Below, in pieces: positions 1 to 64,000 of a stretch of DNA of 64,000 nt. Source of the DNA: Candidatus Omnitrophota bacterium (lineage in GTDB: Bacteria > Omnitrophota > Gorgyraeia > B26-G9); the NCBI GenBank assembly GCA_043826565.1, contig JBDRPX010000030.1, positions 21,660-85,659 of the forward strand, in the 5' to 3' direction. The notes below the pieces were generated by a model. The model saw nothing but the letters and a program-made list of their open reading frames with translations. It did not search any database and was not told the origin of the DNA. A program made the translations under genes and the position numbers. Position 1 is the stretch's first letter; each line of letters starts with the position of its first letter.

Positions 1-1209
1 CCAGCCCTCCTTCCGGAGAAAAAGCATTTTTTACCGTACGTAAAACATAGCCGTCCGGTTTAGGAGATTTCTTTACATAATCACCTAAAGTTCCGTAGAT
101 AGTCTTAGTTTTAAGATTCAATGATGTCTTCCCTCCGTCATAAACAGATCTTAAGATTGCACCCATGCCGCCGATCTTATGCACATGTTCTAAATGGATC
201 TCCGGACGTGAAGGAGCGATCTTTATTACATTAGCCGTTGTTCTGGAAAGTTGATTTAAACGCGTTAGATCATACTTTATTCCCGCTTCATGAGCCAATG
301 CCAGGACATGAAGCACGGTATTAGTTGAGCCCCCCATGGCCATATCCAGAATAAACGCATTATCAATAGAATCTTTAGTTAAAATATCTAAAGGCCGAAT
401 ATTATTTTTCTGCAGTTGGACAATTTTTTTCGCGGCCTGCTTAAACAATTCAATACGTTTAGGATTTAACTTGAACTGTCTGGTCTGTCCTTTTACCCGG
501 CTTGTTGCCGGAATCGTCCCATTGCCGGGCAAAGCAAAGCCTAAGACTTCTCCCAGACAATTCATGGAATTTGCCGTAAACATTCCGGAACAGCTTCCAT
601 ATCCCGGACAGGCAGACTCGGTTAATTGTTCGAGTTTCTTACGGGACATTTTTCCCACGCTATTTTCTCCCACCCCTTCAAAAACCGAAATAAGATCTGT
701 GTTGCCGCAGCCGGCAAGCATTGGCCCGCCGCTGACATACATCGCCGGGATATTTATTCTCACCATAGCATTATACATAGCCGGAACAATCTTATCGCAG
801 TTACCAATCCCGATCCAGGCATCACAAGGATGCGCTCCCATAATCGTCTCTATCTGATCGCAAATCAATTCCCGGGAGGCTAAAGAATATTTCATGCCGA
901 AATGCCCCATGGCAATACCGTCACAAACCGCGGCTCCGATATTGGTATACCAGACATTTACGCCTTGTTTTTCCAGCTCTTTTTTTAAAATAGCTCCCAA
1001 TTGATCTAAGTGCGCATGTCCCGGAATCTGTGTTGTATATGAATTAACTATCGTAATAAAAGGTTTTTTAAGATCCTTAAGGTTTTTCATAACCCCTTCG
1101 GCGAGCATCAAAGATACATTCGGCAGCATATGATTGCCTTCTCTAAATACGCCACTGCCCTTTTTCCTGACATTCTCAATCCCCGGATTAACTGCCTTTC
1201 CCTTCATTT
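1..1209 (-). CDS. ilvD: Dihydroxy-acid dehydratase, N-terminal 403 aa; 3' end runs off the window start
   Basis: Minus-strand translation from ATG at 1207-1209 (RBS AAGGAG about 7 nt upstream) stays open to position 1. It contains PFITIVNSY...PGHAHL, VCDGIAMGH, and the hallmark CPGYGSCSGMFTANSMNC motif of the IlvD/EDD family. The six-frame track omits it because no stop lies inside the window. Confidence 0.85.
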
Positions 1210-1218
1210 CTAGTCTCC

Positions 1219-1240
1219 TTAATTTGCGTTAGCAAATTAA
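1219..1240. promoter_or_regulatory. Perfect palindrome TTAATTTGC-gtta-GCAAATTAA directly upstream of the ilvD RBS; candidate operator
   Basis: A 9-bp inverted repeat with a 4-nt spacer is read directly from the sequence, 10-30 nt upstream of the ilvD start codon. Confidence 0.25.
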
Positions 1241-1340
1241 CCTCGAACCCGCCAAAGTGAGAGGTCTTTGCCTTTGAATATTATATCGCCACAATAATTA
1301 AATACCAAGGAAAATTTAGGTCATTCTTATTTAGTGTATC

Positions 1341-1381
1341 TATGTAATCTGGTTTTTAATCACTGCAATCAGGTTCTTTCA
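1341..1381 (+). promoter_or_regulatory. Copy A of the tripartite motif GTAATC-N6-TTAATC-N5-AATCAGGTTCTTTCA, in the divergent region between ilvD and gene 1497
   Basis: Sequence tatGTAATCtggtttTTAATCactgcAATCAGGTTCTTTCA. It shares an identical 15-mer (AATCAGGTTCTTTCA) with the copy upstream of wza, and the tripartite core with copies at 2710 and 12307. Confidence 0.4.
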
Positions 1382-1496
1382 AGTTTACAAAAAACAAGAA
1401 AGAACCAAAAAATTTGCAAAGTTGAAAATTGTATGGTATATTTTAAAATCTTTTTAAAACAGTTAATTTATCTGATTTTCAAATGGGGGCCTGGAG

Positions 1497-2216
1497 ATGA
1501 AAAATTTATTAATTACAGCCATAATATTAATTGTCATTTCAACGGGAAACATCACACAGGCAGCAGAGCTTAATACCGATACAAACAATAGCGTTATACC
1601 TTTTTTTGCACAGTCTTTAGAAGCTGTCTATTGCTCAGTAGCCTTACATGAATTAGGCCATTACACAGAAGCTCAGCAGATAAGTATCGCTCCCAGAATA
1701 AAACTCGGATTTATCCGCTCCAAAGCAAAAAACGGCAGTTCTTCCTATTACCTGGGGAAAACTTCCTATGAAAAATACCCGGACAAGCCGCAAGTCCGGG
1801 CAAAATTAGCGCTAGCCGGACTAGAATCCAGCGGGTTTACCTATGAAACACTTAATCAAAAAGTTAAAGACGGACAAATTAACGACCGGTTCAGCAGCAT
1901 GCTCGCGCTTGTATGTAAAAATGACTTCCCCAGTTACGCCCTGCTGCATAAGCTAAAACAAACACCTGATCCCAGCAATGATATTGAAAATTATATCCAG
2001 AACTCCGGAGCGGATAAAAATTTTGTTTATACCGCGGCTGTTTTGGATATCCTTTTTAATATACGGGAAATCGCCTTTCATACAAAAAGAATTTTTGGAC
2101 ACTCCGCTGAATTTCCCGAAGAAAAAGAATTATTAGGATTCCGGACAAAACCCACAGTATTTGTAAAAAGAAACATGGGTATCGCCATCGGCGTAAACTT
2201 GAAAAAAACCTGGTAA
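1497..2216 (+). CDS. Hypothetical secreted protein with an N-terminal signal peptide; the only plus-strand gene in the window
   Basis: ORF of 239 aa with N-terminal MKNLLITAIILIVISTGNITQA (signal-peptide-like). No recognisable catalytic motif. Confidence 0.45.
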   Translation: MKNLLITAIILIVISTGNITQAAELNTDTNNSVIPFFAQSLEAVYCSVALHELGHYTEAQQISIAPRIKLGFIRSKAKNGSSSYYLGKTSYEKYPDKPQVRAKLALAGLESSGFTYETLNQKVKDGQINDRFSSMLALVCKNDFPSYALLHKLKQTPDPSNDIENYIQNSGADKNFVYTAAVLDILFNIREIAFHTKRIFGHSAEFPEEKELLGFRTKPTVFVKRNMGIAIGVNLKKTW

Positions 2217-2247
2217 GAATCCGGACACAATCCCTAAAACCAAATTC

Positions 2248-2625
2248 TCAATTATCTATTGATCTTTCGCCTTGCTTCTTTTTTAAATAGGCTTCTAACT
2301 CATCCGGAGTAGAAAACATCACATCATAAAATTTTCCGTGAAGTTCACACGCCGGCGGATTATGTTTACGGCATTTATCCGGACGGTTTTCATAGATGGA
2401 ACAACGGCTCTCCGGAGTCAAATATATACATTTTCCTGCTACCCATTGATACCAGCGGCGGTGGCGGATATATACCTTCACTGTATCAAAATGAAGCTGC
2501 CATTTCAAGTCATCTAATTCCTGCCGGTTCGCCGGCCGGCCGATTTGCAGGGCAAGATTATTACAGCATATTGCCGGACAATCATTACAGCCTTTTATTG
2601 TTGTTTTGCCTTTTTTAGAACTCAT
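2248..2625 (-). CDS. YkgJ/UPF0153-family zinc- or iron-chelating CxxCxxCC protein
   Basis: N-terminal CNDCPAICC (CxxCxxCC) plus additional conserved Cys, 125 aa. This is the typical size and motif of the putative Fe-S/zinc cluster family PF03692. Confidence 0.55.
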   Translation of the reverse strand: MSSKKGKTTIKGCNDCPAICCNNLALQIGRPANRQELDDLKWQLHFDTVKVYIRHRRWYQWVAGKCIYLTPESRCSIYENRPDKCRKHNPPACELHGKFYDVMFSTPDELEAYLKKKQGERSIDN

Positions 2626-2653
2626 TTAATTGACTCCTGCTCAACTTTGTAAA

Positions 2654-2689
2654 ATACCCTCTATGATCTGCTTATATCATAGAGGGTAT
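2654..2689 (-). promoter_or_regulatory. 14-bp perfect stem-loop (ATACCCTCTATGAT / ATCATAGAGGGTAT, 8-nt loop) in the leader of the ykgJ-like gene, between motif copy B and the start codon
   Basis: Read directly from the sequence. On the minus strand it is followed by TTTTAC, a weak U-tract. It could be an attenuator or leader structure, or the terminator of the upstream RRM gene. Confidence 0.3.
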
Positions 2690-2709
2690 CTATATTAAAC
2701 TTAGACAAT

Positions 2710-2743
2710 CACTGTAATCTGCTTTTTAATCATTGTAATCAGG
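2710..2743 (+). promoter_or_regulatory. Copy B of the tripartite GTAATC/TAATC/AATCAGG motif
   Basis: cactGTAATCtgctttTTAATCattgtAATCAGG, nearly identical to copy A. It lies 84 nt upstream of the ykgJ-like start, in inverted orientation relative to that gene. Confidence 0.4.
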
Positions 2744-2783
2744 GGCATTATCTAATTTTTCAACCTAAATAAGAATGTCCCCA

Positions 2784-3116
2784 TTACCAGCGTTTTGGCT
2801 GACGATCCTGTCCGCCTCTAAATCCGCCGCCGCTACTGCCGCCGCCAGTAGAATTATCACGTTTTCTGGCCTGACTTACTTTTAAAGCACGGCCGTTTAT
2901 CTGCTGGCCATTAAGCATTTCTATGGCCTGATCAGGGTTTGCATCTGAAGCGAGTTCCACAAACCCGAACCCTTTGGATCTGTCGGTATACTTGTCTTTT
3001 ATAATACGCACTGATTGCGCGGTAACACCTTTTTCAGAACAAAAACTGCTTAATTCATCTTCGGTTAAAGTATAATCCAGATTTCCTACATATAATTTAT
3101 TACCTTCGTCACTCAT
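2784..3116 (-). CDS. RRM-type RNA-binding protein with a glycine-rich C-terminal tail
   Basis: RNP-2 LYVGNL and RNP-1 KGFGFVEL motifs, with a C-terminal GGGSSGGGFRGG tail. Confidence 0.8.
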   Translation of the reverse strand: MSDEGNKLYVGNLDYTLTEDELSSFCSEKGVTAQSVRIIKDKYTDRSKGFGFVELASDANPDQAIEMLNGQQINGRALKVSQARKRDNSTGGGSSGGGFRGGQDRQPKRW

Positions 3117-3144
3117 CGTATCCCTTTCTAATGTCCCGGCCGAA

Positions 3145-3333
3145 TTAACCGTTTTGTTTGTTCCGTATTGTGCGTTTACGCTTCATGGCATCCTGGCGTT
3201 TTTGAATCGACGGTTTTGTATAGTGACGTCTTTCCTTAACTGCCTGCAAAATACCTTCTTTTTTACAGCGTAATTTAAAAAATCGTATTGCTTTCTCCAG
3301 ATCATCTTTATTGTGTACAGTAACTTGTGCCAT
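3145..3333 (-). CDS. rpsU: 30S ribosomal protein S21
   Basis: 62 aa, basic. AIRFFKLRCKKEGILQAVKERRHYTKPS matches the S21 core (RRFKRSCEKAGVL...RREFYEKP). Confidence 0.85.
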   Translation of the reverse strand: MAQVTVHNKDDLEKAIRFFKLRCKKEGILQAVKERRHYTKPSIQKRQDAMKRKRTIRNKQNG

Positions 3334-3345
3334 AACATTCTCCTT

Positions 3346-3867
3346 TTATATGATTTCTACCACCGTAACTTCAAAATGCAATTCTTTACCGGCAAGCGGA
3401 TGATTGAAGTTCAAAACTACGGAACCTTCGCTTACCTTATCAATAACCGCAGGGTATGACCCGCCTTCAGGGGTACCCACGGAAATCATTTGTCCTTCTT
3501 TTAAAGGAATATTTTCCGGAAATTCAGCCTTGGGAACTTCCTTAAAGGCATCCGGCTTGACTTCTCCGTAAGCTTCCGCAGCAGCAACAACAACCGATTT
3601 ATGATCGCCAACTTTTAAGCCTTCCATCTGCTTCTCTAATCCCTTAATGATTTTGCCTTCTCCCTGCACATATTCAAGAGGGCCAGTGTTCTGGGAACTG
3701 TCTACTTTCTGCCCATCAACTGTAAGAACATAATCAAATTTTACTGTTTTTCCAGCTGCAATCATTTTTTGCTCCTCCTTAACTTCTGTCCCGGCATATA
3801 CCGGCGTAGTCATAGCAAAACTGCAAAGTATTATACCAGAGCAGAAAATACTTATTAATCGTCTCAT
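3346..3867 (-). CDS. FKBP-type peptidyl-prolyl cis-trans isomerase (SlyD/FkpA-like), secreted
   Basis: Signal peptide, then an FKBP core (KFDYVLTVDGQKVDSS...PLEYVQGEGKIIKGLE...VLNFNHPLAGKELHFEVTVVEI). Confidence 0.7.
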   Translation of the reverse strand: MRRLISIFCSGIILCSFAMTTPVYAGTEVKEEQKMIAAGKTVKFDYVLTVDGQKVDSSQNTGPLEYVQGEGKIIKGLEKQMEGLKVGDHKSVVVAAAEAYGEVKPDAFKEVPKAEFPENIPLKEGQMISVGTPEGGSYPAVIDKVSEGSVVLNFNHPLAGKELHFEVTVVEII

Positions 3868-3993
3868 TTTATTTTTCTATCCCCCCTTCAAGCTGAAGCT
3901 GCCGGACAAATCCCCTTAAGCCCCATTATTGCTTGTACTTAGTAGCTGTTTATTATGTACTACGATAACCTGTTTGTCAAAGGATAATATAAT

Positions 3994-4022
3994 ATTATAT
4001 CCCAAAAACAGCATTAATACAA
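3994..4022 (-). promoter_or_regulatory. Sigma70-like promoter candidate for the FKBP gene (-35 TTGTAT, 17-nt spacer, -10 TATAAT)
   Basis: On the minus strand: TTGTAT(4022-4017)-17 nt-TATAAT(3999-3994). Only a pattern match; the promoter consensus of this organism is unknown. Confidence 0.2.
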
Positions 4023-4042
4023 ATTTACCTGATAAGTTTATT

Positions 4043-7000
4043 TTATTCAGTCTTGCTATAATCCATCTGAGCAAGATACTGATACCTCTTAAACCGGGCT
4101 TTTACTTCCGCCTGGGATAAATCAAGCAGCATTTTCGCGCGTTCCGGGTTCATCAACTTAAGAGCTTTAAACCGATTTTCCTGATAGATATACTCCTCTA
4201 ACGGAATCGTCGGTTCCTTACTATCAAGCTGCAGCGGATTTTTACCTTCTTTTTCCAGGTCTGGATTAAATCTCAGCAATACCCAGTATCCGGAGTCAAC
4301 CGCCCGCTTCTGAGCATCTATGCCTTTGGTCATATTAATTCCATGCGCGATACAATGTGTATACGCAATAATAATCGAAGGGCCGTCATAAGCCTCAGCT
4401 TCCATAAAAGCTTTCTGAACCTGGGCTGGATTAGCGCCCATGGCAATGCGCGCGACATAAACATTCCCATAAGTCATGGCCAAATAAGCCAGATCTTTTT
4501 TAAATAACGGTTTTCCCGCGGCCGCGAATTTAGCAATCGCTCCCATGGGCGTAGCTTTAGACATCTGTCCCCCGGTATTTGAATAAACTTCGGTATCCAA
4601 AACCAAAACATTAACGTTCTTGCCCGAAGCTAAAACATGATCAAGCCCGCCGTATCCGATATCATAAGCCCATCCGTCACCCCCAAGTATCCAAACGCTT
4701 TTTGCTACTAAATATTCCAATATCCCCAACAGCTCTTTTATTTTTGGATTGGCTGCTTTTGCTTCTAAAACTTTTTTTACTTTTGCTACCCGGTCTCTCT
4801 GCTCTTCAATCTGCAGTTGGGTTTTCTGTTCCGCGCTAAGTATATCACTACAATCCTGAGTACATTCCGGACACAATTTCGCGTCATTAATCTCTTTAAG
4901 CAAAGCCCGCGCTCTTTCGCTAAGCTGATCAACTGCCAGCCTCATCCCAAAACCAAACTCAGCATTATCTTCAAATAAAGAGTTTGACCAAGCCGGGCCT
5001 TTACCATCTTCACGTGTACAATATGGTGTCGTCGGCAAATTCCCGCCGTAAATCGAAGAACATCCCGTAGCATTAGCGATCATCGCGCGATCACCAAAAA
5101 GCTGGGTCATAAGTTTTACATAAGGAGTTTCGCCGCAGCCGGCGCAAGCTCCGGAGAACTCAAACAACGGACGCATTAACTGCGCGCCTTTTACCGTATT
5201 CAGGCCAATCGGTAAATCCTTAACTTTCATATCCGGGATGGACAGGAAAAATTCAAAATTTTTCTTTTCCGAATCACGCAGTTCAACCTGAGAGGCCATG
5301 TTAATCGCTTTTTTACCTGTCGGCTGTTTACTCTCATCTTTTTCAAAAGCCGGACACTTATTCACACAGGCGCCGCAGCCGGTACAATCTTCCGGAGCAA
5401 CCTGTAAAGTAAATGATTTACGCTCTAAACCTTTACCACTAGCCGGGATGGACTTGAAAGTTTCCGGTGCTTTTTTAACTAAATCAGAATCATATATTTT
5501 CATCCGGATAACTCCATGCGGACACACAAAACTGCACTGCCCGCACTGAATACAAACTTCCGGGATCCATTCCGGGATCTGCACGGCAATATTCCGTTTT
5601 TCATATTGCGATGTAGCTGTCGGCCAGGTTCCGTCAATCGGAAATGCCGAGACCGGCAGTTCATCACCGCGGCCGGCAATAATCGATGCCGTAACATTTT
5701 TCACAAATTCCGGAGCATTATCCGGCACAATAGCCGGAATAGTAATTATACTGGTTACTTTCTCCGGAACCGCAACCTGTTCGATCGCGGCAAGTCCGGC
5801 ATCCACAGCCTTATTGTTCATATCCACAACTTTTTCACCTTTATCACCATAGGTTTTCTTGATCGCGGTCTTAATCGCTTCTACTGCTTTTTCCACCGGG
5901 ATAATGTTGCTGATCTTAAAGAACGCGGTCTGCATAATCACATTGATTCTTGCTCCCAAACCGATCTTTTCCGCAAGTTCATAGGCCTGGATAACATAGA
6001 ATTTCAGTTTTTTCGCGATGATTTGCTTCTGCACTTCCTGCGGGATCTTGTCCCAAACTTCATCCTTGCCGTAAGGACTGGCTAAAAGAAATGTTGCCCC
6101 TTGGTCAGCTCCGGAAAGCATATCATATTTTTCTAAAAAACTAAAGTTATGACACGCGACAAAATTAGCTCTCTGAATCAAGTAGGTACTGTTGATCGGC
6201 TTTTTACCGAATCTTAAATGCGATACTGTTCTTGAACCGGCTTTTTTAGAGTCATAAACAAAATAACCCTGCACAAAATTATCCGTCAGATCACCGATTA
6301 TTTTAATTGAGTTTTTATTCGCTCCCACGGTGCCGTCCGAACCTAATCCGTAAAAAACTCCCCGGAATGTTTCCGGGTCTTCCGCGGAAAAACAATCATC
6401 AGTCACAATGCTGGTATTGGTCACATCATCATTAATTCCGACAGTAAAATGATTTTTCGGCTTTGGCTGTGCCAGATTATCGAATATTGCCTTAACCATG
6501 CAGGCATTAAACTCTTTTGAACCTAATCCATATCTTCCACCGATAATCTTAGGCCATTCTTTAAATTTAGCTATTCCGCTTTCTAATGCCTCTCCGATCG
6601 CCGAACGTACATCCAGATATAAAGGCTCACCGATCGCCCCCGGCTCTTTAGTCCTATCCAAAACCGCGATCTTTTTTGTTGTCTGCGGAAGAGCTTTAGC
6701 AAAATGTTCTACAGAAAACGGACGGTATAATTTAATTTTCACCACTCCGACTTTCTCGCCGTTTTTATTCAACTGTTTAACTGTTTCCTCTACCGGGCCG
6801 GCTCCGGAGCCCATGATCACAATAATATTTTCCGCCTGAGGATCTCCGACATATTCAAAAAGCTTATACTGACGGCCGGCCTGCTTGGCAAAACGGTCCA
6901 TAACATCCTGCACAATACCGGCAGCCTTATCATAATATTGGTTAACCGTTTCTCTTTCCTGAAAAAAAACATCCGGGTTCTGTGAAGTTCCTTTAATCGT

Positions 7001-7639
7001 CGGGCAATCCGGAGTAAGCGCTCTTTTTCTATGCGCGTAAACAAATTCATCCTTAATAACCGCTCTCATATCATCAAAGCTTAATTCTTCAATCTTTTGA
7101 ATTTCATGAGAAGTCCGAAACCCGTCATAAGTCATAATAAAAGGAATGCGCGATTCCAATGTCGCGGCCTGAGCAATTAAGCTGATATCCATTACTTCCT
7201 GAACATTTTCCCCGAATAATATCGCAAATCCCGTAGACCGCGCCGCCATAATATCCGAATGATCACAGAAAATTGATAAGGCATGCGAAGCCAAAGTACG
7301 CGCAGTCACATAAAATACCGTGGGGGTTAATTCCCCGGCAATTTTAAACATATTCGGAATCATTAACAGCAATCCCTGCGACGCGGTAAAAGTCGTGGTC
7401 AGGCTGCCCGCGCTTAAAGCCCCGTGCACCGCCCCGGAAGCCCCGCCTTCGGACTGTAATTCCGATACACTCGGGATCTGTCCCCATATATTTTTTTCCT
7501 TATTGGCAGACTTCTCATCAGCCATTTCTCCAACTCCGGAAGAAGGAGTAATCGGATATATCGCGATAACTTCATTAGTCGCATGAGCCACATATGCCGC
7601 AGCCGTATTTCCGTCAATCGCAATTTTTCTTCGTGCCAT
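4043..7639 (-). CDS. nifJ: Pyruvate:ferredoxin (flavodoxin) oxidoreductase, single-chain PFOR
   Basis: 1198 aa. Canonical N-terminus MARRKIAIDGNTAAAYVAHATNEVIAIYPITPSS, a two-[4Fe-4S] ferredoxin domain (CIQCGQCSFVCPHG, CTGCGACVNKCP), and a TPP domain (GGDGWAYDIGYGGLDHV...). Confidence 0.9.
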   Translation of the reverse strand: MARRKIAIDGNTAAAYVAHATNEVIAIYPITPSSGVGEMADEKSANKEKNIWGQIPSVSELQSEGGASGAVHGALSAGSLTTTFTASQGLLLMIPNMFKIAGELTPTVFYVTARTLASHALSIFCDHSDIMAARSTGFAILFGENVQEVMDISLIAQAATLESRIPFIMTYDGFRTSHEIQKIEELSFDDMRAVIKDEFVYAHRKRALTPDCPTIKGTSQNPDVFFQERETVNQYYDKAAGIVQDVMDRFAKQAGRQYKLFEYVGDPQAENIIVIMGSGAGPVEETVKQLNKNGEKVGVVKIKLYRPFSVEHFAKALPQTTKKIAVLDRTKEPGAIGEPLYLDVRSAIGEALESGIAKFKEWPKIIGGRYGLGSKEFNACMVKAIFDNLAQPKPKNHFTVGINDDVTNTSIVTDDCFSAEDPETFRGVFYGLGSDGTVGANKNSIKIIGDLTDNFVQGYFVYDSKKAGSRTVSHLRFGKKPINSTYLIQRANFVACHNFSFLEKYDMLSGADQGATFLLASPYGKDEVWDKIPQEVQKQIIAKKLKFYVIQAYELAEKIGLGARINVIMQTAFFKISNIIPVEKAVEAIKTAIKKTYGDKGEKVVDMNNKAVDAGLAAIEQVAVPEKVTSIITIPAIVPDNAPEFVKNVTASIIAGRGDELPVSAFPIDGTWPTATSQYEKRNIAVQIPEWIPEVCIQCGQCSFVCPHGVIRMKIYDSDLVKKAPETFKSIPASGKGLERKSFTLQVAPEDCTGCGACVNKCPAFEKDESKQPTGKKAINMASQVELRDSEKKNFEFFLSIPDMKVKDLPIGLNTVKGAQLMRPLFEFSGACAGCGETPYVKLMTQLFGDRAMIANATGCSSIYGGNLPTTPYCTREDGKGPAWSNSLFEDNAEFGFGMRLAVDQLSERARALLKEINDAKLCPECTQDCSDILSAEQKTQLQIEEQRDRVAKVKKVLEAKAANPKIKELLGILEYLVAKSVWILGGDGWAYDIGYGGLDHVLASGKNVNVLVLDTEVYSNTGGQMSKATPMGAIAKFAAAGKPLFKKDLAYLAMTYGNVYVARIAMGANPAQVQKAFMEAEAYDGPSIIIAYTHCIAHGINMTKGIDAQKRAVDSGYWVLLRFNPDLEKEGKNPLQLDSKEPTIPLEEYIYQENRFKALKLMNPERAKMLLDLSQAEVKARFKRYQYLAQMDYSKTE

Positions 7640-8135
7640 TTTTTCCTCCTTAATGAAACCATTATTTATGGAACATCGTGATTATAAATATACTGGTTGA
7701 ATTAAGCCTCGCCATATTTTTGGCGGGCAAATTATTATCCTAAAACAGTACAAAGGAATCCTATTTATGGATTCCTTTTTCAAACGAAAATTGCCCCTCC
7801 TGGGCTAAAGGGCAGCTCGAATAAAGACAAAAGCCCCCCCCCTTTTAGAACTAGAAGATTATTATAGCAAATTCAAAAGGTAAAATCAAGGAGATTTTAT
7901 AAATTAAGCACTTCTGTCTACCGGTTAGGGTTAGGAAACCCGTATCGGTTTAGGTTCTCCGGTTACGGCTAAAAAGCCGAAAAACTTTACCGTAAAACGA
8001 TACGGGCATCGTTACCGTTAAACGATAAACGGAGAATAAAGTCTGTCAACTTAAATACACTGAATATACTCTTATAAATAGTACAGTTAGATTACTTAAT
8101 TTTAAAATAGCCGGACACTAGTGATAAATTAGGCA

Positions 8136-9050
8136 TTATTCCTCGGCAAAGGTAATATCATAAGGTTCCGGACGGCCCAAATTCTTACTCAGGTTATTAA
8201 CTTCCCGTTTTAACTCGATCATTCTTGTTTCCCGGCCCACAGACATAGACTTAAACAATTGCAGGTCATCTAAGGTATTTTTCATCTTTTCTTCAGCTGA
8301 TTTACGATCCGTAATCTCAATCCCCATGCCCACAAGATATGCCTGCCCCTTGATTTCGGCAATTAATCCGGTAAAATAATAAGCTATTTTTTTCCCTTGT
8401 TTTGTTGTGAAAAAAGCTTCCACCTCCGCTTTGCCTTCATCAAAAACCTTCTGCACAGCTACGACGACCCGCTCCCTATCTTCCCCTTCAAAAAAATCAG
8501 CCGGACTCATATCTTTGAGATCTTCAATCGAATATCCGGATACTACCATAAAATTATCATTCCACTGCAATAATTTACCCTGACTATCAAATAGATAAAA
8601 AACCCCGGGCAGACTATTGACCAGAGCTTTGGAGAAATTTTTTTCATCAATAAGCGCCTGTTCTGCTTTTTTGTGATCAGAAATATCTTCCCCGGAACTG
8701 AGAACCCCGGAAATATTTCCCGCATTATCTCTTAACAAACTATTATGCCAGGCAATAACCCTTTCTTCTCCCGATTTTGTTAATATCGAATTCTCATAAT
8801 ACTCGACCGGCTCTATTTCTCCACACATTAACTTTGCAAAAACTTCTTTTACCGTACCCTTTATATTTTTCGGCACGCAAATATCAAACCAGTTTTCCCC
8901 CACAATTTCATCCTCTTTATAACCTAATACTGCACAACCTTTTTTATTTATCCGGACAACCCCTCCCTGATCATTAAGGACAACTAATATTGTCCCCGCC
9001 ATCTGAAAATACTGTTCTGCTAAAGACGTTCTTTCTTTATCACTTTTCAT
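8136..9050 (-). CDS. Tandem PAS-domain sensory-box protein with no recognisable output domain
   Basis: Two PAS-like segments (ILVVLNDQGGVVRINKKGCAVLGY...; GVFYLFDSQGKLLQWNDNFMVVSGY...). It follows the radical SAM and TPR genes at 26-nt spacing, so is probably co-transcribed. Confidence 0.55.
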   Translation of the reverse strand: MKSDKERTSLAEQYFQMAGTILVVLNDQGGVVRINKKGCAVLGYKEDEIVGENWFDICVPKNIKGTVKEVFAKLMCGEIEPVEYYENSILTKSGEERVIAWHNSLLRDNAGNISGVLSSGEDISDHKKAEQALIDEKNFSKALVNSLPGVFYLFDSQGKLLQWNDNFMVVSGYSIEDLKDMSPADFFEGEDRERVVVAVQKVFDEGKAEVEAFFTTKQGKKIAYYFTGLIAEIKGQAYLVGMGIEITDRKSAEEKMKNTLDDLQLFKSMSVGRETRMIELKREVNNLSKNLGRPEPYDITFAEE

Positions 9051-9075
9051 AATTCACCCCTTAAGGTTAAACTGG

Positions 9076-10797
9076 TTAATATCCCAGGTTGCGGACATTT
9101 TCAGAATATTTTAAAGCTAATTCCGTTTCTCCTCTTGATTCATATAACTTAGCCAAATCATAATGCGCCAATACATACTCCGGCTTAGCGGCAATTGCGC
9201 TTTTAAATGCTTCGATGGCTTTTTCTTCTTCCTCCCGGGACATAAAAAGCATCCCCAATTTATGATACACCGACGGATTCCGCGGACTAAGTGCCAACGC
9301 TTTTTTCAGCATTTGCTCCGCCGCGGGAAAATCCTGCTGATTCAGATAAAAAACACCCATATTATAATAAGCTCCGGCATAGCCGGATTTCTTATCAACC
9401 GCGCTCTTAAATGACGCAATCGCCTGTTTATCCTGGCCTAAGGCTAAATAAATCAGTCCCAGATTATTATAAGCATCCGCGGAATCCGGGGAAATACTGA
9501 GAACTTTTTTCAATGTCCGCATAGCCTGCGCATACTCACCGGCATCCTGATAAGCAGTGCCTAAATTCACCAGCAGTTCTGTATTTTCCGGTTCATATTG
9601 TAATGAATGTTTATAAAAAGTAATCGGATCACTCCAGCAATTAACCTGCTTAATCGCTAAAAAAGCATATACAATAAGTAAAACAATTCCCCCGCTAAGG
9701 CGAATTCTCTTATCAAGCATTGTGGTATCTTTCCTGACTATATTATTCGCGATAACCAGGAAAAAACCGATTGACGGAAGATATAAATAATTTTCCGACA
9801 TATAAAACGCGATCGGATAGATATTTGAAAACGGCAGTAATGTAATAAAAAACCATAGTATCGCAAATGAATGCAGAGGATTAGATTTTAACTTTTTAAA
9901 CGCGTAATAAAAAGCTGCGGTAACAAACATAAAACCGGTAATTACCTGCGGGTCAAAAAATGAGAATATTTTTTGCCCGTATCCCATATGCAGCTGAATG
10001 GGTAAAATAAAAATACGCAGATAATTAGTTACCGCGGCAAAGAATCCGGGAATTCTCTCCCCCAGGCCGTGCATTGCCGAAACTACCGGCTTTTCCGCGG
10101 CTAAAACAAATATTCTCATCATTAAATATCCGGCAAGCACCAGCCCGGCCGGAATAACCGGACGAAGATTCCACTTTCCCTTTAAATAATAATATATGCA
10201 CGGCAGTAAAAAAATCAGGACTATCGTATTTTCTTTTGCCAGAATGGCAAATAAGTAAGTTATTACCATTGCCCCGGTCCAAAAAACAGATTTACCCCGC
10301 AAACTTTTAATATAAACGATTAGGCTAAGAAGCATAAAAAAGCCTCCTAAAAGATTTCCCCGGCCGGAAATATAGGCCACGGATTCAACCTGTACCGGAT
10401 GCACAATAAACAAAATACTTGTCCAGAAAGCAATTGTCTTACTGCCAAAAAGCAAATAAAGAAATCCAAATAAAGCCAGGCCGGTGAGAATATGCAGAAT
10501 AATATTGGTAAGATGATATCCCGCGGGATTTAATTTCCATAAGGTGTAATCAGCGAGAAAGCTCAAGATGGAGAGGGGGCGATAAAAGATCGACCCCTTA
10601 CCACTGCCGATCCCGATATTTTCCGTTAATATGCGCGGGATATTCTGCCAGCTTTTGATATAGGTATTATTCTCGACCAAAGAATGATCATCCCAGATAA
10701 AAGCGCCTCCGCAGGCATTCTGATAAATAATCAATCCTGCGGCAATGATCAGAAAAACATATAAGAGTATTTTTCCCTTTTTTTTATCAGCGATCAT
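9076..10797 (-). CDS. Multi-pass membrane protein with C-terminal TPR repeats; TMTC/PMT-like (GT-C fold) candidate glycosyltransferase
   Basis: N-terminal ~380 aa hydrophobic domain with a WDDHSLVENN motif, as in TMTC/DUF1736 proteins. C-terminal ~190 aa have TPR-like repeats (AYNNLGLIY, AYYNMGVFY, VYHKLGMLF). Confidence 0.45.
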   Translation of the reverse strand: MIADKKKGKILLYVFLIIAAGLIIYQNACGGAFIWDDHSLVENNTYIKSWQNIPRILTENIGIGSGKGSIFYRPLSILSFLADYTLWKLNPAGYHLTNIILHILTGLALFGFLYLLFGSKTIAFWTSILFIVHPVQVESVAYISGRGNLLGGFFMLLSLIVYIKSLRGKSVFWTGAMVITYLFAILAKENTIVLIFLLPCIYYYLKGKWNLRPVIPAGLVLAGYLMMRIFVLAAEKPVVSAMHGLGERIPGFFAAVTNYLRIFILPIQLHMGYGQKIFSFFDPQVITGFMFVTAAFYYAFKKLKSNPLHSFAILWFFITLLPFSNIYPIAFYMSENYLYLPSIGFFLVIANNIVRKDTTMLDKRIRLSGGIVLLIVYAFLAIKQVNCWSDPITFYKHSLQYEPENTELLVNLGTAYQDAGEYAQAMRTLKKVLSISPDSADAYNNLGLIYLALGQDKQAIASFKSAVDKKSGYAGAYYNMGVFYLNQQDFPAAEQMLKKALALSPRNPSVYHKLGMLFMSREEEEKAIEAFKSAIAAKPEYVLAHYDLAKLYESRGETELALKYSENVRNLGY

Positions 10798-10800
10798 GAC

Positions 10801-12246
10801 TTAATCAATCACATCCACATTCTTTTTATTCATACCCAACACGGATAATGCCGCCTTGGTTTTTTTAAATAATTCATGCGCGGAACGGATCTTTACGGCC
10901 CGGGATAATACATACCCGGGACGCAGATAAAATCCCCGGTAAAATTTCACCAGCAGCCCGAATAATTCCTCACGCTTAAAATTTTCTTCCCATACCGGAA
11001 GTTTAAATCCGGGGCGCGGCTCCCGGGAAAATTCCTGCCAAAGGTCTGTTTTAATAATACCCTGCTTTAGCCCCTGCGCATAGAACTCTGTGCCCGGATA
11101 AGGAGAAAATATGGTAAAATGCGCGTATGCCGGACGTACTGCTTTAGCCAGATTAAAAGAATCCTGAATATCCGCTAAAGTTTCCGAAGGTAATCCGATC
11201 ATAAAATAAGCCAGAGTATCTATGCCGGCCTGCCGGGTGAGATTGAATGTTTCTTTTACTTTTTCAATCGTAAAACCTTTTTTTATTACTTCCAGCATCC
11301 GGTTATTACCGGCTTCGATCCCGTAATGTATGCCCACACACCCGGCTGTTTTTAAAGCCTTGAGCATTTTTTTCTCAACCATATCCACCCGGGTCCGGAT
11401 ATCCCAGCGGATCTTTAACTTCCGGCGGATGATCTCCTCGCATATCTCAAACACACGTTTCTTATCCACGGTAAAAGTATCATCATAAAACAAAAAATCA
11501 CAAATCCCCATTTCCACACATTCGGCAAGCTCATCAACTACATTTTTCGCGCTGCGCGTCCGAAACACCGAAGTTACCGGAGAAAGCGGACGGTCACAGA
11601 AAGCGCAGTGAAACGGACACCCCCGGCTGCTGATAAATGTTGTCGAAAGCCGGCGCCTACTCAATAAAGAACCGTACTGATTCTTATCCACCATCTCCCG
11701 CGCCGGGAACGTGATCGTATCAATATTTTGTATCGGAGCAAAATCATTTTGCACCACTTTTCCCTGCTGATCTTTATACATCAACCCGGGAATTGTTGGG
11801 TAATTTTCCGGATTATTTATGTTCTCTAAAAAAGTAATAAAAGACTCTTCAGCCTCTCCTTTTAAAACAAAATCCACACCCTTAAGATTAATCGTCTCCT
11901 GAGGATATAAATGAACATGAGTTCCGCCTAAAACAACTTTAGCCTGCGGCAGGTTTTTTTTGACCATGGCAACTGTTTTAAAAACATCGATCAGGGTAAA
12001 AGTCATTGCCGTAATTCCCACAACATCATAAGAATCTTTCCCAAGATACGTTTGCAATTGTTCATATGTCCAGTTAAGCGGCTGGGTATCCAGGATTTTC
12101 ACTTCGAATTTATTATATTTTTTAATTGCCGCGGCCAGATAAAGCAAACCCAGCGGTAAATTATAACCCCGGTGTTTTTCTATAATCGCCGGGTTTTTAC
12201 CGATCAGTTCATTCGCTCGGGGAGGATTGATCAGAAGAATTTTCAT
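10801..12246 (-). CDS. B12-binding-domain radical SAM enzyme
   Basis: N-terminal cobalamin-binding-like domain (MKILLINPP...LGLLYLAAAIKKYNKFEVKILD) and a radical SAM CxxxCxxC motif (SRGCPFHCAFCD). Confidence 0.8.
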   Translation of the reverse strand: MKILLINPPRANELIGKNPAIIEKHRGYNLPLGLLYLAAAIKKYNKFEVKILDTQPLNWTYEQLQTYLGKDSYDVVGITAMTFTLIDVFKTVAMVKKNLPQAKVVLGGTHVHLYPQETINLKGVDFVLKGEAEESFITFLENINNPENYPTIPGLMYKDQQGKVVQNDFAPIQNIDTITFPAREMVDKNQYGSLLSRRRLSTTFISSRGCPFHCAFCDRPLSPVTSVFRTRSAKNVVDELAECVEMGICDFLFYDDTFTVDKKRVFEICEEIIRRKLKIRWDIRTRVDMVEKKMLKALKTAGCVGIHYGIEAGNNRMLEVIKKGFTIEKVKETFNLTRQAGIDTLAYFMIGLPSETLADIQDSFNLAKAVRPAYAHFTIFSPYPGTEFYAQGLKQGIIKTDLWQEFSREPRPGFKLPVWEENFKREELFGLLVKFYRGFYLRPGYVLSRAVKIRSAHELFKKTKAALSVLGMNKKNVDVID

Positions 12247-12306
12247 TTTTTAACACATTTCCCAAAATATGGCTGTTACAAAATGCCCCAATACCAACTT
12301 TTGCTT

Positions 12307-12338
12307 CTCTGTAATCTTGTTTAATCTATGTAATCAGG
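12307..12338 (+). promoter_or_regulatory. Copy C of the tripartite GTAATC/TAATC/AATCAGG motif
   Basis: ctctGTAATCttgttTAATCtatgtAATCAGG. It lies 60 nt upstream of the radical SAM start and about 160 nt before repeat-element copy 1. Confidence 0.4.
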
Positions 12339-12497
12339 CGCAGTTGCTATTATGCAACAGCGCCATAATTACTCTATCATACCACCTTAAAAAGGTAAAG
12401 AATAAAGGCATCTACTTCCGTCTGTCTTAATTCTGTTAACTGTTTAAAGTATAAAGTGTAATGTAAAAAATATTTGTTATATATAGTAAATAGATAT

Positions 12498-12621
12498 GGC
12501 AAAAATTCTCTTTGAGCGGCGCTTTCGAGCGTAATCCGCCCATGGATGGGCGAGATAGTGAGAACGCGCGGCCGCCAGGCACGATGCCGCAGCGGGCTTA
12601 GCTCAGATACGTGTTTTTGCC
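12498..12621. repeat. Copy 1 of a conserved ~110-125 nt structured intergenic element (candidate small RNA, leader or MITE)
   Basis: GGCAAAAAttctctttgaGCGGCGCTTTCGAGCG-[hairpin CCGCCCATGGATGGGCG]-GATAGTGAGAACGCGCGGCCGC-[hairpin GGCACGATGCC]-GCAGCGGGCTTAGC...GTGTTTTTGCC. It is homologous to the copies at 22122-22229 and 59585-59706. Terminal 8-nt inverted repeat GGCAAAAA/TTTTTGCC. Confidence 0.5.
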
Positions 12622-12698
12622 ATTAGCTATTTATCCCCCTGAAACTACCACGCCCAGAAGATGTTACATCCTGTAACTCGGCCTGGTCATTTCGTCCT

Positions 12699-12737
12699 GA
12701 AACGAAAACTCCCTCTGCAATTAGATTACAGAGGGAG
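12699..12737 (-). terminator. Rho-independent terminator of the FadL-family gene
   Basis: Minus strand: CTCCCTCTG-taatctaattg-CAGAGGGAG followed by TTTTCGTTT, 70 nt downstream of the stop codon. Confidence 0.55.
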
Positions 12738-12809
12738 TTAAGAAACATTATTCAATTATCCGCCACAAAACATTGGCGGTTAATCTTCGACGCAGAATCT
12801 GCGTCTCAA

Positions 12810-14339
12810 TTAAAACGCCATGCTTAACTGAGCCGTAACCCGGGTTTCTTCCGGAATACTATCTCCGTCAAAGTCGCTGGAGTCAGCAGACATTGCACCG
12901 GCAAGCTCAAGCCTTACCCACGGCATGTTTACTCCTAAACCGGCAGTATAAACCCAGCCGATATCACTTTCTTCGGTATTCTTGTACATTCCCGCGCGTA
13001 AGGAAAGAATTCGGATAAGCATCCATTCCGCGCCAAACGCGATATTTTTTGTATCATAACCGGGTAATGCGGTTTCGTTTTTCGTAATATCGTAATCACA
13101 TTCTAAAGTCATACCATTCCACGGCATAAACGCCACCCCGGCAGTAACAGCAGGGTCTAAACTAACATCCTTAAACACGGTTCCGCCGACCGTCGGCCCG
13201 TCAAACTCAGGACTGTTTAAATTACGCCCGACAATACCCAAATTGAATTTTCCTAATTTGGCCATTGCGCCTAAGTCCACGCCGAAAGTTGTGGTTTCTT
13301 TATAATTATTATCCGCTTCCGATACGATATCACCGGAATCTTTCTTAAAAACTACCAGCTGAGTACCATATACTCTGCCCTTCATTACTTTCAGGTTTCC
13401 GCCGATAGATATATTCTCATTTAAAGCACGGCCGTAAGAAATCGGGATCTCATACATGCCAAACCCTTCTAAGGTAGCGCTGGTAGTATTATTTTCAATA
13501 CCTCCGGTAGTTCCGGTTGTTGCCGCTGCCACACTACCTAAAAGATCTACTGCCTGCTGAAGTTCCGCAGTTCCGGTACTGATACCTGCTTGTCTGGCTG
13601 CATAGTCAAGCTTCTGAATTGAACCTCCTGCACCTGCCGTAAAGCCAGCAGCTAACAACTGAGCTTGTTGCGCAGGAGTAAAAAGAGAAGTTAACCCGTC
13701 ATCTCCGGTTAAAGTTACCGCGACAATGTCGGCATTTAAGGTCGCCATATTCACTTCCAGCCCCAAGTTGGTCGTATCAATAGCAGATACCCGCACACTT
13801 ACCTGCATCATTCCGCGGACACCAATAGCAAAATTATTTATGCGCACCGCAGTTCCGGCATTTCCGTCAAAAGTAATCGCGTTCCCGGAATCATCCAAAC
13901 GGCTGATAAATTCCGCGGCTTTGGTCAGATTCTGCAAATCCGCTTCATTCTGAATATCATTTGCTCCTAATTCCGTAATATCGATTTTTGATAAATCATC
14001 TAATAATTTCCCGAGATTTTCATGAATCCGATAACCTACCCCAACATTCGTATCCCAGGCAAAATTGCCCGGATCAGTATCTAATTCTCTTTGCTGGGCC
14101 ATAAACCCAAATGCCGCCGGATTATAATACTGCGCGGTGGTATCATTAACACATGCCACATTCGCTCCGGCCATACCCGCACCTCTTGCTCCGACAAGGA
14201 AATTATCTAAAGCAAAAACCTGGCTAGGAACCATTAACATCAAACATAATACAAAAGCCGCTGCCCCCGCAATCCTTACATCTATAAACTTTCTCATTCC
14301 TATGTTCCTCCTTTCATTTATTAAAAACCTATTAATCAT
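12810..14339 (-). CDS. FadL/TodX-family outer-membrane beta-barrel transporter for hydrophobic compounds
   Basis: Signal peptide, then GARGAGMAGANVACVNDTTAQYYNPAAFGF (the FadL-family N-terminal NPAG-type motif), and a C-terminal aromatic residue (..QLSMAF). Confidence 0.5.
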   Translation of the reverse strand: MINRFLINERRNIGMRKFIDVRIAGAAAFVLCLMLMVPSQVFALDNFLVGARGAGMAGANVACVNDTTAQYYNPAAFGFMAQQRELDTDPGNFAWDTNVGVGYRIHENLGKLLDDLSKIDITELGANDIQNEADLQNLTKAAEFISRLDDSGNAITFDGNAGTAVRINNFAIGVRGMMQVSVRVSAIDTTNLGLEVNMATLNADIVAVTLTGDDGLTSLFTPAQQAQLLAAGFTAGAGGSIQKLDYAARQAGISTGTAELQQAVDLLGSVAAATTGTTGGIENNTTSATLEGFGMYEIPISYGRALNENISIGGNLKVMKGRVYGTQLVVFKKDSGDIVSEADNNYKETTTFGVDLGAMAKLGKFNLGIVGRNLNSPEFDGPTVGGTVFKDVSLDPAVTAGVAFMPWNGMTLECDYDITKNETALPGYDTKNIAFGAEWMLIRILSLRAGMYKNTEESDIGWVYTAGLGVNMPWVRLELAGAMSADSSDFDGDSIPEETRVTAQLSMAF

Positions 14340-14520
14340 ATATTCAACTATCCTGCCGCCTATAATTTTTTCTCTCTACCCGCCGGGATACTTCTGCGAA
14401 CTTGCCCACGGCGAGGTCTCGCCATTGTCCGCTTACAGCGGCTACTTGGCGGACTCGCTACTTGCTACTCTTTACTCAAATAATAATACTTCTAATACAG
14501 ATTATTTTCAAGCAAAACTT

Positions 14521-17500
14521 TTAGCTCACCGGGAAAGTAATCGTAAATTTTGTGCCTTGTCCTTCTTCGCTTTCCACGGAAATATCACCGTTATGGTTTT
14601 TTATGATCCGGTAAACAATGGATAATCCCAGGCCGATCCCTCCGTCAGGAGATTTTGTCGTAAAAAAAGGATTAAAAATATTATTTAAACTCTCCTGAGA
14701 AATACCACAGCCGGTATCACTGATCTTTATTTCCACATGTTTTTTATCAGCGGTTAAGGCCGTAGCCACACTTATATCTCCCCCTTCCGGGCACTCTAAG
14801 CTGTCGATAGCATCCCGCGCATTTGAAATAAGATTAACAAAAATCTGCTGCAGCTGGTTTTCATCGCCCTGGATATCCGGCAGGTTTTCGCTAAAATCCA
14901 GGTTTAACCGGATATTGCGCAGCTTAAGCTGCTGGCTGATTAATGATAATGAATCTTCCAATGGTTTATGAATACTGATTTTTTCCATTTTAAATTTGGA
15001 CTTCCGGGAGAAAAAACGGATCTCTTTAATGATCTTATCCATTCTATCAGCTTGTTCTAAAATTCTATTTATATCTTCCCGGAAAGGGCTGTTTTCCTCC
15101 AGATCCATCTGCATAGCCTGGGCAAATCCCTTAATCCCGGTAAGCGGCTGATTTAATTCATGCGAAATACCCGCGGCCATCTGCCCCATTGCCGCCATTT
15201 TCCCGGATTGAATAATCTGTTCCTGTGCTTCCTTTAACTGATTATAAGCCTCCCGAAGTTCCATTTCATTTTTCTTTCTTTCAGTAATGTTCCGCACACT
15301 GGACACAATATACTGTTTATTTTCAAACTCCACATATTTAACATTCGCTTCTATGGGGAAAATCGCTCCGTACTTGGTTTTGCTTCGGCCTTCTATCACA
15401 AACATACCCCGCGCTCTCACCTCTTCGACATGTTTTTCCCAACTTAATTCATCCGGAAAGATCGTTTCAATATCCATAACTCTCATAGCCAGCATTTCCT
15501 TGCGGGAATAGCCGTACAAATCACAGGCCCGGTCATTTAAATCAATAACTTCAGCAGTTTTCGGATCGACGATAAAAATCGCGTCATTGGATTGATCCAG
15601 TAAAGCGCGAAATACTTTCAGATCATTCTCTGACTGCTTACGCTGGGTAATGTCTCGGGCATATAAATTAACATATTCTTCTAATACCGGAGTTATATCA
15701 AATAAATAAACCTTATCACCGCAGACCAATTCTTCCGCGCAATCCTCTCCGGAAGAAAACACTTTGGCGATCAGATCAGTCCAAAAACCCGGGAGTTTTT
15801 TACCTACGGCAGATCCCCATATAGCAAGTAATATTTTTCCGGCGATATTAGAATAGAGCACTGTCCCGTGTTTGTCTATTCGCAATACCGGATTGGGGTT
15901 TTCCTCCGGGAACCTTGCCAAGTCCTTGATTTTTTCCTCTGCCATCTTGCGTTCGGTAATATCCTGAAAAATACCCCGGACTTTTACAACCCTACCGTCT
16001 GTTTCCACAACTTCGCCGATTGCCTGACACCACTTTAAATTTCCCTTTTTTGTTTCAAGCATTGCTTCAAATACCATCGGCTGTTTTGTCTCGATTAAAT
16101 CTTTCATTTTTTTCTTTATCATCTCGCGGTACTCAGGAAGATACCAGTCCACATGCTCATTTGCTCCGGGGATAGGCTCATCTTGCTCAATCTCGACGAT
16201 ATCATAAACCCCTTTAGTCCATACTGCTTTGCCGCCTTTTTCTAAATCCATTTCCCATCCGCCGATCCTGGCAATATCTCCGACTTTATTTAACAATCTC
16301 TCTCTTTCTTTTAAATCATCTTCTATTTTTCTTCTTTCGGTAATATCCTCATGCATCATTATTACATTACGAATTACCCTATTTTTATCCTTAGTTGAAT
16401 ACATATAAGAACGAATAATACGTTTTCTTCCTTTTATATTAGCTGATGAAGTTTTCTGAGGATCATATTCAAACGGCGGCAGAGAAATGGGTTCACCGGC
16501 AAAAGCTCTTTCAATATATGGCATAAACCCCAAACTTTCCACCTGGTCATCGCGAAGAATATTGTATTCTTCGTGTATTCTACTTAATTCTTCACGACTC
16601 ACTCCCCAAAGTTCTGCATAAGCATCATTAACCTGCAAAATCTGTCCCTCAGGGTTCATTATTTGAATAGCCACAGGAGACTGTTCCATAAAAGCACGAA
16701 AGCCTTCTTCGCTTTCCCGAAGCTCTTCTTCGGCTTGTTTACGTTCCGAGACATCCCTGATTACTCTAAGAATTCCCATCGCTTTTGCTTTATCATCAAA
16801 GATCAATGCCGCGGAAGTTTCGCCATAAAAAATACTTTTGTCTTTTCTTATATGCTTGTCCGTAATCTGTTTCATTTTCCCATCAGCCACTAAATTACGA
16901 AAACGCTCCTGCTCCATACCCCAGTCTTCCGGAGAAATAAGTTCCTTAAAAGAATGTCCAATCAATTCATTATCGCGATCATATCCATACAAATCCAAGG
17001 CTTGCGGAGAAAGAAAAGTTAATACTCCCTCCAGATCACTCATAACTATCGCGTCCGGTGAGGTATTTACCAGGGTACGATAAGTCACCTTTTTCTGGGC
17101 CAAAAGAACTGCCGACCTTTTTCTTATTAAAATATTGGCAAATAGTTCTCCAATACACCTAAATCTCGACAATAACTCTTTCGGCCATTCCCTGGCTTTA
17201 GTTATATCATTAATTGAGATCATCCCCAGAGCTGATCCGGCCACAGCCAGAGGGATAACCACAATACCCTTAAGGCCGTTTTTCTTAAATAATTTAAGTT
17301 CCGGCACTGCCGAATCCGGGATATTTTTGGGGTCATTAACCACAATAATTTCTTTTTGTTTTATTTTTTTGATTGTCCAGGAAAAATCTTTTAAGATTAC
17401 CGGCGGCGGATTAATATCGGGAGGAGCATAGTAATGGGTTGTTTCTAAAGAATTTTCGTCTTGAGAAGGAAACTGCGCCAGAGAAATTCGCTCAATTTGC

Positions 17501-17724
17501 AAACACTGCGCGATTTGTTCCAACGCGAAAGTTATTTCCTCGTCAAATCTTTCAACCGGAGCATTAATAAAATTTGTGGAAAGTTCATACAGAAGACTGT
17601 CCAGGGACACCAGCTGCGCCAGTTCAGTATCTGCCTGCAGGATTTTTTTCGCGCTTTGCGCGATTTTCTTTATCGAAGATACCGTTTTCCTTGCCGGCTT
17701 CCTCTTTTTTGTGTTTCTAGACAT
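14521..17724 (-). CDS. Multi-sensor (GAF + several PAS) histidine kinase
   Basis: 1067 aa. C-terminal HisKA (AAGISHELNQPLTGIKGFAQAM) and HATPase_c (ISDTGCGI...GGIGLGLSIVYRIIKNHNGDI). Upstream lie a GAF-like region and at least four PAS-like repeats. Confidence 0.8.
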   Translation of the reverse strand: MSRNTKKRKPARKTVSSIKKIAQSAKKILQADTELAQLVSLDSLLYELSTNFINAPVERFDEEITFALEQIAQCLQIERISLAQFPSQDENSLETTHYYAPPDINPPPVILKDFSWTIKKIKQKEIIVVNDPKNIPDSAVPELKLFKKNGLKGIVVIPLAVAGSALGMISINDITKAREWPKELLSRFRCIGELFANILIRKRSAVLLAQKKVTYRTLVNTSPDAIVMSDLEGVLTFLSPQALDLYGYDRDNELIGHSFKELISPEDWGMEQERFRNLVADGKMKQITDKHIRKDKSIFYGETSAALIFDDKAKAMGILRVIRDVSERKQAEEELRESEEGFRAFMEQSPVAIQIMNPEGQILQVNDAYAELWGVSREELSRIHEEYNILRDDQVESLGFMPYIERAFAGEPISLPPFEYDPQKTSSANIKGRKRIIRSYMYSTKDKNRVIRNVIMMHEDITERRKIEDDLKERERLLNKVGDIARIGGWEMDLEKGGKAVWTKGVYDIVEIEQDEPIPGANEHVDWYLPEYREMIKKKMKDLIETKQPMVFEAMLETKKGNLKWCQAIGEVVETDGRVVKVRGIFQDITERKMAEEKIKDLARFPEENPNPVLRIDKHGTVLYSNIAGKILLAIWGSAVGKKLPGFWTDLIAKVFSSGEDCAEELVCGDKVYLFDITPVLEEYVNLYARDITQRKQSENDLKVFRALLDQSNDAIFIVDPKTAEVIDLNDRACDLYGYSRKEMLAMRVMDIETIFPDELSWEKHVEEVRARGMFVIEGRSKTKYGAIFPIEANVKYVEFENKQYIVSSVRNITERKKNEMELREAYNQLKEAQEQIIQSGKMAAMGQMAAGISHELNQPLTGIKGFAQAMQMDLEENSPFREDINRILEQADRMDKIIKEIRFFSRKSKFKMEKISIHKPLEDSLSLISQQLKLRNIRLNLDFSENLPDIQGDENQLQQIFVNLISNARDAIDSLECPEGGDISVATALTADKKHVEIKISDTGCGISQESLNNIFNPFFTTKSPDGGIGLGLSIVYRIIKNHNGDISVESEEGQGTKFTITFPVS

Positions 17725-17876
17725 ATCTGTCTCCTAACTAAACATCTATTTCACAAGTTCAATACTACTCCTAGAACTTCTAGTTTGCAACATAAAACAA
17801 ACTCTTAGAATATTTCCTTTTCCGCTCTATCCAGCTATCAGTATAACTTCAATATTTTTGTTTTCATCTTTCGTTT

Positions 17877-19328
17877 TTAGTGCTGCACCCCTTCACTGCG
17901 TACAGCTTTAAATAAACTTACCCATAAAATTTTTAAATCAAACAAAAATGACCTTTGCAGCAAATAGTAGTCATCATATTCCACTTTAACAGGAATCGGC
18001 AATTCATCCCTGCCGTTTACCTGCGCCCATCCGGTAAGTCCGGGAATAATTTTATGCACACCCTTTTTTGTCCTCAGCGCAACTAAATCATCCTGATTAA
18101 ATAATGCCGGCCGCGGCCCGACAAAAGACATGTCGCCTTTTAAAATATTAAAAACCTGCGGCAATTCATCCAGGCTTGTCCTTCTTAAAAATTTCCCTAT
18201 GGGAGTTAAAAATTGATCCGGATTTTTCATAAGATGTGTTGCCAACTGCGGAGAATTTAAACACATAGTCCTGAACTTATACATATCAAAAATAGTATTA
18301 TTAATTCCCACTCTTTCGGAAACATGAAATACCGGCCCCTTAGAAGCAATATTTATTAAAAAAGAAATAATAAGCATCGGAATACTCAGAATAATCATCG
18401 CGATAATTGCCGAGATTACATCGAATATTCTTTTAAAGAATTCATAAACTTTTAGACTCTTTGCTCTCTTGTAAAGCTTTACTTCTTGCCTAATCCCTTC
18501 CTGAAATGAAAGCGGTGAAAAGTTAAACATACCCGTAGCTGCTGAATAATCAATTTGCTTATCTTCATTCAAACGCATAATCTGTTCACTCTTTATAAAC
18601 GGTTTTGCTTTTAACATTTCCAATGCCTTAATCCCTAACAGTGATAATCCTACAGGCACATGGACTTTCATTACTTTTCTATTTAAGGCGCCGGAGGTAA
18701 TATCAACAATATCGTTAAAAGTATACGCCGATCCTCCGCTAATATTAAATTCTTTATTTATCGTATCTTTACTGGTTAAGGCATCCACTGTCGCCTTCGC
18801 CACATCATCAACAAAGACCGGCTGCTGCAGATATTCTCCGGAGCCGATAACCGGAAAAACCGGGAAACGATCTAAAAAACGAATTAATCTGATCATGTTC
18901 CGATCATCCAAAGCACCATAGATCATAGTTGGCCTCAAAATTGTCCATTCGAGCCGTGAGCCTTTAATACACTCTTCTGCTTGCTTGCGAATGGCTTTTG
19001 AATCCGCATTTAATCCTGTAAATATGGCGGTTGTGCTAATAAACACAGCGCGCTTAATCCCCGCATCTTCAGCTGCGTGCACAATCTCAGCAGCATGCCC
19101 AAAGCCTAAAGAAGCAAGATTCAGCAGCATATCACAACCGGACATTGCTGTTTCAAGGCTTTGCTTATCAGCTAAATCTCCATACGCTACTTCATAACCT
19201 AATTCTTTTATCTGGCTGATATCGCTAGTCGGTCTTACAAAGCAGCGCACACTGCCCTTACTACTAAGTAATGGCAATACTCTGCGTCCGGTAAATCCCG
19301 TAGCTCCGGTTACTAATATATTTATCAC
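17877..19328 (-). CDS. Fusion protein: N-terminal NAD-dependent epimerase/dehydratase (SDR) domain plus C-terminal polyprenyl-phosphate sugar phosphotransferase (Bac_transf, WbaP/WcaJ-like initiating transferase)
   Basis: N-terminus MINILVTGATGFTGRRV (Rossmann GxxGxxG). C-terminal ~200 aa FKRIFDVISAIIAMIILSIPMLIISFLI...GPVFHVSERVG...YKFRTM...DELPQVFNILKGDMSFVGPRP are the diagnostic Bac_transf motifs. Confidence 0.7.
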   Translation of the reverse strand: MINILVTGATGFTGRRVLPLLSSKGSVRCFVRPTSDISQIKELGYEVAYGDLADKQSLETAMSGCDMLLNLASLGFGHAAEIVHAAEDAGIKRAVFISTTAIFTGLNADSKAIRKQAEECIKGSRLEWTILRPTMIYGALDDRNMIRLIRFLDRFPVFPVIGSGEYLQQPVFVDDVAKATVDALTSKDTINKEFNISGGSAYTFNDIVDITSGALNRKVMKVHVPVGLSLLGIKALEMLKAKPFIKSEQIMRLNEDKQIDYSAATGMFNFSPLSFQEGIRQEVKLYKRAKSLKVYEFFKRIFDVISAIIAMIILSIPMLIISFLINIASKGPVFHVSERVGINNTIFDMYKFRTMCLNSPQLATHLMKNPDQFLTPIGKFLRRTSLDELPQVFNILKGDMSFVGPRPALFNQDDLVALRTKKGVHKIIPGLTGWAQVNGRDELPIPVKVEYDDYYLLQRSFLFDLKILWVSLFKAVRSEGVQH

Positions 19329-19333
19329 TAAAT

Positions 19334-22081
19334 TTAACCTCTACCTGTTTCAGGCACATTGACTGCGGTCACAGCACGCTGTGACCCTACTTTTTGTAAT
19401 AACTGTAAATATTTCAATGCCAATTTTTTTCTATCGTAATTTTTAGCCACAAATGACCTGGCCCTACTTCCCATTGCCTGACACTGCTTGGGATTATTTT
19501 TCAAACCCCGGATACTTTTTATCATTTCCTTGGTGTCTTCCGGAGCAACAATCGAAGCGCCCCCGGATTCCTTAAGAATACCTGCAGATTCACCGCGCAG
19601 ACAAGCAACAATAGGTTTTTCACAAGCCATTATTTCAAAAATCTTAGACGGAATAAATGCACTAAATCCCGGCACATCCTTCAAAGGCACAAGACAAACA
19701 TCAGATAAATTATAAAAATTAATAACCTTTTCTCGGGGCTGGCTAGGAATAAAACTAACATTATTTATATTCCTATCTTTTACTCTTTTTACCAATCTCT
19801 GTTTAACTGCACCTTCTCCGACAAAAAGAAAATGCATATCTTCTTCCTTCTGCAATTCTTCGGCCGCATCAATAACACTGTATAACCCATGAGAAATCCC
19901 ATGCGACCCAATATAGGAAACAATAAATCTATTTTTTGGAATGCCTAGTTCAGAGCGTAAAGACGTCTCCCCATTGCCCGACTTAAACATTTGAAGATCT
20001 ACCCCATTAGTAATTACACACACTTTATTTTCCGGAATTCCTCTTTTTATAATATCCTGGGCAAAGCCATTTGTTACCGGAACAACTGCAGCTGATGCCC
20101 GATACAAAAATAATTCCATGGCTTTCAGCACCCAAATTAAAAACTTATTTTTCAAAACGCCTAATTCAATGAATATTCCCGGCCAAAGATCCCTAACTTC
20201 AAAAACATAAGGAACCCTGCGCAATCGGGAAATTATAAAGGTACTGATAACAGAGAAAAATGCCGGAGAGCTCACCATCAACACATCTGGTTTCTTCCCG
20301 CGAAAAAGACTTAGCACAACAACACTAATCATAAATGAAATATGCAAAAGTGTTCTTTTAAAAAGCCCTCTATTCGGTGTATCAAAAAGCCAGTGCCTCC
20401 ACACCTTAATTCCATCAATCCATTCTTCCATGAATATCTTCCCGCGATATTCTGCAGGAATAACCCCTGTTGGATGATTGGGAAACCCGGTAAGCACGGT
20501 TACTTCATGCCCCTGACTAACCCATTCCTTAGCCATTTCTAAAAGCCTGGCCTGTGGCGCCCCAATCTCCGGATAAAAATATTGGCATATTACATTAATT
20601 TTCAATGACTTACTTTCACTCTCTTTGCTTTTACCCTTAACCGTAAATCTGGCTCTCACCAAGCTGAAAAACATTACTACCCTCTTTATCAGCACCCCAT
20701 CCTTAATCGCCTTAATAACCCATTCCTTAAAAAACATCGGATTAATAAAAAAACATTTTCCAAATCGTGCCTGGAATTTCTTATTTACAAAAAATGAAGA
20801 AAGATAATAGTAAGCATTAAGGATATCCTTCTGCTGCATTTTGTCAGTTATCATAACCGGCTGATAATTATCCATATATGTCGGAGATGTAACATACCGC
20901 GACCAGTCGGTTATCTTTAAATACCCTTTTTCCTTGGCAATCCGGTAAAGCTCAGTCCCGGGAAACGGGCAAGCAATGGAGATCATTACATCCTGCCCAA
21001 TATCTTTTAATAGTTGCGCTGTTTTCTTTACAGAATTTATATCTTCTCCTAAATTCCCCACCATTGTAAATGTCCCGATTTGAATCCCTATTTTTCTTGC
21101 TAATGTATGCACAGCAACTATCTGTTCATCGGTAATTCCTTTTTTAAGCTGCTTGCGCACCTGAGCATCTCCTGACTCCACGCCCACATCAATACGTATG
21201 CATCCGCTTTGTTTCATTACTCGTAGCATTTCTTCATCAATTGTATTTACCCGGGCATTGGCCATCCATTTATACTCTACGTCAGATTCTTTAAGCAAAG
21301 AACATAGTTCCAGAACCCGATCTTTTTTAAGCGTAATCATATCATCTACAAAATCAAACTGGGTCATCCCATAAGTTTTATTTAAAAACTCAATTTCTGA
21401 GAATATATTTTTAGCACTCCGGGCGCGAAAAATCCTCCCAAAGATTGTATGCGAATCGCAAAAAATACATTGGTTAGGACACCCCCGGCTGGAAAGCAAT
21501 GCAAAAGTATGTCCCTGCGCTACAGAAAATACCGAGTATTTATTAACATCTATCAGATCCCATGCGGGAAAGGGAAGTGTGTTAATATCCTCAATCAATG
21601 CGCGCGGCTGAGTAGTAACAAAAACTCCAGCACTATCGGAAAAACAAATCCCCTTTATCTTACTAAAATCATTTTCCCCTTTACTGTAAGCTTTAAGCAG
21701 CTCCAGTAAAGTCAGCTCCCCTTCTCCGATAATCGCACAATCTATATCTGCACATTCCTCTAATGTTTCTTTAGGCAATGCCGAAACATGCGGACCGCCG
21801 ACAAATACAGGAGTCACAAAAGAACACTCTTTTATTAACTCAGCTAAACGTAAACACTCTGTATACTGGTTAGTCATAAATGATATGCCCACAGCCAAAG
21901 GCGTATATTTATCCATAAGCCCACGGATTTCTTCCTCTGTATGCGGGGCAGCATTTAAATCAACAATAACCGGATCAAATCCTTCCTGCCTTATATAAGC
22001 AGCAAGATACGCCAACCCCAGCGGGGGATTCTTCCGCGGATATGTATATTTCGGATAAAAAAGCAATACTGTTTTAGTCAT
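19334..22081 (-). CDS. Fusion protein: B12-binding radical SAM domain (N-terminal) plus GT4 glycosyltransferase (C-terminal)
   Basis: B12-binding region (LGLAYLAAYIRQEGFDPVIVDLN) and radical SAM CxxxCxxC (SRGCPNQCIFCD). After ~residue 490 comes a GT4 domain (INVICQYFYPEIGAPQARLLEMAKEW...HEVTVLTG...). The start is placed at ATG 22079-22081 (AGGA 6 nt upstream) rather than the GTG at 22105 used by the ORF track. Confidence 0.7.
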   Translation of the reverse strand: MTKTVLLFYPKYTYPRKNPPLGLAYLAAYIRQEGFDPVIVDLNAAPHTEEEIRGLMDKYTPLAVGISFMTNQYTECLRLAELIKECSFVTPVFVGGPHVSALPKETLEECADIDCAIIGEGELTLLELLKAYSKGENDFSKIKGICFSDSAGVFVTTQPRALIEDINTLPFPAWDLIDVNKYSVFSVAQGHTFALLSSRGCPNQCIFCDSHTIFGRIFRARSAKNIFSEIEFLNKTYGMTQFDFVDDMITLKKDRVLELCSLLKESDVEYKWMANARVNTIDEEMLRVMKQSGCIRIDVGVESGDAQVRKQLKKGITDEQIVAVHTLARKIGIQIGTFTMVGNLGEDINSVKKTAQLLKDIGQDVMISIACPFPGTELYRIAKEKGYLKITDWSRYVTSPTYMDNYQPVMITDKMQQKDILNAYYYLSSFFVNKKFQARFGKCFFINPMFFKEWVIKAIKDGVLIKRVVMFFSLVRARFTVKGKSKESESKSLKINVICQYFYPEIGAPQARLLEMAKEWVSQGHEVTVLTGFPNHPTGVIPAEYRGKIFMEEWIDGIKVWRHWLFDTPNRGLFKRTLLHISFMISVVVLSLFRGKKPDVLMVSSPAFFSVISTFIISRLRRVPYVFEVRDLWPGIFIELGVLKNKFLIWVLKAMELFLYRASAAVVPVTNGFAQDIIKRGIPENKVCVITNGVDLQMFKSGNGETSLRSELGIPKNRFIVSYIGSHGISHGLYSVIDAAEELQKEEDMHFLFVGEGAVKQRLVKRVKDRNINNVSFIPSQPREKVINFYNLSDVCLVPLKDVPGFSAFIPSKIFEIMACEKPIVACLRGESAGILKESGGASIVAPEDTKEMIKSIRGLKNNPKQCQAMGSRARSFVAKNYDRKKLALKYLQLLQKVGSQRAVTAVNVPETGRG

Positions 22082-22121
22082 AATTATCCTCAGGATACAA
22101 AACACAAAAATCTAATAAATT

Positions 22122-22229
22122 GGACAAAATTTCTCTTTTCGCGGCGCTTTCGAGCGTGATTTCGTCACGATGACGAAATAGTGAGAACGCGCGGCCGCAG
22201 CGGACTTAGCGTAAAGATGTGTTTTTGCC
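22122..22229. repeat. Copy 2 of the conserved structured intergenic element, ~40 nt upstream of the radical SAM::GT4 gene
   Basis: GGACAAAATttctcttttcgcGGCGCTTTCGAGCG-[hairpin TTTCGTCACGATGACGAAA]-TAGTGAGAACGCGCGGCCGC-AGCGGACTTAGC...GTGTTTTTGCC. It lacks the second hairpin of copies 1 and 3. The first hairpin has a different sequence but keeps its pairing. Confidence 0.5.
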
Positions 22230-22269
22230 CAATTTAACATAACCACTTTTGTCTTGTCTCTCATGTTTT

Positions 22270-23265
22270 TTAAAAATGCCTCAATTTAAAGTAAGCTTTC
22301 CAAACCTGTGAAACTGCTCTTTTCCAAAAAGAATTAAGATACCCTTGCCATTTTTTATGATAATCCAAGAAAAATGTTTTCCCGGTCAAGTTGTAACACG
22401 CCTGCATCTGCACAGCATGAAGATTTTGATAGTATAAACTAGTCGGCATTACCGGCTGTTTTTTATCATACCCCTGCGGCCAGTCATAGGTAGTCCAAAA
22501 ACCCAAATCATAGTTTTTAAGATTATGCTCCAATGTCTTTAAACACTCTTTGTATATTTTATGTGCCTGCTTATCATTAAAATAAACCGCATAATCACGA
22601 ACGCCCCATAGCGCCCAGATAAAACCGTTCAATACATGGTTAGGAGAATTAACAATATACTCTTCCAGCCATAAAAACCCATCCTGAGCATCTAAAACTC
22701 CGCCTTCATGCTCTCGCGCTAAAAAATTAAAAGACTTAAATCCTTTATGTGCTCGCTGGGCATACTCATTATCACCGGTTAATTTATGCGCCCGAATCAA
22801 AACAGATAATGCCTGCCCCTGGGCAAGCGCCGAACGCCACGGCGCAGAGAGATTATCCCTCATTTCAAAGGGGAAGTTATATTCCCATAGTAAAACATCG
22901 TCACGTACCATGCGCCCGAATTTCCGAAAATAATTTGCCTGCCGCAGGAAAGCGTTTTTATCTTCTTCGGCATTACTCCTTAGATACTTATCATAATATC
23001 CCAGTGCCTGCTGCGCTATGGCATTAGGATTATACTGAAATCCAATCTTTCCGTAGTAATTCAGCATTATTACTCCATCTTCATCTTTATAGTTGTCATA
23101 CCATGTCTTAGAAAGAAAATTCATCGGATAAAGATTAACTCCTTTAATATCTTCTTCCTCAGGCTTATTCAAAAAAAGAGGCGTATGCCAAAAAGACAGA
23201 TTCGAATTCTTTTTATTTAAAATATATGAATTAAATATGCGTAATAAATAATTACTTCTTTTCAT
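22270..23265 (-). CDS. D-glucuronyl C5-epimerase-family protein (C-terminal domain homologue)
   Basis: PWRSALAQGQALSVLIRAH, HVLNGFIWALWGVRDY, YDLGFWTTYDW align by memory with conserved blocks of the animal and bacterial D-glucuronyl C5-epimerase C-terminal domain (WWSS.SQGQAISVL..; FVLNGF.YSLIGLYDL; YDTGSG.IYDL). Confidence 0.55.
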   Translation of the reverse strand: MKRSNYLLRIFNSYILNKKNSNLSFWHTPLFLNKPEEEDIKGVNLYPMNFLSKTWYDNYKDEDGVIMLNYYGKIGFQYNPNAIAQQALGYYDKYLRSNAEEDKNAFLRQANYFRKFGRMVRDDVLLWEYNFPFEMRDNLSAPWRSALAQGQALSVLIRAHKLTGDNEYAQRAHKGFKSFNFLAREHEGGVLDAQDGFLWLEEYIVNSPNHVLNGFIWALWGVRDYAVYFNDKQAHKIYKECLKTLEHNLKNYDLGFWTTYDWPQGYDKKQPVMPTSLYYQNLHAVQMQACYNLTGKTFFLDYHKKWQGYLNSFWKRAVSQVWKAYFKLRHF

Positions 23266-23307
23266 CTATTATCCTGTCTCGGGCCGGCACAAGGACGGCC
23301 CCTACAT

Positions 23308-25212
23308 TTAAAATAATTCGCTAACTCTGATCCTTTGTATCGTCTGATCACCTTTTATTGATAAAGGCGTAAAAAACAAACAATCTGTTTTATTTGTTCC
23401 TTTAGGAAAAAGCACCTGCCCCACCTGGAAAGATTTAATCGGCAGATAGTCTTTTTTGAACCCCGCGACAAACTGCCAGTTATCACCGTCCCGCGTTCCC
23501 CAGATAGAAGCACACGAAGATTTATTGACTTTGCTCGGCTCAACCGCGGTGGAAAAAAACAGCCATTTCCCAACCGCACACCACCAGTAAACAGAAGCAT
23601 TAACCGAAAAAATATTTTCCGTTTTCCCGGTTGCCTTATTTAAGCGAAAAATATTATTCCTTTCAAACGGAGTATCAGTCCCAAAATAAATATATTCTTT
23701 AGTAAACATCAGCTGTAAGGCACGGCTCTGCTGCCGCCCTCCCATAACCTGTTTTAACGTTTTAAACCCGTCTTCAGTAACCCATATTCCTGATTCCTTG
23801 TCATCATCTCCTGTCGTAATCCAAATCTTATTTTCCTCAGGATCGCAAAAAACTCCGTGAACATGACGAACCTGATTTTTCTTAAAAGTATAGATTTTCC
23901 CCCAGGATTGCGCATTATCAAAAGAAACATAAATACTAACTTCTTCTCTGCCCGGATTACGAAAATATTCCCCCCAAAAAAATGCTCCTTCATTGTTTTG
24001 GCTCATAACCAGCGGCCGGGAGCCTCTCTTTATCCCGAAACTTTTTTTAATCTTTCCTCCTGGCAAAGTAGTATAAATAGCTTTTCCTCCGACTACCGCC
24101 ATTTGTCCGTTCTTCATCATCGACAGATGATGAATGCCCTTCCGGGTCAAGCGGGAATACAAACGCGAATAAACCTGCTGATTTGAAGGCAATACTACTG
24201 GTAAATCCTCCCAGATATGTCCGCAATCACGGCTCATTGCCAGGCGATTCTCAATCTGCGCATACAGGATATCTCCGTCGACAGTTAAAACTCTACTTCT
24301 TTCTTTTACCACTGTTTCCGGGTTCACAGGAAATCCACTCAGGAATTTTCGGCCGTTTAGATTAGCCTTAGCACAGGTTTTATCTTTTTCCGCCATTAGC
24401 TGATAAGATACTGATAACGTCAATGCTTTACAGAAAAAAGTATCTGTTGCTAAAACCACCTTTTCCGAAAAATGCTTCCAAGCAACAGGGGGTAATGCAT
24501 ATCCTCCTTTTAAAGAATGGATATTAAAATCCAGCTGCTCTAAATACTGAACAACCACATGCGGAGAAATATCTTCCCCCCTACGAAACACTCGGTTATA
24601 GCAATGCAAAGGGTTGGTTTCCTGCATTACCAACCGGCCGCCGGGCCTTAAAACATCATTTATCAGTTTAAACATTTTTTCTGCACCCGGCATATCATTA
24701 AAGGAAAAAAGAAAATTGATTGCATCGAACTTACCCCATTTTTCCAGTTCAACCGCACAAACATCATCACAAATTAAAGTAATATCCAACTTTCTTCCGG
24801 TAAGGCCTTCATAAAACCTTTTTCTCTGCTTTACAAAATCACAAACATCTTCTCTTATATCACAGCCAACAACTTCCGCTCCAAGCATAGCCATTAACAA
24901 AAGCTGGTTTCCACATCCTGACCCTATTTCCAGAATACGCGGCCGCTTTCCTTCTATTCCCATCATAAAATTTATTGCTTGGTTAAGATTATATCCAAAA
25001 TGGCGCAGAAAAAAATTCCTTTGATCATCATCAAAATATTTACCGTAATAATTGCGCCGATCTTTTAAAAGTAATTTTTCCCTTTCCGGATATCCGGCTT
25101 CGGATAGTTCCAACAGCAAATTTGCATACCATTTACTCATACTCTGCGCAGTTAACGGCAGATCCTTTTTATCGGGCAAATAATACTGTGTTTGTTCTGT
25201 ACTCAACATCAT
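23308..25212 (-). CDS. Class I SAM-dependent methyltransferase fused to an uncharacterised C-terminal ~330 aa beta-rich domain
   Basis: The SAM-binding motif ILEIGSGCGNQLLLMAMLGAEVVGCD and downstream acidic/hydrophobic motifs match Methyltransf_11/23. The C-terminal half (…HVHGVFCDPEENKIWITTGDDDKESGIWVTEDG…) has no motif I recognise; it may be a propeller or sialidase-like fold. Confidence 0.5.
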   Translation of the reverse strand: MMLSTEQTQYYLPDKKDLPLTAQSMSKWYANLLLELSEAGYPEREKLLLKDRRNYYGKYFDDDQRNFFLRHFGYNLNQAINFMMGIEGKRPRILEIGSGCGNQLLLMAMLGAEVVGCDIREDVCDFVKQRKRFYEGLTGRKLDITLICDDVCAVELEKWGKFDAINFLFSFNDMPGAEKMFKLINDVLRPGGRLVMQETNPLHCYNRVFRRGEDISPHVVVQYLEQLDFNIHSLKGGYALPPVAWKHFSEKVVLATDTFFCKALTLSVSYQLMAEKDKTCAKANLNGRKFLSGFPVNPETVVKERSRVLTVDGDILYAQIENRLAMSRDCGHIWEDLPVVLPSNQQVYSRLYSRLTRKGIHHLSMMKNGQMAVVGGKAIYTTLPGGKIKKSFGIKRGSRPLVMSQNNEGAFFWGEYFRNPGREEVSIYVSFDNAQSWGKIYTFKKNQVRHVHGVFCDPEENKIWITTGDDDKESGIWVTEDGFKTLKQVMGGRQQSRALQLMFTKEYIYFGTDTPFERNNIFRLNKATGKTENIFSVNASVYWWCAVGKWLFFSTAVEPSKVNKSSCASIWGTRDGDNWQFVAGFKKDYLPIKSFQVGQVLFPKGTNKTDCLFFTPLSIKGDQTIQRIRVSELF

Positions 25213-25214
25213 AA

Positions 25215-26630
25215 TTAATAACCTATAGCGTTGTCTTTTGCTTTTGTCTTGAGTCTATTTATTATCCACTGCTTCTTCCCCCCTTTTTCCGCGGGGATGG
25301 AATCCACATATTCGTATTTTATTGAAAGCGGAGCTATTCTTTTACGTAATTCCTCAATCAAACATTCCCGATCACTGTCCTTAAACTCATCCTTTACAAC
25401 TAATTTTAAATTCACTGAATCCATAGCCTCCTGAATTAATTGTGATTCTAAAATATTCTCAGCATGAAAAGCTGTACTTAAAGCCGCACTCCCCACAGTC
25501 ATGCCATTAGGCAAAGTCAGAAACGACATTTTTCTGCCTTCTAAAGATTTAAGTATCGGTAAAGTACGGCCGCACGGGCAGTTTTTATCCTCCTGGGGAT
25601 AAGCCGCAATATCTCCGGTGCGATAGCGCACAAACGGCATTCCATAATTAAGAAGCCCGGTACAAACCATTTCTCCTGATTGGCCTCGAGGCACGGGAGC
25701 CCCCTGAGAATCAACAATTTCAATTATGCCAACCTCCGGACTTAGATGAAGACTGCCATGTTCACACTCATTCACTGTTGCTACCCATTCTACGCTACCA
25801 TAATGATTAAACACCTTAACCCCGAATCCCTGCTCAAGTGTTTCCCTTGCCTGGGGTTTTAGATATTCTGAACAAGAAATTACGCTTTTTAATGACGGTA
25901 TCTTTTGTTGAGTATCAGCTAAATATTTTGCCATTGGATATAATGATCCGGGGTATCCGATTATATATCGCGGCTTAAACCTCATTAGTTCTTCAAAATA
26001 AAAATCCATATTGATTTGGCTTAAATGATAGCTGGACATATATAATTGCTTTTCCGCAAAATTATAGCGCCAAAAAGGCGGCTTTGTCTGCGCCACCGGA
26101 ACTAATACCTTACCGGTAAAATTCGCCCTGCGGTCATTAATACTTACTCCTGCAGAAGCCCGCATCCGCGTCTCATATAAAGCATATATCCATGTGTAAA
26201 AATCTTTTGTCCAATAAACAGTCAGCGGCGATCCGGAAGTACCACTGGTTTGCTCGGCTATTAAATCCGATTTGGGGATATTTTTGCTTACAAACTGCTG
26301 GGAATTTCCCAATACATCTTTCTTTTCCAGCAAGGGCAGTTTTTGCAAATCAGCTAATGATCTAATATCATTCGGGTTAAAATCCAGTTTTTTAAATAGC
26401 GCCTGGTAATAGGGAACATTCTTGCGGCAATGCCTTAACATATCACGCAATAACCGCAATTGCTGTTTCTGGTATGACTCTTTAGAAGCACACTCATTAG
26501 CTTTTAGCATATACGAATACCTCTGCTGAGAGCTGTTATAGCGCTTGTCTCGAAGATGATAACCGTATAAACTAAACAGCACATTCTGCAGCCAAACCGG
26601 CAATAGATCATATACTTTAGCTATCTTCAT
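25215..26630 (-). CDS. CapK/PaaK-like adenylate-forming enzyme (phenylacetate-CoA ligase family; coenzyme F390 synthetase-like)
   Basis: The AMP-binding P-loop TSGTSGSPLTVYW and the overall length (471 aa) and organisation are typical of CapK-type proteins of capsule loci. Confidence 0.6.
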   Translation of the reverse strand: MKIAKVYDLLPVWLQNVLFSLYGYHLRDKRYNSSQQRYSYMLKANECASKESYQKQQLRLLRDMLRHCRKNVPYYQALFKKLDFNPNDIRSLADLQKLPLLEKKDVLGNSQQFVSKNIPKSDLIAEQTSGTSGSPLTVYWTKDFYTWIYALYETRMRASAGVSINDRRANFTGKVLVPVAQTKPPFWRYNFAEKQLYMSSYHLSQINMDFYFEELMRFKPRYIIGYPGSLYPMAKYLADTQQKIPSLKSVISCSEYLKPQARETLEQGFGVKVFNHYGSVEWVATVNECEHGSLHLSPEVGIIEIVDSQGAPVPRGQSGEMVCTGLLNYGMPFVRYRTGDIAAYPQEDKNCPCGRTLPILKSLEGRKMSFLTLPNGMTVGSAALSTAFHAENILESQLIQEAMDSVNLKLVVKDEFKDSDRECLIEELRKRIAPLSIKYEYVDSIPAEKGGKKQWIINRLKTKAKDNAIGY

Positions 26631-27742
26631 TTTAACTCAGCGCACTCCTTATTTTTAGAGTTACGTGATAAACTTTCATAATTCTCTGCCACTGTCCGGC
26701 TAAATGTTTCCCATCGAAAAATCTCTTTACCCGAATTATTATCAATTCCACCAAAACACCTCAAAGCTTCTTTAGTTTTTTCCATAAACTCTGCCTGGGT
26801 ACACCCGGGATCAAGCACAAAACCATTTTGATTATCAACAATTATGGACTTTGCAATCCCCACATCAGTAGTCACAACCGGAACATTCATACAAAAAGCT
26901 TCTGCAATACAACAACCAAACGTTTCTGAAGTAGAAGAAGATACCGAAAGATTAGCATTGCTTAATATATTATGCACATCATCCCTATCTATATTCCCGG
27001 TAAACACAACATTCTTTCTCAACCCAAGTTTCACAGCAAGTTTCATTATCTTTTCCCGAAGAGGCCCTTCCCCGATTAATACCAAATATGTATTGTCCTT
27101 TAAAATAGATTCTAGGGAATGCAATAAAAAATCATGCCGCTTCCATGGCTGAAAACGGGCTGTATAAACAATTATCGTAGCCGCGTTTTCACTTAAAATC
27201 TCTTGGCCTTCAACATCTTTGATAATCCCCTTTGCCCCGGAATCGCTCATAAACAATTCCTCTATCCCCAAAGGAAACACACATGTATTATCAGGGAGAT
27301 CTTTAAACCAAAAGTATTCCTCCCTGCTTTTTGAACACAAAAAATGCCACATATCAACACGCGAATAAAAAAACATGTAGCTAATTAGCGCAACCCACCG
27401 GGCATACCAAAGAGCATTACGAAAACAATGCACACTCATCAATATCTTATCAATGGGCCTCGCAATACTAATTGCTTTGCGAAGATGCGAAAATCCCTGA
27501 CAATGGAATACAACAGGACTATCCTCTCCCTGCCTATTTACAAAATCTTTCAACTCTAAAACATCAATACACTCTATATTGTTTTCATGAAACTTATCCA
27601 GAAACCAGTTATTTAATTCTGTCTTTCGATCATATATGATCGAAACATCAGAGAAGCGGGCCGCAGCAATCGCCATATTGCCAATAGGATTTGTTACCCC
27701 TACTCTTTTAACATATGCAAAAAATAGTATTTTTATTTTCAT
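26627..27742 (-). CDS. GT4 glycosyltransferase
   Basis: C-terminal GT4 signature ETFGCCIAEAFCMNVPVVTTDVGIAKSIIVDNQNGFVLDP (E-x7-E region). Confidence 0.7.
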   Translation of the reverse strand: MKIKILFFAYVKRVGVTNPIGNMAIAAARFSDVSIIYDRKTELNNWFLDKFHENNIECIDVLELKDFVNRQGEDSPVVFHCQGFSHLRKAISIARPIDKILMSVHCFRNALWYARWVALISYMFFYSRVDMWHFLCSKSREEYFWFKDLPDNTCVFPLGIEELFMSDSGAKGIIKDVEGQEILSENAATIIVYTARFQPWKRHDFLLHSLESILKDNTYLVLIGEGPLREKIMKLAVKLGLRKNVVFTGNIDRDDVHNILSNANLSVSSSTSETFGCCIAEAFCMNVPVVTTDVGIAKSIIVDNQNGFVLDPGCTQAEFMEKTKEALRCFGGIDNNSGKEIFRWETFSRTVAENYESLSRNSKNKECAELK

Positions 27743-27922
27743 TGGATCCTATCGTTATTTTCCGATAATAAAACGTATATTATTTGCCGCAGCGCCACCA
27801 ATATTTAATGTAGCAACTTTTTCGGCATTCTCTACTTGATACCCCTCAGCTGTTCCCGTAGATATAAATACCCTAAACAGCAGATTATATTTTTGTGCTA
27901 ACACAGCTTTTAAAATCATCTT

Positions 27923-29113
27923 CTACCCTCTGACCTCTGTAATTTGTACTAATATATCCTTTACTTCGGCAGCGCGAATCTGCCATGAATGTTTCGCGGC
28001 AATCTCTTTTCTCTTCTCAGCCAATTGCCCATCTTCGCGCAAACTCTCCCGTATCTGAGATTCAAAATTTTTATCATTATGCGCAATTCTGACTATTCCC
28101 GAAAAATCCGCCACCCCCGGCAAATCAGTAGAAACAACCGGCTTGCCGGTGGCTAAGTATTCATACACTTTTAACGGCGAACAAAATCTGCTAAACATAG
28201 AATCCATTTTATAGGGAATAATACAAACATTAAATGCCTTTATATAACTGGGAAGCTTTTCATATGGCCGGAATTCAAATAGATGAATATTCCGATGTGC
28301 TGCCTGCAATTCTCTCATTTCTTTATAATGCATTCTACTTCCAATAAAAACAAACGTCCAATCCTTATTTCGCTCCGCTATCCAACTAATTAAGTCCGTA
28401 TCTATACGGTATGAAAAATTACCCACAAAACCGATGACAGGAGACGGCAGCTGCTGCATTTCTTTAGCCACTACTATGTCCGGATCATCTACTTTGCCGA
28501 AATGACGAATATCTGCGGCATTAGAAATAAGGCGAAGATTTTTAGTCTTGGCCTGCTTTGCCTCATAAAGCTCCTGGGAAACAACCAATGTCATATCTGC
28601 TGTGGCTAAAATTTCATCTTCTTTGGCAATTAACTCTTTTTTTGTCCGGAAAAAGCGGTTATATACCCGCATTGTATAGTCATCAAAACAATCAAATATT
28701 TTTAATACCCCGGGAAATAAATCCGCATAACTTAGTTGAAAGGGATCGGTTAACCAAACAATAAGCGAAGACGGCATAGCAGCTTGTTCTAATATTTTAC
28801 TAATTTGTCTTTTTAGCACCTTCCTGTTTATATAATCCAAAAATGGGATTTTGACAGCGAAATTAGTATTCAAAAAAATCCAAGGCTGATAAACAAATAA
28901 ATTCGGCTTGACTGTTCTGACCTTTTTTTGCTTCCGGTGATTCTTGCGCCACTGCCGGTAATTTTTCAGAGGAGAAATCACATAATCTATAGGATTTTCA
29001 ATACAAAGGATCGCCATCTCCGGCATAAGTTCTGCCAAAGCACTAAGTAAGTAAAAACCACGCCATGGATGACCCCATTCACAAGGTAAAAATACAATAA
29101 TAGTTTTTTTCAT
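27923..29113 (-). CDS. GT4-like glycosyltransferase
   Basis: IGFVGNFSYRIDTDLI...FIGS...NVCIIPYK...ATGKPVVSTDLPGV: a divergent GT4 C-terminal domain. Confidence 0.5.
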   Translation of the reverse strand: MKKTIIVFLPCEWGHPWRGFYLLSALAELMPEMAILCIENPIDYVISPLKNYRQWRKNHRKQKKVRTVKPNLFVYQPWIFLNTNFAVKIPFLDYINRKVLKRQISKILEQAAMPSSLIVWLTDPFQLSYADLFPGVLKIFDCFDDYTMRVYNRFFRTKKELIAKEDEILATADMTLVVSQELYEAKQAKTKNLRLISNAADIRHFGKVDDPDIVVAKEMQQLPSPVIGFVGNFSYRIDTDLISWIAERNKDWTFVFIGSRMHYKEMRELQAAHRNIHLFEFRPYEKLPSYIKAFNVCIIPYKMDSMFSRFCSPLKVYEYLATGKPVVSTDLPGVADFSGIVRIAHNDKNFESQIRESLREDGQLAEKRKEIAAKHSWQIRAAEVKDILVQITEVRG

Positions 29114-29217
29114 ACTAACAATCCAATTTCTTTAATAACATTTTTGGCAATAGTATCCAAAATATTCGTTTTGAACCTAACTATACAACTCTCTTTTGTT
29201 TACTAGCCTCTTTCTTT

Positions 29218-30348
29218 TCATGCAGTCACAATAATTTGATTATATATTCTTTCCAATTGCCTAGTATTGGTTCTTTCATTAAACAATTTTTCGACTCTTT
29301 CTTTGCCCTTTTGACCGAAAAGCTTTGCCCTTGCAGGATTATTTATCATTTCCGAAATAGCTTTTGCTAACGCTTCAGGATTGCCCGGCGGAACCAATAA
29401 GCCCGTAACACCATCCTCTACAACTTCAGGGGCACCCCCTGAACAAGTGCCAATAACTGGCTTTCCTACAGCCATCGCTTCAATCAAAACACGCCCAAAG
29501 GGTTCCTTTTCAGATGGCAACACCAATATATCCATAGTAGAATATAATTCACGTGTATTATTAATAAATCCAGAAAAAACAATATTCTGTTCTAAATTTA
29601 AAGTCTTACTCAGTTCTTTCAAATAAGAAAAACAATTAGACTCTTTGCTTATCGAAATATCACCTGCGATAAGTAATCTGACCTGAGAATATTGTTTTAC
29701 CAATAAATCCATAGCTTTAATAAGGAAATGTATTCCTTTTGCTTTTTTAATTTGCCCTACGTATCCTATTAAAAAAGCATCCTTTTCAATGCCATATTTT
29801 TCTCTAAAACTACCTGCACTAGCAGTAGAATAACTTTCATCCAAGGAAACAGAATTATAAATTACTATGGATTTCTGCGTGTTTCTCAAATACTTTGAAT
29901 AACTTAGTTCCGTAGCGCTAGAATTAGCAATTAATGTTTTTGTAAGAAATAAAAAATTATTATAGTAACAAGGTTTGGTAATAATGTTTCTGATATGACA
30001 TACTAACGGTACCTTAGTAAATAAGGATGCTATCACTGCATATTGGTTGGATATATACATATTGCAATGAATGAGGCTTATTTTTTCAAGTTTTATTACC
30101 TTAATAAGCCATCGTAAAGTTTTTAAATAAGAAAAAACTGTCCCAAGATTTTTCTTTTTTATATTAGCTAAAGGGTATAAATGAGTTTTTATATTCATTG
30201 ATTTAATCTGCTCTACCAACGGGCCGTTTCCAGTAAGTATAACTATGGGAGTAAATACCTTTTGATCTAAACCCTTTAATAGACAAAGTAAGCTCTTTTC
30301 TGCACCAGCTATTTCCGAAGTATGAGAAATATAAAGTATTTTCTTCAT
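29218..30348 (-). CDS. GT4 glycosyltransferase
   Basis: EPFGRVLIEAMAVGKPVIGTCSGGAPEVVEDGVTGLLVPPGNPEALAKAI. The start is moved to MKKILYISH (30348) to remove the overlap with the upstream gene. Confidence 0.75.
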   Translation of the reverse strand: MKKILYISHTSEIAGAEKSLLCLLKGLDQKVFTPIVILTGNGPLVEQIKSMNIKTHLYPLANIKKKNLGTVFSYLKTLRWLIKVIKLEKISLIHCNMYISNQYAVIASLFTKVPLVCHIRNIITKPCYYNNFLFLTKTLIANSSATELSYSKYLRNTQKSIVIYNSVSLDESYSTASAGSFREKYGIEKDAFLIGYVGQIKKAKGIHFLIKAMDLLVKQYSQVRLLIAGDISISKESNCFSYLKELSKTLNLEQNIVFSGFINNTRELYSTMDILVLPSEKEPFGRVLIEAMAVGKPVIGTCSGGAPEVVEDGVTGLLVPPGNPEALAKAISEMINNPARAKLFGQKGKERVEKLFNERTNTRQLERIYNQIIVTA

Positions 30349-30352
30349 ATGT

Positions 30353-31498
30353 TCAAGCCCTTGTCTGTACATTATTTAAAATCATTTCAATTTTATTTCC
30401 TGCTATGTTCCAATTCATCTCTTTCTCTACCCTTTGTCTCCCATTTTCACCCAGTTCTTTTGCATATTTTTCGTCTTTCAGTAAACATAAGATTGCTTGA
30501 GAAATTTCATCAATATCATCGGGATTAACTAAAATCCCGGTAACGCCGTCGATCACTGCATCGTCTACCCCGCCAGACTTTCCGGCAATAACGGGCTTTC
30601 CACATGCATTAGCCTCCAAATAAACAATCCCGAAACTCTCATAATCAATGTCTATCGTCTTAGATGGCATTACAAAAATATCGCAAATGTTATAATACAG
30701 CTGTATGTCTTCATGTTTTATTTGTCCAAGGAATTTTACATATTCTTCTAATCCTAATTCTCTTGTCAAGCTTTCAAGCCTTGTTCTTTCTTCACCTTCA
30801 CCCAAAATTACATACGTAACATTTTCTACCTCTTTAATTACAACAGCTAACGCTTTTAAGATATTTTCGTGGTTTTTTTTCGCTACCAAGCGTGCAACGG
30901 TTAGCAATATCTTGTTGTCATTTAGCTTAAGTTCTTCCTTCATTTTGACGCCCTTATCAACCATTTTCAATACTTCTACATCAACCCCGGGATTAAGTAT
31001 CTGTATCTTTTCCAAAGGATATCCTCGTTCATGGACAAGATTTCTGGTTACTTGACTGTTTGCAATAATTCCTTTCGCATTCTTCAATACTATTCCTGAA
31101 GCCCATTTATCCACAAATGTGAACCGGCTAAAATAAGCATTAAATTCTGTGCCATGCACTAAAATTACATACGGAACTTTTAAAATAATCCTAGAAAGAA
31201 CGCCTCCCAGCCAATGCGTTGATCCAAAGTGACCAAAAAAAACAATATCTATATTATTCTTTAGAACAAGATAGAGCAATTTACTAATCGCCTCTATTGA
31301 TGTTGGCCTAAGATTTCCCTTTAGCCTGATAATTTCAAATCCCTGCGCTAAATCAAACTTTTCGCTCCCCTTTATACTATTAGCCAGCACCACAAGCTTA
31401 TGACCTTTTTGATGTAAGGATTTACATATATTGTAATCAAAATTCGCAATCCCTCCATTTAAGGGCGGAAAATTTGAAGTAACAAATAAAATGTTCAT
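30353..31498 (-). CDS. GT4 glycosyltransferase
   Basis: ESFGIVYLEANACGKPVIAGKSGGVDDAVIDGVTGILVNPDDIDEISQAI. Confidence 0.75.
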   Translation of the reverse strand: MNILFVTSNFPPLNGGIANFDYNICKSLHQKGHKLVVLANSIKGSEKFDLAQGFEIIRLKGNLRPTSIEAISKLLYLVLKNNIDIVFFGHFGSTHWLGGVLSRIILKVPYVILVHGTEFNAYFSRFTFVDKWASGIVLKNAKGIIANSQVTRNLVHERGYPLEKIQILNPGVDVEVLKMVDKGVKMKEELKLNDNKILLTVARLVAKKNHENILKALAVVIKEVENVTYVILGEGEERTRLESLTRELGLEEYVKFLGQIKHEDIQLYYNICDIFVMPSKTIDIDYESFGIVYLEANACGKPVIAGKSGGVDDAVIDGVTGILVNPDDIDEISQAILCLLKDEKYAKELGENGRQRVEKEMNWNIAGNKIEMILNNVQTRA

Positions 31499-31499
31499 A

Positions 31500-32201
31500 T
31501 TATTTATCTACCTTTGCAATAAATTGAATATGCCCGGCAAAATCTAAAGGAGCTCTTTTAGCTATATACTCATAAGCTCTTCTATAATCATCTGATAAAC
31601 GACCACGCTTTATATACGATATCACCGCTCTACAAATAAGTATCATATAAACCAATCCCACGATAATAGTTTGCATTATACAAAATGCCGCTTTTTCTCC
31701 TAACTTTCGTGGAAGCAAACGAGTTAATAAATTTCGCATAATCAATGAAAAAGCATTGATCCCGTTTCTTATCTCAATCTGAACATACCCTGCTTTTTTT
31801 AATATAAACTTCACGCCCACAGGATTAAATGAATAGTACATACATTTATCATGAGATGGTTCTAAATATGAAACGCTTCCAATTATCTTTCCGCCAGGCA
31901 TTAAAACTCTCTTAACCTCTCGTAAGAATTTTTCCGGACAAGGAACATGTTCAAGAACTTGCCAGAGGATAATGAGATTAAAAGAATTTTCTTTAAATGG
32001 TAATGCCGTTCCATCACATTGAACTATTCCCTGCCCCCGCGAAATGTCAACATCACAACCTGTATAGCTATATCCAGCATTTTCAACAAGTTCTCTGGCC
32101 CAACCACTTCCACACCCCACATCTAAACATAAGCCTTTTCCGCGAGGAATGTTAAGCTGAGTATCTTTCCAATTAAATTTCCAATCAGTAAATAATGACA
32201 T
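31500..32201 (-). CDS. Class I SAM-dependent methyltransferase
   Basis: LDVGCGSGWARELVENAGYSYTGCDVD...FNLIILWQVLEHVP...LMPGGKIIGS. The start is trimmed to MSLFTDW (32201) because the longer ORF overlaps the upstream GT by ~100 nt. Confidence 0.6.
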   Translation of the reverse strand: MSLFTDWKFNWKDTQLNIPRGKGLCLDVGCGSGWARELVENAGYSYTGCDVDISRGQGIVQCDGTALPFKENSFNLIILWQVLEHVPCPEKFLREVKRVLMPGGKIIGSVSYLEPSHDKCMYYSFNPVGVKFILKKAGYVQIEIRNGINAFSLIMRNLLTRLLPRKLGEKAAFCIMQTIIVGLVYMILICRAVISYIKRGRLSDDYRRAYEYIAKRAPLDFAGHIQFIAKVDK

Positions 32202-32202
32202 T

Positions 32203-33300
32203 TTATCCTTTGAATGTTTTTGTAACTGCTTGAAAAAACTTTTCACATACCATATCCCATGAAGATAGTTTGCTGAATTTTGCAAATGAAGCTTGAGACA
32301 TTTCACATCTCAGTTTTGAATCAACAATTAATTTCCTGATAGCTTTAGCCAATATTTCACTATCTGCCGGCGCAACTAAAATACCTTCACGCTCATTTGT
32401 CAATTGCTCAGGAATTCCACCGACGTTACTTGCTACAATCGGTATCCCAAACGACATAGCCTCCTGAATTACCACACCGTAGGCCTCATAAAGAGAAGGT
32501 AGCACAAATATATCTGCATCCTTATACATTTGCACTAAAGCCTCTCCCTCTAACCGTCCACACAGCGTTACCTTGTCTACTAACTTATATTTTTCTATTA
32601 AACCTCTAAGTTCCTGCTCATATTCTATTTCCTTCACTCCACCAACAAGAGAACATTTCCAATTGTAATCCTCTATTTGCTTTAAGGCTTCTATCAAATA
32701 CCTTTGTCCTTTCAACTCTCGAATATGTGCCACACATAAAATATTTACCACATTTGTACTTTTTCGTTTCCATTTTTCTTGATTGTTTTTTACTTTAGAA
32801 GATGAATAAACTACTTTGATTTTATGTTTATTTGCCTTATAATTGTCGCTCAACTCCTTGCTTAAATATTCACTATTAACAGTCAGCAAATGTGCTGATT
32901 GTACATACAAAAACAACATAACATCCCTCAACAACTTATTAATACCCCATTTCAATCTAGGGCTAGGTATTTGCCTGAAACTAACAATAATTTTAATATC
33001 CTTTCTAAATAGACGTATGAACCAGTTTGATAAAATAAACGCATGATAAAATGTCCCCTCTTGTAGGATAATAGCTTTTTTTGCAAGACGGGTAAAACGC
33101 CGAATAAAATATGCGTTGATTTTAAGGGCATTCTTTGGACGATTTAAAAAATTTATATCAGATTCATCCGGTAAAATAACCGTAACATCTTCCTTGTTTT
33201 TTAAATCCTCCAACACTTTGGAATAAAAAAGCTCGCCCCCCGTTTGGGGAGAAGGAAATAAGTTAATACAATAATATATGATCAAATTTGTATTGTGCAA
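32203..33300 (-). CDS. GT4 glycosyltransferase
   Basis: EAYGVVIQEAMSFGIPIVASNVGGIPEQLTNEREGILVAPADSEILAKAI. Confidence 0.75.
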   Translation of the reverse strand: MHNTNLIIYYCINLFPSPQTGGELFYSKVLEDLKNKEDVTVILPDESDINFLNRPKNALKINAYFIRRFTRLAKKAIILQEGTFYHAFILSNWFIRLFRKDIKIIVSFRQIPSPRLKWGINKLLRDVMLFLYVQSAHLLTVNSEYLSKELSDNYKANKHKIKVVYSSSKVKNNQEKWKRKSTNVVNILCVAHIRELKGQRYLIEALKQIEDYNWKCSLVGGVKEIEYEQELRGLIEKYKLVDKVTLCGRLEGEALVQMYKDADIFVLPSLYEAYGVVIQEAMSFGIPIVASNVGGIPEQLTNEREGILVAPADSEILAKAIRKLIVDSKLRCEMSQASFAKFSKLSSWDMVCEKFFQAVTKTFKG

Positions 33301-35612
33301 GATTGGCCTGCCTCATTCTGAGTAGTAATACTTTTCTCTATAAAATTTATATTGCATTCATCTGTTGAATAAATATCCTTGAAGTTTTCCTTTTTAAATG
33401 GCACCAACTCCGCCACTGAAAAAATAGAGTCCCTTTCATGATTCTTTTCCAATTTAAAATCACTCATTGAATACACACTACAAGGCCCTCTTGGATTGCT
33501 TGGAATATCTGTTTTTATTATTTTTCTATACCCTTCTACCCCCCACACCCCAAGATGATTATACATAAACCCTTGTTCATGATTTCTGGAAATAAAACCG
33601 CTACCTTTCAACTCAACTTCCCATCCATCGTCACTCCTTGCACACATTGCACTTAAATTTTTTACCTCAATGTTTTTCAATTTATCAAATATCTTCAGCT
33701 TTGAAACCATAATAATTCTATTAGAAAAACAATGATATTTTTTTTCAAATAAGAAACTTTCAAATGATTTTCTATAAGTAATTATTGTCGCATATTTTTC
33801 TTTTTTTTTGGCAATGATAAGTCCTGGACCATAACAATATTTTCTATTGCCGTCAATCACGAAAAAAGGAAGATCTGTCGTTGGCAAATAGCCTGGTTTT
33901 AGATGTTCCAAAATAGGCAATAGACTACCTTTTCCTGGAATACCTAACATCGCTATTCCTGCTATACCAACCTGATGTATTCCCCCCGACCATGCTGCTG
34001 CCGCTTCACATCCTCCAAATAGTCCTAAGTAGTAATTCAACCCTCCCACAATGCAAAAATTAGATTCCTCCATGTTAATGATACAGTCCTGCCTTTCCAT
34101 CGGAATAGCTACATCAGTTGTCGGAGAAATTAGTTTATCGTCGACATTAAAAAGAAAATATCCACATAGCGCATTATAGGTAGTAGCATTGTGATTCCAT
34201 GCCATTCTAATCTTCCCATATTGATTCATCGCAGTTGGCATAAGTTTATTATCCTCCACCCACCTCTGAAGATATCCTATTGCTTTATTAACCGCCCTTT
34301 TAAACTGATCTGATCGAGTTTTATTTTTAGTCCTTTTCGATGCTTCATAAAAAGCATAAATTGCTGAAACTTGGTGATAAATGTTATTTGCTCCTCTTCC
34401 CATATATGCTACTTCACCATCTGGGGTTAAAAGATTTAGAGAAAATTGACATCCTTTAAGAAAAATGTTTAACAATTTTGGGTCATCATTGTAAATTAGT
34501 GCTCGAGCTAAACACGCTAAGGAGTATTGATGATACGTAATATCCCGGTTGCTTAAATTACTATATCTTTCTCTAAAATTATCGCAAATCAGCCCATCTT
34601 TAGATTGATCCTCCTCAAGACGCTTCAAGCATTGACCCACTCTTTTTGACTCTGATTTTCCCGTATAACGATGTCTCGTACTGTGCCAATGAACTCTTAA
34701 GGCATATACGTTAGTGGGCTGATAATGTGTAGTTTCTTTCATTTTAAATAAAAACTTGTTATATTTTGTTACGTCCTCATCTTCTGAAAGCAATTTTACA
34801 CACTCTACAAATACAGGATTTTTAAAATCTGTATTTTGCCACGCAATGGATGATGCTAAATAGTCGCTATATATTCGTATCATAAAATCCATCGCTAATT
34901 TCGCGCTTTTTAGAAATTCTTTATCGCCCGTTGTCGCATGGCATCTAAGAAAACAATATGCGGCATAAATCGTAACATAGTGGTCACCTGGTACTTGTGG
35001 AGGATACGCACTGCTTTCGGAATCCAGATTAAAATCAATAATTCCGCCTAAATCATAGGATTTCAAAAAAATTTCAATTTTATCAAAATGTTTTTTTAAG
35101 GAGATGAATAAAAAGGTGACCCCTCCTAAATTATCGAGATTTTGCCGGCGTTTTCGGGATCGCAAATAACTCATAATGTTTATTTGTCTAGTATCACGCC
35201 ACTCACCGAAAAATTTCTTTAAAATATAACTCGTTTTTCCGAAATATCTTTGCTTTTTGAGCGAAATTACGTCTTCCATAACTTCTGCATGACTTGGAAT
35301 CTTTATGTCTTTGCGGAGATCATTAGTAACATTTTTTTCAGCTAATGGAAGCCGAAAAAAATCTCCTTTACACACAGAGCACACTTTTTTTTCTTCCTCT
35401 TTGTCATAGATAACTACATGTAACTTCTTCTTATTAAAATAGAATTTAGCTTTAATCGATTTTCCATGGCGATATGTATCTATATCTATCCATTTTGATT
35501 CAAAAGATCCACTATCAACCTTAGCAAGTGTTACCCGTTGATCCTCCGCAATAACTTGTTGAGCAAAAAGAATGTTTGAGATATTCAATGCGATTTTATT
35601 TAAATTTGTCAT
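33282..35612 (-). CDS. Heparinase II/III-like protein, as commonly embedded in polysaccharide biosynthesis loci
   Basis: Large (~775 aa) soluble protein whose C-terminal region (GGLNYYLGLFGGCEAAAAWSGGIHQVGIAGIAMLGIPGKG...) resembles the Hepar_II_III family. The N-terminal half is alpha-rich. The assignment is by motif memory only. Confidence 0.4.
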   Translation of the reverse strand: MTNLNKIALNISNILFAQQVIAEDQRVTLAKVDSGSFESKWIDIDTYRHGKSIKAKFYFNKKKLHVVIYDKEEEKKVCSVCKGDFFRLPLAEKNVTNDLRKDIKIPSHAEVMEDVISLKKQRYFGKTSYILKKFFGEWRDTRQINIMSYLRSRKRRQNLDNLGGVTFLFISLKKHFDKIEIFLKSYDLGGIIDFNLDSESSAYPPQVPGDHYVTIYAAYCFLRCHATTGDKEFLKSAKLAMDFMIRIYSDYLASSIAWQNTDFKNPVFVECVKLLSEDEDVTKYNKFLFKMKETTHYQPTNVYALRVHWHSTRHRYTGKSESKRVGQCLKRLEEDQSKDGLICDNFRERYSNLSNRDITYHQYSLACLARALIYNDDPKLLNIFLKGCQFSLNLLTPDGEVAYMGRGANNIYHQVSAIYAFYEASKRTKNKTRSDQFKRAVNKAIGYLQRWVEDNKLMPTAMNQYGKIRMAWNHNATTYNALCGYFLFNVDDKLISPTTDVAIPMERQDCIINMEESNFCIVGGLNYYLGLFGGCEAAAAWSGGIHQVGIAGIAMLGIPGKGSLLPILEHLKPGYLPTTDLPFFVIDGNRKYCYGPGLIIAKKKEKYATIITYRKSFESFLFEKKYHCFSNRIIMVSKLKIFDKLKNIEVKNLSAMCARSDDGWEVELKGSGFISRNHEQGFMYNHLGVWGVEGYRKIIKTDIPSNPRGPCSVYSMSDFKLEKNHERDSIFSVAELVPFKKENFKDIYSTDECNINFIEKSITTQNEAGQSCTIQI

Positions 35613-35643
35613 TTTTCCCAATTCTCGTGCATTTAATAATAAG

Positions 35644-36603
35644 TTAATTAAATAAATACGGAATATTTGAGTAATCCACAAGTTTTTTCTTTCCGCGGTC
35701 TATTTTATCCTTATAAACAAAATGAAATAGGCTATCAAACAATACTTTTGGATTCGGCAAGAAAAACCCGACTTTATATGCCTTGATTAAGCAGTCTATC
35801 GATAGTCTGTTGCGCAATGACTTGTGCGCTAATATTGCCCCTTGATAAAAATATTCTCTTATTTGACCCGTTATAATCTTATTCATTTGTTTAGAAATTT
35901 TATTGTTTGATTTAAACTTTTTCAGAACTGCAAGATGAGTTAATGTTGAATACACTGGATCTCTTTTGCTTATCCCCTCTTTATTTATCCTAAATATTAC
36001 AAGTGGGTCGTCAACATAGTCAAAACAACATACTTGTGCTAAACGTAACCACATATCATAATCTTCAGAAGGACTCATCCTTTGGTCGAATAATCCCACC
36101 CTTTGGATCAAAGACTTTTTTACCACAACTGTTGATGTTCTAACAAAATATGACTGGAGCAATTCTAAAAGCACATCTCCTCTGTATGCTTTCTTCCACT
36201 GAAATGTTGTTTGCGGTTGTCTTTCTCCATATTCCTCTCTAAAGTAATCAGAATAAACTAAACCAGTTTGTTCATTTTCAGTGAAAAGCTTCATCTGTTT
36301 CTCAAGCTTATTTGAAATCCAACTATCATCAGAGTCTAAAAAAGCAACGAATTCTCCTGTGCTCTTCTTTATTCCCTCATTTCTAGCAAAAGCTACTCCT
36401 TTATTAGGTTGCCAAATATATTTTATATTTTCAGAAAACTGTGCCACCATCTTATCTGTTCCATCAGTAGACCCATCATCCACAATTATTATCTCTATGT
36501 TTGCGTATGTTTGATCAAGCACGCTTTTTACCGCATTTTGAAGATATTTTCTTCGATTAAATGTAGGAATTATAACACTTACTAATGGATAATAATTTCC
36601 CAT
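35644..36603 (-). CDS. GT2 glycosyltransferase
   Basis: VSVIIPTFNRRKYLQNAVKSVLDQTY.NIEIIIVDDGSTDGT...FARNEGIKKSTGEFVAFLDSDDSW (GT2 DxD and DD motifs). Confidence 0.8.
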   Translation of the reverse strand: MGNYYPLVSVIIPTFNRRKYLQNAVKSVLDQTYANIEIIIVDDGSTDGTDKMVAQFSENIKYIWQPNKGVAFARNEGIKKSTGEFVAFLDSDDSWISNKLEKQMKLFTENEQTGLVYSDYFREEYGERQPQTTFQWKKAYRGDVLLELLQSYFVRTSTVVVKKSLIQRVGLFDQRMSPSEDYDMWLRLAQVCCFDYVDDPLVIFRINKEGISKRDPVYSTLTHLAVLKKFKSNNKISKQMNKIITGQIREYFYQGAILAHKSLRNRLSIDCLIKAYKVGFFLPNPKVLFDSLFHFVYKDKIDRGKKKLVDYSNIPYLFN

Positions 36604-36605
36604 TT

Positions 36606-37817
36606 CTACACTCTTGTTCCTTTCTCACTATTATTGTACATTTGTATTAAACTATTGCGATGTTTTTCCGGGTCAAATAAATCCAAAGCTATTTCTCTAC
36701 TTTTCACACTCATTTTTTTTGCCAGTTCTTTATCTTCAAGTATCCTATTAATCCTATTTGCCAGCATTTTCACATCGCATGGTTTCACCAAATATCCATT
36801 TTCATTATCAAAGCACCATGATGTTGAAATTCCTCCGACATCAAAGGCCACTACAGGAAGTCCATATGAAATCGCTTCTTGGCCTATTAATCCAAAAGTT
36901 TCCGGACAAATAGACGGGACTACCATTACCGAAGCAGTTGTATACTCCTCCTGCAATTTCCGATTATCACCTGCCCCATGAAAAACAACTTTTTCCTCTA
37001 TATTCAGAGTTTTAGCAAGTTCTTTAAGATTTTGAAGATAATCCCCCTCTCCAATAATGCTTATGGTATGTTTCTCTATAATATTCTGGCTTGCTTGTAA
37101 CAAAAATTGTGCACCCTTTACATCGCTTATCCTTCCGACAAAGAGAATTTTGTTAAAATCTTTCTTATAACCTTTATTCCTAATATCATAAAGGCCGTCA
37201 AAAGATGGGGTGATTATGCTTATTTTTGTCTTTTGTATTTTAATTTTCAATAGCATTCTTTTCATATATTCATTCATAACAACTACCCTTGCCGCATCAT
37301 TGTGTAATTGTATGTTCTCTTTAACTTTTTGGTATCTTCTCCACATCGTTCTTATCCCTGCAGCCCTTCCGGAAAAAATATATTTACATACGATGCATAA
37401 TAATCCTGTCTGCCTTTCACATATACGATTACCTTTTAACAGTCTACTTTTTGACTTTGTCGGACAATCAAGATAATGGGTATGAGCTGTTATAACTGTC
37501 TTATGCTTATTTATAACTTTTTTAATAGTCTCTACATCCTCAAACACCTCTACGTTATGAAAATGCACAATATCCGGATTTTCTTTCACTATGATATCAA
37601 AAATAAACTTGCTTCCTTGTCGTGCAATAGTAAAGTTACTGCTCATGTCTTTTAAATAATACTTTTTCACCATTGGCTGAAAGTCTTCCGGAACTTTTTT
37701 ATCTCCATAAATAACAACAATTTCACAGCCCTCATCGCTAAGCAGCTGAATATCACTTCTCATCACATTTTCGGCGCCACCGATAGAACCATATTTACCT
37801 ATAAACAAAATTCGCAC
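36606..37817 (-). CDS. GT4 glycosyltransferase
   Basis: ETFGLIGQEAISYGLPVVAFDVGGISTSWCFDNENGYLVKPCDVKMLANRI. Confidence 0.75.
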   Translation of the reverse strand: MRILFIGKYGSIGGAENVMRSDIQLLSDEGCEIVVIYGDKKVPEDFQPMVKKYYLKDMSSNFTIARQGSKFIFDIIVKENPDIVHFHNVEVFEDVETIKKVINKHKTVITAHTHYLDCPTKSKSRLLKGNRICERQTGLLCIVCKYIFSGRAAGIRTMWRRYQKVKENIQLHNDAARVVVMNEYMKRMLLKIKIQKTKISIITPSFDGLYDIRNKGYKKDFNKILFVGRISDVKGAQFLLQASQNIIEKHTISIIGEGDYLQNLKELAKTLNIEEKVVFHGAGDNRKLQEEYTTASVMVVPSICPETFGLIGQEAISYGLPVVAFDVGGISTSWCFDNENGYLVKPCDVKMLANRINRILEDKELAKKMSVKSREIALDLFDPEKHRNSLIQMYNNSEKGTRV

Positions 37818-37909
37818 TTTATGCTTTCTCCTTTTAAAAATATCTCCTTACTTAAATCTAAATAAATCATCTCTAATCTTTAACAACATTAAGTTAATTA
37901 ATCGCTGTT

Positions 37910-38746
37910 TTATTTTCTAAATATTGCCATGTGTTGTTTTCCAACATCATCATCGACTTTTGAGCCCTCTACTTTAGTAATTCTAATTTCTTTAAATCCG
38001 CTATCCATCAAAAGTTTTTTAATTTCATCATACCCATAATAAACCATTCTGAGTCTTACTCTTGCTCTGTACCATTTTACGTAAGATTTTATATTTGGAT
38101 TTGCTTTTTCTTCACTTATTTTATCATTAATTATTAAATGAACAAGAGCCCTTCCCTGGGGCTTAAGAATCCGTGTGAATTCTTTTAAGAAGACTTTGGT
38201 TTGTTTTTTCTCTAAATGTTGAAAAACTGCAAATGAATAAATAAAATCAATACTACTATCGCTAATTTTGCCCAAACCCAAGTTTGAATTAGTCATGTAT
38301 TGTATATTATCCTCTAAATTCAACTCTCGAGCACAGGCTATTGTTCCGGCAGAAACATCTGTAGCCAAAACCTTCGAAACATATTTACTTACTTCCCTCG
38401 CAAGATACCCAGGCCCACATCCAAAATCCAAAACAACATCATTTGAATGCAAATAATCTTTAAGAATACTATTGCAAATAGCCTTTCTGGAAATAATATT
38501 CCTACTATTTTCCCTGTATAATATTTCCCTGTGCTTCAAATTAGCGGGGTAGCAGCTATCCCACTGGTAAATAAAATAATGCGGGCTCAAAGAAAGAAGG
38601 TGCAACGCCAATGTCTCACGAAAAGATCTCGGTACAATTTTAAACAACCAAGAGATCCAATGCCTATTTAAAAACTCATGCTTCTTTGACCCGGCAACTA
38701 CTAGTCGTAATATCTTATACATCATTGGTTTAGAACGTTTTTTCAT
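37910..38746 (-). CDS. Class I SAM-dependent methyltransferase
   Basis: VLDFGCGPGYLAREVSKYVSKVLATDVS...FAVFQHLEKKQTKVFLKEFTRILKPQGRALVH. The start is uncertain (candidates at 38761, 38746, 38725). Confidence 0.6.
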   Translation of the reverse strand: MKKRSKPMMYKILRLVVAGSKKHEFLNRHWISWLFKIVPRSFRETLALHLLSLSPHYFIYQWDSCYPANLKHREILYRENSRNIISRKAICNSILKDYLHSNDVVLDFGCGPGYLAREVSKYVSKVLATDVSAGTIACARELNLEDNIQYMTNSNLGLGKISDSSIDFIYSFAVFQHLEKKQTKVFLKEFTRILKPQGRALVHLIINDKISEEKANPNIKSYVKWYRARVRLRMVYYGYDEIKKLLMDSGFKEIRITKVEGSKVDDDVGKQHMAIFRK

Positions 38747-39969
38747 CCCGCGACACCACACTTTCTTAAAAAATTTTGCGCTTCTAAAAATACTTCCTCA
38801 ACTGATATTAACTCCATACATTTATGTTTTTCTTCTGGGCAATGCATAAATTGATGGCACGGGGAACAATCTACTTTATGTGTTATACATTTAAAGCTTG
38901 GATAATCATACGTCCATTGCTTGTCAAATGTCCTCCCACTTTCTAAACATATAGTAGGGGTATTATTTATAGCGCACAAGTGCATCGGGCCGGTATCTAA
39001 TGTTATGAATAAATCTAAGGTAGATACTAAGTAAGCCGCCTGGGAAAGTGTCGCTTCACCAACAAGACTTGTTACTTTTCCTCCTATGCCATCCAGGAGC
39101 ATAGGAATATCCTGTTTATGTTCCTTTCCCCCGATTAAAACTATATTAGAATCTTTATATCTATTCCCCAGCAGATTAATAAGTTTGCCGAATCTATCAT
39201 AACCCCACCTATTTACTTTCTTTTTTGCGAATGGGTTTATTCCGATTAAGGTTTTTTGTTTAAAGTTTTTTCCTACAAGCTCATCTACATATTGGGTGTC
39301 AGATTTATTCCAACACAATTCCACACTTGCATCGGCCATATCTTGAGCGCCTAACAATGCTGCTAATTTCAAATTTAATTTAAGAAAATTAATATTTCTC
39401 AATGGCCCAACATCGATTTCGTAAGTATTGAGATAATTACTTCGTTGAAATTTAAACCCTATCCTGTTTTTTATGCCTGTTGCAAAGGCCAATAAGCTAT
39501 ACTCGAATGCCACTTCAGTAATATCCATTAATACACAATCATAATGCTTCTTCTTTCCAATTTTATGCATTAACCATAGATCTTTCATCACAAGAGGCAC
39601 ACTTCCCGATATACACTTCCAGCCCTTAACAAGATATAGCTTATCAATATTGGGGTTGTCTTTATAAACTTGATAACTGACATCGTTAACAACCGCATCA
39701 ATCTTACAATTAGGATGTGCAGCCTGAATTGCTTTTAAAGTGGGGGTAAAGATTAAACTGTCTCCAAGAAATTGAAGCTGTAATATCAGTATGTTTTTTA
39801 CTCCGTTACGCAGTTCTTCTTCATTAGTTTTCTTAATATTTGGGAGAAACCCTTTTAAGAATACTAAACTGATAAACTTTCTTAATAGCCTCCAATGTAA
39901 CTTCATTAGTCTAATTCCTTTACCGTTACCATTTTGCTTAGTTTTGAAATTATCGACGAATGTATACAA
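38743..39969 (-). CDS. GT9 (heptosyltransferase-family) glycosyltransferase with a Cys/His-rich C-terminal extension
   Basis: ILILQLQFLGDSLIFTPTLKAIQAAHPNCKIDAV...LIGGKEHKQDI...LDTGPMHLCAINNTPTICL (GT9 hallmarks). C-terminus CITHKVDCSPCHQFMHCPEEKHKC. Confidence 0.6.
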   Translation of the reverse strand: MYTFVDNFKTKQNGNGKGIRLMKLHWRLLRKFISLVFLKGFLPNIKKTNEEELRNGVKNILILQLQFLGDSLIFTPTLKAIQAAHPNCKIDAVVNDVSYQVYKDNPNIDKLYLVKGWKCISGSVPLVMKDLWLMHKIGKKKHYDCVLMDITEVAFEYSLLAFATGIKNRIGFKFQRSNYLNTYEIDVGPLRNINFLKLNLKLAALLGAQDMADASVELCWNKSDTQYVDELVGKNFKQKTLIGINPFAKKKVNRWGYDRFGKLINLLGNRYKDSNIVLIGGKEHKQDIPMLLDGIGGKVTSLVGEATLSQAAYLVSTLDLFITLDTGPMHLCAINNTPTICLESGRTFDKQWTYDYPSFKCITHKVDCSPCHQFMHCPEEKHKCMELISVEEVFLEAQNFLRKCGVAG

Positions 39970-39982
39970 ATATTACTAGTCA

Positions 39983-40741
39983 TTACTGTTTACCCCTTGC
40001 TCCTCCTGCGTGCTTTGCGAGAGCCCATCCACTCGTTTCATTAACACCAAGCAGCTGAAAACCTGGATCTAGTTTGATTTGTTGTACGCTGCGAAAATGC
40101 TTAACATGATGGATATCATCCAATAAAACAATATATGGCTGATCGCCCATGGTTTCCTTCATAATCATGAACTCAAGCATCCCGATACCTCCAGCTGAAT
40201 CCAAAACAATCAAAGGATTTCTGTTCTTGAACAGCTGAAGCCACTTTTCTAACAATCCCTCGCCGTCGTAATTTAGTATTTTATTAAAGAAATAATGGGG
40301 ATAGTTTTTTATGCTTATTTTTCTAATCGCTCCTCGGCACTCCTGGGTATAAAACCCAACCGGGTTAGTAACAACGTCGATGAAGATATCCTCATAATCT
40401 CTATGGTTAATTAGAGCCTCGTCGTTTGAGATAAAATCAAGAGCTTGTTTTTGCCTAACACTCTGCCCCCAAAGACACTTTACAAAAGGAAAATGTAATA
40501 GATTCTTTTTTGCTTCACGCCAGCTCTGCCAGTTTGTTTCAATAGTTACAAATATTTCCGGAGGAGAAGATTTTGGAAATGACTCAGCAATAAATGTTGT
40601 AGATCCCAGCCCCTGATATGTGCCTGTTTCAACAACACATTTGATCTTTTCCTCTACCACTACATCCTGAAGCAATTGAGAAAGTTCACTGCTTGCATGC
40701 ATCGACATTGATGCATCGGGATGTTTTGTATATAATTTCAT
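39983..40741 (-). CDS. Class I SAM-dependent methyltransferase (CmcI/Methyltransf_24-like)
   Basis: VVETGTYQGLGSTTFIAE (SAM-binding glycine-rich loop) and ...IVLLDDIHH. Confidence 0.4.
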   Translation of the reverse strand: MKLYTKHPDASMSMHASSELSQLLQDVVVEEKIKCVVETGTYQGLGSTTFIAESFPKSSPPEIFVTIETNWQSWREAKKNLLHFPFVKCLWGQSVRQKQALDFISNDEALINHRDYEDIFIDVVTNPVGFYTQECRGAIRKISIKNYPHYFFNKILNYDGEGLLEKWLQLFKNRNPLIVLDSAGGIGMLEFMIMKETMGDQPYIVLLDDIHHVKHFRSVQQIKLDPGFQLLGVNETSGWALAKHAGGARGKQ

Positions 40742-40753
40742 TTTTTATTCCTC

Positions 40754-42220
40754 TTATTTATTCTGCACAGCTCTCTTTACCATAGATATTATTGATTTAT
40801 CTAAATAACAGCCAAAAAGTCTATTTAAACAAATATAAGATGTTGCCCCGAAAATTGTTTTTATAATCAAGTTGCTCAAATTTGCAAAAAAGTAATTTTG
40901 AACTGGGAGAAATATTCCTATAAAAAGAATCCCGCCAACCATAACTAACGACATCGCTAAAGGTTTGAGTATTACGATTACCAAACTCTTATATTTTAGC
41001 CCGATTATTCGACACATAATATACGGATTCCAGAACATCATACCAATCTGTATAATGACTAGCCCCACAGCCATTCCTATCGCTCCCCAACATGCCCCAA
41101 TTATAACTGCAACAATCCTCACAATTGAATTAAATAAACCAAGTTTAAAATGAATCTCTGTTCTAGCTGTGGCCAAAAATACAGATCCAACTAATCCTCC
41201 TAAAACCATACACCCCCCCGAAACTGATAGTATACGGATAAAGATCACGCTTTGAACCCATTTGGGGCCTAAAAAAAGAAGAACAACTTCATGAGCAATA
41301 CAAAAAAGTCCAAAAGAAAGAGGAAGAACTATATAAGAAATATGTTTATAAACCTCTACGATAATATTTTTCATCCGTTGATTGTTTTCATGAATAGTTG
41401 AAAATGCTGGGAAAAGTACCTTTCCTAAAGGGATGCCCATAAAAGTAAATATTTTTTTACTGACATTATCAGCCATTGAATAGTATCCCAGCATATTTAC
41501 ACCAATACTTCTGCCGATAATTATCTTATCTAATTGCATGCTTAAATAATTGCAAATCCTGAACAAAAAGAGATAAATTCCATAATTAAAAAAGTGTTTT
41601 ATGGACTCTTTACTATATCCAAAACAATAATGCCACCGTGAATAATAACTTAAAACTCCGACCCTTACAACATGCTCAGCGAGAAAAGCACACACAAGTG
41701 CCCACACTCCAAATCCCATTAATGCCATAACCAGCGCAACAACTCCATATACAAAAACCCCGCTTACCTTTGCCTTTGTCAGGCTGCGAAATTGCATGTG
41801 TCTTTGAAGAAGCGCATTGTGTATCCCTATAAAAGGGCTTAAAAGAAAAGATATTGCAATTACTTTTAGCAACAAACTCAATTGTGGTTCATGTAAAAAT
41901 AAAGCTAGTGGCTTCGCTAAAAAAAACATCCCCACAAAAAGTATTGTTCCGACCACACAACTAAATAAAAACGCCGTTTTTTTATCTACCTCCTGCAAAT
42001 TTTTCTTTTGTATAATTGCCGAACCAAACCCATAATCAGAAAATAGATCCAAAAACCCCACGCATACACAGGCTAAGGCAAATATCCCAAACTCCTTGGG
42101 AGACAATATTCGCGCCAAAAAAGGTGTAATAAAAAGCATTATCATTTGAGGAAGAAGCCTCTCTAAAAAAGCCCACCAAGCCCCTTTGACAACTTTAGAT
42201 TTAAGATGTGGTTCTGTCAT
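40754..42220 (-). CDS. wzx: Wzx-type oligosaccharide flippase (MOP/polysaccharide biosynthesis protein family)
   Basis: 488 aa, about 12 predicted TM helices. N-terminus KGAWWAFLERLLPQMIMLFITPFLARILSPKEFGIFALA is typical of Wzx/RfbX. Confidence 0.65.
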   Translation of the reverse strand: MTEPHLKSKVVKGAWWAFLERLLPQMIMLFITPFLARILSPKEFGIFALACVCVGFLDLFSDYGFGSAIIQKKNLQEVDKKTAFLFSCVVGTILFVGMFFLAKPLALFLHEPQLSLLLKVIAISFLLSPFIGIHNALLQRHMQFRSLTKAKVSGVFVYGVVALVMALMGFGVWALVCAFLAEHVVRVGVLSYYSRWHYCFGYSKESIKHFFNYGIYLFLFRICNYLSMQLDKIIIGRSIGVNMLGYYSMADNVSKKIFTFMGIPLGKVLFPAFSTIHENNQRMKNIIVEVYKHISYIVLPLSFGLFCIAHEVVLLFLGPKWVQSVIFIRILSVSGGCMVLGGLVGSVFLATARTEIHFKLGLFNSIVRIVAVIIGACWGAIGMAVGLVIIQIGMMFWNPYIMCRIIGLKYKSLVIVILKPLAMSLVMVGGILFIGIFLPVQNYFFANLSNLIIKTIFGATSYICLNRLFGCYLDKSIISMVKRAVQNK

Positions 42221-42263
42221 AATCTCCTATTCTATTTTCCTTAAAAAACAAAGTTTTATTTTC

Positions 42264-43937
42264 TTATTCCCATTCTTTTTTTACCTCTACATAAATACAA
42301 TAAATGAACCCCATAAACAACCAAAAGAAAATTCCTATATCTGGAATATAATGCACGATTCTTAACTGTATTAAATTTTCCGAATAGGCAAAAGGAACCA
42401 TTGTTCCCCCTGTATTAGCAGCAGCTAAAAAACAGGATATACTCCATAACACAGAAATTAAGACGATTTTTAAAACTTTATCGTTGGCCTTTTTTATTAC
42501 CTTCGCACCTATTTTATATGTGTACCCTATCAATAGAAACAATGCTCCTGAAGCGACAATCCCAACGGAAGAAAGATAGTGAAGGATAAAATTGTGAGGA
42601 GAGACTAACGGCCAAACATTAAACATATAGAATGTTCGTGGCGAATAAAAATCCAGAAACTTCACGTAGTTGCCAAACCCAACGCCAAATAACGGATAAT
42701 CCTTTATAATCCCTAAGGCTGCTTTATAAGCACACATGCGTATACTATCAGTCTGAAGCGCGTTCCAGGTTAGCGGAATAGCTGCAATATGCCGTTCAGA
42801 CTGTGCGCCATAGTATAATAGCAAACTTAAGCCGACACTAATCCCTCCTAGGAATATGGCCTTTTTAAATTTTATCGGTAGTAAGAATACAAAAGGAAGA
42901 GTAGCAACCAAGGCAATTATCGGCTCACGTTTATCTCCAAAAACAATACCAGTGATTGGGGCTAATAAAAGTAATAAAACGAATAATTTCGTCCATTTGT
43001 ATCTCGAAAGCAAAAATAATCCAAAGAGCAGAGGGAGAAGCATTGTCGAAAGCGTTGTAATCACCTCTATTTGACTCACTGCGGTTGTAAGGGAGTCAAT
43101 AAGAATTTTATGTCGCACAGCCATATAAAGTGTGATTAAAATACGAATTGTCATTGCAATTGTGATACTGTAAAATAACAGTATAATAAATCGCTTTTCC
43201 CGACAAGCATCTTTAACAAAAAGAAAAAACAGGGGAAATACTATTACTTCTATAATAAATCCGATAAAACTTACGCTGATATCCCAAGCATACAATGTAG
43301 AAAAAAGACAAGCCACGGCAAATATCAGGTAATATTTGTTCCCCGTATCGTTAATAAGACTTATATTTTCCCGGTTAGTAATTTTTACGATTACATAAAA
43401 GAAAGCAAAAATTCCAATAGCAATATTAGACGGAGTAATAATAAACGGGGTCATCAAAAACCCTGCAAAAGACATATACATTGACTGTAATTCGAGAAAT
43501 CGTATAAACGGCAAGCTCATAAGTAAAGCGATCAAAGCATATACTTTTTTATTAATCAAAAGCAGCAAGCTAAAAGCAACAATTCCTAAAAAGGAAAAAC
43601 AGCCAAAAACTCCAGGCACCAGCCCTGGCGGCAATAAACTTGACACAATCAGCCAAGCCGTAACCGTAACTAGTAATATCGAAACATATTGCCAATTACA
43701 TAATTGTTTAAAATCAGTAAACACATCCGCAGCGAATAATCTCGCCGAATATTTATACAATATATATATACCGGTAATAGCTGCTACCGGGACGACTCTC
43801 ATTAGAAACGCCCCCATCCCCTCATAATAAACCAAAGCCGGAATAATTGCCGCTGAAAAACAGGCTAAGCTTATTACAAAAAGACCGGTAATAATATTTT
43901 CCCAATCAATATTAATTTTTAATTTTAGTTTCTTCAT
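42264..43937 (-). CDS. Polytopic membrane protein; Wzy-type polysaccharide polymerase candidate
   Basis: 557 aa, highly hydrophobic with more than 12 TM segments. It sits between Wzx and an O-antigen-ligase-like gene. No soluble domains. Confidence 0.4.
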   Translation of the reverse strand: MKKLKLKINIDWENIITGLFVISLACFSAAIIPALVYYEGMGAFLMRVVPVAAITGIYILYKYSARLFAADVFTDFKQLCNWQYVSILLVTVTAWLIVSSLLPPGLVPGVFGCFSFLGIVAFSLLLLINKKVYALIALLMSLPFIRFLELQSMYMSFAGFLMTPFIITPSNIAIGIFAFFYVIVKITNRENISLINDTGNKYYLIFAVACLFSTLYAWDISVSFIGFIIEVIVFPLFFLFVKDACREKRFIILLFYSITIAMTIRILITLYMAVRHKILIDSLTTAVSQIEVITTLSTMLLPLLFGLFLLSRYKWTKLFVLLLLLAPITGIVFGDKREPIIALVATLPFVFLLPIKFKKAIFLGGISVGLSLLLYYGAQSERHIAAIPLTWNALQTDSIRMCAYKAALGIIKDYPLFGVGFGNYVKFLDFYSPRTFYMFNVWPLVSPHNFILHYLSSVGIVASGALFLLIGYTYKIGAKVIKKANDKVLKIVLISVLWSISCFLAAANTGGTMVPFAYSENLIQLRIVHYIPDIGIFFWLFMGFIYCIYVEVKKEWE

Positions 43938-43941
43938 TTTT

Positions 43942-46215
43942 TCAAATATCTCTAGTCTCAGCGAAAAGTTTGCACTTTCTGATAAACTCTTTAGCCTTTA
44001 ATTCATCACTTTCGCAAAGCCTTCGCGCGATAGCCCGTTCCAGCTCTTTTACAGACTGCTGATACAGACCTTCATAATAAAGATGCATCCCATAATAAAA
44101 ATGATAAAACCCATTCTTTTGTTCAGTATTGAAAACTATTTTGTAATGGCTTTGCGTAAAATCCCAATCATAAGACTCATCATAGAAACTATCATGCGCA
44201 ATCCAAAAATGAAGTTCGCAATTATGGGAATAAGTTTTTAAAAACTTCTCGGCAAACCCTATCGCATAACCCAAGCCTTCCTTATCTTCTAAAAACCTAA
44301 AGAAGGCAACATCACTTTCTTCTTTTCCCGGAAGGATGTCGGCCAATTCCGCATATTTTTTTTGATAAGAAAAATAGCTTTCCACGCCTTCTTTAGTAAA
44401 CTGCGGGTCTATTTCTATTGCTTTTCTGTACTGAAATACCGCCTGAGATATGTTCTCTTTCGTCGGATTATTAAATAACCAACGCGCGTAAGCCCGCCGG
44501 CGATACGCATTATTCGGTTCAAGTTTTATTGCTTTCTGGAAATGATATTGGGCAAAATTATTATCCCGGATAGAAAAAACAGTGTTCTGCACATTCAAAT
44601 TAGCGCGCTGAGCATAGCTCCAGGCCAGAGCCTGATGATACTTCCCGTTTAACGGATTTAATAATACCGCTTTCCTAAAATACTCTATCCGAAAATCAAG
44701 GGAGTCTGCACCCGCGGATATTTGGCCCATACGATAATAATACAACGCATTATCCGGATCGAGCTTAACCGCATTTTTAAGCAGTTTTAGTCTCCCCTTT
44801 ACAGCTTGCTCCGGCTGTCGTTCCGATAAAGTAAAACAATAATGTGCAAGTGCCGGGGTAATGCTAAAAAATACAAATACCACCAATAAGATACAACCCG
44901 CCGGATACGCCACAATCCGCATTGACTTTGAAACATACACCATCTGCCCACTCGCATTTTTTGTCTTCCCCCGAGAGTGCAAAGCAGCAATAAACAAGGC
45001 GAGAATTATACTCAGCATAACCGCGTTTGCCGGAATATGAAGACTAAAATCAGTAAAAGAATGGACAAAAATACTTATTAATGCCCCCCAGAACCCTACA
45101 GACAACCCGACTATCCAGGGATTATGACGATTAACAAAATGCTTCCACAAATAGAGCAAAACCCAAAAACCGAAAGTTACAAACAAAGTAAAACCAAAAA
45201 TCCCTGTTTCGCTAAGAAGTTCCAGAATATCGCTGTGCGCGTAAGTATAGTGCCCGGACATTATTTCCACGGCTTGATATCGGGGAAATATATAATTAAA
45301 TGTTCCAAGACCAGAACCCCATAAAGGGTAGTCCCGGACAATCTCCAGCGCCCCCTGCCAAACCGGCAAGCGGCCGCCAAAATACATAGAACTTACTTCA
45401 ACTTCTTTACTAAATATTTTTTCGACAATCGGAGAAGCACCTAAAGTCATTACTGCTATCGCTACAAAAAAAACAGCCGCTCCAATCACCCATTTTCTAC
45501 CCTGCATAGATTTTCTTTTCCAGGATATAATACTCACCCCGGAAAGCGCCGCGATAAAACTAAATATCCCTCCCCGGGACATAGTAAAAAATAAAACCGC
45601 AGATATAATAACAATACAGGAGAAAAGTAGTATTTTATATTCCCGGCGCACTATATTTTTGTTAGCGGATTCTTCTTTATAAATACTATTGGGAACAAAA
45701 ATAGGCCCAAAAAGCAAAGGAATTCCCATTCCAAGAAATGCCGCAAGATGGTCGGGATTAATTATTCCTCTGGGAACATTTCCGCCAAAATACCGCAATA
45801 AATAAAAAAAACTTAAACTAAAACAAACTATTGTAATAACATTAAGAATAGTTTGGACCTGTCGCTGTTTTTTTATTGTATTAACCGTAACAAAAAAAAT
45901 AAAAAAATACGCGATAATTTTTAAAAATTCTCTCTGGGTGGCCCATACATAAACAGACCCTGGCAAGCTAAAAGCCGAAAGCACAAACATCTGAACCAAA
46001 AGATACCCCGAAAACAAAACAATAAAGATGTTTAATGGACACCTAATAAACTCAAATTGTCCTTTTTTAACCATTTTAAACATCCAGGTAAAGGCCATAA
46101 ACGCCGCAGTGATTTCAACCACAGCAATACCCCACGGCTCAACCCCGCCATACGCAAACGGCGTGAATGTCAGCAAAAAAATTACGCAGATTTCAACAAC
46201 CCGATCGTAGATCAT
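43942..46215 (-). CDS. O-antigen ligase (Wzy_C)-domain membrane protein fused to C-terminal TPR repeats
   Basis: N-terminal multi-TM region with an FTMSRGGIFSFIAALSGV loop typical of the O-antigen ligase/polymerase family. The C-terminal ~300 aa contain TPR-like repeats (ALYYYRMGQI, YHQALAWSYAQ, AYRRRAYARWLF). Confidence 0.55.
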   Translation of the reverse strand: MIYDRVVEICVIFLLTFTPFAYGGVEPWGIAVVEITAAFMAFTWMFKMVKKGQFEFIRCPLNIFIVLFSGYLLVQMFVLSAFSLPGSVYVWATQREFLKIIAYFFIFFVTVNTIKKQRQVQTILNVITIVCFSLSFFYLLRYFGGNVPRGIINPDHLAAFLGMGIPLLFGPIFVPNSIYKEESANKNIVRREYKILLFSCIVIISAVLFFTMSRGGIFSFIAALSGVSIISWKRKSMQGRKWVIGAAVFFVAIAVMTLGASPIVEKIFSKEVEVSSMYFGGRLPVWQGALEIVRDYPLWGSGLGTFNYIFPRYQAVEIMSGHYTYAHSDILELLSETGIFGFTLFVTFGFWVLLYLWKHFVNRHNPWIVGLSVGFWGALISIFVHSFTDFSLHIPANAVMLSIILALFIAALHSRGKTKNASGQMVYVSKSMRIVAYPAGCILLVVFVFFSITPALAHYCFTLSERQPEQAVKGRLKLLKNAVKLDPDNALYYYRMGQISAGADSLDFRIEYFRKAVLLNPLNGKYHQALAWSYAQRANLNVQNTVFSIRDNNFAQYHFQKAIKLEPNNAYRRRAYARWLFNNPTKENISQAVFQYRKAIEIDPQFTKEGVESYFSYQKKYAELADILPGKEESDVAFFRFLEDKEGLGYAIGFAEKFLKTYSHNCELHFWIAHDSFYDESYDWDFTQSHYKIVFNTEQKNGFYHFYYGMHLYYEGLYQQSVKELERAIARRLCESDELKAKEFIRKCKLFAETRDI

Positions 46216-46388
46216 AAAAAACCCATCGTTGATAAGTTCATGCCTGCTAAGTTAACTGCCCCTTGGTCAAGCAAGCCTAGCCCCTATACGCCTTCACTAG
46301 AACAAAAAAGCTCATAGCTCTATGTCCTCCATGAACTATAAGCTGATACTTGCTTCCAAATAGTACAGTTAATACAACTTTAATCAAA

Positions 46389-48287
46389 CTAAGACTCATC
46401 TATTTGTTGTTCCGAAAATAATTCCGTCTGTCCAGATTTACGAATACTACCGCCTTGTCCGTAATAATGATAGTATCTATAATAGTTATAGTAATCATCG
46501 TGGAACGCCTGAACTCCGTTAAGAATTACCCCGAGATCTCTGGCTCTAGCATTAATAAGTTTTCCCCTTGCTTTCAGAACAATTTGTACCGGGGAACGTC
46601 CGCTGCGCACAACCTGGAGCATACAATCGGCCACATCACTTAAGACTACGGCATCAGTTACACTCACTACCGGAGGAGAGTCAACCAGAACTAAATCAAA
46701 TTTATCCTTTAGGTGCCACATCAGCTCTTTCATTTTTACGCCACCTAAAATTTCCGAAGGATTATGCGGAATCTTCCCGCTAGTTATAACACTTACACCT
46801 TCCATATCTGTTTTCTTTATTATTTCTTCAATCTCAACTTTTCCCATTAAATATTCAGTCACGCCAATATCCCTCGGCAGATTAAATACTTTATCAAGCT
46901 GCGGTTTTCGCAAATCACAATCTACCAACACAACTCTATCGCCGCGCTGTGATAAAGCAATCCCCAGATTAGAAACAGTCAGTGTCTTTCCCGCTTGCGG
47001 CTCAGCACTTGTTATTAATAGCGATTTTACTCCCTCTCCCTGTGCCATTAATTGACTAATGTCAGTTCGAATAGAGCGGTAGGCTTCGGCAATCGGAGAA
47101 AACGGCGCGATTATTACAACTTTATCTTTATCTTTATCTTCTTTCTCATGACTAAACGGAACTGCCCCTAGAAAATTAGCCCTGACTATATCTTTGACGT
47201 CTTCCGGAGATTTTATAGTCGTATCCAAGTAATCAAGAAAAAATCCCAAAGCAAATCCCCCGACAATTCCCATCATTATGGCTAAAATCAAGTTCAGTTT
47301 CACATTTGGCTTAACCGGTTTCAAAGGAACCAAGGCATTATCAACTATACTGATATTATTAATATTCAGCGTACTGGAGATATCTATCTCTTTAAAGCGT
47401 GACACAAGAACCTCATACATACGCTTATTAGACTGGACATCTCTTTCCAAGACTCGATATTCCATAGTCTTACTACCGGCATCAATGTCCTCTAATCCCT
47501 GTATCTTATTTTTAAGTGAAGTTATCTGTGCTTCTAATTCGACCATCTTCGGATGCTCATTAGTATACCGCTGGGCATAATTAGCCAACATAGCCTGAGC
47601 TTTAGCGTACTCAGATTTAATCTCTTCAATCGCAAATTCTCCGGTCATCTCCGGAAGAATATTAATATCGTTTTCTTCCCGATATTTCTGCAAGGACAAT
47701 TCCACATCTCTCAGTTTTTTCCTTTGCTCTTCAATCTTCCGGGAAAGCCATAACGCGGCTTCGCTCGAGGTACTCATATTTCTTTCCAAATTCTGATTTA
47801 TATACTCAGCGGCAACTACATTGGCAAATTTGGCTGCCATTTCCGGAGACGTGCTTTCCGCGCTTAACTCGACTAACTGGCTGTTTTTCACCGGTTTTAC
47901 TTTCACTTGGCGATCTAATTTCTTTATTGCTTCGCCCTTATCATTCTGCATCCCCAGCAAAAAAGCTGTTTTCTTTAAAAGCGCAGGACTTTTGATAAGT
48001 CGATACTGTGTCTCATAATAATCTTTATAAGCATAATAATCATTTGTACCCATCGGAGTCACCTCCTGAACTGAGATTACCCGGGGACTCCGGGGTTCAA
48101 TTAAAAGAGTTGCCGTTGCTTCGTAGATGGGTGTTTGTCTTATTGTCCCGATCAGAACAGTCGTAACCAGAACAATAAAAAAAGTAATAATAACAAAGCG
48201 GCGGCGTAAAACAATCTGAACATAATCCCGCAAATGCATCTGCTGCTCAGGGATTTGAGAAGAAGCTCGGGAAGGCATCATTTTCAC
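46389..48287 (-). CDS. wzc: Polysaccharide co-polymerase / BY-kinase (Wzc/EpsB family tyrosine autokinase)
   Basis: N-terminal Wzz-like periplasmic domain with flanking TM segments, Walker A LLITSAEPQAGKTLTVSNLG, DxD VLVDCDLRKPQ, and a C-terminal Tyr cluster YYNYYRYYHYYGQ. Confidence 0.8.
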   Translation of the reverse strand: MKMMPSRASSQIPEQQMHLRDYVQIVLRRRFVIITFFIVLVTTVLIGTIRQTPIYEATATLLIEPRSPRVISVQEVTPMGTNDYYAYKDYYETQYRLIKSPALLKKTAFLLGMQNDKGEAIKKLDRQVKVKPVKNSQLVELSAESTSPEMAAKFANVVAAEYINQNLERNMSTSSEAALWLSRKIEEQRKKLRDVELSLQKYREENDINILPEMTGEFAIEEIKSEYAKAQAMLANYAQRYTNEHPKMVELEAQITSLKNKIQGLEDIDAGSKTMEYRVLERDVQSNKRMYEVLVSRFKEIDISSTLNINNISIVDNALVPLKPVKPNVKLNLILAIMMGIVGGFALGFFLDYLDTTIKSPEDVKDIVRANFLGAVPFSHEKEDKDKDKVVIIAPFSPIAEAYRSIRTDISQLMAQGEGVKSLLITSAEPQAGKTLTVSNLGIALSQRGDRVVLVDCDLRKPQLDKVFNLPRDIGVTEYLMGKVEIEEIIKKTDMEGVSVITSGKIPHNPSEILGGVKMKELMWHLKDKFDLVLVDSPPVVSVTDAVVLSDVADCMLQVVRSGRSPVQIVLKARGKLINARARDLGVILNGVQAFHDDYYNYYRYYHYYGQGGSIRKSGQTELFSEQQIDES

Positions 48288-48394
48288 TCTCTTTCCTTTT
48301 ATGGGTTTTTGGTAGCAATTATTAGTTTCTTATTTTTTAGAAAAAAAATTAATAGAACAGATACCTCTATTAATATAAATCAATATCTGTCCTA

Positions 48395-49000
48395 TTAAAA
48401 AAGACTCTCCGGCACAAATACCACATCGCCGCGCTCTAAGACAACATCCTCTCTGCCCTTTTTAACTATATCCGCAACTCGCACTATTATTGTTTTTGAT
48501 TCTCCGGCTTCTGTCCTCATAATCTTTACAGCATTTTGGGCCGCTATTTTTGAAAACCCCCCGGCCAAGCTTATTGCCTCTAAAACAGTTAGATTGCTTT
48601 TTAACTCATACTCTCCCGGGCGCATAACTTGCCCGGAAACAGTAATTGTGCTGTATTTCTCGATAAATATATTTACATGAGGATTTTTGAGGTATTTTTT
48701 AAGCATCATTTCCATGGATGTCTTAAGTTCCGCAACTGTTTTCCCACTTGCCTCTACCTGCCCGATCAAGGGAAAAGAAAAATATCCATCATGAGAAATC
48801 CCTACTCTTCTGTTTAATTCATCTTCACGATAGACGCTTATACTTAAAACATCATCCGGGCCAATTAAATAATCCTGGGCAAAAACAGCCTGCCCCAAAA
48901 TGCTTACCTGCATCAGCAATGCCATACATAGAGGAAAGATAAAAAAACTTTTTTTCAACGCTCCGCTCCCTTTTTTAAGTTCGTTCTTATCTGAAAGCAC
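48395..49000 (-). CDS. wza: Wza-type polysaccharide export protein (Poly_export + SLBB domains)
   Basis: Signal peptide, then DYLIGPDDVLSISVYREDELNRRVGISHDGYFSFPLIGQVEASGKTVAELK (Poly_export motif). GTG start at 49000 inferred from the ORF track. Confidence 0.7.
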   Translation of the reverse strand: MLSDKNELKKGSGALKKSFFIFPLCMALLMQVSILGQAVFAQDYLIGPDDVLSISVYREDELNRRVGISHDGYFSFPLIGQVEASGKTVAELKTSMEMMLKKYLKNPHVNIFIEKYSTITVSGQVMRPGEYELKSNLTVLEAISLAGGFSKIAAQNAVKIMRTEAGESKTIIVRVADIVKKGREDVVLERGDVVFVPESLF

Positions 49001-49047
49001 CTGAAAGAACCTGATTTCACAGATTAGTATAAGATTATACTGATTTG
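49001..49047 (-). promoter_or_regulatory. Copy D of the tripartite motif (minus orientation), 10-47 nt upstream of wza; contains a perfect TATAAT
   Basis: Minus-strand read: cagTATAATCttatacTAATCtgtgaAATCAGGTTCTTTCAggtg. The 15-mer AATCAGGTTCTTTCA is identical to copy A. The preceding plus-strand sequence is three 10-bp units CTGAAAGCAC/CTGAAAGAAC/CTGATTTCAC. Confidence 0.4.
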
Positions 49048-49139
49048 TTTTGGACTATTTATAACTAAGGTAAGATATCCGAATCATTACCTAGACTTAT
49101 GCCGATATTAAAAAATCACCTCTTTATATTATTATAACC

Positions 49140-50327
49140 TTAAAGCATTAAAGAAGCTTTAACAAAAAATTTGTGATCCACGTAATCAAATGCCGCAAAA
49201 TCAGAATCTCTTTGTTTATACTCATAGCCTGTTTCTAAAGACAGATCTTCCCACATTTGGTAACGCAAACCAATATTTGCGTTCAGGATATCATCTGTTC
49301 TCTTTTTCGTTAAAGAACCCTCGGTGGTTTCATCCGGATATTTATTAAACTGATAAGATGTTCCGGCAATAAACAGAAGGCGTTCTTTTAATTCGTAATC
49401 CAGATTAAGTCCCGCTTTGTTCATTGCATAATAACTATTGGTGCTATATGAAGATTCTACGGAACTTCTTTCCGCATAAATCTTTAAAGTACTACGTTCT
49501 ATCACATCGTACTTTAAATTTGCATGTAAAGTACCGCTGGCAAAATCCTTTTTCCCCGCCTCATCATAATCCGTAGCCTTATAACCAACTTTTACCAGGC
49601 CGGTTAGCTTAGGGGCGATATCCCCTTTTACCCCTACTCGGAACTGACTATATACTGAATCACTATTGGAAGTCGCAACATCATAATCTAATGTGCCGTA
49701 ATTATATTCACAAAGCACAGCTGTTTTCGAGAAAAGCTGATAATAAGCGCTCAGAGTAGTAATATGTTCAAATTTATCTAAACTATCAAGATTCTTATAA
49801 TCATCTCTTATATTCCTGTACCTCAAATCTACTTTTATTGACTCCCTTTCATACCCAATGACCGCACCCGCTGAATTACGCATACGATTTTCCTGTGAAG
49901 TCAATTCTGTATTAGGAGGATCCGCGGTTGTCTGGAAATCCTCATCAAGTTTAAATGAGAAATCATTGGCAAAATTTAAATCTACCTCTGCCCCGGCAGC
50001 CTGCTCTGCCCTATTTAATGCTGTTTCATCATGAAAAGCAAGTAGGTCTGCTTTATAACGGAGCTTTAGCAAAAAATCATCTTCACGGCCCGCAACCAAC
50101 GGCATGTTCGCAGAACAGCCAAGAGATGTAGTTGTAATCCAATCCTGGTTTTCCAGGTTTTCCGGCTCCAGATAAATATTGCTATCATATTTTTCTTCTA
50201 AGGACACAAACGGGTTGATTTCCAGTCTTCCGACGTGAATATTCCCCTTTGCAAATGCCAATATATTCATACCAAAAATTATGGCAATCATCCCCCCTAA
50301 ACAAATCAGCAGTTTTGCTTTTTTCAT
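49140..50327 (-). CDS. Uncharacterised outer-membrane beta-barrel protein at the distal end of the polysaccharide export gene cluster
   Basis: Signal peptide (MKKAKLLICLGGMIAIIFGMNILAFA), then 395 aa with alternating amphipathic beta-strand-like segments. No known motif. Confidence 0.35.
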   Translation of the reverse strand: MKKAKLLICLGGMIAIIFGMNILAFAKGNIHVGRLEINPFVSLEEKYDSNIYLEPENLENQDWITTTSLGCSANMPLVAGREDDFLLKLRYKADLLAFHDETALNRAEQAAGAEVDLNFANDFSFKLDEDFQTTADPPNTELTSQENRMRNSAGAVIGYERESIKVDLRYRNIRDDYKNLDSLDKFEHITTLSAYYQLFSKTAVLCEYNYGTLDYDVATSNSDSVYSQFRVGVKGDIAPKLTGLVKVGYKATDYDEAGKKDFASGTLHANLKYDVIERSTLKIYAERSSVESSYSTNSYYAMNKAGLNLDYELKERLLFIAGTSYQFNKYPDETTEGSLTKKRTDDILNANIGLRYQMWEDLSLETGYEYKQRDSDFAAFDYVDHKFFVKASLML

Positions 50328-50393
50328 AATTACCCCCTATTAAGAATTTCGCTTTTATTTATTATAACATAATTTTTTTATTTCAAACTATGT

Positions 50394-51155
50394 TTACCGT
50401 GTATGTGGACTAGTTTCCGGAATTTCCGGCTCCGGAGGCTCATCATCAGGAACAAACCCCGCAGCTTCCGGCTCTTCATCAAAAGTCTGAATCGTTCCAG
50501 AATCTGAACTTGTAAATTTAAGAGAAACTGCTTTAGCTAATCTTATAACTTCTCCATCCAGGGCAACAACTTGTATCTCTCCGCGAAGAGAAACAATTTC
50601 TACTTTTCTTGTTTTCGCGTTTACCTTAATTTTTGCAACCGCATCCTGAGGAATCACTGCTTTAACTCCTACGGTAACCACCTCTACTATCCCAGAGATA
50701 CTACTTAATTCTACCACACCAGTCTTATTATTAAAATTAATTCTTACAACTTCTCCTTTTTTTAAATACGTAGTTGAATTCCCGCTGATAACAGTTACCT
50801 TTTCATTAACAACCTTAAAGCTAGCACCGGCAACCCCTTCTTTAATCGACGCGATTAAACGCTCTCCCTCCAGCACTGTCGCCACAGAATCTGCGGCCAC
50901 AACTTGAATAAAACCTTCGGTTGAGGTAATGTCAACCGCACCTTCGAGTAACTCAACAATAGACCCGGAAGCTATCCTTGGTAATGTGTCTGATTCTTCT
51001 ACCTTCATAATGCTGCCATCAGGGGCTGTAATCGTAACCTTACCACTCCTATACATTATTGCAGATTGCACTAATACCGGAAATAAAAGAAATCCAAGTA
51101 TCATTGCTAACCTCACCCTAAAACACTTACTATTGTTTTTGGTTACAATAAACAT
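50394..51155 (-). CDS. Secreted beta-rich protein, paralogue 1 of 2, with an acidic/proline C-terminal tail EPPEPEIPETSP
   Basis: Signal peptide, then a conserved QSAIMYRSGKVTITAPDG start. Roughly half its residues are identical to the 51910..52671 paralogue along the full length. Confidence 0.4.
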   Translation of the reverse strand: MFIVTKNNSKCFRVRLAMILGFLLFPVLVQSAIMYRSGKVTITAPDGSIMKVEESDTLPRIASGSIVELLEGAVDITSTEGFIQVVAADSVATVLEGERLIASIKEGVAGASFKVVNEKVTVISGNSTTYLKKGEVVRINFNNKTGVVELSSISGIVEVVTVGVKAVIPQDAVAKIKVNAKTRKVEIVSLRGEIQVVALDGEVIRLAKAVSLKFTSSDSGTIQTFDEEPEAAGFVPDDEPPEPEIPETSPHTR

Positions 51156-51456
51156 TTTTTACCCCTTTCGCCTTAAATACGAAAATCTGTTTAAAGTTGC
51201 TACAATCAATATAACTTGCAAAAGATATTTTAAAAAGTAATCATTATAACTCATATTTATATAATAATATAGCACTCAATCATATTGTCAAGTGTTTTTA
51301 CATGATATTAGTTAAATATGCCACAATATCATATTAATCGCCTGGCAATGCTTCTTATTTTATATTATTCTATGCATTCTCAGCGCACGCTTCAAATGCT
51401 GGATAATAAAAAAGGAGCCATTTCTGGCTCCCTTATAAATTATACAGCTTTAAATT

Positions 51457-51873
51457 CTATTCTTCTTTTAAAATTTCAAGTGCCCTGTAATTATTGGACG
51501 TTGACAAAACTATCTTTGCCGGGCATCCCTGTGAACAATTAGTTCCGTAAATATATACGATATTAATATCATTTTGCGCTAAACGCTCTGATATATTTTT
51601 TAAAGCACCGGGCCTGTTTTCAACTCCTACAATTATAACATCATTTTCCCGGATCGCTTCATACCCATAATCACTCAAAGCATCAATCGCCGCGAGATTA
51701 TTACTGGTTACAAACATAAGCCCGGCTTCTTCTCCCATACTTCTGGCATATCCGGCAACTGCCTCAAGATTAATCCCGTGGTTAACCAAAAATGAGGTAA
51801 TCTTTGCCAATGCTCCCACCTCATTAACAACTGTAACACAAATCTCTTTCCCAATCACTACTTCCTGAATCAC
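51457..51873 (-). CDS. Tandem ACT-domain protein
   Basis: 138 aa with two ~65-aa ACT-like repeats (VVNEVGALAKITSFLVNHGINLEAV / VENRPGALKNISERLAQNDINIVYI). Confidence 0.5.
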   Translation of the reverse strand: MIQEVVIGKEICVTVVNEVGALAKITSFLVNHGINLEAVAGYARSMGEEAGLMFVTSNNLAAIDALSDYGYEAIRENDVIIVGVENRPGALKNISERLAQNDINIVYIYGTNCSQGCPAKIVLSTSNNYRALEILKEE

Positions 51874-51909
51874 TCAATACCTCCTTGTTGTTGTAATTAC
51901 ATCCAATTT

Positions 51910-52671
51910 TTAAGGCTGATACGGACTCGTTTCCGGAACTTCGGGCTCTGTGGGTTCATCTTCCAAAGGAATCTCACCTGTATCTACCTCATCCTCTTGG
52001 GGCACATCCTTTAAAGTATCATCTCCATCAATATCTGTAGCTTTATCCTCATCAACCTTAATTATGTTACCCGCTGAAGATATAACCTGAATTACTCCGG
52101 ATACCGAAGAAATCTTTACTTTCCTTGTCTTTGCATCTACTTTGATTTTTGCTACACCGTTTTTAGGCACCAAAGCCTGTACACCGCCAGTAGTAGTTGA
52201 GATTACTCCATCAATACTCTTTACCTGAACCGTACCATCCCCTTTATTATAGGTTATCCGGGCAATCTGTCCGGCTTGTATTGTTGTAGCTGTATTTCCG
52301 GACACAACAGTAACGGCATCAGTAATAACTTTAAAACTTACTCCTTTTTCCTTGCCTTTTGCAGATGCAATTAACCGCCCCCCGGGTTTAACCGTAGCTA
52401 AAGATCCTTCGGCAAGAATCTGAACAAATCCATCAATGCCGGTAACATCAATTGCTCCACTAATAATTTCGATTGTAACACCTGAGACTATTTGCGGCAT
52501 GGGATCTTTTTTCCCAACTACTAAAACTGTCCCGTCAGGCATAGTTACTTTTATTTTTCCGCTACGATACACAATAGCAGATTGCGCCCAAACAACATCC
52601 CCCACCAATAAAACTATTAATGCCAAAGATACTACTACCTGTGCTGATTTCCTTAAATACCTATTAAGCAT
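51910..52671 (-). CDS. Secreted beta-rich protein, paralogue 2 of 2 (C-terminal tail EPTEPEVPETSP)
   Basis: Paralogue of 50394..51155, with conserved blocks QSAIVYRSGKIKVTMPDG, RLIASAKG, SFKVITDAVTVVSGN, VAKIKVDAKTRKV. Confidence 0.4.
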   Translation of the reverse strand: MLNRYLRKSAQVVVSLALIVLLVGDVVWAQSAIVYRSGKIKVTMPDGTVLVVGKKDPMPQIVSGVTIEIISGAIDVTGIDGFVQILAEGSLATVKPGGRLIASAKGKEKGVSFKVITDAVTVVSGNTATTIQAGQIARITYNKGDGTVQVKSIDGVISTTTGGVQALVPKNGVAKIKVDAKTRKVKISSVSGVIQVISSAGNIIKVDEDKATDIDGDDTLKDVPQEDEVDTGEIPLEDEPTEPEVPETSPYQP

Positions 52672-52763
52672 TGATCCCCCTTTTTTATATAACGCTAATA
52701 ACGCTAAGAATAATAATACTGCTAATCTTTACTGTTTTCAAGAAAAAACAAAATAGAGTCTTT

Positions 52764-53915
52764 TTACTCCACCCGCAGCTGCGCCAGGCACTCAATATGG
52801 GCAGTCCGGCAAAACATATCAAAGATCTTGAACCTATTTAAAACCCAATTGCCGGATGTGGCCAGAATTTTTATATCCCGGGCCATTTTAGCCGGATCAC
52901 AGGATATATAATAAATCGTAGTAATATCCTTATTTGCCCCCAGCCAAGCCAGGAACTGTTTATCCAGGCCGTCACGCGGAGGGTCCAATAGCAATATATT
53001 GCTCTGGGCTTTGCTTTTATTAAAAACATCCGCAAATGATTTTTCTACATCACCCTTAAAAAATCCATACCCTTTCAATCCGTATTTTTTTACTGTCTTT
53101 TTCGCGCACTCAATAGACAACCCTTCATAATCTATGCCGACTTTTAATAAATATTCCGGCAGCAAAAACGAGAAAAATCCCGCGCCGCAGTAAACATCAA
53201 AAAACACCGCATCTTTACTTGCCTCAGATAACCACTGATTTAATTCCTCAATAATTTTTAGCGATATATAGCGGTTGCACTGTGAAAATATCCGCGGAGA
53301 AGAAAACATCTCTTTACTATTATAGTTATCCGTAAAAAACTTATCTGTTGTTTTATCTGAACGCCAGACATTCCCCTGATGGTCTTCTTTTAAGGTTACC
53401 CGGTCTTTTTGCGCGTCATTAGACAGCTCCGGTAATATTTTATTTATTGCTTTTGAAGCTATAGAACACTCCTGTATAGGAACAACCTCATTCGAGTTAT
53501 CCCGGCAAAAACCATACCCCTCGGAACTTTTATGCAGAGTAATACTACTGCGGTAATTATAGCAGTCTCCGGAAGCAACAATTTCACTTTTAAAATCCCG
53601 CAGGCCGCCGATTCTCTGCATCAGCTCTTCTACCTGCTTCTTTTTATAAACAAGCTCTTTTTCATAACTAAGATGCTGATATTGACAGCCTCCGCAAATA
53701 CCATAATATCTGCAAACCGGCGCAGTCCGGTCCGGAGAAGCTTTTCGCAAATCGGCAATTGAACCTTTAATATAGCTTGAGGTTTCTTTATCAACCGTAA
53801 AAATAACTTCTTCTCCGGGCAAAGCAAAGTTTACGAAACATATTTTTCCGTCAACCCGGCCCACTCCGGCGCCGCCAAAAGCCAAATCATATATAGTCGT
53901 TGTATATTTCTTCAT
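52764..53915 (-). CDS. 23S rRNA (uracil-C5)-methyltransferase, RlmD/RumA family (TRAM + Fe-S + SAM methyltransferase)
   Basis: N-terminal TRAM-like domain, a Cys cluster CRYYGICGGCQYQH, a class I methyltransferase fold, and the LLDPPRDG motif. Confidence 0.75.
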   Translation of the reverse strand: MKKYTTTIYDLAFGGAGVGRVDGKICFVNFALPGEEVIFTVDKETSSYIKGSIADLRKASPDRTAPVCRYYGICGGCQYQHLSYEKELVYKKKQVEELMQRIGGLRDFKSEIVASGDCYNYRSSITLHKSSEGYGFCRDNSNEVVPIQECSIASKAINKILPELSNDAQKDRVTLKEDHQGNVWRSDKTTDKFFTDNYNSKEMFSSPRIFSQCNRYISLKIIEELNQWLSEASKDAVFFDVYCGAGFFSFLLPEYLLKVGIDYEGLSIECAKKTVKKYGLKGYGFFKGDVEKSFADVFNKSKAQSNILLLDPPRDGLDKQFLAWLGANKDITTIYYISCDPAKMARDIKILATSGNWVLNRFKIFDMFCRTAHIECLAQLRVE

Positions 53916-53968
53916 CGCCCCACTATACTAACATCAAAAAACCTTAACCACAAATAAAAAAGCCCTTT

Positions 53969-55630
53969 CTATTTATCGATCATTTCATGATTTGCCGCAC
54001 CCGGCGGAACCATGGGTATTACGTTTTCTGCATAATGTATCGGGGCATTGACAATACAGCTTCCCGGCAAACATAAGGCCTCGGCTAAAACATCAATCGG
54101 CTCATTTGCTTTGCCCAAATCATAACCGCGCAGACCAAATCCTTTGGCGATCGCGATAAAATCCGGTTTTGCTTCAAAGCGTGAAGCAATATAATTTTTC
54201 TCATAGAAAAATTCCTGCTGTTGGCGCACCAGCCCTAAATGCTCATTGTTCATAATAATAACCGTAATATTTGAGTTTAGTTCCGCTAAAGTAGCCAGCT
54301 CCTGAATGTTCATCAGAAAAGATCCGTCTCCGCTAATACAAATGATACGTTTATCCGGATTTGCCAAGGCCGCGCCAATCGCTGTTGGCAGGCCAAAGCC
54401 CATTGTCCCCAGGCCTCCGGACGTTAACAAAATCCGGGGAGACGGAAACGGATACGCCTGCGCTACCCACATCTGATGCTGTCCTACATCTGTGGTAATA
54501 ATTGTGTCCCGGGCAACCAGGTTAGCCACACTCCTGATCAAATTAAGCGGATGTAGGGGGTCCTTACTCTGCCCTAAAGCCTGGGGATGTTCCTGTTTTA
54601 TCTGCTCAATGTAAGCTATCCATTCTTGGCGGTCATCTTGCCGTATAGCTTGGTTAAGTTCCCTTAACGCATCTTTTATATCTGCAATCAGGGAAATATC
54701 CGCTTTTTTTATCTTATCGATTTCCGAAGGATCAATATCAATATGAATAATTTTAGCCTGCGGACAAAACTTTTTAACATTACCTGTAGCCCGGTCATCA
54801 AAACGCACTCCAAAAGCCAGCAATAAATCCGCTTCACGCAAAATTAAATTCGTATGTTTTGCTCCATGCATACCCAACATTCCCAGATAAAGCTCATCCT
54901 CCGGAGGAAAACATCCCAAACCCATTAAAGTTACGGCAACCGCAATAGAATTCCTTTTAGCAAATTTATAGAGAAATTCATGAGCCTGCGCTTGTGCAAT
55001 ACCGCCGCCGATATAAAGCACCGGGCGCTTTGCCGCATGGATCATATCCGTGATTTTCCTTATCCCTGATATATCAATCTCAGCAGTGTTGATATCCTGA
55101 GAATATTCCGGCCATTGGTCAAACTCAATGATCTCCCTTTGCACATCTTTAGGGACATCAATCAAAACTGGGCCGGGCCGGCCGGATTCGGCAATACTAA
55201 AAGCCTGCGGAATTATTTTAAGCAATTCTTTTGCGCAGCGCGCCATAAAATTATGCTTGGTTATTGAGCGGGATATGCCGCAGGTATCAACTTCCTGAAA
55301 AGCATCGGTTCCGATCACCGCACGGGGAACTTGTCCGGTAATCGCGATGATCGGAACTGAATCTGCTTTTGCATCCGCTATGGCAGTGATCAAATTAGTC
55401 GCGCCCGGGCCGGAAGTCGCAAAACATATTGCGGCTTTTCCCGTAGTGCGCGCGATCCCCTGCGCGATAAATCCCGCACCCTGTTCATGCCGGGCCAGGA
55501 TATGCCGGATACTGCTTTTAGACAAAGCATCATATAAGGGTAAATTCGCTCCGCCGGGAATCCCGGCGATAATTTTAATCCCATAGCGTTCCAGCAGTTT
55601 AATAATAATTTCCGCACCTGAATATTTCAT
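53969..55630 (-). CDS. ilvB: Acetolactate synthase large subunit (biosynthetic, TPP-dependent)
   Basis: MKYSGAEIIIKLLERYGIKIIAGIPGGANLPLYDAL...HEQGAGFIAQGIAR..GPGATNL and a TPP-binding GDGSFLMNIQELATL motif. RBS AAAGGAG lies 8 nt upstream of the ATG. Confidence 0.85.
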   Translation of the reverse strand: MKYSGAEIIIKLLERYGIKIIAGIPGGANLPLYDALSKSSIRHILARHEQGAGFIAQGIARTTGKAAICFATSGPGATNLITAIADAKADSVPIIAITGQVPRAVIGTDAFQEVDTCGISRSITKHNFMARCAKELLKIIPQAFSIAESGRPGPVLIDVPKDVQREIIEFDQWPEYSQDINTAEIDISGIRKITDMIHAAKRPVLYIGGGIAQAQAHEFLYKFAKRNSIAVAVTLMGLGCFPPEDELYLGMLGMHGAKHTNLILREADLLLAFGVRFDDRATGNVKKFCPQAKIIHIDIDPSEIDKIKKADISLIADIKDALRELNQAIRQDDRQEWIAYIEQIKQEHPQALGQSKDPLHPLNLIRSVANLVARDTIITTDVGQHQMWVAQAYPFPSPRILLTSGGLGTMGFGLPTAIGAALANPDKRIICISGDGSFLMNIQELATLAELNSNITVIIMNNEHLGLVRQQQEFFYEKNYIASRFEAKPDFIAIAKGFGLRGYDLGKANEPIDVLAEALCLPGSCIVNAPIHYAENVIPMVPPGAANHEMIDK

Positions 55631-55660
55631 AATTTAACTCCTTTCTTTAATCCTATTAGA

Positions 55661-55698
55661 TATAAAAAAACCTCTGTCGGCTCTCACCGGCAGAGGTT
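55661..55698 (-). terminator. Rho-independent terminator 2, the promoter-distal attenuator hairpin, 30 nt upstream of the ilvB RBS
   Basis: Minus strand: ACCTCTGCCGGTGAGAGCCGACAGAGGT followed by TTTTTTTATA. Confidence 0.6.
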
Positions 55699-55741
55699 AA
55701 TAAAAACAATAAAGCCCCTGCCGATTCCCACCGGCAGGGGC
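55699..55741 (-). terminator. Rho-independent terminator 1 (attenuator), directly downstream of the leader peptide ORF
   Basis: Minus strand: AGCCCCTGCCGG-tgggaat-CGGCAGGGGCT (11-bp stem) followed by TTATTGTTTTTATT. The 5' arm CCCCTGCC can alternatively pair with GGCAGG...CCGTAGGGG inside the leader ORF (antiterminator). Confidence 0.6.
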
Positions 55742-55758
55742 TTGAATTAGTACACTTA

Positions 55759-55866
55759 TTAGTACATAGGCATACCCCTACGGCAAGAACCTGCCACGAC
55801 GACAAGTACTAATAAGACAGCAATATTATTGAATTCCCTGATCTTTTGCTTCATTATTCTCACCAT
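55759..55866 (-). CDS. ilvB leader peptide rich in branched-chain residues: MVRIMKQKIREFNNIAVLLVLVVVAGSCRRGMPMY
   Basis: Small minus-strand ORF (35 codons from ATG 55866, or 31 from ATG 55854 with a GGTGAG SD-like sequence). It has 11 consecutive I/A/V/L codons and ends 18 nt before terminator 1, the classic ilv attenuator layout. Confidence 0.5.
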   Translation of the reverse strand: MVRIMKQKIREFNNIAVLLVLVVVAGSCRRGMPMY

Positions 55867-55949
55867 AAGGTTATTGTTAACTCCTATTTGTTAGAAGTAT
55901 ATCATGAACTTTTTAAATTCGCAAGTTTTTGCATTATTTTATTATCAAA

Positions 55950-58181
55950 TTAATAAAACGTCTGTCCTAGGAACAGATATATTCGGCCGTCCGTACTTCC
56001 CTCGGCCCGGCCATAACCAAAATACAGCGGCCCCAAGAGAGTTTTCATTCCCACAAACACTGTGCCGTTCAAACGCATATCATCCAGATCAATATCACCG
56101 CGCCTGTTCCAGACATCACCGTATTCTACAGCCGCGCCCAGATGAATATTGCTGGCGATCCCGGCATCATCATCACCCAAGGTATAATAATATATCACCC
56201 GGCCCAAGCCGCGGTGCATGCCGCGAAGCTGTTTTTCTCCGTATCCGGAAAGCGATAAAAATCCGCCTAAAGTGAACTGATCATAAAACGGAGTATCTTC
56301 ATCAACACTTGTCCCTGCTTCACCGGCAATTACTAATGTATGCTTGTTAGATAAAGTTCTGGCCCGGGTAAATCCCAATTCCATTTTTTCATAATTAAAA
56401 TCCGCGCCTACTTTTTTATCGGAAACATAAAGCACTGCTTTTGCCTGGGATCCATGTTTAGGAAAAATATGGCTGTCAAACTGGTCATAAAGTATCTGCG
56501 CGGTAAACGCTCCTTCCTGAATACTCTCAAATTCCGGCAAAGCCATACCGCCGACTTCCGGCTCGGCTTCAATACTGCCGCGCTTAACTCCGATTTTAAA
56601 CTGAGTATATGAACAGAAATTCATGCCCAGGTTTATACCCGCGGAATTATGGTCTACGCGATATTCGGCAATGCGGTGGTCCTCCTGATAGATATCATAT
56701 AAATACCTCTGGATAGAAAAATTCGGAGCAATAAAAAACCGGTTGCAGACATCTAAGGGCTGGTGAAATTCCGAATCTATTCCGGTATTCGCGCCAAACC
56801 CAAAAGTATTTCGCCACTCTCCGCCTAAAGAATTAATCTGGGTCATCCGGAAATCCGCAAGTAAGGTATATTCACTATTACCCGTAGAATCGCTATTCAG
56901 ATTAAGGCCAAAACGCAGATAATTAGGTCCCCACTCTTTTTCCTTAGTTTTTACATATAAGCCGCGCTGGCCGTCTTTTTCTATAACATCATAATCAATT
57001 TTTTCAAAATCACCCATGGCGTAAATCCGGTTAAGATCTTTTTCCCATTTTCTCATATCCAGAGAGTCCCCGGGGTGAGTAGCTATCCTGGCCTTGACAG
57101 TTTCCGGGCTTAGTTTTTTGGGTTTAGAAACCTCAACAAATCCCACAATCATCGGATCCGAATCAGCCGGGCGCAGGCGGGAAAGATATTCTTTATACTC
57201 TTTTTCGCTGATACTGTATTTAGCAAAACTATCCGCGATTTTTCGCGCGGCTTGTTCTCCGGCAGTTACTGCTTCCGGGGTCTTATTAAAACTCCCGACG
57301 GCAATACCCCCTACTTGCGGTTTTACAATAATATCATCTTTATCCAGTAAAGCCAATTGGCGCTTGGCATCATCACTTCCCAGAATATCCAGGGCCTGCA
57401 TCATGATCGCCACGGCTGACTGCAGATTTTCCGGTTTATCCAATGCCGGGCCGACATCCACGGCAATAATAATATCCGCGCCCATTTTTTTGGCCACATC
57501 AACCGGAATATTATTTACCACTCCGCCGTCAACCAAGATCTTTCCGTCAACTTCTATTGGAGAAAATGCTCCGGGAATAGACATGCTCGCGCGCATCGCA
57601 TCGGCGATATTGCCGTGATCAAAAATATAAACCTCTCCGCTGCCGATATTCGTAGCTACCGCGCGAAAAGGGATCGGCAAACAATCAAAGTCCTTTATAT
57701 GCGCGGCATCTTTGGTCAGCCGCTTAAGAAAAAATCCCAGTTTTTGCCCGGCAATAAATCCCCGCGGCAGAATGATCTTACCTTTTCGATAACCGGTTTC
57801 AAAATTCATAAGCCGCTGTTCATCATTTTTGCGGCGAAACGGCAAATAATCATCGGTAGGCTTATCACTAAAAAAACCGTTCCAGTCAATTTCATCAAAT
57901 ATCCGGGCCATCTCTTCCGGAGATTTTCCGGAAACATATAATCCGGCCACGATCGCGCCCATGCTTGTACCCACAATATAATCAATGGGCACACGCTGTT
58001 CTTCTAATACTTTAAGCACGCCCACATGCGCGGCGCCGCGCGCTCCGCCCCCGCCTAAAACTAAAGCGATCTTTGGCCGCGTTATCGGATCCTCTGCCCA
58101 CACCAAAGACGAGCACAAGATAATTCGGCAAAATACCATCACTAAAACCAAAACTGTGTTATATCGATATTTTTTTTTCAT
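55950..58181 (-). CDS. Patatin-like phospholipase fused to POTRA + Omp85-type beta-barrel (type Vd autotransporter, PlpD-like)
   Basis: Signal peptide, the patatin motifs GGGGARGAAHVGVLKVLEE and the nucleophile elbow GTSMGAIV, a DGG catalytic Asp region (LVDGGVVNNIPV), then a ~400-aa C-terminal Omp85/surface-antigen-like region. Confidence 0.6.
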   Translation of the reverse strand: MKKKYRYNTVLVLVMVFCRIILCSSLVWAEDPITRPKIALVLGGGGARGAAHVGVLKVLEEQRVPIDYIVGTSMGAIVAGLYVSGKSPEEMARIFDEIDWNGFFSDKPTDDYLPFRRKNDEQRLMNFETGYRKGKIILPRGFIAGQKLGFFLKRLTKDAAHIKDFDCLPIPFRAVATNIGSGEVYIFDHGNIADAMRASMSIPGAFSPIEVDGKILVDGGVVNNIPVDVAKKMGADIIIAVDVGPALDKPENLQSAVAIMMQALDILGSDDAKRQLALLDKDDIIVKPQVGGIAVGSFNKTPEAVTAGEQAARKIADSFAKYSISEKEYKEYLSRLRPADSDPMIVGFVEVSKPKKLSPETVKARIATHPGDSLDMRKWEKDLNRIYAMGDFEKIDYDVIEKDGQRGLYVKTKEKEWGPNYLRFGLNLNSDSTGNSEYTLLADFRMTQINSLGGEWRNTFGFGANTGIDSEFHQPLDVCNRFFIAPNFSIQRYLYDIYQEDHRIAEYRVDHNSAGINLGMNFCSYTQFKIGVKRGSIEAEPEVGGMALPEFESIQEGAFTAQILYDQFDSHIFPKHGSQAKAVLYVSDKKVGADFNYEKMELGFTRARTLSNKHTLVIAGEAGTSVDEDTPFYDQFTLGGFLSLSGYGEKQLRGMHRGLGRVIYYYTLGDDDAGIASNIHLGAAVEYGDVWNRRGDIDLDDMRLNGTVFVGMKTLLGPLYFGYGRAEGSTDGRIYLFLGQTFY

Positions 58182-58752
58182 TAGGGTAACGGACAGGTTG
58201 CAAACCTGTCCCTACATGTATATTTACATTATTTTCGTCTTCTGCCCATGCGGCAGGATTATTAATTATATATTCGCGAATATTGTTCAACGATTTGTCA
58301 TTACGTATGATGTGATCATGAAAAGACCGTTGCCATTTAAATTTATTTCCTGTTTTTATTGTTATATTTATTTGTTTTGATGAAAATGTTTTGAAACCAC
58401 GGATGATTTCCGATAATGAATATGATTTATTATTGTTAACCTGTAGGGGAGGGTTTGTAACCCTCCCTCTAGGATTAACCCTTTTATTGAAATTATCAAT
58501 AATCAAAATCCCATGAATATGGTTGGGCATAAGAATAAATGTATCGATACTTAGATTATTATAGTGTGTTGGTAAATCTAGCCAAGTTTGCTGGCAAATT
58601 CTACCATACAAGTTTATTTGTATCTGATCATTTATAACATTTCCCAGCCATTCTTTGCGACCATCGGTGCAAATAGTTACATAATAATAACCATTAAGCG
58701 TATAATCGCAGTGTTTCAATCGATTATTTTTACGTGTATAAAATTTTACCAT
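58159..58752 (-). CDS. IS200/IS605-family Y1 (HUH) transposase of the REP-associated (RAYT) type, carrying an in-frame 39-bp REP-like insertion
   Basis: HuH motif MPNHIHGILI, the Tyr region SYSLSEIIRGFKTFSSKQIN, and the RAYT-typical WQRSFHDHIIRND...YIINNPAAW. Confidence 0.65.
   Translation of the reverse strand: MVKFYTRKNNRLKHCDYTLNGYYYVTICTDGRKEWLGNVINDQIQINLYGRICQQTWLDLPTHYNNLSIDTFILMPNHIHGILIIDNFNKRVNPRGRVTNPPLQVNNNKSYSLSEIIRGFKTFSSKQINITIKTGNKFKWQRSFHDHIIRNDKSLNNIREYIINNPAAWAEDENNVNIHVGTGLQPVRYPNEKKISI
58191..58211. repeat. REP-like palindrome GGACAGGTT-gca-AACCTGTCC inside the 3' end of the RAYT ORF, 10 nt upstream of the patatin gene ATG
   Basis: Perfect 9-bp stem read from the sequence. 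It is homologous in form (GGTT/AACC core with compensatory arm changes) to the palindrome at 58447-58467. Confidence 0.5.
58442..58480. repeat. 39-bp REP-like insertion in the RAYT gene: palindrome GGGAGGGTT-tgt-AACCCTCCC plus a 6-bp direct repeat TTAACC (58436-58441 and 58475-58480)
   Basis: Read from the sequence. The insert plus one direct repeat is 39 bp (13 codons) and encodes the extra loop PRGRVTNPPLQVN between the HuH and Tyr motifs. Confidence 0.5.
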
Positions 58753-58810
58753 AACAATATGCCAACATCCTAATTATTTACCAATAAATGCAGCCCCAGA
58801 TTGTTTTAAT

Positions 58811-59542
58811 TTAGTTACTCTTATTTTTCCGCCGTTCTTTCAAAGACATTCCCGGCACCCCGCAATATACTGTACGCGGTTCAATAATTGTATTTTTGCC
58901 CAGCACCGTACCCGCGGCCAGCATCGCCTGATCACCGATCTGGCATCCGGGCAAAACCACAGAATTCAAACCGATCACCGCGCGATTGCCGATCTTAACT
59001 TTTTTTAAAACCAATCTTCCCCGCTCAAAAGAATGTCCGATCACCGTAGCATGGCCGCCGATAACCGCGCTATCGCCGATCTCCAAAAGAGACAGATCAG
59101 CGCAAAACTTGGAATTTATCTGTACATTCTTACCCAGCTTCGCGCCCATTAAACGGTAAAAAAGATTAATAAAAGGAGTAATTAAAATAAAATCCATAAA
59201 TGTATTAGCGACTACCAGGACCAGGGAATTGACCAAAGCCCATTTCAAAGCCCCCGGAGAAGCCATGGGATATTCCCCTTCTTTTAAAGTTAGTCCGAAT
59301 AAAATCCGGACTATTCCGACAATAAAAATCAAACATAATCCATAAATAAAATAAGCCGCCGCGATCCCTAAGGAAAACGCCAGTATCTGCCAAACCAAAG
59401 AATATTCCGCCGCCAGATTAACAAACTTAACACACAATAACAGTCCGGGAAAAATCGCCAAGCCGATAACAAATATCCCCACCACATACATGAATAATGT
59501 AAACAACAACTGCACAATCGTCGTAATCAACCATTTCATAGC
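58811..59542 (-). CDS. Membrane-anchored hexapeptide-repeat (LbH) acyltransferase
   Basis: Start moved to MKWLITTIV (ATG 59540-59542, GGAGG RBS); the longer ORF-track start would run into the repeat element. Three or four N-terminal TM helices, then LbH repeats (IGDSAVIGGHATVIGHSFERGRLVLKKVKIGNRAVIGLNSVVLPGCQIGDQAMLAAGTVLG). Confidence 0.55.
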   Translation of the reverse strand, partial: AMKWLITTIVQLLFTLFMYVVGIFVIGLAIFPGLLLCVKFVNLAAEYSLVWQILAFSLGIAAAYFIYGLCLIFIVGIVRILFGLTLKEGEYPMASPGALKWALVNSLVLVVANTFMDFILITPFINLFYRLMGAKLGKNVQINSKFCADLSLLEIGDSAVIGGHATVIGHSFERGRLVLKKVKIGNRAVIGLNSVVLPGCQIGDQAMLAAGTVLGKNTIIEPRTVYCGVPGMSLKERRKNKSN

Positions 59543-59584
59543 AACCCTCCGATTTAAAGTATTACGTCCCATAAGTACAGATAA

Positions 59585-59706
59585 CGCAAAAATTATCTTT
59601 GAACGGCGCTTTGAATCGTCATTTTTGCACGAGGCAAAAATAGATTCAACGCGCGGCCGCAAGGCATGGATGCCGCTGCGGGCTTAGTGAAAAGATGTGT
59701 TTTGCG
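59585..59706. repeat. Copy 3 of the conserved structured intergenic element, ~45 nt upstream of the LbH acyltransferase gene
   Basis: CGCAAAAATtatctttgaacGGCGCTTTGAATCG-[hairpin ATTTTTGCACGAGGCAAAAAT]-AGATTCAACGCGCGGCCGC-[hairpin GGCATGGATGCC]-GCTGCGGGCTTAG...GTGTTTTGCG. The terminal inverted repeat is CGCAAAA/TTTTGCG, a compensatory change relative to GGCAAAAA/TTTTTGCC in copies 1 and 2. Confidence 0.5.
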
Positions 59707-59769
59707 ATATCCCTATATATTTCATTATATATTTCCATTCTTTATTACGGGTGCAGGCAAGCAGCGCCC

Positions 59770-60510
59770 CTACATTGTTTGATTAAACCAATCAAGAATC
59801 AATTTCTTCATCAGCTCCGGATATTGCTGAATTAAGCGTTCCGCATGCAAACCATCTTTGATCAGCTCGATCTTATTTTTCCCCGATGCCGCTTTAAATA
59901 AATCCTGAGAATGATAATCCTTAATTATCCAATCCCGCGTACCATGAATAAAAAACATCGGAATATTTTCAATATATTTTACCTGAGTAAGCGGCTTGGG
60001 TTTTTTCATAAAGATCACATCAACTCTCGCTCCCTTACCTTCCCAGTCACACTCCAGATTATCCTTTAAGTCCGAAAACATCTCCGGCTCCCAGAAATGA
60101 TAATTGATCTGCCAGAAACTTTCCGGCCCGCTGATCAAAACCATACTCTTAACATTCTGCGTGCGGCTGATCGCGTTAATCGACGCGGCCGCACCCAGAG
60201 AATAACCGAGGATACCCACCTCGGCATATCCGCAGGAATAAGCATATTCAAGCACAGCCTCAACATCATAATGTTCTTTCGCCGACCAGGCAAACTTTCC
60301 ATTGCTGTCCCCATGGCCGCGAAAATCAAAAACAATCGCATCATAACATTCGGAAATAATATTTACGGTCTTTTGTATCCAGCGGTTTTTCTTGCTGTTA
60401 AAAAACCCCGGACAAACCACGATCACTTTTTTAAATCCATTTTGGCGATGCTCAAAACTGATTTTAATATTATCTTTGGTTTTTAAAATCCCGTTTATTT
60501 TTTTAGACAT
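59770..60510 (-). CDS. Alpha/beta-fold hydrolase
   Basis: Nucleophile elbow GYSLGAAAS. 246 aa, with probable Asp/His late in the sequence (..HGTRDWII..GLHAERL). Confidence 0.55.
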   Translation of the reverse strand: MSKKINGILKTKDNIKISFEHRQNGFKKVIVVCPGFFNSKKNRWIQKTVNIISECYDAIVFDFRGHGDSNGKFAWSAKEHYDVEAVLEYAYSCGYAEVGILGYSLGAAASINAISRTQNVKSMVLISGPESFWQINYHFWEPEMFSDLKDNLECDWEGKGARVDVIFMKKPKPLTQVKYIENIPMFFIHGTRDWIIKDYHSQDLFKAASGKNKIELIKDGLHAERLIQQYPELMKKLILDWFNQTM

Positions 60511-60574
60511 AATTCCCTCCTGTATTCCCCCTAGACAAATAACACAAAAACTTTTTTCTGACCTCTGACTTCTG

Positions 60575-63500
60575 TCATCTGTTTTCTGCTGCTTCCTGCG
60601 CGATCTTCTTTATCTGCTTCAAATCTAATTTACCGCTGCCTAAAAGCGGGATTTCCTCAACCTTATAAAAACTATCCCGTTTAGGGATCCATAACTTGGG
60701 TAATTCCGTAGCATTAAGCTTCTCCCATAATTCATCTGTATTAATATCACCTTTATATAATACTGCCAGGCGCTCGCCTTTTCTTTCATCCGCCACAGAC
60801 GTTACCGCGCAAACCGTTTCCACCGTACCGAGAATATTAGTTATCTCCTCTTCCACCTTAATATGCGGCACCATTTCTCCGGCGATCTTACTAAACCGGC
60901 TTAAACGGTCGGTTATCTGAATAAAACCATCTTCATCCATCATCGCGATATCGCCAGTTAGATACCACCCGTCTTTAATTACTTCCGCGGTTTTCTCCGG
61001 CTGATTTAAATATCCCTTCATCACATTCGGCCCCTTAATGACCAGCAAACCTTCGGTATCATACGGCAAAAGCTCAAGCGTATCCGGGTTAACAATTTTT
61101 GCCGCCACCCCGGGAAGCGGATGTCCGACTTTACCCGGCTTAAAACCTTTTTGCAAAATATTTTCATTTTTATCAAAACAATCCGGAATGCCCACGGACA
61201 CAATCGGTGAAAGTTCAGTCGCGCCATATCCTTCAAACGGCACTACATTAAATTTTTCATAAAAAGCCTGCGCTACATTCTGCTTTAATTTTTCCGCTCC
61301 GGTCAAAGCATAGCGGATACTGGCAAACTGCTCTGGTTTGCATTTTTTAATATAAGCGGAGAAAAATGTCGGGGTACCCAGCAAAATCGAAGCTTTATAC
61401 TTATGTACCATTTTACCGATCACTTGCGCGTCCAGCGGATTATTATGATAGACCACTCCGATGCCGCTGCCTACCGGCAGGCATAATGTCGCGGTAAAAC
61501 CAAACGAATGAAAAAACGGCAATATTCCCATAACCACATCTTTGCCGTCTAACTGCATGATCTGATAAAACCCTTCAATATTCGAAGAAATATTCTCATG
61601 CGTAAGCAATACTCCTTTGGGCATGCCCGTACTGCCGCTGGAAAAAATCACTGTAGCCACATCATCGACATTCTGTTTATCTCCGCGCACATACCAGGAC
61701 CTGATCAGCACAGACGGCAGCAGCAAAGCCGCCAAAAATGACCTGATCTTTTCCCCGGAACTTATTTTCGTCTTCATATCTTCGAGATAGATCATTTCTA
61801 TTTCCGGAAGCTCCATGGTTACTTTTTCCAAAAATTTACGGGAGGTAATAATCCTTTTCATCCGGCATTGTTCAATAGAAGAAAACACGCTTTCCCGGGA
61901 AGCGGTAAAATTAATATTTACCGGAATTTTACCCGCGAATAAAGCCGCGCCGTTTATCATTGAAGCCATGCAGGAAGCCGGCAATAAAACACCCACCATC
62001 TCATCTTTTTCATCTTCCGGAAACAATTTACGGGAAAGCAGCATTACGGTTGCCAATACCTCCGCGTAATTAAATCTCATGCCCGTACTGTCGGCCATGC
62101 AAAACTTAAACGGATGCTGTTTTACTTCGCGAATAAAAGCAATATGCAGCTTCACTCTGTCCGAACCGCGTTCTTTATAAGCTTGCGCGGAAAGTTCCAT
62201 TACCTGAGCACGCACTTGATGTACCTTAGAATCCGCCGGCATCTGATTGCCATAACATATTGTAACCGGATAAGGAATGATCTTCGGCATGGTCCACTTA
62301 TATTTACTGTTCTCAAACCTAAAAAGAGCACCCCAGATACGGTCTATATACATCGGGATTATTGGTGCTTTTGTACCTTTCATAATATGTTCAAAACCCC
62401 GGCGAAACGGCTGCATATTTCCGCTTTTCGTCAAATGGCCTTCGGCAAAAATGCACACCAGCTCTCCGTTTTCCACTGCCTCCCGGGCCTCTTGCAAAGA
62501 CTTCAATATTGATTTCGGAGCATCTTCAAAAGATACCGGGATCACCTGCATGATCCTGGCGATCCAATGAACCAGCGGATGATCATACATCTTACGCCAC
62601 ATTAAAAACCGTACCGGGCGCGGTGATGAACCGAGAATGATCAATGGATCAATAAAAGACACATGATTGCACACTAAAAGCGCCCCGCCGTCCTTAGGCA
62701 GGTTATCCATACCCATGACTTTCAATCGGATGATCGAATGGGTGATCACCCAATTAAATAAACGAATAAACGCAATCGGTAAAACCCGAAAAATATATAA
62801 AGTAACCAAAATTGATAGGCCGCCGCAAACCACAAAGATCAGTGCCGCATTCAAAGAAAACCATTCCCGCAAAACATAGATCAATCCGGTCCCGGCGAGG
62901 ATAGCTGAAAAGGAAAAAAAGTTTAAGGTTGCCAATACTTGGCCTCTACGGGTTTGCGGACTTTTTTGCTGAATATAAGTATTTAAAGGAACAATATAAA
63001 ACCCCGCGCAGATTCCCAGCACAAACAAACATCCCAAAGTCAGAGCAAGCGAGTGATAAGTAAATCCCAGAATTATCGGGAATATACTTAAACCCAGCGC
63101 TCCCAAAGGCACCAGTCCGAATTCAACTTTATGATCTGAGAGTTTTCCCGCCAGGATACTTCCGGCTCCAATACCCAAAGCCAGCAAAGTCAAAAGCATC
63201 CCGGTATTAAGCTCATTAACTTCCATAACCTTGCGCGCGTAGATCAGAATATTCAGCTGAAAGATCGAACCAAGCAAACTGAAATAGATCAGGCCAAGTA
63301 AGGCGAGAAAAATATTCTTTTCCCCGGCAGCACGTTTTACATTTTGGACAACTTCCCGGAAAATATTCCATTCAAATTTACGCGCCGAATATACTGCCGG
63401 AACTTTAGTCACGAACAAACTGGTAATAATACCCAATAAAGAAACACCCATAAAAACAAACGCCGCTTTTGCCGGATTCTCTTTAGTTATATAAAAAACA

Positions 63501-63982
63501 AACCCTCCGAATGCCGTCCCGAAAATAATCGCCAGATATGTCCACATCTGCATGGCCCCGTTCCCCTCAGAAAGATCATCCTCCGCGAGAAGCTCCGGCA
63601 GGATCCCGTATTTTGCCGGGCTAAAAAAAGCGCTCTGCATTCCCATCAAAAACAGCACCGCCAACACCCCATAAATACTTCCCGCAGACAAAGCCGTAAA
63701 TCCCAGCCCCATCACAATAAGTTCGGCAATTTTCGCGCTGATAATTATTTTGCGTTTGCTCACCCGGTCGGCAATAAAACCGGCATACGTGGAAAATAAT
63801 AAAAACGGCAGAATAAACACCGCGCTCGGCAAAGACAAATACTCAGTTCCGCCGCCTTTACGCACAAACATGTTTACCGCCAATAAAGAAATCACTAACT
63901 TAAAAGCATTATCATTAAACGCGCCTAAGAACTGCGTAGCCATTAAAGCCCTAAATCCCGGCTTAGCGACAGAACGTGACAT
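60575..63982 (-). CDS. Triple fusion: LplT-like MFS lysophospholipid transporter + PlsC-type acyltransferase + acyl-ACP/acyl-CoA synthetase (Aas-like)
   Basis: Residues 1-~400: 12-TM MFS-like. Then the acyltransferase HX4D motif (CNHVSFIDPLIIL) and FAEGHLTKSG. The C-terminal adenylation domain has VIFSSGSTGMPKGVLLTHENI and a YLTGDIAMMDEDG hinge. E. coli encodes LplT and Aas as two adjacent genes; here they form one ORF. Confidence 0.7.
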   Translation of the reverse strand: MSRSVAKPGFRALMATQFLGAFNDNAFKLVISLLAVNMFVRKGGGTEYLSLPSAVFILPFLLFSTYAGFIADRVSKRKIIISAKIAELIVMGLGFTALSAGSIYGVLAVLFLMGMQSAFFSPAKYGILPELLAEDDLSEGNGAMQMWTYLAIIFGTAFGGFVFYITKENPAKAAFVFMGVSLLGIITSLFVTKVPAVYSARKFEWNIFREVVQNVKRAAGEKNIFLALLGLIYFSLLGSIFQLNILIYARKVMEVNELNTGMLLTLLALGIGAGSILAGKLSDHKVEFGLVPLGALGLSIFPIILGFTYHSLALTLGCLFVLGICAGFYIVPLNTYIQQKSPQTRRGQVLATLNFFSFSAILAGTGLIYVLREWFSLNAALIFVVCGGLSILVTLYIFRVLPIAFIRLFNWVITHSIIRLKVMGMDNLPKDGGALLVCNHVSFIDPLIILGSSPRPVRFLMWRKMYDHPLVHWIARIMQVIPVSFEDAPKSILKSLQEAREAVENGELVCIFAEGHLTKSGNMQPFRRGFEHIMKGTKAPIIPMYIDRIWGALFRFENSKYKWTMPKIIPYPVTICYGNQMPADSKVHQVRAQVMELSAQAYKERGSDRVKLHIAFIREVKQHPFKFCMADSTGMRFNYAEVLATVMLLSRKLFPEDEKDEMVGVLLPASCMASMINGAALFAGKIPVNINFTASRESVFSSIEQCRMKRIITSRKFLEKVTMELPEIEMIYLEDMKTKISSGEKIRSFLAALLLPSVLIRSWYVRGDKQNVDDVATVIFSSGSTGMPKGVLLTHENISSNIEGFYQIMQLDGKDVVMGILPFFHSFGFTATLCLPVGSGIGVVYHNNPLDAQVIGKMVHKYKASILLGTPTFFSAYIKKCKPEQFASIRYALTGAEKLKQNVAQAFYEKFNVVPFEGYGATELSPIVSVGIPDCFDKNENILQKGFKPGKVGHPLPGVAAKIVNPDTLELLPYDTEGLLVIKGPNVMKGYLNQPEKTAEVIKDGWYLTGDIAMMDEDGFIQITDRLSRFSKIAGEMVPHIKVEEEITNILGTVETVCAVTSVADERKGERLAVLYKGDINTDELWEKLNATELPKLWIPKRDSFYKVEEIPLLGSGKLDLKQIKKIAQEAAENR

Positions 63983-64000
63983 ATTTACCCCCTATTTAAA

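Follow-up and report, generated by a model that had tools for sequence, protein, structure and literature searches.

Four intergenic arrays in the window

We analysed a 64-kb stretch of DNA (the window), in which four intergenic gaps carry closely similar sequences, here called copies A to D. Copy A is flanked by two divergent genes, a minus-strand ORF with its start near 1206 and a plus-strand gene (1497-2216), and points at the latter; the product of this gene has a signal-peptide-like N-terminus and no Pfam match, and an exact look-up gave no record. Copy B is antisense to both of its neighbours: it faces the 3' end of an RRM gene (2784-3116, minus strand), and 85 nt behind it starts a CxxCxxCC-domain gene (2248-2625, minus strand). 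Copy C has the start of a B12/radical-SAM gene (10801-12246, minus strand) ~60 nt behind it and is directed into 470 nt of non-coding DNA. The original prediction had placed B and C upstream of the CxxCxxCC and radical-SAM genes as their control elements; both arrays point away from those genes. Copy D lies on the minus strand in the gap between a porin gene and wza. All four copies are <130 nt from a gene start. The parts of the four sites are as follows.

1336..1371, plus strand: copy A array, gTATC-tatg-TAATC-tggtttt-TAATC-actg-cAATC-A; HMM E 2e-8
1372..1406, plus strand: copy A hairpin (class 3), GGTTCTTTC, 17-nt loop, GAAAGAACC; followed by an A-run, not a T-run
1414..1442, plus strand: sigma-70-like TTGCAA-17-TATATT between hairpin A and ATG 1497; consensus match only
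2707..2741, plus strand: copy B array, AATC-actg-TAATC-tgctttt-TAATC-attg-tAATC-A; best in the window, E 1.2e-9
2742..2782, plus strand: copy B hairpin, GGGGCATT...AATGTCCCC; 3' end at the RRM-gene stop codon (TTA 2784-2786, plus strand)
12304..12336, plus strand: copy C array, cTTC-tctg-TAATC-ttgtt-TAATC-tatg-tAATC-A; E 2.9e-7
12337..12364, plus strand: copy C hairpin (class 2), GGCGCAGTTGC-tattat-GCAACAGCGCC
49012..49045, minus strand: copy D array, AATC-agta-TAATC-ttatac-TAATC-tgtg-aAATC-A; towards wza; E 1e-7
48983..49011, minus strand: copy D post-array segment, with GGTTCTTTC in common with copy A
48957..48970, minus strand: probable wza start, Shine-Dalgarno GGGAG (48970-48966) and TTG (48959-48957), ~53 nt past the array

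The pattern TAATC-N5-7-TAATC-N5-AATCAGG has four perfect matches in the window, all of them intergenic (0.1 expected); the same scan gave no match at one or two mismatches and, at three, only noise or self-overlaps. The shorter pattern TAATC-N5-AATCAGG matches at 1357-1373(+), 2727-2743(+), 12322-12338(+) and 49010-49026(-), again four times against 0.10 expected, and none of 100 shuffles reached four. The heptamer AATCAGG alone is not enriched in the window (11 seen vs 9.4 expected). When scanned with a profile HMM made from 59 arrays of other genomes only, the window returned copies A-D at 27-35 bits (E 1e-9 to 3e-7), the best match after these having 6.8 bits (E 0.68). The four look-alike sequences of the original prediction are thereby borne out, the coordinates of all four having been recovered; the 15-mer said to be common to A and D, AATCAGGTTCTTTCA, is present in both, and the TATAAT of copy D is part of its unit 2, which reads TATAATC. 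Arrays occupy four of the ~19 intergenic gaps of the window (~20%), a density of ~1 per 16 kb that is also seen among non-seed matches. Similarity among the four window copies is confined to the array; we looked for a longer shared element among them and saw none.

Anatomy of the array

Set against ~60 arrays from other genomes, the full unit reads [t-TTAATC-nn-TG-TAATC]-N5-7-[T-TAATC-nn-TG-nAATC]-A-GG. Two tandem 15-nt blocks thus form four units spaced by 9 / 10-12 / 9 nt (mean ~10). The units alternate TTTAATC / TGTAATC, the true repeat being the 15-bp block, and blocks recur with a period of ~20 bp (19-21 bp), each with two sub-motifs ~10 bp apart. A conserved TG precedes units 2 and 4, and both the TG dinucleotides and unit 1 are 80-100% conserved though they lie outside the search pattern; in the window, unit 1 keeps an intact AATC in B and D but not in A and C, where it is degenerate. 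Direct repeats phased at ~10-11 bp on one DNA face make up all four window copies and the ~60 other arrays. What had been described as three half-sites are indeed direct repeats, but there are four of them, the extra one lying 9 nt upstream, and the helical phasing claimed for them holds without the uniform 11-12 bp periodicity.

The number of blocks can exceed two (range 2-6 in tandem, with six in L022). Inverted arrays are very often paired back to back, ~14-21 nt apart, in combinations that recur (hairpin class 2 with 2b, class 1 with 4), and the paired elements read 5'-TG...CA-3'. The distribution of HMM scores is bimodal, with no weak sites.

Hairpins after the array

The GG of AATCAGG opens an inverted repeat in copies A, B and C. 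Across the array family a variable hairpin usually starts at (A)GG, and its first paired base lies 0-1 nt past AATC in 38 of 46 arrays. These hairpins form a few sequence classes that recur between genomes.

Class 1: GGTATAATC...GATTATACC, then AGGAGG and ATG
Class 2: GGCGCTGGTGC...GCAACAGCGCC; includes window copy C
Class 2b: GGGACTGTTGC...GCAACAGTCCC
Class 3: GGTTCTTTC...GAAAGAACC; includes window copy A, and D has the same 5' arm
Class 4: GACATCC...GGATGTC

The arms of the copy A hairpin recur after arrays in L063, L086, L015 and L049. Copy C has nearly the same hairpin as that found after arrays in L002, L042, L050, L061, L070, L107 and L113, and its array sequence is identical in L114. 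Copy D allows no more than a weak 6-bp stem (GTTCTT/AAGAAC), which is missing from the minimum-energy fold.

Within classes 2 and 2b, 91% of cells are paired and four pairs are changed on both sides. The covariation score of these stems is above 500 of 500 shuffles and all slid controls, with most of the double changes tracing to the single 2/2b split. The hairpins fold better when read from array to hairpin (27 vs 15, Wilcoxon p=0.008; G:U pairs 53 vs 14), in a comparison whose limits were taken from the sense fold and in which many sequences are related; the copy B hairpin, for example, has a fold of -10.9 kcal/mol as plus-strand RNA vs -7.1 kcal/mol as minus-strand RNA. In A-C, unit 4 can pair with bases 3' of the hairpin to give an outer helix, with an apparent compensatory change; across the family this pairing is not enriched (mean 4.19 vs 3.90 shuffled).

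We rejected a plain intrinsic terminator for the window copies, as an A-run follows hairpin A and none of the stems in B, C and D leads directly into a T-run; a T-run does follow some copies elsewhere (L061-, L069-, L086). A conserved non-coding RNA past the class-2b hairpins was rejected as well, the downstream sequences being unrelated. At gathering score, neither the window nor 16 array-bearing loci gave an Rfam 15 family at the arrays or hairpins, and around copy C nothing relevant came up at E<=1.

Distribution across genomes

A pattern scan with one genome per species gave 113 contigs among the matches listed, and at least 59 of these contain HMM-significant arrays, at least 84 in all. 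Most of the array-bearing contigs among the matches listed are labelled Candidatus Omnitrophota or Omnitrophica; at least 10 array-bearing MAGs are labelled 'uncultured Planctomycetia', and a few more have other submitter labels. The remaining pattern matches among those listed resemble chance events within genes of unrelated bacteria. One and the same core consensus is found in contigs whose shared proteins have an identity of only 30-42%, and occurrence within the phylum is patchy.

Control sequences totalling 1.18 Mb contain no arrays (best E 0.5). They comprise 80 metagenome contigs selected by PFOR, the search for orthologous sites with this gene having yielded only relatives of other lineages at 59-65% that became negative controls, and five radical-SAM-homologue loci (L195-L199). 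Three loci fetched by radical-SAM homology, two of them labelled Omnitrophota, carry no array. In other contigs, among them P0019 and P0028 with an Omnitrophota label, the radical-SAM homologue comes after a glycosyltransferase gene (GT2), also without an array, and the synteny at the copy C site therefore differs between these contigs and the window. Among 2.9 million viral contigs we found one likely chance match, inside coding sequence, and a phage origin was rejected on this ground.

Proteins of the window are 100% identical to those on a 113-kb contig of a MAG labelled Candidatus Omnitrophota bacterium. All four sites are instances of a modular intergenic element that is widespread in the Omnitrophota, an uncultivated phylum. 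We found no description of the array motif in the searchable literature or Rfam, and the element appears to be undescribed so far.

Gene neighbours, orientation and repeat-like behaviour

All 51 arrays analysed are intergenic. A gene start lies in 34 of 35 host gaps; nearly all gaps in these loci have one, so this count does not discriminate. Class-1 arrays are co-oriented with a gene in 13 of 13 cases and are followed by the hairpin, AGGAGG and, ~45 nt downstream, ATG. For the other hairpin classes, 19 arrays are co-oriented vs 16 antisense. Half of the antisense arrays, copy B included, end at most ~56 nt from the convergent gene's stop codon, which in several cases is abutted by the hairpin.

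Pfam-confirmed genes downstream of arrays encode RecA, SecY, Prs, DnaK, GlgA, ScpB, GatC, Fe/Mn-SOD (sodA), BacA and Wza, and arrays or elements also lie inside classic operons or gene pairs (rplO-secY, grpE-dnaK, glmU-prs, rpoD-gatC). The dnaK Shine-Dalgarno sequence in L076 (AATCAGGAGGttttgaaATG) opens with the AGG of the array, so that the start of this mRNA cannot lie downstream of the array. A specific regulon would have coherent targets and graded site strengths; the genes found here are diverse and the scores bimodal. Within the window we looked for a regulator gene preceded by the motif, as had been proposed, and found none.

In some genomes, stretches of 85-100 nt are nearly the same from copy to copy, non-consensus positions, spacer, loop and flanks among them. 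Such sets of copies (L018/L093/L097 in JBDRDJ01; L016/L045/L066/L074 in JAUVLC01) differ between genomes. We saw no target-site duplication at paired arrays (L002, for instance, has the flanks GCGCC / GGGAC). A classical MITE of the Correia-like kind was rejected on the lack of such a duplication and because the window copies are solo arrays without a terminal inverted repeat. For a RAYT-associated REP element the palindromes and the intergenic position do fit, but GTAG is missing and the flank is AATCAGG with a 35-nt array.

Copy D at the wza junction

The mechanical GTG start of wza at 49000 falls within the copy D post-array segment. The true start is probably the TTG at 48959, which we favour because its product of ~188 aa would match homologues in length (186-190 aa) and would have a signal-peptide-like N-terminus. 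Three distant relatives (L201, L203 and L204) keep the order 252-aa gene, porin, wza, wzz, with a porin identity of 46-54%, and copy D is missing at this junction in all three. Their porin-wza gap measures 12-24 nt vs 185 nt in the window, which suggests that copy D is a lineage-specific addition of ~170 nt. In L201 an array pair sits in the next gap, between wza and wzz, instead. Three of four relatives chosen motif-blind, by synteny of the EPS region, have no array in ~17-21 kb each. The Wza homologue in L018 is also preceded by an array.

Promoter signals around the array

The original prediction had named a plain housekeeping -35/-10 as an alternative, and we rejected the array as a housekeeping sigma-70 promoter. 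Its units read T(G/T)TAAT and thus lack A-11, and no -10 with both A-11 and T-7 occurs at a usable position. TTGACA-like hexamers 17 nt upstream of unit 1 show no peak (6 of 65, all related class-1 copies), TAnnnT upstream of unit 1 is not enriched on either strand, no -10/-35 recurs consistently around the array, and the array covers 4 of ~19 gaps. RpoD encoded beside arrays has the -10- and -35-reading regions YATWWIRQAITRAI and VTRERIRQIE; a divergent housekeeping sigma was likewise rejected, as regions 2.4 and 4.2 of RpoD are canonical in the array-bearing L057 and L061. Elsewhere in the window lies a near-consensus TTGACA-17-CATAAT. Some class-1 copies have TATAAT just past AGG, or TTGTCA-17-TTTAAT upstream, which allows other start sites. 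The sigma-70-like sequence at 1414..1442, if used, would place array A ~70-110 nt upstream of the start that it specifies, not at the start.

Candidate roles of the array

We tentatively favour, with a probability of roughly 45%, a reading in which the array is a docking site for a conserved, sequence-specific protein that binds double-stranded DNA at promoters, with RNA leaving at CA/GG and carrying a 5' stem-loop. An oligomeric DNA-binding protein is suggested by the phasing and by the blocks of 15 bp; its geometry might be that of tandem winged-helix response-regulator dimers or of two AraC/LytTR-type monomers. The inverted back-to-back arrays suggest that double-stranded DNA is what is recognized; with only ~14-21 nt between them, there is no room for separate upstream promoters, and the array would itself lie on, or directly against, the promoter. 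Since the two blocks repeat each other, a transcription factor is likelier than an alternative sigma. Of the transcription factor originally proposed to bind tandem repeats with response-regulator-like geometry, the non-random, phased intergenic array stands, and the reader protein is a best guess.

Transcription would leave at the invariant C/A of AATC-A-GG. This start is suggested by the invariant junction, the hairpin beginning 0-1 nt further on, the sense-strand bias, and the class-1 layout of array, hairpin, Shine-Dalgarno sequence and ATG. Transcripts tend to start at a purine (+1) preceded by a pyrimidine (-1), and the C-A at the array junction fits this rule. The RNA would then open with a stem-loop with 0-1 unpaired 5' nt. 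A 5'-terminal stem-loop of this kind protects mRNA from 5'-end-dependent decay, and the hairpin after the array would shield its mRNA in the same way. The bound protein might activate or repress; a protein bound from -40 to -1 ordinarily represses. In the back-to-back form, the gene-distal hairpin adjoins the stop codon of the preceding gene and may be a terminator or an insulator. Within the window, the orientation of A and D would suit gene 1497-2216 and the wza/EPS operon, respectively; B and C would fire, or be bound, in the direction leading away from the CxxCxxCC gene and radical-SAM operon, on which they could act only as orientation-independent operators.

Several observations run against this reading. 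Orientation outside class 1 is near random (19:16), and B and C point at no ORF. The bimodal scores and the near-identity within genomes are more typical of a dispersed repeat than of independent operators. Arrays occur in operons normally without internal promoters (rplO-secY, grpE-dnaK). Copy D is missing in three relatives, and arrays are absent from three of the four motif-blind relatives.

The strongest rival, an unlikely but serious one, is a mosaic repeat dispersed among intergenic regions, like REP/BIME, BOX or Correia elements. Its modules would be spread or homogenised by a transposase, an HUH nuclease or gene conversion, irrespective of operons, and its effects on expression (as terminator, mRNA stabiliser or outward promoter) would be secondary. 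Such a repeat better explains the bimodal scores, the homogeneity of copies over 85-100 nt within genomes and their difference between genomes, the random orientation outside class 1, the placement inside rplO-secY and grpE-dnaK, and the gain of D, a ~170-nt insertion relative to relatives of which L201 has its array in the wza-wzz gap. The modular make-up with 2-6 tandem blocks (L022), the inverted pairs with their fixed hairpin-class combinations and 5'-TG...CA-3' ends, and the patchy occurrence in the phylum also fit it. It sits less well with a single consensus kept across 30-42% protein identity, which is unusual for REP or MITE repeats, and with class-1 arrays standing precisely before Shine-Dalgarno sequence and ATG in 13 of 13 cases. 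Neither a target-site duplication nor a GTAG signature is present, the window copies are solo and alike only within the array, and the 2.9 million viral contigs lack the array except for one likely chance match. The original prediction had allowed that the motif might prove to be a multicopy element found at many sites, and our findings come close to this.

The promoter-module and dispersed-repeat views can both hold if the element is a boundary cassette that is mobile or spread by copy-and-paste. It would then be a self-contained, transposable or recombinationally copied transcription-unit boundary cassette specific to a large Omnitrophota clade, a combination that we consider quite unlikely. 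In such a cassette a hairpin resembling a terminator would be joined to a double array and to a programmed 5' stem-loop, and some copies would bring a Shine-Dalgarno sequence as well. Instead of ordinary -35/-10 recognition, the double array would be read by an initiation factor dedicated to this clade, and the cassette could drop into rplO/secY, grpE/dnaK or porin/wza and rewire operons.

We are more doubtful that the array is the core promoter of an alternative sigma, or of another specificity factor of RNA polymerase, with a large regulon. Its fixed length, high conservation, invariant CA/GG junction and spacer of +/-1 nt (N5-7) would suit such a factor, as would bimodal scores, known from sigma-54-type promoters, and the coverage of ~20% of intergenic gaps; with a canonical housekeeping sigma, a promoter of this form would need another factor. 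The blocks, however, are direct repeats, and -35 and -10 are read by different sigma domains; arrays with more than two blocks and inverted arrays occur, and many point at no gene. We know of no sigma consensus that the array resembles.

A leader acting at the RNA level, in which the AAUC repeats and the hairpin are transcribed from upstream and bound by an RNA-binding protein that controls processing, stability or translation, is improbable. The hairpin behaves as sense-strand RNA, arrays lie between cistrons of operons, and related class-1 solo copies have TTGTCA-17-(TGG)TTTAAT, from which transcription would start at unit 2. Against this, inverted arrays would give a different RNA sequence, the regions upstream of unit 1 lack a general promoter signal, Rfam gives no match, and the outer pairing of unit 4 is not enriched (4.19 vs 3.90).

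The original prediction of a dedicated operator, through which one regulator would join wza/EPS export, the B12-radical-SAM/TPR/PAS operon and two small genes, is highly improbable and largely refuted: all four sites do lie <130 nt from a gene start, and arrays occur at wza also in L018 and L201, but the same array fronts unrelated housekeeping genes elsewhere, B and C face away, radical-SAM homologues elsewhere have no array, D is not conserved at the syntenic site, and the bimodal scores and the near-random orientation outside class 1 also speak against it. A regulator common to EPS export and the radical-SAM operon is thus not supported by the window motif.

The Omnitrophota are uncultivated; an array with a fixed junction offers a handle on how transcription starts or is bounded there. 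A 35-nt array of this kind could predict one class of transcription-unit boundaries in hundreds of MAGs. It could also be used as bait for the cognate DNA-binding protein, and provides a test of promoter, 5' UTR and terminator travelling as a cassette.

Comparison with known systems

Operators of the OmpR/PhoB family include those of ArcA (E. coli), with 2-5 TGTTA repeats at 11-bp phasing, and PhoP (B. subtilis), with four TT(A/T/C)ACA; PhoB pho boxes, the cyanobacterial RpaB HLR1 and the sites of chlamydial ChxR are further examples. The array resembles them in having at least two direct repeats (four, and up to ~twelve) with a TGTAA-like core phased at about one turn, in its position on or beside candidate promoters, in occurring in either orientation, and in its many diverse targets. 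It differs in its alternating 9 / 10-12 / 9 spacing and 15-bp block, in site strengths that are not graded, in the RNA-type hairpin abutting it, and in the homogenised copies of some genomes. Activator sites of the AraC/XylS and LytTR families consist of two direct repeats of 15-17 bp or 9+12 bp with a ~21-bp period, and the 19-21-bp block period of the array would fit one two-HTH or LytTR monomer bound to each block. Sites of these families stop at -35 or further upstream, whereas the array reaches the inferred start, or the Shine-Dalgarno sequence in L076, and also occurs in inverted pairs and runs of more than two blocks.

With REP/BIME (E. coli), BOX (S. pneumoniae) and Correia/ERIC repeats the array shares modular blocks and palindromes, a strictly intergenic position that is often within operons, both orientations, and near-identity within a genome. 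Repeats of these kinds can supply terminators, mRNA-stabilising hairpins and outward promoters. Unlike them, the array has a core kept across a deep clade and not one species or genus, has neither GTAG nor terminal inverted repeats plus target-site duplication, and has one subclass that always stands before Shine-Dalgarno sequence and ATG.

Stabilisers of the ompA 5' UTR type would be matched by a hairpin 0-1 nt from the 5' end if transcription starts at CA/GG. The hairpin differs from them in being tied to a promoter-proximal DNA motif and in falling into few conserved classes, and the start itself is only inferred. In Bacteroidota, the promoter consensus is -33 TTTG / -7 TAnnTTTG, the housekeeping sigma is divergent and the motif serves most genes. 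The array differs from it in that the RpoD of its hosts is canonical, ~1/5 of gaps are covered and a TTGACA-17-CATAAT lies in the window; what the two have in common is that each would be a clade-restricted expression signal unlike TTGACA/TATAAT.

A structured non-coding stretch beside copy C

Between copy C, an intergenic array of phased TAATC units, and the TraF_2-like outer-membrane gene lies a GC-rich non-coding stretch with strong predicted structure (12490-12640), which is closed by the long stem AUAUGGCAAAAA...UUUUUGCCAU. When the 466-nt region that contains it (12335-12800) was folded, z came to -6.6 for the plus strand and -5.1 for the minus strand; its longest ORF does not exceed 53 aa, and an Rfam search at E<=1 gave no match. 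The stretch is a candidate for an unannotated non-coding RNA, or else for the radical-SAM operon's leader; copy C could be the driver of a transcript from it. Downstream of the TraF_2-like gene we also found a hairpin, with a unit-like CTGTAATCTAAT within its loop region:

12707-12739, hairpin with a 15-bp stem; read on the minus strand, its tail is T-rich

Repeats around copies A and B

A perfect inverted repeat separates copy B from the start of the CxxCxxCC gene:

2658-2690, 11-bp inverted repeat, CCCTCTATGAT-N8-ATCATAGAGGG

Read on the minus strand, a TAATAT box lies shortly before the inverted repeat, and the SD AGGAG follows it. The repeat looks like a 5'-terminal stem-loop of the CxxCxxCC gene mRNA, and this echoes the layout of array, hairpin, SD and start. 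The 13 nt immediately upstream of array A (1322-1334, CATTCTTATTTAG) recur exactly, as their reverse complement, at 2765-2777 within the 3' arm of the copy B hairpin. The match has an E of 0.003, obtained over a tiny search space. Module shuffling may have left it behind as a remnant, or chance may account for it.

Starts and promoters of neighboring genes

The mechanical ORF start of wza, a GTG at 49000 (minus strand), falls within the post-array segment of copy D. An alternative start in the region 48957-49000, a TTG at 48959 (minus strand) with the SD GGGAG, fits the homologue lengths of 186-190 aa, and the product read from it has a signal-peptide-like N-terminus. Upstream of the FKBP gene (3346-3867) is a near-consensus promoter:

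3952-3980, minus strand, sigma-70 promoter TTGACA-17-CATAAT, 11/12 consensus match

This promoter suggests that ordinary sigma-70 promoters are in use in this organism, side by side with the AATC arrays.

Repeats and EPS clusters in other contigs

L201, a relative syntenic with the EPS region, carries looser arrays at 173-208 and 14716-14800, with ATC-nn-TG units about 10-11 nt apart; one of them includes TGTATAAT and runs directly into an SD and ATG. These arrays suggest that more degenerate variants exist in the AATC-array family, and that our strict patterns and profile HMM under-count such variants. A different dispersed repeat, AATCCGTGTAATCCGTGG, which has one AATC-nn-TG-TAATC block without the two-block array, occurs at several sites in L135, a PFOR-selected metagenome contig, for example:

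3574, minus strand
13172, plus strand
14562, minus strand
15736, plus strand

In the relatives' syntenic EPS clusters, a small MerR-type gene follows wzz in L201 and L203, and three clusters encode a NusG paralogue:

L201, 14181-14702
L202, 9627-10190
L204, 16323-16895

This paralogue is of the kind seen in the operon-specific antiterminators LoaP/UpxY.

Follow-up and report, generated by a model that had tools for sequence, protein, structure and literature searches.

What is the short element that recurs three times upstream of genes in a 64-kb stretch of an Omnitrophota genome (the window, all 64,000 nucleotides analysed here), and does it belong to those genes? Little is understood of the uncultured phylum Omnitrophota and, to our knowledge, its non-coding elements are almost entirely uncharacterised. 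The original prediction was a novel structured RNA, or a MITE, tied to B12-radical-SAM operons. We find that the structure stands and that the tie is not supported.

Homologous elements occupy 12498-12621, 22122-22229 and 59585-59706, the three coordinates and the single shared orientation being as noted earlier. A covariance model of these three and one copy from outside the window scores the window copies at 124–141 bits (E 1e-30 to 1e-35) and, with filters off, finds nothing else in the 64-kb window above ~14 bits. The 13-mer AACGCGCGGCCGC occurs exactly three times in the window, versus 0.76 matches expected even with two mismatches allowed. The window copies are 62–68% identical in pairs. 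Altogether four full copies are known, three in the window and one outside, plus one truncated fragment. We call them Y elements after their fold, and the features of the window copies are as follows.

12488..12632, + strand: copy 1, full Y element including the extended closing stem (covariance model, 134.5 bits)
12488..12506, + strand: copy 1 closing stem P1, 5′ strand, pairing with 12613-12632 in the fold
12511..12517, + strand: copy 1 P2, 5′ strand, TTTGAGC, pairing with 12601-12607
12519..12569, + strand: copy 1 arm P3 (fold, alignment, covariation)
12534-12556, + strand: variable hairpin HP1 in P3 of copy 1, with the tip CA-TGGA-TG
12570..12597, + strand: copy 1 arm P4, with the invariant base GGCCGC/GCGGGC
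12578-12588, + strand: hairpin HP2 in P4 of copy 1, GGCA-CGA-TGCC
12598-12600, + strand: invariant junction TTA 3′ of P4 in copy 1
22112..22240, + strand: copy 2, Y element without the second arm (covariance model, 124.5 bits; alignments)
59575..59718, + strand: copy 3, full Y element (covariance model, 141.2 bits)

The conserved blocks are there as described, with small deviations in individual copies. Block 1 reads GGCGCTTTGAATCG in copy 3, block 3 reads GCGGACTTAG in copy 2 by a G>A substitution, and block 4 reads ACGTGTTTTTGC in copy 1. Between them, the variable hairpin is indeed different in each copy (CCGCCCATGGATGGGCG / TTTCGTCACGATGACGAAA / ATTTTTGCACGAGGCAAAAAT). The second hairpin (GGCACGATGCC / GGCATGGATGCC) is deleted in copy 2, as had been noticed, and the missing arm corresponds to 15–16 nt between two GCCGC direct repeats.

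The terminal inverted repeat is real and copy-specific yet complementary, and the 7–8 nt first given to it are too short. It reaches 4–8 bp past the conserved sequence, being ATGGC/GCCAT, AAATTGG.C/G.CCCAATTT and GATA.CGC/GCG.TATC by copy. The A5/T5 tract and its neighbouring bases are conserved, whereas the outermost 4–8 bp are different in every copy.

Every window copy folds into a common Y, made of a long closing stem (P1 and P2, together 17–20 bp), an invariant GC-rich three-way junction (GCGGCGC...GCGCGGCCGC...GCGGRCTTAGC) and two arms with near-identical tips, the CA(CGA/TGGA)TG loops. The P3 arm has an invariant GCGC/GCGC base and TTC/GAA. It also contains a tandem G.A/A.G plus a G.T, which are Watson-Crick in copy 3, and a conserved internal loop GTNAT/ATAG. 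In P2, copy 3 and the outside copy have a tandem G.A/A.G at two of the pairs. The folds are stable well beyond shuffled sequences on both strands (z −3.0 to −5.9), with z of −4.56 for copy 1 and −5.61 for copy 3.

The base pairs are kept while the bases change. Among the four full sequences, 92.6% of the pairing cells can pair, versus 37–49% with the partners slid. Both sides have changed in 13 of the 42 pairs, versus 5.6 ± 1.7 in shuffles, none of which reaches 13 in 500, and versus 2–6 pairs in the slid controls; these counts come from four sequences only. The changes on both sides include 5 of the 10 pairs of P1, where the outer pairs vary by copy around the conserved A5/T5 tract and keep their complementarity, and 5 of the 8 pairs of HP1. 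Compensatory change had been proposed at three helices and is seen in at least two, P1 and the first hairpin. The P4 arm never varies and so is uninformative for or against pairing. In this generic sense the Y element is a structured functional nucleic acid, with its helices kept by compensatory changes across the four sequences.

The two strands are not equal in folding. The + strand makes the better RNA fold in all four full copies (−61.6, −41.8 and −56.2 kcal/mol for copies 1 to 3 and −64.7 for the outside copy, versus −51.7, −40.7, −53.2 and −55.1 on the − strand). Its non-Watson-Crick cells are four to five G.U pairs and all the tandem G.A pairs, versus one A.C. On the mRNA strand, these G.T and tandem G.A cells read as A.C and C.U mismatches. 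The pattern favours the strand antisense to the mRNAs, although it amounts to ~5–6 independent events and, at about p = 0.1 by our own estimate, is not significant.

The window copies were said to lie 40–260 nt upstream of minus-strand operon starts, and the start codons are in fact 252, 41 and 46 nt downstream of copies 1, 2 and 3. Copy 1 is ~75 nt downstream of an intrinsic-terminator-like hairpin (12707-12739) that trails the upstream outer-membrane-protein gene. Copy 2 has the radical SAM::GT4 gene 41 nt downstream and the stop codon of a C5-epimerase ~30 nt upstream, within a large (32-kb) exopolysaccharide cluster according to the Pfam context. Copy 3 follows an alpha/beta hydrolase gene at a distance of 52 nt, and a RAYT-type (Y1/HUH) transposase gene lies 830 nt from it with one gene between. 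The genes downstream of the two full window copies are these.

10801-12246, minus strand: B12-radical SAM gene, 252 nt from copy 1
58811-59539, minus strand: LbH (hexapeptide) acyltransferase gene, 46 nt from copy 3

Only two CxxxCxxC/B12-type radical SAM genes exist in the window and each is downstream of a copy, just as the original prediction had it. The chance of such a two-in-three association is ~0.003–0.03 by our own post hoc combinatorial estimate. However, the tie to the B12-radical-SAM operons fails at the third window copy, which precedes the LbH acyltransferase gene, and at the outside copy, which precedes a U32 peptidase gene. Nor do copies mark the radical SAM genes of the second host, where two such genes within 47.5 kb are both without a Y element. 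The downstream genes (rSAM, rSAM::GT4, LbH acyltransferase and U32 peptidase) show no recurrence of homologous or linked genes. The Y element is not specific to radical SAM genes, and the local association should not be taken for a riboswitch.

The placement is regular in other respects. All four full copies are co-oriented with respect to the downstream gene, and three of them leave 20–46 nt between the element end and the start codon or RBS, in a fixed orientation. All five copies or fragments are on the negative-GC-skew strand, opposite nearly all local genes. Every copy is extragenic in the sequence covered, 69 kb of the window host with three copies and 47.5 kb of the second host.

The second host came from a three-block scan of a metagenome collection, which returned one contig, L068, of a distantly related Omnitrophota (RRM proteins 55% and FKBP proteins 37% identical between the hosts). 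Its full copy lies between divergent gene starts and precedes the U32 peptidase gene, whose start codon is too close to the element for a promoter to fit between them. Walking the contig to 47.5 kb gave this full copy, one fragment and no further full copy. The fragment lies between convergent genes and keeps no more than the 5′ ~35 nt, where its 5′ arm agrees with copy 1 in 23 of 24 positions. Around it is a 230-nt palindrome nest bracketed by exact 28-nt direct repeats.

The highest pairwise identity is across the genomes, between the L068 copy and copy 1 (73% overall, 80% in the core; 84% over 119 nt by BLAST). By these alignments, copies between genomes appear at least as similar as copies within one genome.

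Elsewhere the Y element is hardly seen. We scanned 185,579 GTDB species genomes for a pattern of two core blocks, GGCGCTTTN{25,50}AACGCGCGGCCGC, and obtained 66 matches. They are taken as chance because they are all single, in 48–73% GC DNA and without the CTTAG block. Hence no GTDB species representative combines the CTTAG block with both core blocks correctly spaced, all taken as exact blocks. About 70 kb from closer relatives, at the loci of PFOR homologues (79–85% identical to that of the window) and RAYT homologues (68–74% identical), contains no Y element; the PFOR-homologue loci are not syntenic upstream.

Plasmid and phage collections gave no match by BLAST, and viral-contig scans gave one chance match and otherwise none. 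A search of 5.8 billion proteins with every open six-frame translation from the four copies found nothing at E ≤ 10. The window has no match in Rfam 15 at the gathering thresholds. At E ≤ 10 copy 1 gave only a spurious 14-bit partial match, and at E ≤ 1 the L068 copy gave none. The distribution is patchy, in two distantly related Omnitrophota.

With a probability of roughly 0.4, we favour reading the Y element as a small repeat of ~125–140 nt that is non-coding and depends on structure, rather than as a gene-specific regulatory RNA. This is favoured because the copies are patchy and partly decayed, their downstream genes are unrelated, their similarity crosses genomes and their mismatches favour the antisense strand. 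The decay is seen in copy 2, which lost HP2 between the GCCGC direct repeats, and in the truncated copy of the second host.

As a mechanism, we infer that the element is mobile and has a protein partner, with either ssDNA or RNA as the acting molecule. It is an imperfect palindrome, and its single strand folds into the Y. A trans-acting protein would recognise a surface made of the GTNAT/ATAG internal loop, both tips and the invariant junction; this protein may be a transposase, a recombinase or some other binder specific for structure. In this proposal the stems need only pair, so they can be swapped wholesale between copies. The fixed strand opposite the local genes might come from strand-specific copying of ssDNA or from purging of the other orientation. 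The Y1/HUH (RAYT-type) transposase gene in the window means that the host encodes a single-strand DNA transposase.

Several observations run against the repeat. The flanks are inverted complements (such as ATGGC...GCCAT) instead of direct repeats, no target-site duplication is seen, and only ambiguous AT dinucleotides could count as one. Whereas a MITE keeps its inverted repeats from copy to copy, the outermost ends of the Y element vary. Only four full copies are known, the RAYT of the window does not fit as the cognate enzyme, and the two-in-three association with the radical SAM genes is nominally unlikely by chance. Moreover, a host function in gene expression would likewise yield a fixed orientation at 20–46 nt from the start codons. 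If the genes are co-oriented with replication, the leading-strand template would be the + strand, on which the fold is better. In the IS608 paradigm the leading-strand template is not the exposed strand, so the + strand of the Y element would be a misfit there.

A cis-acting RNA is one alternative. As a 5′ UTR or intercistronic part of the minus-strand mRNAs, the Y element could be a processing or stability site (for example for RNase III/E or as an exonuclease block) or a protein or ligand regulator, which we hold possible but doubtful. The common orientation, the short distance to the RBS or start in three full copies, the conserved junction with covarying stems and the position of two window copies before the only two B12-radical SAM genes would all be accounted for. 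Copy 2 is 30 and 41 nt from its neighbours in a gene string that looks like an operon, so it is necessarily transcribed with the string, and the L068 copy lacks the space for a promoter of its gene. Nevertheless, the genes that follow are of mixed kinds, neither radical SAM gene seen in the second host has the element, the GTDB species representatives (exact blocks) and Rfam lack it, and the truncated copy lies between convergent gene ends. No expression platform is present, with no terminator directly 3′ of the structure and no RBS-sequestering segment, and promoter or terminator signals are not above shuffles. The mRNA strand is also the one with the A.C and C.U mismatches and the poorer fold in all four copies.

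That strand difference would instead suit a family of sRNA genes that run antisense to the neighbouring operons, on the + strand, and each make a ~130-nt Y RNA with paired 5′ and 3′ ends and a protein partner. The stability of the + fold, its G.U (four to five) and tandem G.A pairs versus one A.C, and the invariant junction and loop tips on variable stems are all in line with it. It is improbable, as promoter- or terminator-like signals on the + strand exceed shuffles at no copy, the covarying outermost P1 pairs need transcript ends outside the conserved region, one copy is without an arm, the distribution is patchy, and the strand preference itself, with perhaps 5–6 independent events and p near 0.1 by our estimate, is not significant. 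Less probable still is an invertible phase-variable DNA, in which the terminal inverted repeats would be recombinase sites around a ~105-bp switch before surface-polysaccharide or envelope genes. Each copy does have inverted repeats of 8–14 bp and lies directly upstream of a gene, one of them in the 32-kb exopolysaccharide cluster and another before the acyltransferase gene. Such a switch leaves the covarying internal hairpin and the three-way junction without a role, its GC-rich interior has no promoter-like hexamers, and the outer parts of its inverted repeats are not conserved. Furthermore, no invertase or integrase is seen among the annotated window genes, the orientation is the same in two independent assemblies of the source sample, and the U32 peptidase context of L068 is a misfit.

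Beyond the structure-dependent repeat, the Y element may represent a new structured nucleic acid class of some Omnitrophota, a ~130-nt Y RNA or folded ssDNA site whose junction, internal loop and tips are read by a dedicated putative protein, which we regard as possible though on the unlikely side. That protein could then be a structure-guided enzyme of a new kind, whether recombinase or transposase, or else a regulator that binds RNA and coordinates the envelope and radical-SAM genes. The sequence is free while the branched fold, the junction and the tips are frozen across two distant hosts, which points to a specific protein partner. Identifying this partner would bring to light a system of mobilisation guided by structure, or a regulatory pair of RNA and protein, new in either case. 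The covariance model from the four copies is ready for a wider census.

Some other candidates were rejected. Hammerhead or other ribozymes and the known riboswitches have no Rfam match and no core motifs by eye. An intrinsic terminator is not called by the scanner at the copies, and it would have no role at L068, where the copy is between divergent gene starts. An outward promoter has no consistent −35/−10 on either strand. As to coding sequence, the frame open in copy 1 has stop codons in copy 3.

Three-way-junction riboswitches such as the purine and TPP ones share with the Y element a closing helix, invariant junction nucleotides, two covarying arms and a position upstream of genes. Unlike them, the Y element has no Rfam match, no expression platform, varied downstream genes and two host organisms only. 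Also unlike them, one copy is without an arm and the mismatches favour the antisense strand.

The attC sites are similar in that structure is conserved over sequence, a single strand is folded, and a single orientation is kept between co-directional genes. Long attC sites may carry branched variable terminal structures. However, the Y ends on the + strand are (G)GCAAAAAT...GTGTTTTTGCC, reading GCAAAAA...TTTTTGC, and neither strand fits the R″ (RYYYAAC) and R′ (GTTRRRY) consensus, so attC was rejected. Also, the window copies are 9.6 and 37 kb apart and not one gene apart as in cassette arrays, and the annotated window genes show no integrase or invertase gene.

The MITE-like repeats, such as the Correia elements of Neisseria, ERIC/IRU of enterobacteria, RUP and BOX, are 100–150 nt long and intergenic, with terminal inverted repeats, stem-loops and truncated or internally deleted copies, and are often co-transcribed. 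The Y element resembles them in its length, terminal inverted repeats, intergenic position and decayed copies. It differs in lacking a target-site duplication and conserved outermost termini, and in being branched rather than a simple fold-back. Its copies are 62–73% identical with invariant blocks and replaced stems, unlike the uniform decay from a consensus in MITEs. No transposase other than RAYT is seen among the annotated genes.

The RAYT of the window came into question as the mobiliser of the Y element by its closeness to copy 3, and was rejected as the specific partner, firstly because it has its own conserved GTAGGG hairpins. These flank and overlap its gene, show no relation to the Y element by sequence, and keep their nucleotide sequence in three homologous loci that have no Y element. 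True GTAGGG hairpins occur in the window only at the RAYT gene. A looser GTAG-plus-hairpin scan adds two, at ~19390 (GTAGGG type) and ~41989 (AT-rich, possibly chance), neither overlapping a Y element. The other two reasons for the rejection are that no Y element is at the loci of the RAYT homologues and that no RAYT gene is within 47.5 kb of the second host's copies.

In REPs the recognition motifs are highly conserved and the stem sequence is free if pairing is kept (PMC3116915). The GTAG tetranucleotide is the key determinant for TnpA-REP, being essential in the E. coli system and partly mutation-tolerant in two others (PMC8266576). No Y copy has GTAG at a hairpin foot, its invariant tetranucleotides being ATAG 3′ of hairpin 1 and TTAG at the junction. 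Whereas a REP flanks its RAYT, the nearest Y copy is 830 nt off with a gene between. A REPIN joins two oppositely oriented REPs into one long symmetric hairpin. In the Y element only the outer P1/P2 is self-complementary, and the interior carries two unlike arms side by side on a three-way junction. The Y element is outside the REP/REPIN, MITE and attC families as defined. Still, like REPINs it is short, extragenic, multi-copy and folded as a single strand, and REPIN populations likewise combine conserved recognition motifs with freely compensating hairpin stems.

The Y elements are intergenic sequences of about 125-140 nt that fold into a Y, and the observation of their copies is real. The three in the window are clear homologues in one shared orientation, and their presence at the predicted sites is confirmed by a 13-mer count and a covariance model. 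The 13-mer AACGCGCGGCCGC occurs exactly 3 times in the window, one in each copy, against a chance expectation of just 0.76 matches with two mismatches allowed. The model, which the original prediction had called for, was trained on the three window copies and one outside copy, from a distant Omnitrophota host (Loki). It gives the copies 124-141 bits, and an unfiltered search of the 64-kb window yields nothing further above ~14 bits. In NCBI the window's proteins belong to a Candidatus Omnitrophota MAG, on a 113-kb contig. The window genes near the copies are all on the minus strand.

12498-12621, plus strand, copy 1, 252 nt upstream of a B12-radical SAM gene
22122-22229, plus strand, copy 2, 41 nt upstream of a radical SAM::GT4 fusion gene, within a ~32-kb exopolysaccharide cluster
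59585-59706, plus strand, copy 3, 46 nt upstream of an LbH acyltransferase gene
SDBU01000037.1, full Loki copy, ~20 nt upstream of a U32 peptidase gene RBS, in a divergent intergenic region

Folding gives a single common architecture in all copies, with the following parts.

Closing stem P1: conserved A5/T5 tract plus variable outer pairs
Closing stem P2: inward continuation of P1
Three-way junction: invariant sequence ...GC-G-GCGC...GCGC-GGCCGC...GCGGRC-TTA-GC...
Arm P3: base GCGC/GCGC, then TTC/GAA, an asymmetric internal loop and a 7-8 bp hairpin (hairpin 1)
Arm P4: invariant base GGCCGC/GCGGRC and a GGCA...TGCC hairpin (hairpin 2)

The conserved blocks are as first described, apart from minor differences in each of the three copies. 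The asymmetric internal loop of P3 is conserved with GTNAT opposite ATAG, while its 7-8 bp hairpin stem is, as predicted, completely different in each copy. The tips of both hairpins have the form CA-(CGA or TGGA)-TG, and the two loop types are exchanged between the arms from copy 1 to the outside copy. The second hairpin is indeed absent from copy 2, where it was lost by deletion between two GCCGC direct repeats. The compensating terminal repeat also checks out and makes a longer stem than first noted, running 4-8 bp past the conserved sequence, different in every copy and still complementary.

Both strands fold with much lower energy than shuffled sequence, under RNA (z -3.0 to -5.9) and DNA (z -3.5 to -6.7) parameters alike. 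In the model-based alignment of four sequences, standard pairs fill 92.6% of cells, compared with 37-49% after shifting the partners by 1-3 columns. Two-sided changes affect 13 of the 42 pairs; shuffles give 5.6 +/- 1.7, none of 500 reaching 13, and slid controls 2-6. With both statistics above their controls, the structure conservation is real, though based on four sequences only. P1 and hairpin 1 account for the covariation, apart from a few events in P2 and P3. Hairpin 2 and the helices next to the junction are invariant and thus uninformative on pairing.

No known family matches. Rfam 15 yields nothing in the whole window at gathering thresholds, just one spurious 14-bit partial match within the element around copy 1 at E <= 10, and nothing at the outside Loki locus at E <= 1. 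The plasmid and phage collections hold no similar DNA. A scan for two core blocks in 185,579 GTDB species genomes, a collection evidently without the window's own source genome, returned 66 matches and no true copy; all 66 are single, in 48-73% GC DNA and without the third block, so we regard them as chance. None was found either in closer relatives, across ~70 kb around genes for PFOR (79-85% identity to the window's protein) and RAYT (68-74% identity).

In the metagenome collection, scanning for three blocks picked out a single true match, SDBU01000037.1, which the literature cites as an assembly from Loki's Castle deep-sea sediment. Judged from its proteins (RRM 55% and FKBP 37% identical), its organism is only distantly related to that of the window. 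Despite this host distance, copy 1 has its nearest relative in the Loki element, with 84% identity over 119 nt by BLAST and 73% overall or 80% in the core by model alignment, against 62-68% among the three copies of the window.

Read to 47.5 kb, the Loki contig carries one full and one truncated copy. The latter is reduced to the 5' ~35 nt, shares 23 of 24 5'-arm positions with copy 1 and is placed where convergent genes face each other with their 3' ends. A pair of identical 28-nt direct repeats (ACATATGTTTTTGAACGATTCACGATTT) flanks it on both sides, and it is embedded in a 230-nt nest of other palindromes (8860-9100 of locus L080, equal to 15105-15345 of L073 on the minus strand; fold -75 kcal/mol, z -4.6). 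This nest also carries another GCAAAAAAATGG...CCATTTTTTGC hairpin and may contain a second, related repeat family. Separately, comparing the contig as assembled in NCBI and in ENA (L080 and L081; the ENA record is named with BioSample SAMN10397929) reveals short indels, ~30-50 nt long, at L080 1558-1600 inside a pabB-like gene and ~13925-13971 near an aldolase gene, probably short repeats collapsed or expanded.

The first interpretation is partly supported: the novel covarying structure stands but its tie to B12-radical SAM operons does not. Two of the three window copies do precede radical SAM genes, the only two genes of that type in the window. On the Loki contig, the element precedes the U32 peptidase gene and is absent from two radical SAM genes, one of which has a faint B12-domain match, so the tie does not extend beyond the window. 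A Loki cobalamin salvage/uptake cluster lies ~10 kb from the element (L078 / L082, about 27-37 kb of the contig; CobU, CobT, CobS, BtuR, BtuF/C/D-like proteins, a TonB-dependent receptor and TonB) and has no Y element within it.

Other features surround the window copies. An intrinsic-terminator-like hairpin at 12707-12739 (-), of 15 pairs by scanner and followed by TTTTCGTTT, is placed after a TraF_2/PorP-like outer-membrane-protein gene, so copy 1 lies beyond a probable transcription stop. Between copy 1 and the B12-radical SAM gene, ~100 nt upstream of the start codon, 12338-12365 forms a near-perfect 11-bp hairpin (GGCGCAGTTGC TATTAT GCAACAGCGCC) with no T run after it. The single-strand cluster around copy 2 (~17877-50327 (-), ~32 kb) is of exopolysaccharide or O-antigen type, with a Wza-like exporter, a Wzc-like kinase, two Wzy_C proteins, a flippase, ~10 glycosyltransferases, several methyltransferases, a D-glucuronyl C5-epimerase and two fusion genes (radical SAM::GT4 and epimerase::sugar-transferase). 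Its GC falls to 0.34-0.36 at 28 to 44 kb of the window.

A RAYT-type Y1 (REP-associated tyrosine transposase-like) ORF lies 830 nt from copy 3.

58159-58752, minus strand, RAYT-type ORF
58191-58215, minus strand, REP hairpin
58443-58468, plus strand, REP hairpin

The ORF matches NCBIfam NF047646 at E 1e-15 and 57.8 bits, short of the curated 80-bit cut-off, and Pfam Y1_Tnp at 26.8 bits, above the cut-off of 23; its HUH motif is NHIHG and its Tyr motif REYIINNP. The hairpins are classical GTAG REPs in the gene's own reading frame: GTAGGGACAGGTTTGCAACCTGTCC overlaps its 3' end and GTAGGGGAGGGTTTGTAACCCTCCC lies inside it on the opposite strand. The peptides that they encode, VGTGLQPV and EGYKPSP, are conserved. 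Both hairpins also keep their nucleotide sequence in three homologous loci from other organisms (L074, L075 and L076), with the gene embedded in housekeeping operons (xseA/xseB; PNP/ileS). The Y element is absent from all three. REP recognition depends strongly on GTAG, which is essential in the E. coli system and tolerates mutation better in two others (PMC8266576); the hairpin feet of the Y element have none. Because of these own REPs, Y-free homologous loci and missing foot GTAG, we reject RAYT as the specific partner and take the gene to show only that the host encodes a single-strand DNA transposase. The radical SAM::GT4 gene has another GTAGGG with an 8-bp hairpin (GTAGGGTCACAGCGTGCTGTGACC, ~19365-19390 (-)) in its final ~20 codons, perhaps a dispersed REP belonging to RAYT's own family.

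We favour, at about four in ten, that the Y element is a structure-dependent, non-autonomous repeat, because the neighbouring genes are unrelated, the distribution is patchy, similarity across genomes equals or exceeds that within the genome, one copy has a deleted arm and another is truncated, and the strandedness is uniform. The copy counts cover the 64-kb window and 47.5 kb of the Loki contig. A protein would recognise the invariant junction, internal loop and loop tips, the stems would need pairing alone, and the element would have spread or been exchanged among intergenic sites in a few Omnitrophota lineages. The same pairing of frozen motifs with freely compensating stems is described for REPIN populations (PMC3116915).

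Against the repeat stand the absent target duplication, the termini varying between copies, the lack of a cognate enzyme among our finds and the close, oriented position directly upstream of start codons. A cis-acting element in the minus-strand mRNAs is a less probable reading. The non-Watson-Crick cells of the consensus helices on the plus strand are G.T (4-5 cells), tandem G.A/A.G (P3 in three copies and P2 in two, with Watson-Crick pairs at those sites in the other copies) and a single A.C; the G.T and G.A cells become A.C and C.U mismatches on the mRNA strand. The plus strand also folds better in all four copies with RNA parameters and three of four with DNA parameters. Thus the strand antisense to the genes is weakly favoured, by ~5-6 independent events that are not significant. 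A small RNA family on that plus strand is unlikely; no copy has a promoter-like or terminator-like signal beyond shuffle level. An inverton is highly improbable.

Among known kinds, the REPIN or MITE-type palindromic repeat is nearest in working, yet defining features of both are missing: GTAG, symmetric doublet and RAYT flanking for REP/REPIN, and target-site duplication for MITE. Of the termini, the A5/T5 tract and adjacent bases are conserved and the outermost 4-8 bp differ in every copy. The R''/R' consensus and cassette spacing of attC are likewise missing, as is an integrase among the annotated window genes, and three-way-junction riboswitches are similar in outline only. There is roughly one chance in four that the Y element is of a novel kind, an RNA or ssDNA dedicated to a yet-unnamed protein. 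From these comparisons, we therefore place it with the structured intergenic repeats, as a variant of that kind.

Follow-up and report, generated by a model that had tools for sequence, protein, structure and literature searches.

The 64,000-nt stretch of DNA analysed here (the window) contains, at positions 19334..22081 on the minus strand, a single 915-aa ORF in which a B12-binding radical SAM module is followed by a GT4 glycosyltransferase (GT). Most likely, the join is genuine but of recent evolutionary origin, linking two neighbouring genes, translationally coupled to each other, from a cassette for a polysaccharide repeat unit. Taken as a whole, and with methylation chemistry left out of the estimate, we consider it probable that a genuine young fusion has brought a WbuB-like GT together with a class-B radical SAM enzyme that modifies sugars and has an epimerase-like protein as its partner.

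The ORF starts with the ATG at 22081, ends with the stop at 19334-19336 and contains no internal stop. An alternative in-frame GTG at 22105 would give 923 aa; the start at 22081 is favoured because a GAGGA Shine-Dalgarno sequence lies 5 nt before the ATG. Four Pfam domains were matched in the protein, each far over its gathering score, and an identical protein is present at NCBI (MFH2138498.1, annotated as "cobalamin-dependent protein", from a Candidatus Omnitrophota MAG). The fusion region is 100% identical, across 4536 nt, to the Logan assembly of SRR26275510, an assembly that may share its source reads with that of the MAG. At the level of assembled sequence, the frame is continuous through the junction in both, with neither a stop nor a frameshift. 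The sequence-only reading had described one 915-aa protein joining a B12-binding radical SAM module to a complete GT4 domain, and had named a frameshift at the domain junction as an outcome that would refute it. The description is borne out by the uninterrupted ORF and by the Pfam scores, and the frame is unbroken in both assemblies. The junction lies at about 20603-20650, slightly lower than the region that it indicated (about 20640-20700).

The radical SAM half begins with a Rossmann-type B12-binding domain (residues 18-128, 21698..22030, minus strand; PF02310, 82.3 bits as compared to a threshold of 32.1), which carries the motifs GGPH (residues 95-98) and GEGE (residues 119-122), both at least 90% conserved among 88 homologues. 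The radical SAM core follows (residues 197-358, 21008..21493, minus strand; PF04055, 78.2 bits, threshold 29.5). Its CxxxCxxC motif, at 21458-21481, corresponds to SRGCPNQCIFCD in residues 198-209, and the three cysteines C201, C205 and C208 are invariant across the 88 homologues, in agreement with the motif first noticed in the bare sequence. The module ends with a helical extension (residues ~390-486, 20624..20914, minus strand), which is conserved across the orthogroup and has no match in Pfam. When the hydrophobic moment of these C-terminal helices was calculated, values of 0.13-0.37 were obtained, as compared to a protein mean of 0.22, and an amphipathic membrane anchor is thus unsupported. 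The AF2 model of this half has a pLDDT of 95.8 and matches radical SAM enzymes in fold, including, by Foldseek, class-B enzymes such as OxsB. Together with the CxxxCxxC motif and the PF04055 score, this fold match places the module in the radical SAM superfamily, and the Rossmann-type B12-binding domain N-terminal to the core assigns it to class B. The N-terminal domain aligns to those of TokK, CysS, OxsB, QCMT and TsrM, and its motifs are compatible with cobalamin binding.

None of the NCBIfam radical SAM equivalog models was passed, every score being far under its cut-off: HpnJ 185.2 (cut-off 577.6), BchE 174.7 (481), ApyD 169.8 (750), HpnR 129 (650), PhpK 128.9 (600) and MJ_0865/QCMT 112.9 (360). 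The AprD4 family model (NF033070) gave 137.6 bits against a cut-off of 500, with HMM positions 166-427 of 456 matched, and the protein is not a member of this family either. By sequence, then, the radical SAM half belongs to an uncharacterised class-B (B12-binding-domain) orthogroup, which comprises about 75 sequence clusters of 485-501 aa among the matches listed. This sugar-modifying subfamily, as we take it to be, appears moderately interesting in its own right.

The second half of the protein (residues 493-915, 19334..20605, minus strand) is a WbuB/WcaI-like GT4 with a predicted GT-B fold. Both Rossmann-like lobes are present and exceed the Pfam thresholds: the N-lobe (20003-20563) matches Glyco_trans_4_4 over residues 507-693 with 72 bits, and the C-lobe (19454-19960) matches Glycos_transf_1 over residues 708-876 with 73.2 bits. 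PDB matches of GT4 type include PglA, BshA and TarM. The NCBIfam WcaI family model NF007640 aligned over positions 2-406 of 411 and scored 195.5 bits (cut-off 276), and the WcaI equivalog TIGR04007 scored 106.5 bits (cut-off 800). By these profiles, the GT half resembles the WcaI family end to end and is not a member according to the NCBI threshold. The GT4 assignment proposed earlier is therefore sound with respect to Pfam, whereas the cut-off of the WcaI family is missed. Stand-alone GT homologues are 50-66% identical to this half, and one of them, 65% identical, is named WbuB. From what is known of WbuB/WcaI-type GT4 enzymes, the GT half would attach the second sugar, its acceptor being the undecaprenyl-diphosphate-linked sugar that the adjoining SDR-PGT protein produces.

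The fusion is not a conserved design: for each half, the closest relatives are encoded by genes of their own. About 75 closest relatives of the radical SAM half, among the matches listed, are all stand-alone proteins of 485-501 aa, and nearly all of the 120 closest relatives of the GT half stand alone as well, with lengths of ~400-430 aa. Orthologues do not share the fusion, which in its exact form was found in one genome only. In the best syntenic relative (locus L094), the radical SAM and GT genes are separate and overlap in the sequence ATGA, and the gene order is the same, with identities of 66% for the radical SAM protein, 60% for the GT, 74% for the C5-epimerase-like protein and 60% for the SDR. 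In locus L092 (68% and 62% identity for radical SAM protein and GT, respectively), a methyltransferase gene lies between the two. Two other, independent fusions of a B12 radical SAM module to a GT4 were found: P0002, whose fused GT4 is just 27% identical to the GT half, and P0045, a distant fusion from Patescibacteria. The phylogenetic distribution, which the sequence-only reading had proposed to inspect, thus shows independent fusions elsewhere, while the exact fusion is rare and its relatives stand alone. Two 529-aa stand-alone homologues, P0011 and P0013, located in a GT4-methyltransferase-unknown-hexapeptide operon, were considered as the unfused equivalent and rejected, since their identity is ~35% for the radical SAM protein and 24% for the GT4.

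The sequence of the junction (20603..20623, minus strand) suggests how the join may have come about. A six-residue linker, ESESKS, is followed by a TTG codon (L493) at the position where relatives have the ATG start of the GT, and a tandem AAGTAAGT is present at 20608-20615. When one AAGT is removed from AAGTAAGT, a 491-aa ORF ending with TGA and a TTG-initiated 423-aa ORF are obtained, which overlap in TTGA and match the sizes of the orthologues (485-501 aa and ~400-430 aa). In fact, the tail of the radical SAM half, FTVKGKSK, resembles those of orthologues, for example SLVKKIKD. The fusion would then have originated from a 4-bp tandem duplication of AAGT just before the old overlapping stop/start TTGA; this would have shifted the radical SAM frame into that of the GT, leaving the six-residue linker and simply linking two enzymes that had been acting next to each other. 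The 13 tandem 4-mers in 2748 nt correspond to a chance of ~9% that a tandem 4-mer falls near the junction by coincidence. As an alternative site for the frame change, a more upstream part of the radical SAM tail was considered, in which RLRVKAKRVKVSH followed by a stop is read in the +1 frame; it was rejected, given that the frame-0 tail matches orthologue tails and that a single AAGT deletion suffices. The join being explained by a 4-bp duplication, the fusion alone says little on whether the sugar is modified in concert with its transfer, as suggested in the sequence-only reading.

The same observations could also be read as a fusion that is biologically meaningless, because of a sequencing or assembly error, a minority allele or a recent neutral or deleterious duplication, with translation of the GT effectively beginning at the internal TTG and each activity independent of the other, as in the relatives. 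The exact fusion is limited to one lineage, its closest relatives, at 60-68% identity, are unfused, the former TGA stop and TTG start both survive, each in its original frame and one 4-bp unit away, and the second assembly, identical over 4.5 kb, may stem from the same reads. However, a 4-bp tandem duplication is atypical as a read or assembly error and two assemblers agree on it, an erroneous joining of ORFs requires both the loss of a stop and a frame match, and the internal TTG lacks a good Shine-Dalgarno sequence at the proper distance. Moreover, a second neighbouring pair, SDR and PGT, is likewise fused in this locus, and the independent B12 radical SAM-GT4 fusions indicate that the architecture is tolerated. 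For these reasons we regard a meaningless fusion as very unlikely. A genuine young join would illustrate neatly how a bifunctional protein can arise from a 4-bp duplication where a stop and a start overlap; as Rosetta-stone evidence it supports the coupling of the two activities, and does not prove it.

The fusion gene belongs to a Wzx/Wzy polysaccharide cluster of ~32 kb, which begins near 49-50 kb and has all its genes on the minus strand. Previously taken as the first gene of the locus, it is actually the second-to-last, whereas the role in repeat-unit assembly that had been proposed for it fits the Wzx/Wzy context. Only one gene comes after it in the cluster, at 17877..19328 (minus strand), starting 5 nt past the fusion stop: it encodes an SDR/NAD-binding domain fused to a Bac_transf polyprenyl-phosphate glycosylphosphotransferase (PGT), predicted to be the priming enzyme of the pathway. 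The two halves of this protein are separate genes in L094 and L177. Upstream members of the cassette on the minus strand are a gene for a C5-epimerase-like protein (22270..23265), a methyltransferase whose C-terminal region is beta-propeller-like (23308-25212) and an adenylating enzyme similar to CapK/PaaK (25215-26630); L094 keeps the order of the last two, at 51% and 32% identity, respectively. The cassette would therefore read, in order: adenylating enzyme, methyltransferase, C5-epimerase-like protein, B12-type radical SAM enzyme, WbuB-like GT4, SDR and priming phosphoglycosyltransferase. No uronic-acid-forming dehydrogenase was identified within the window.

The 188-nt spacer between the C5-epimerase-like and the fusion genes contains, at 22125..22229 (minus strand), copy 2 of a ~105-nt GC-rich imperfect-palindrome repeat, of which there are three copies; the earlier statement that this copy precedes the gene is confirmed. 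The element is absent from the relatives, where the C5-epimerase-like and radical SAM genes abut, and thus lies outside the conserved cassette. Rfam searches of the window at the gathering threshold, and of the spacer at an E-value threshold, gave nothing credible for this element and no cobalamin or SAM riboswitch. A scan for promoters and terminators between 17.6 and 23.4 kb gave no useful excess over the shuffled expectation.

The gene at 22270..23265 contains a C5-epim_C domain similar to that of D-glucuronyl C5-epimerase (Glce) (PF06662, 164.9 bits, threshold 23.3). In an alignment with human and zebrafish Glce, the EEY motif is retained, as is the Tyr that is Phe in 6I01; the residue numbering and the roles of the Glu and Tyr residues follow the literature on Glce. 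A C5-epim_C gene lies upstream of the radical SAM gene in all five independent orthologous contexts that have enough upstream flank (L002, L088, L092, L094 and L177), as compared to none of the 168 loci of B12 radical SAM enzymes with less than 45% identity, among the matches listed. Profile scans of genome contigs with a radical SAM alignment and of metagenome contigs with a tighter alignment of the orthogroup, used as a negative control only, returned relatives of at most 38% identity among the matches listed, with neither C5-epimerase-like nor WbuB-like neighbours. Across the orthologous loci, the identity of the C5-epimerase-like protein (47-74%) tracks that of the radical SAM protein (51-68%), whereas that of the GT does not (27-34% in L002, L088 and L177). 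As far as sequence and gene order can tell, it is the upstream C5-epim_C gene, and not a particular GT, that accompanies the radical SAM enzyme as its conserved partner.

As for its chemistry, the radical SAM half probably relies on SAM and a [4Fe-4S] cluster for the abstraction of a hydrogen atom from a sugar, likely a hexuronic acid, in the growing repeat unit. C-methyltransferases make up most of the characterised B12 radical SAM enzymes, some of them being active on carbohydrates, and GenK and GenD1, which act on aminoglycoside sugars, show that such enzymes C-methylate sugars (PMC12931638). The transfer of a methyl group from methylcobalamin to the sugar, giving a C-methyl sugar, is the likeliest single outcome, which we would nevertheless place a little short of probable. 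The C-methylation put forward in the sequence-only reading is supported by the N-terminal domain, which resembles those of cobalamin-binding methylases, but the core is closest to AprD4, so that methylation is one option of several. Several ordinary SAM methyltransferases are encoded in the locus, and therefore methyl groups on the polymer would not alone implicate the radical SAM enzyme.

The similarity to AprD4 would be expected of a cobalamin-independent radical dehydratase, in which abstraction of hydrogen beside a vicinal diol is followed by loss of water and by the action of a reductase, possibly the neighbouring SDR, so that the repeat unit would contain a deoxy sugar. Among solved proteins, AprD4 (6FD2) is the top match by sequence (phmmer 1.3e-31) and by fold (Foldseek E 5e-28, TM 0.70-0.79), it scores 185 bits with the family profile as compared to 161 for QCMT and 111 for TokK, its substrate is a carbohydrate, and an SDR is part of the cassette. 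However, this similarity extends only over profile positions 157-429, which comprise the core and the C-terminal part: the N-terminal domain of AprD4 gives 3 bits with the family profile, whereas TokK, CysS, OxsB and QCMT align in this region, where GGPH and GEGE are conserved. Moreover, the NCBIfam AprD4 model stays at 137.6 bits with a cut-off of 500, and locus L089 has an SDR with PGT and GT and no radical SAM gene, which indicates that the SDR is not a dedicated partner. We consider a dehydratase of this type unlikely. AprD4 itself binds no cobalamin, an example of how a related scaffold can lack this cofactor (PMC12931638).

A different radical transformation of a uronic acid with the C5-epimerase-like partner and without methyl transfer (C5 epimerisation, ring contraction of the OxsB/HpnJ type or C-C bond formation) appears distinctly unlikely. 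In its favour, the structural matches include OxsB, the best NCBIfam scores are those of two non-methylating families, HpnJ and BchE, and the enzyme is strictly paired with one whose relatives act at C5 of hexuronic acids. However, the HpnJ and BchE scores are far under the family cut-offs, and non-methylating class-B enzymes are a minority of those characterised (PMC12931638). Tentatively, and with more doubt than certainty, the C5-epimerase-like protein and the class-B radical SAM enzyme may form an undescribed module for cobalamin-dependent radical chemistry, in which a uronic acid of the lipid-linked polysaccharide repeat unit would, for example, be C-methylated at C5 or beside it.

Genes for B12-binding radical SAM proteins occur commonly in the surface-polysaccharide loci of uncultivated anaerobes, and L001, L090, L094 and L177 contain several. 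Our literature search found no characterised B12 radical SAM enzyme from such loci, and no precedent for a fusion of a B12 radical SAM module to a glycosyltransferase, for a role in capsule or O-antigen, or for the pairing with a C5-epimerase-like protein. If the proposed function is true, this enzyme would become the first of the B12 radical SAM type with an assigned role in the assembly of a cell-surface glycan, and the three independent GT4 fusions would reflect an on-membrane hand-over between sugar transfer and radical modification. The orthogroup is tractable, considering its fixed C5-epimerase-like partner and its fixed position in the pathway beside the second-sugar GT and the priming enzyme. 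An "unknown radical SAM in a glycan cluster" thereby becomes a concrete hypothesis, testable by expression, which predicts an unusual sugar: a C-branched, deoxygenated or epimerised uronic acid.

With respect to known systems, the closest solved protein for the radical SAM core and for the C-terminal region behind it is AprD4, the radical SAM 1,2-diol dehydratase of apramycin biosynthesis (6FD2). The likeness extends to a sugar substrate and to a Rossmann-like N-terminal domain; however, identity is 23%, the N-terminal domains do not align, and the radical SAM half keeps the motifs of cobalamin binders, whereas AprD4 has no GT fusion and lies outside polysaccharide pathways. The solved class-B C-methyltransferases TokK, CysS and QCMT/MgmA have the same order of B12-binding, radical SAM and C-terminal domains, with GGPH and GEGE aligned and Foldseek E values of 1e-20 to 1e-24, but they are 16-21% identical to the radical SAM half, which passes no curated family model. 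To our knowledge, known enzymes of this class act on secondary metabolites, cofactors or proteins, and not on intermediates of cell-surface polysaccharides. The upstream partner shares with Glce (6HZZ, 4PW2) the C5-epim_C domain, with WxEEY, two YD motifs and the Tyr replaced in 6I01 all conserved; it differs in that it consists of the C-terminal catalytic barrel only (331 aa as compared to ~600 aa), and is bacterial and apparently cytoplasmic, whereas animal Glce acts in the Golgi on the finished polymer. Finally, GT4 enzymes of the WbuB/WcaI type are, like the GT half, sited next to the priming transferase of their pathways, the difference being that the glycosyltransferase described here is the C-terminal part of a larger protein.

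The fusion gene is an uninterrupted open reading frame on the minus strand, running from an ATG at 22081, with a GAGGA Shine-Dalgarno sequence 5 nt upstream, to a stop codon at 19334-19336, and encodes 915 residues. All four Pfam domains of the protein lie comfortably above the gathering scores, namely B12-binding (residues 18-128), Radical_SAM (197-358) and the two GT4 lobes, Glyco_trans_4_4 (507-693) and Glycos_transf_1 (708-876). The three cysteines of the CxxxCxxC cluster motif (C201, C205 and C208) are invariant among 88 homologues. An identical protein has been deposited from a Candidatus Omnitrophota MAG (MFH2138498.1, "cobalamin-dependent protein"), and the Logan assembly of SRR26275510 agrees with the fusion region of the window at 100% identity over 4.5 kb. 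The single radical SAM-GT4 protein proposed by the sequence-only reading is therefore borne out.

All genes in this part of the window are on the minus strand, and the fusion gene belongs to a Wzx/Wzy-type polysaccharide cluster whose limits are at about 49 kb and 17.9 kb. In transcription order the cluster starts with a Poly_export protein and a Wzc-like tyrosine-kinase/GNVR protein; it also holds two adjacent Wzy_C (O-antigen polymerase/ligase-like) genes (43942-46215, whose product carries C-terminal TPR repeats, and 42264-43937), a Wzx flippase, a GT9, one GT2, seven further GT4s and SAM methyltransferases. The ORFs at 33282-35681, 39983-40741, 50394-51155 and 51910-52671, within the cluster or edging it (799, 252, 253 and 253 residues), have no Pfam match. 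Further along lie a CapK/PaaK-like adenylating enzyme (25215-26630), a 634-residue protein (23308-25212) composed of a class-I SAM methyltransferase domain and a beta-propeller-like tail with a weak Sortilin-Vps10/BNR-like match, and a C5-epim_C protein (22270-23265) directly before the fusion gene. The fusion gene is followed after 5 nt by an SDR fused to a Bac_transf phosphoglycosyltransferase (17877-19328; SDR/NAD-binding domain at residues 4-138 and onward, Bac_transf at 299-475). With only this gene downstream, it is the penultimate gene of the cluster and not, as had been supposed, the first of the locus. Outside the cluster, the window contains a stand-alone B12-binding radical SAM gene (10801-12246, minus strand, 481 residues), whose product is 31% identical to the radical SAM half of the fusion and which is followed by the gene of a 573-residue TPR protein.

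The origin of the join can be read from related loci. In L094 the whole cassette is found in the order of the window with all genes separate: CapK-like (32% identical), methyltransferase (51%, of the same length), C5-epim_C (74%), radical SAM (66%), GT4 (60%) and SDR (60%), followed by the priming transferase. Here the stop codon of the radical SAM gene and the start codon of the GT gene overlap as ATGA. The two genes are separated by a methyltransferase gene in L092 (68% and 62% identical), by a second radical SAM gene in L177 (51%) and by an oxidoreductase in L088 (52%), where the fusion partner of the GT4 is the priming transferase. L094 and L177 also encode the SDR and Bac_transf halves separately. 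The former GT start, ATG AAA ATT AAY, has become TTG AAA ATT AAT (L493) in the window, and the radical SAM tail, FTVKGKSK, resembles those of orthologues, such as SLVKKIKD. Directly before the TTG lies a tandem AAGTAAGT (20608-20615). When one AAGT is removed in silico, a 491-residue ORF is obtained that ends in KSKESESH-TGA and whose stop overlaps a TTG-initiated, 423-residue GT ORF as TTGA; sizes and overlap match those of the relatives. The most economical reading is that a 4-bp tandem duplication joined two translationally coupled genes, so recently that both the original stop and the original start survive, each in its own frame. From these sequence comparisons we infer this strongly, without regarding it as proven, because the fusion ORF contains 13 tandem 4-mers and the chance of a coincidental one within about 20 nt is roughly 9%. 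The frame at the domain junction, where a frameshift would have split the protein in two, is continuous in the window and in the Logan assembly. That the fusion is an artefact or a minority allele is improbable, given that a duplicated 4-mer is atypical of sequencing error and that two assemblers give the same sequence.

A full-length search of 5.8 billion clusters found both modules in only two other proteins, P0002 (882 residues) and P0045 (892 residues, Patescibacteria), and a profile built from the three fusion proteins retrieved no additional ones. Separate proteins top an exhaustive HMMER scan of 1.84 billion representatives, with a radical SAM protein of 490 residues (52% identical to fusion residues 4-486) and a GT of 414 residues (50% identical to residues 493-896). 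Among the clusters listed, the radical SAM orthogroup comprises about 75 members of 485-501 residues, 39-68% identical and all unfused. The best 120 homologues of the GT half, one of them named WbuB, are likewise unfused, 50-66% identical and almost all of about 400-430 residues. Relatives of the GT half are elsewhere fused to Wzy_C, FkbM methyltransferase, Bac_transf, heparinase II/III or a second GT4, and the family is generally prone to fusion. P0045 is a third independent fusion, of a distant radical SAM enzyme with a distant GT4. It lies in a Patescibacteria glycan locus (L001, 22.7 kb of contig) with a second, complete B12 radical SAM gene, a third such gene running off the edge, and two more radical SAM genes that have SPASM matches (one faint), besides four SAM methyltransferases and several GT2/GT4 genes, a density of radical enzymes unusually high for a sugar pathway. 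Giant proteins of 2000-2600 residues with 4-8 separate B12 radical SAM-module matches, that is, tandem multi-radical-SAM polyproteins, were also observed (P0127, P0146, P0165, P0185 and P0255). Omnitrophota genomes encode many multidomain proteins of great length, where GT group 1 domains are found together with radical SAM domains, and have hypervariable polysaccharide cassettes (preprint 10.64898/2026.06.07.730766); this picture and the neighbouring SDR-Bac_transf fusion fit a fusion-tolerant lineage.

The constant partner of the radical SAM enzyme is the epimerase-like protein. The window proteins were compared by tblastn with 177 fetched loci, and the 176 with a radical SAM match were classified. 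Wherever the radical SAM protein was at least 45% identical (L002, L088, L092, L094/L095 and L177, five independent contexts besides the window), a C5-epim_C gene was present, given enough upstream flank, together with a WbuB-like GT4 match of at least 100 bits; none of the 168 loci of more distant B12 radical SAM genes had either. In four of the five contexts the epimerase-like gene is the immediate neighbour of the radical SAM gene. The epimerase-like product is 47-74% identical, tracking radical SAM identity. The GTs of L002, L088 and L177 are only 27-34% identical to the GT half. P0002 is therefore a separate fusion event, in which an orthologous radical SAM enzyme was joined to a different GT4. 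Human and zebrafish glucuronyl C5-epimerase can be aligned to the window C5-epim_C protein, with conservation of WxEEY, two YD motifs and the Tyr changed to Phe by the 6I01 depositors. The window protein is thus probably functional, either as a hexuronyl C5-epimerase or as an enzyme of closely related mechanism. In L089, the closest stand-alone GT homologue, the GT-SDR arrangement is kept and a heparinase II/III-like gene lies upstream instead; relatives P0228 and P0244 carry heparinase II/III domains as fusions. Enzymes with an (alpha/alpha)-barrel that act on uronic acids thus seem to recur as partners of the GT family.

The conserved element noted upstream of the fusion gene is indeed present, at 22125-22229 within a 188-nt spacer. 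Its three copies (also 12500-12621 and 59587-59707) share the minus-strand orientation in intergenic spacers and are GC-rich imperfect palindromes of about 105-125 nt. Of the 43 pairs predicted by RNAalifold, 11 show compensatory changes, and these fall mostly in the central hairpin. The element had no Rfam match and was found in no other fetched locus except L096, which is the window's own sequence. Copy 1 is upstream of another B12 radical SAM gene and copy 3 of a hexapeptide acyltransferase gene. Because the genes flanking the copy 2 site abut in orthologous cassettes, the element appears to be a REPIN/MITE-like repeat that was inserted here, and not a sequence that regulates the radical SAM gene. 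A 197-residue ORF (58159-58752, minus strand), some 0.9 kb downstream of copy 3, has a weak Y1_Tnp/IS200-like match (E 6e-6) and could be a REP-associated tyrosine transposase tied to these elements.

The constituent domain families are already known; for the B12 radical SAM-GT4 architecture and for the C5-epimerase-like/B12 radical SAM gene pair, no precedent was found in the searchable literature, and the radical SAM orthogroup falls under no curated family. We regard the fusion as an accident, young and specific to this lineage, and not as a bifunctional machine by design; the locus is a lead to radical chemistry on the sugars of surface polysaccharides that is still unexplored. Counting domains, pathway context, synteny and fusion origin as findings, and drawing the steps from established Wzx/Wzy pathways and WbuB-type GT4 enzymes, the SDR-Bac_transf protein would prime undecaprenyl phosphate with a sugar phosphate, and the GT4 half would add the second sugar at the cytoplasmic face. 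The radical SAM half would cleave SAM reductively, and the resulting 5'-deoxyadenosyl radical would take hydrogen from a sugar, probably a hexuronic acid handled also by the epimerase-like partner, in the lipid-linked intermediate or its nucleotide-sugar donor. The fusion tethers two enzymes already co-translated; it lends weak Rosetta-stone support to cooperation between them and does not in itself show modification in concert with transfer.

The radical SAM half passes no curated NCBIfam cut-off, scoring 185 bits for HpnJ (cut-off 578), 175 for BchE (481), 170 for ApyD (750) and 138 for AprD4 (500). Its AlphaFold model, from 88 homologues (pLDDT 95.8, pTM 0.93), has AprD4 as top Foldseek match in the PDB (E 5e-28, TM 0.70-0.79), followed by TsrM, QCMT/MgmA, OxsB, CysS and TokK. 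Loss of water from the substrate radical, as in AprD4, which binds no cobalamin (2026 review, PMC12931638), is an unlikely outcome, and another rearrangement or an epimerisation is slightly less likely again. Transfer of a methyl group from methylcobalamin to the substrate radical is the outcome we prefer, tentatively and with a little less than even confidence; among the characterised B12 radical SAM enzymes, C-methyltransferases form the largest group, and some act on carbohydrates (2026 review, PMC12931638). Against the family profile, AprD4 scores 185 bits over the core and following part only (profile positions 157-429) and its N-terminal domain 3 bits, while QCMT scores 161 and TokK 111 bits. 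TokK, CysS, QCMT and OxsB, in contrast, can be aligned through the N-terminal domain, where the family shares GGPH with TokK, and GEGE with TokK, CysS and QCMT; each motif is at least 90% conserved within the family. Because its N-terminal domain aligns with cobalamin enzymes and its core best with AprD4, the radical SAM half is, as judged by these alignments, a cobalamin-binder-like front on a sugar-dehydratase-like core.
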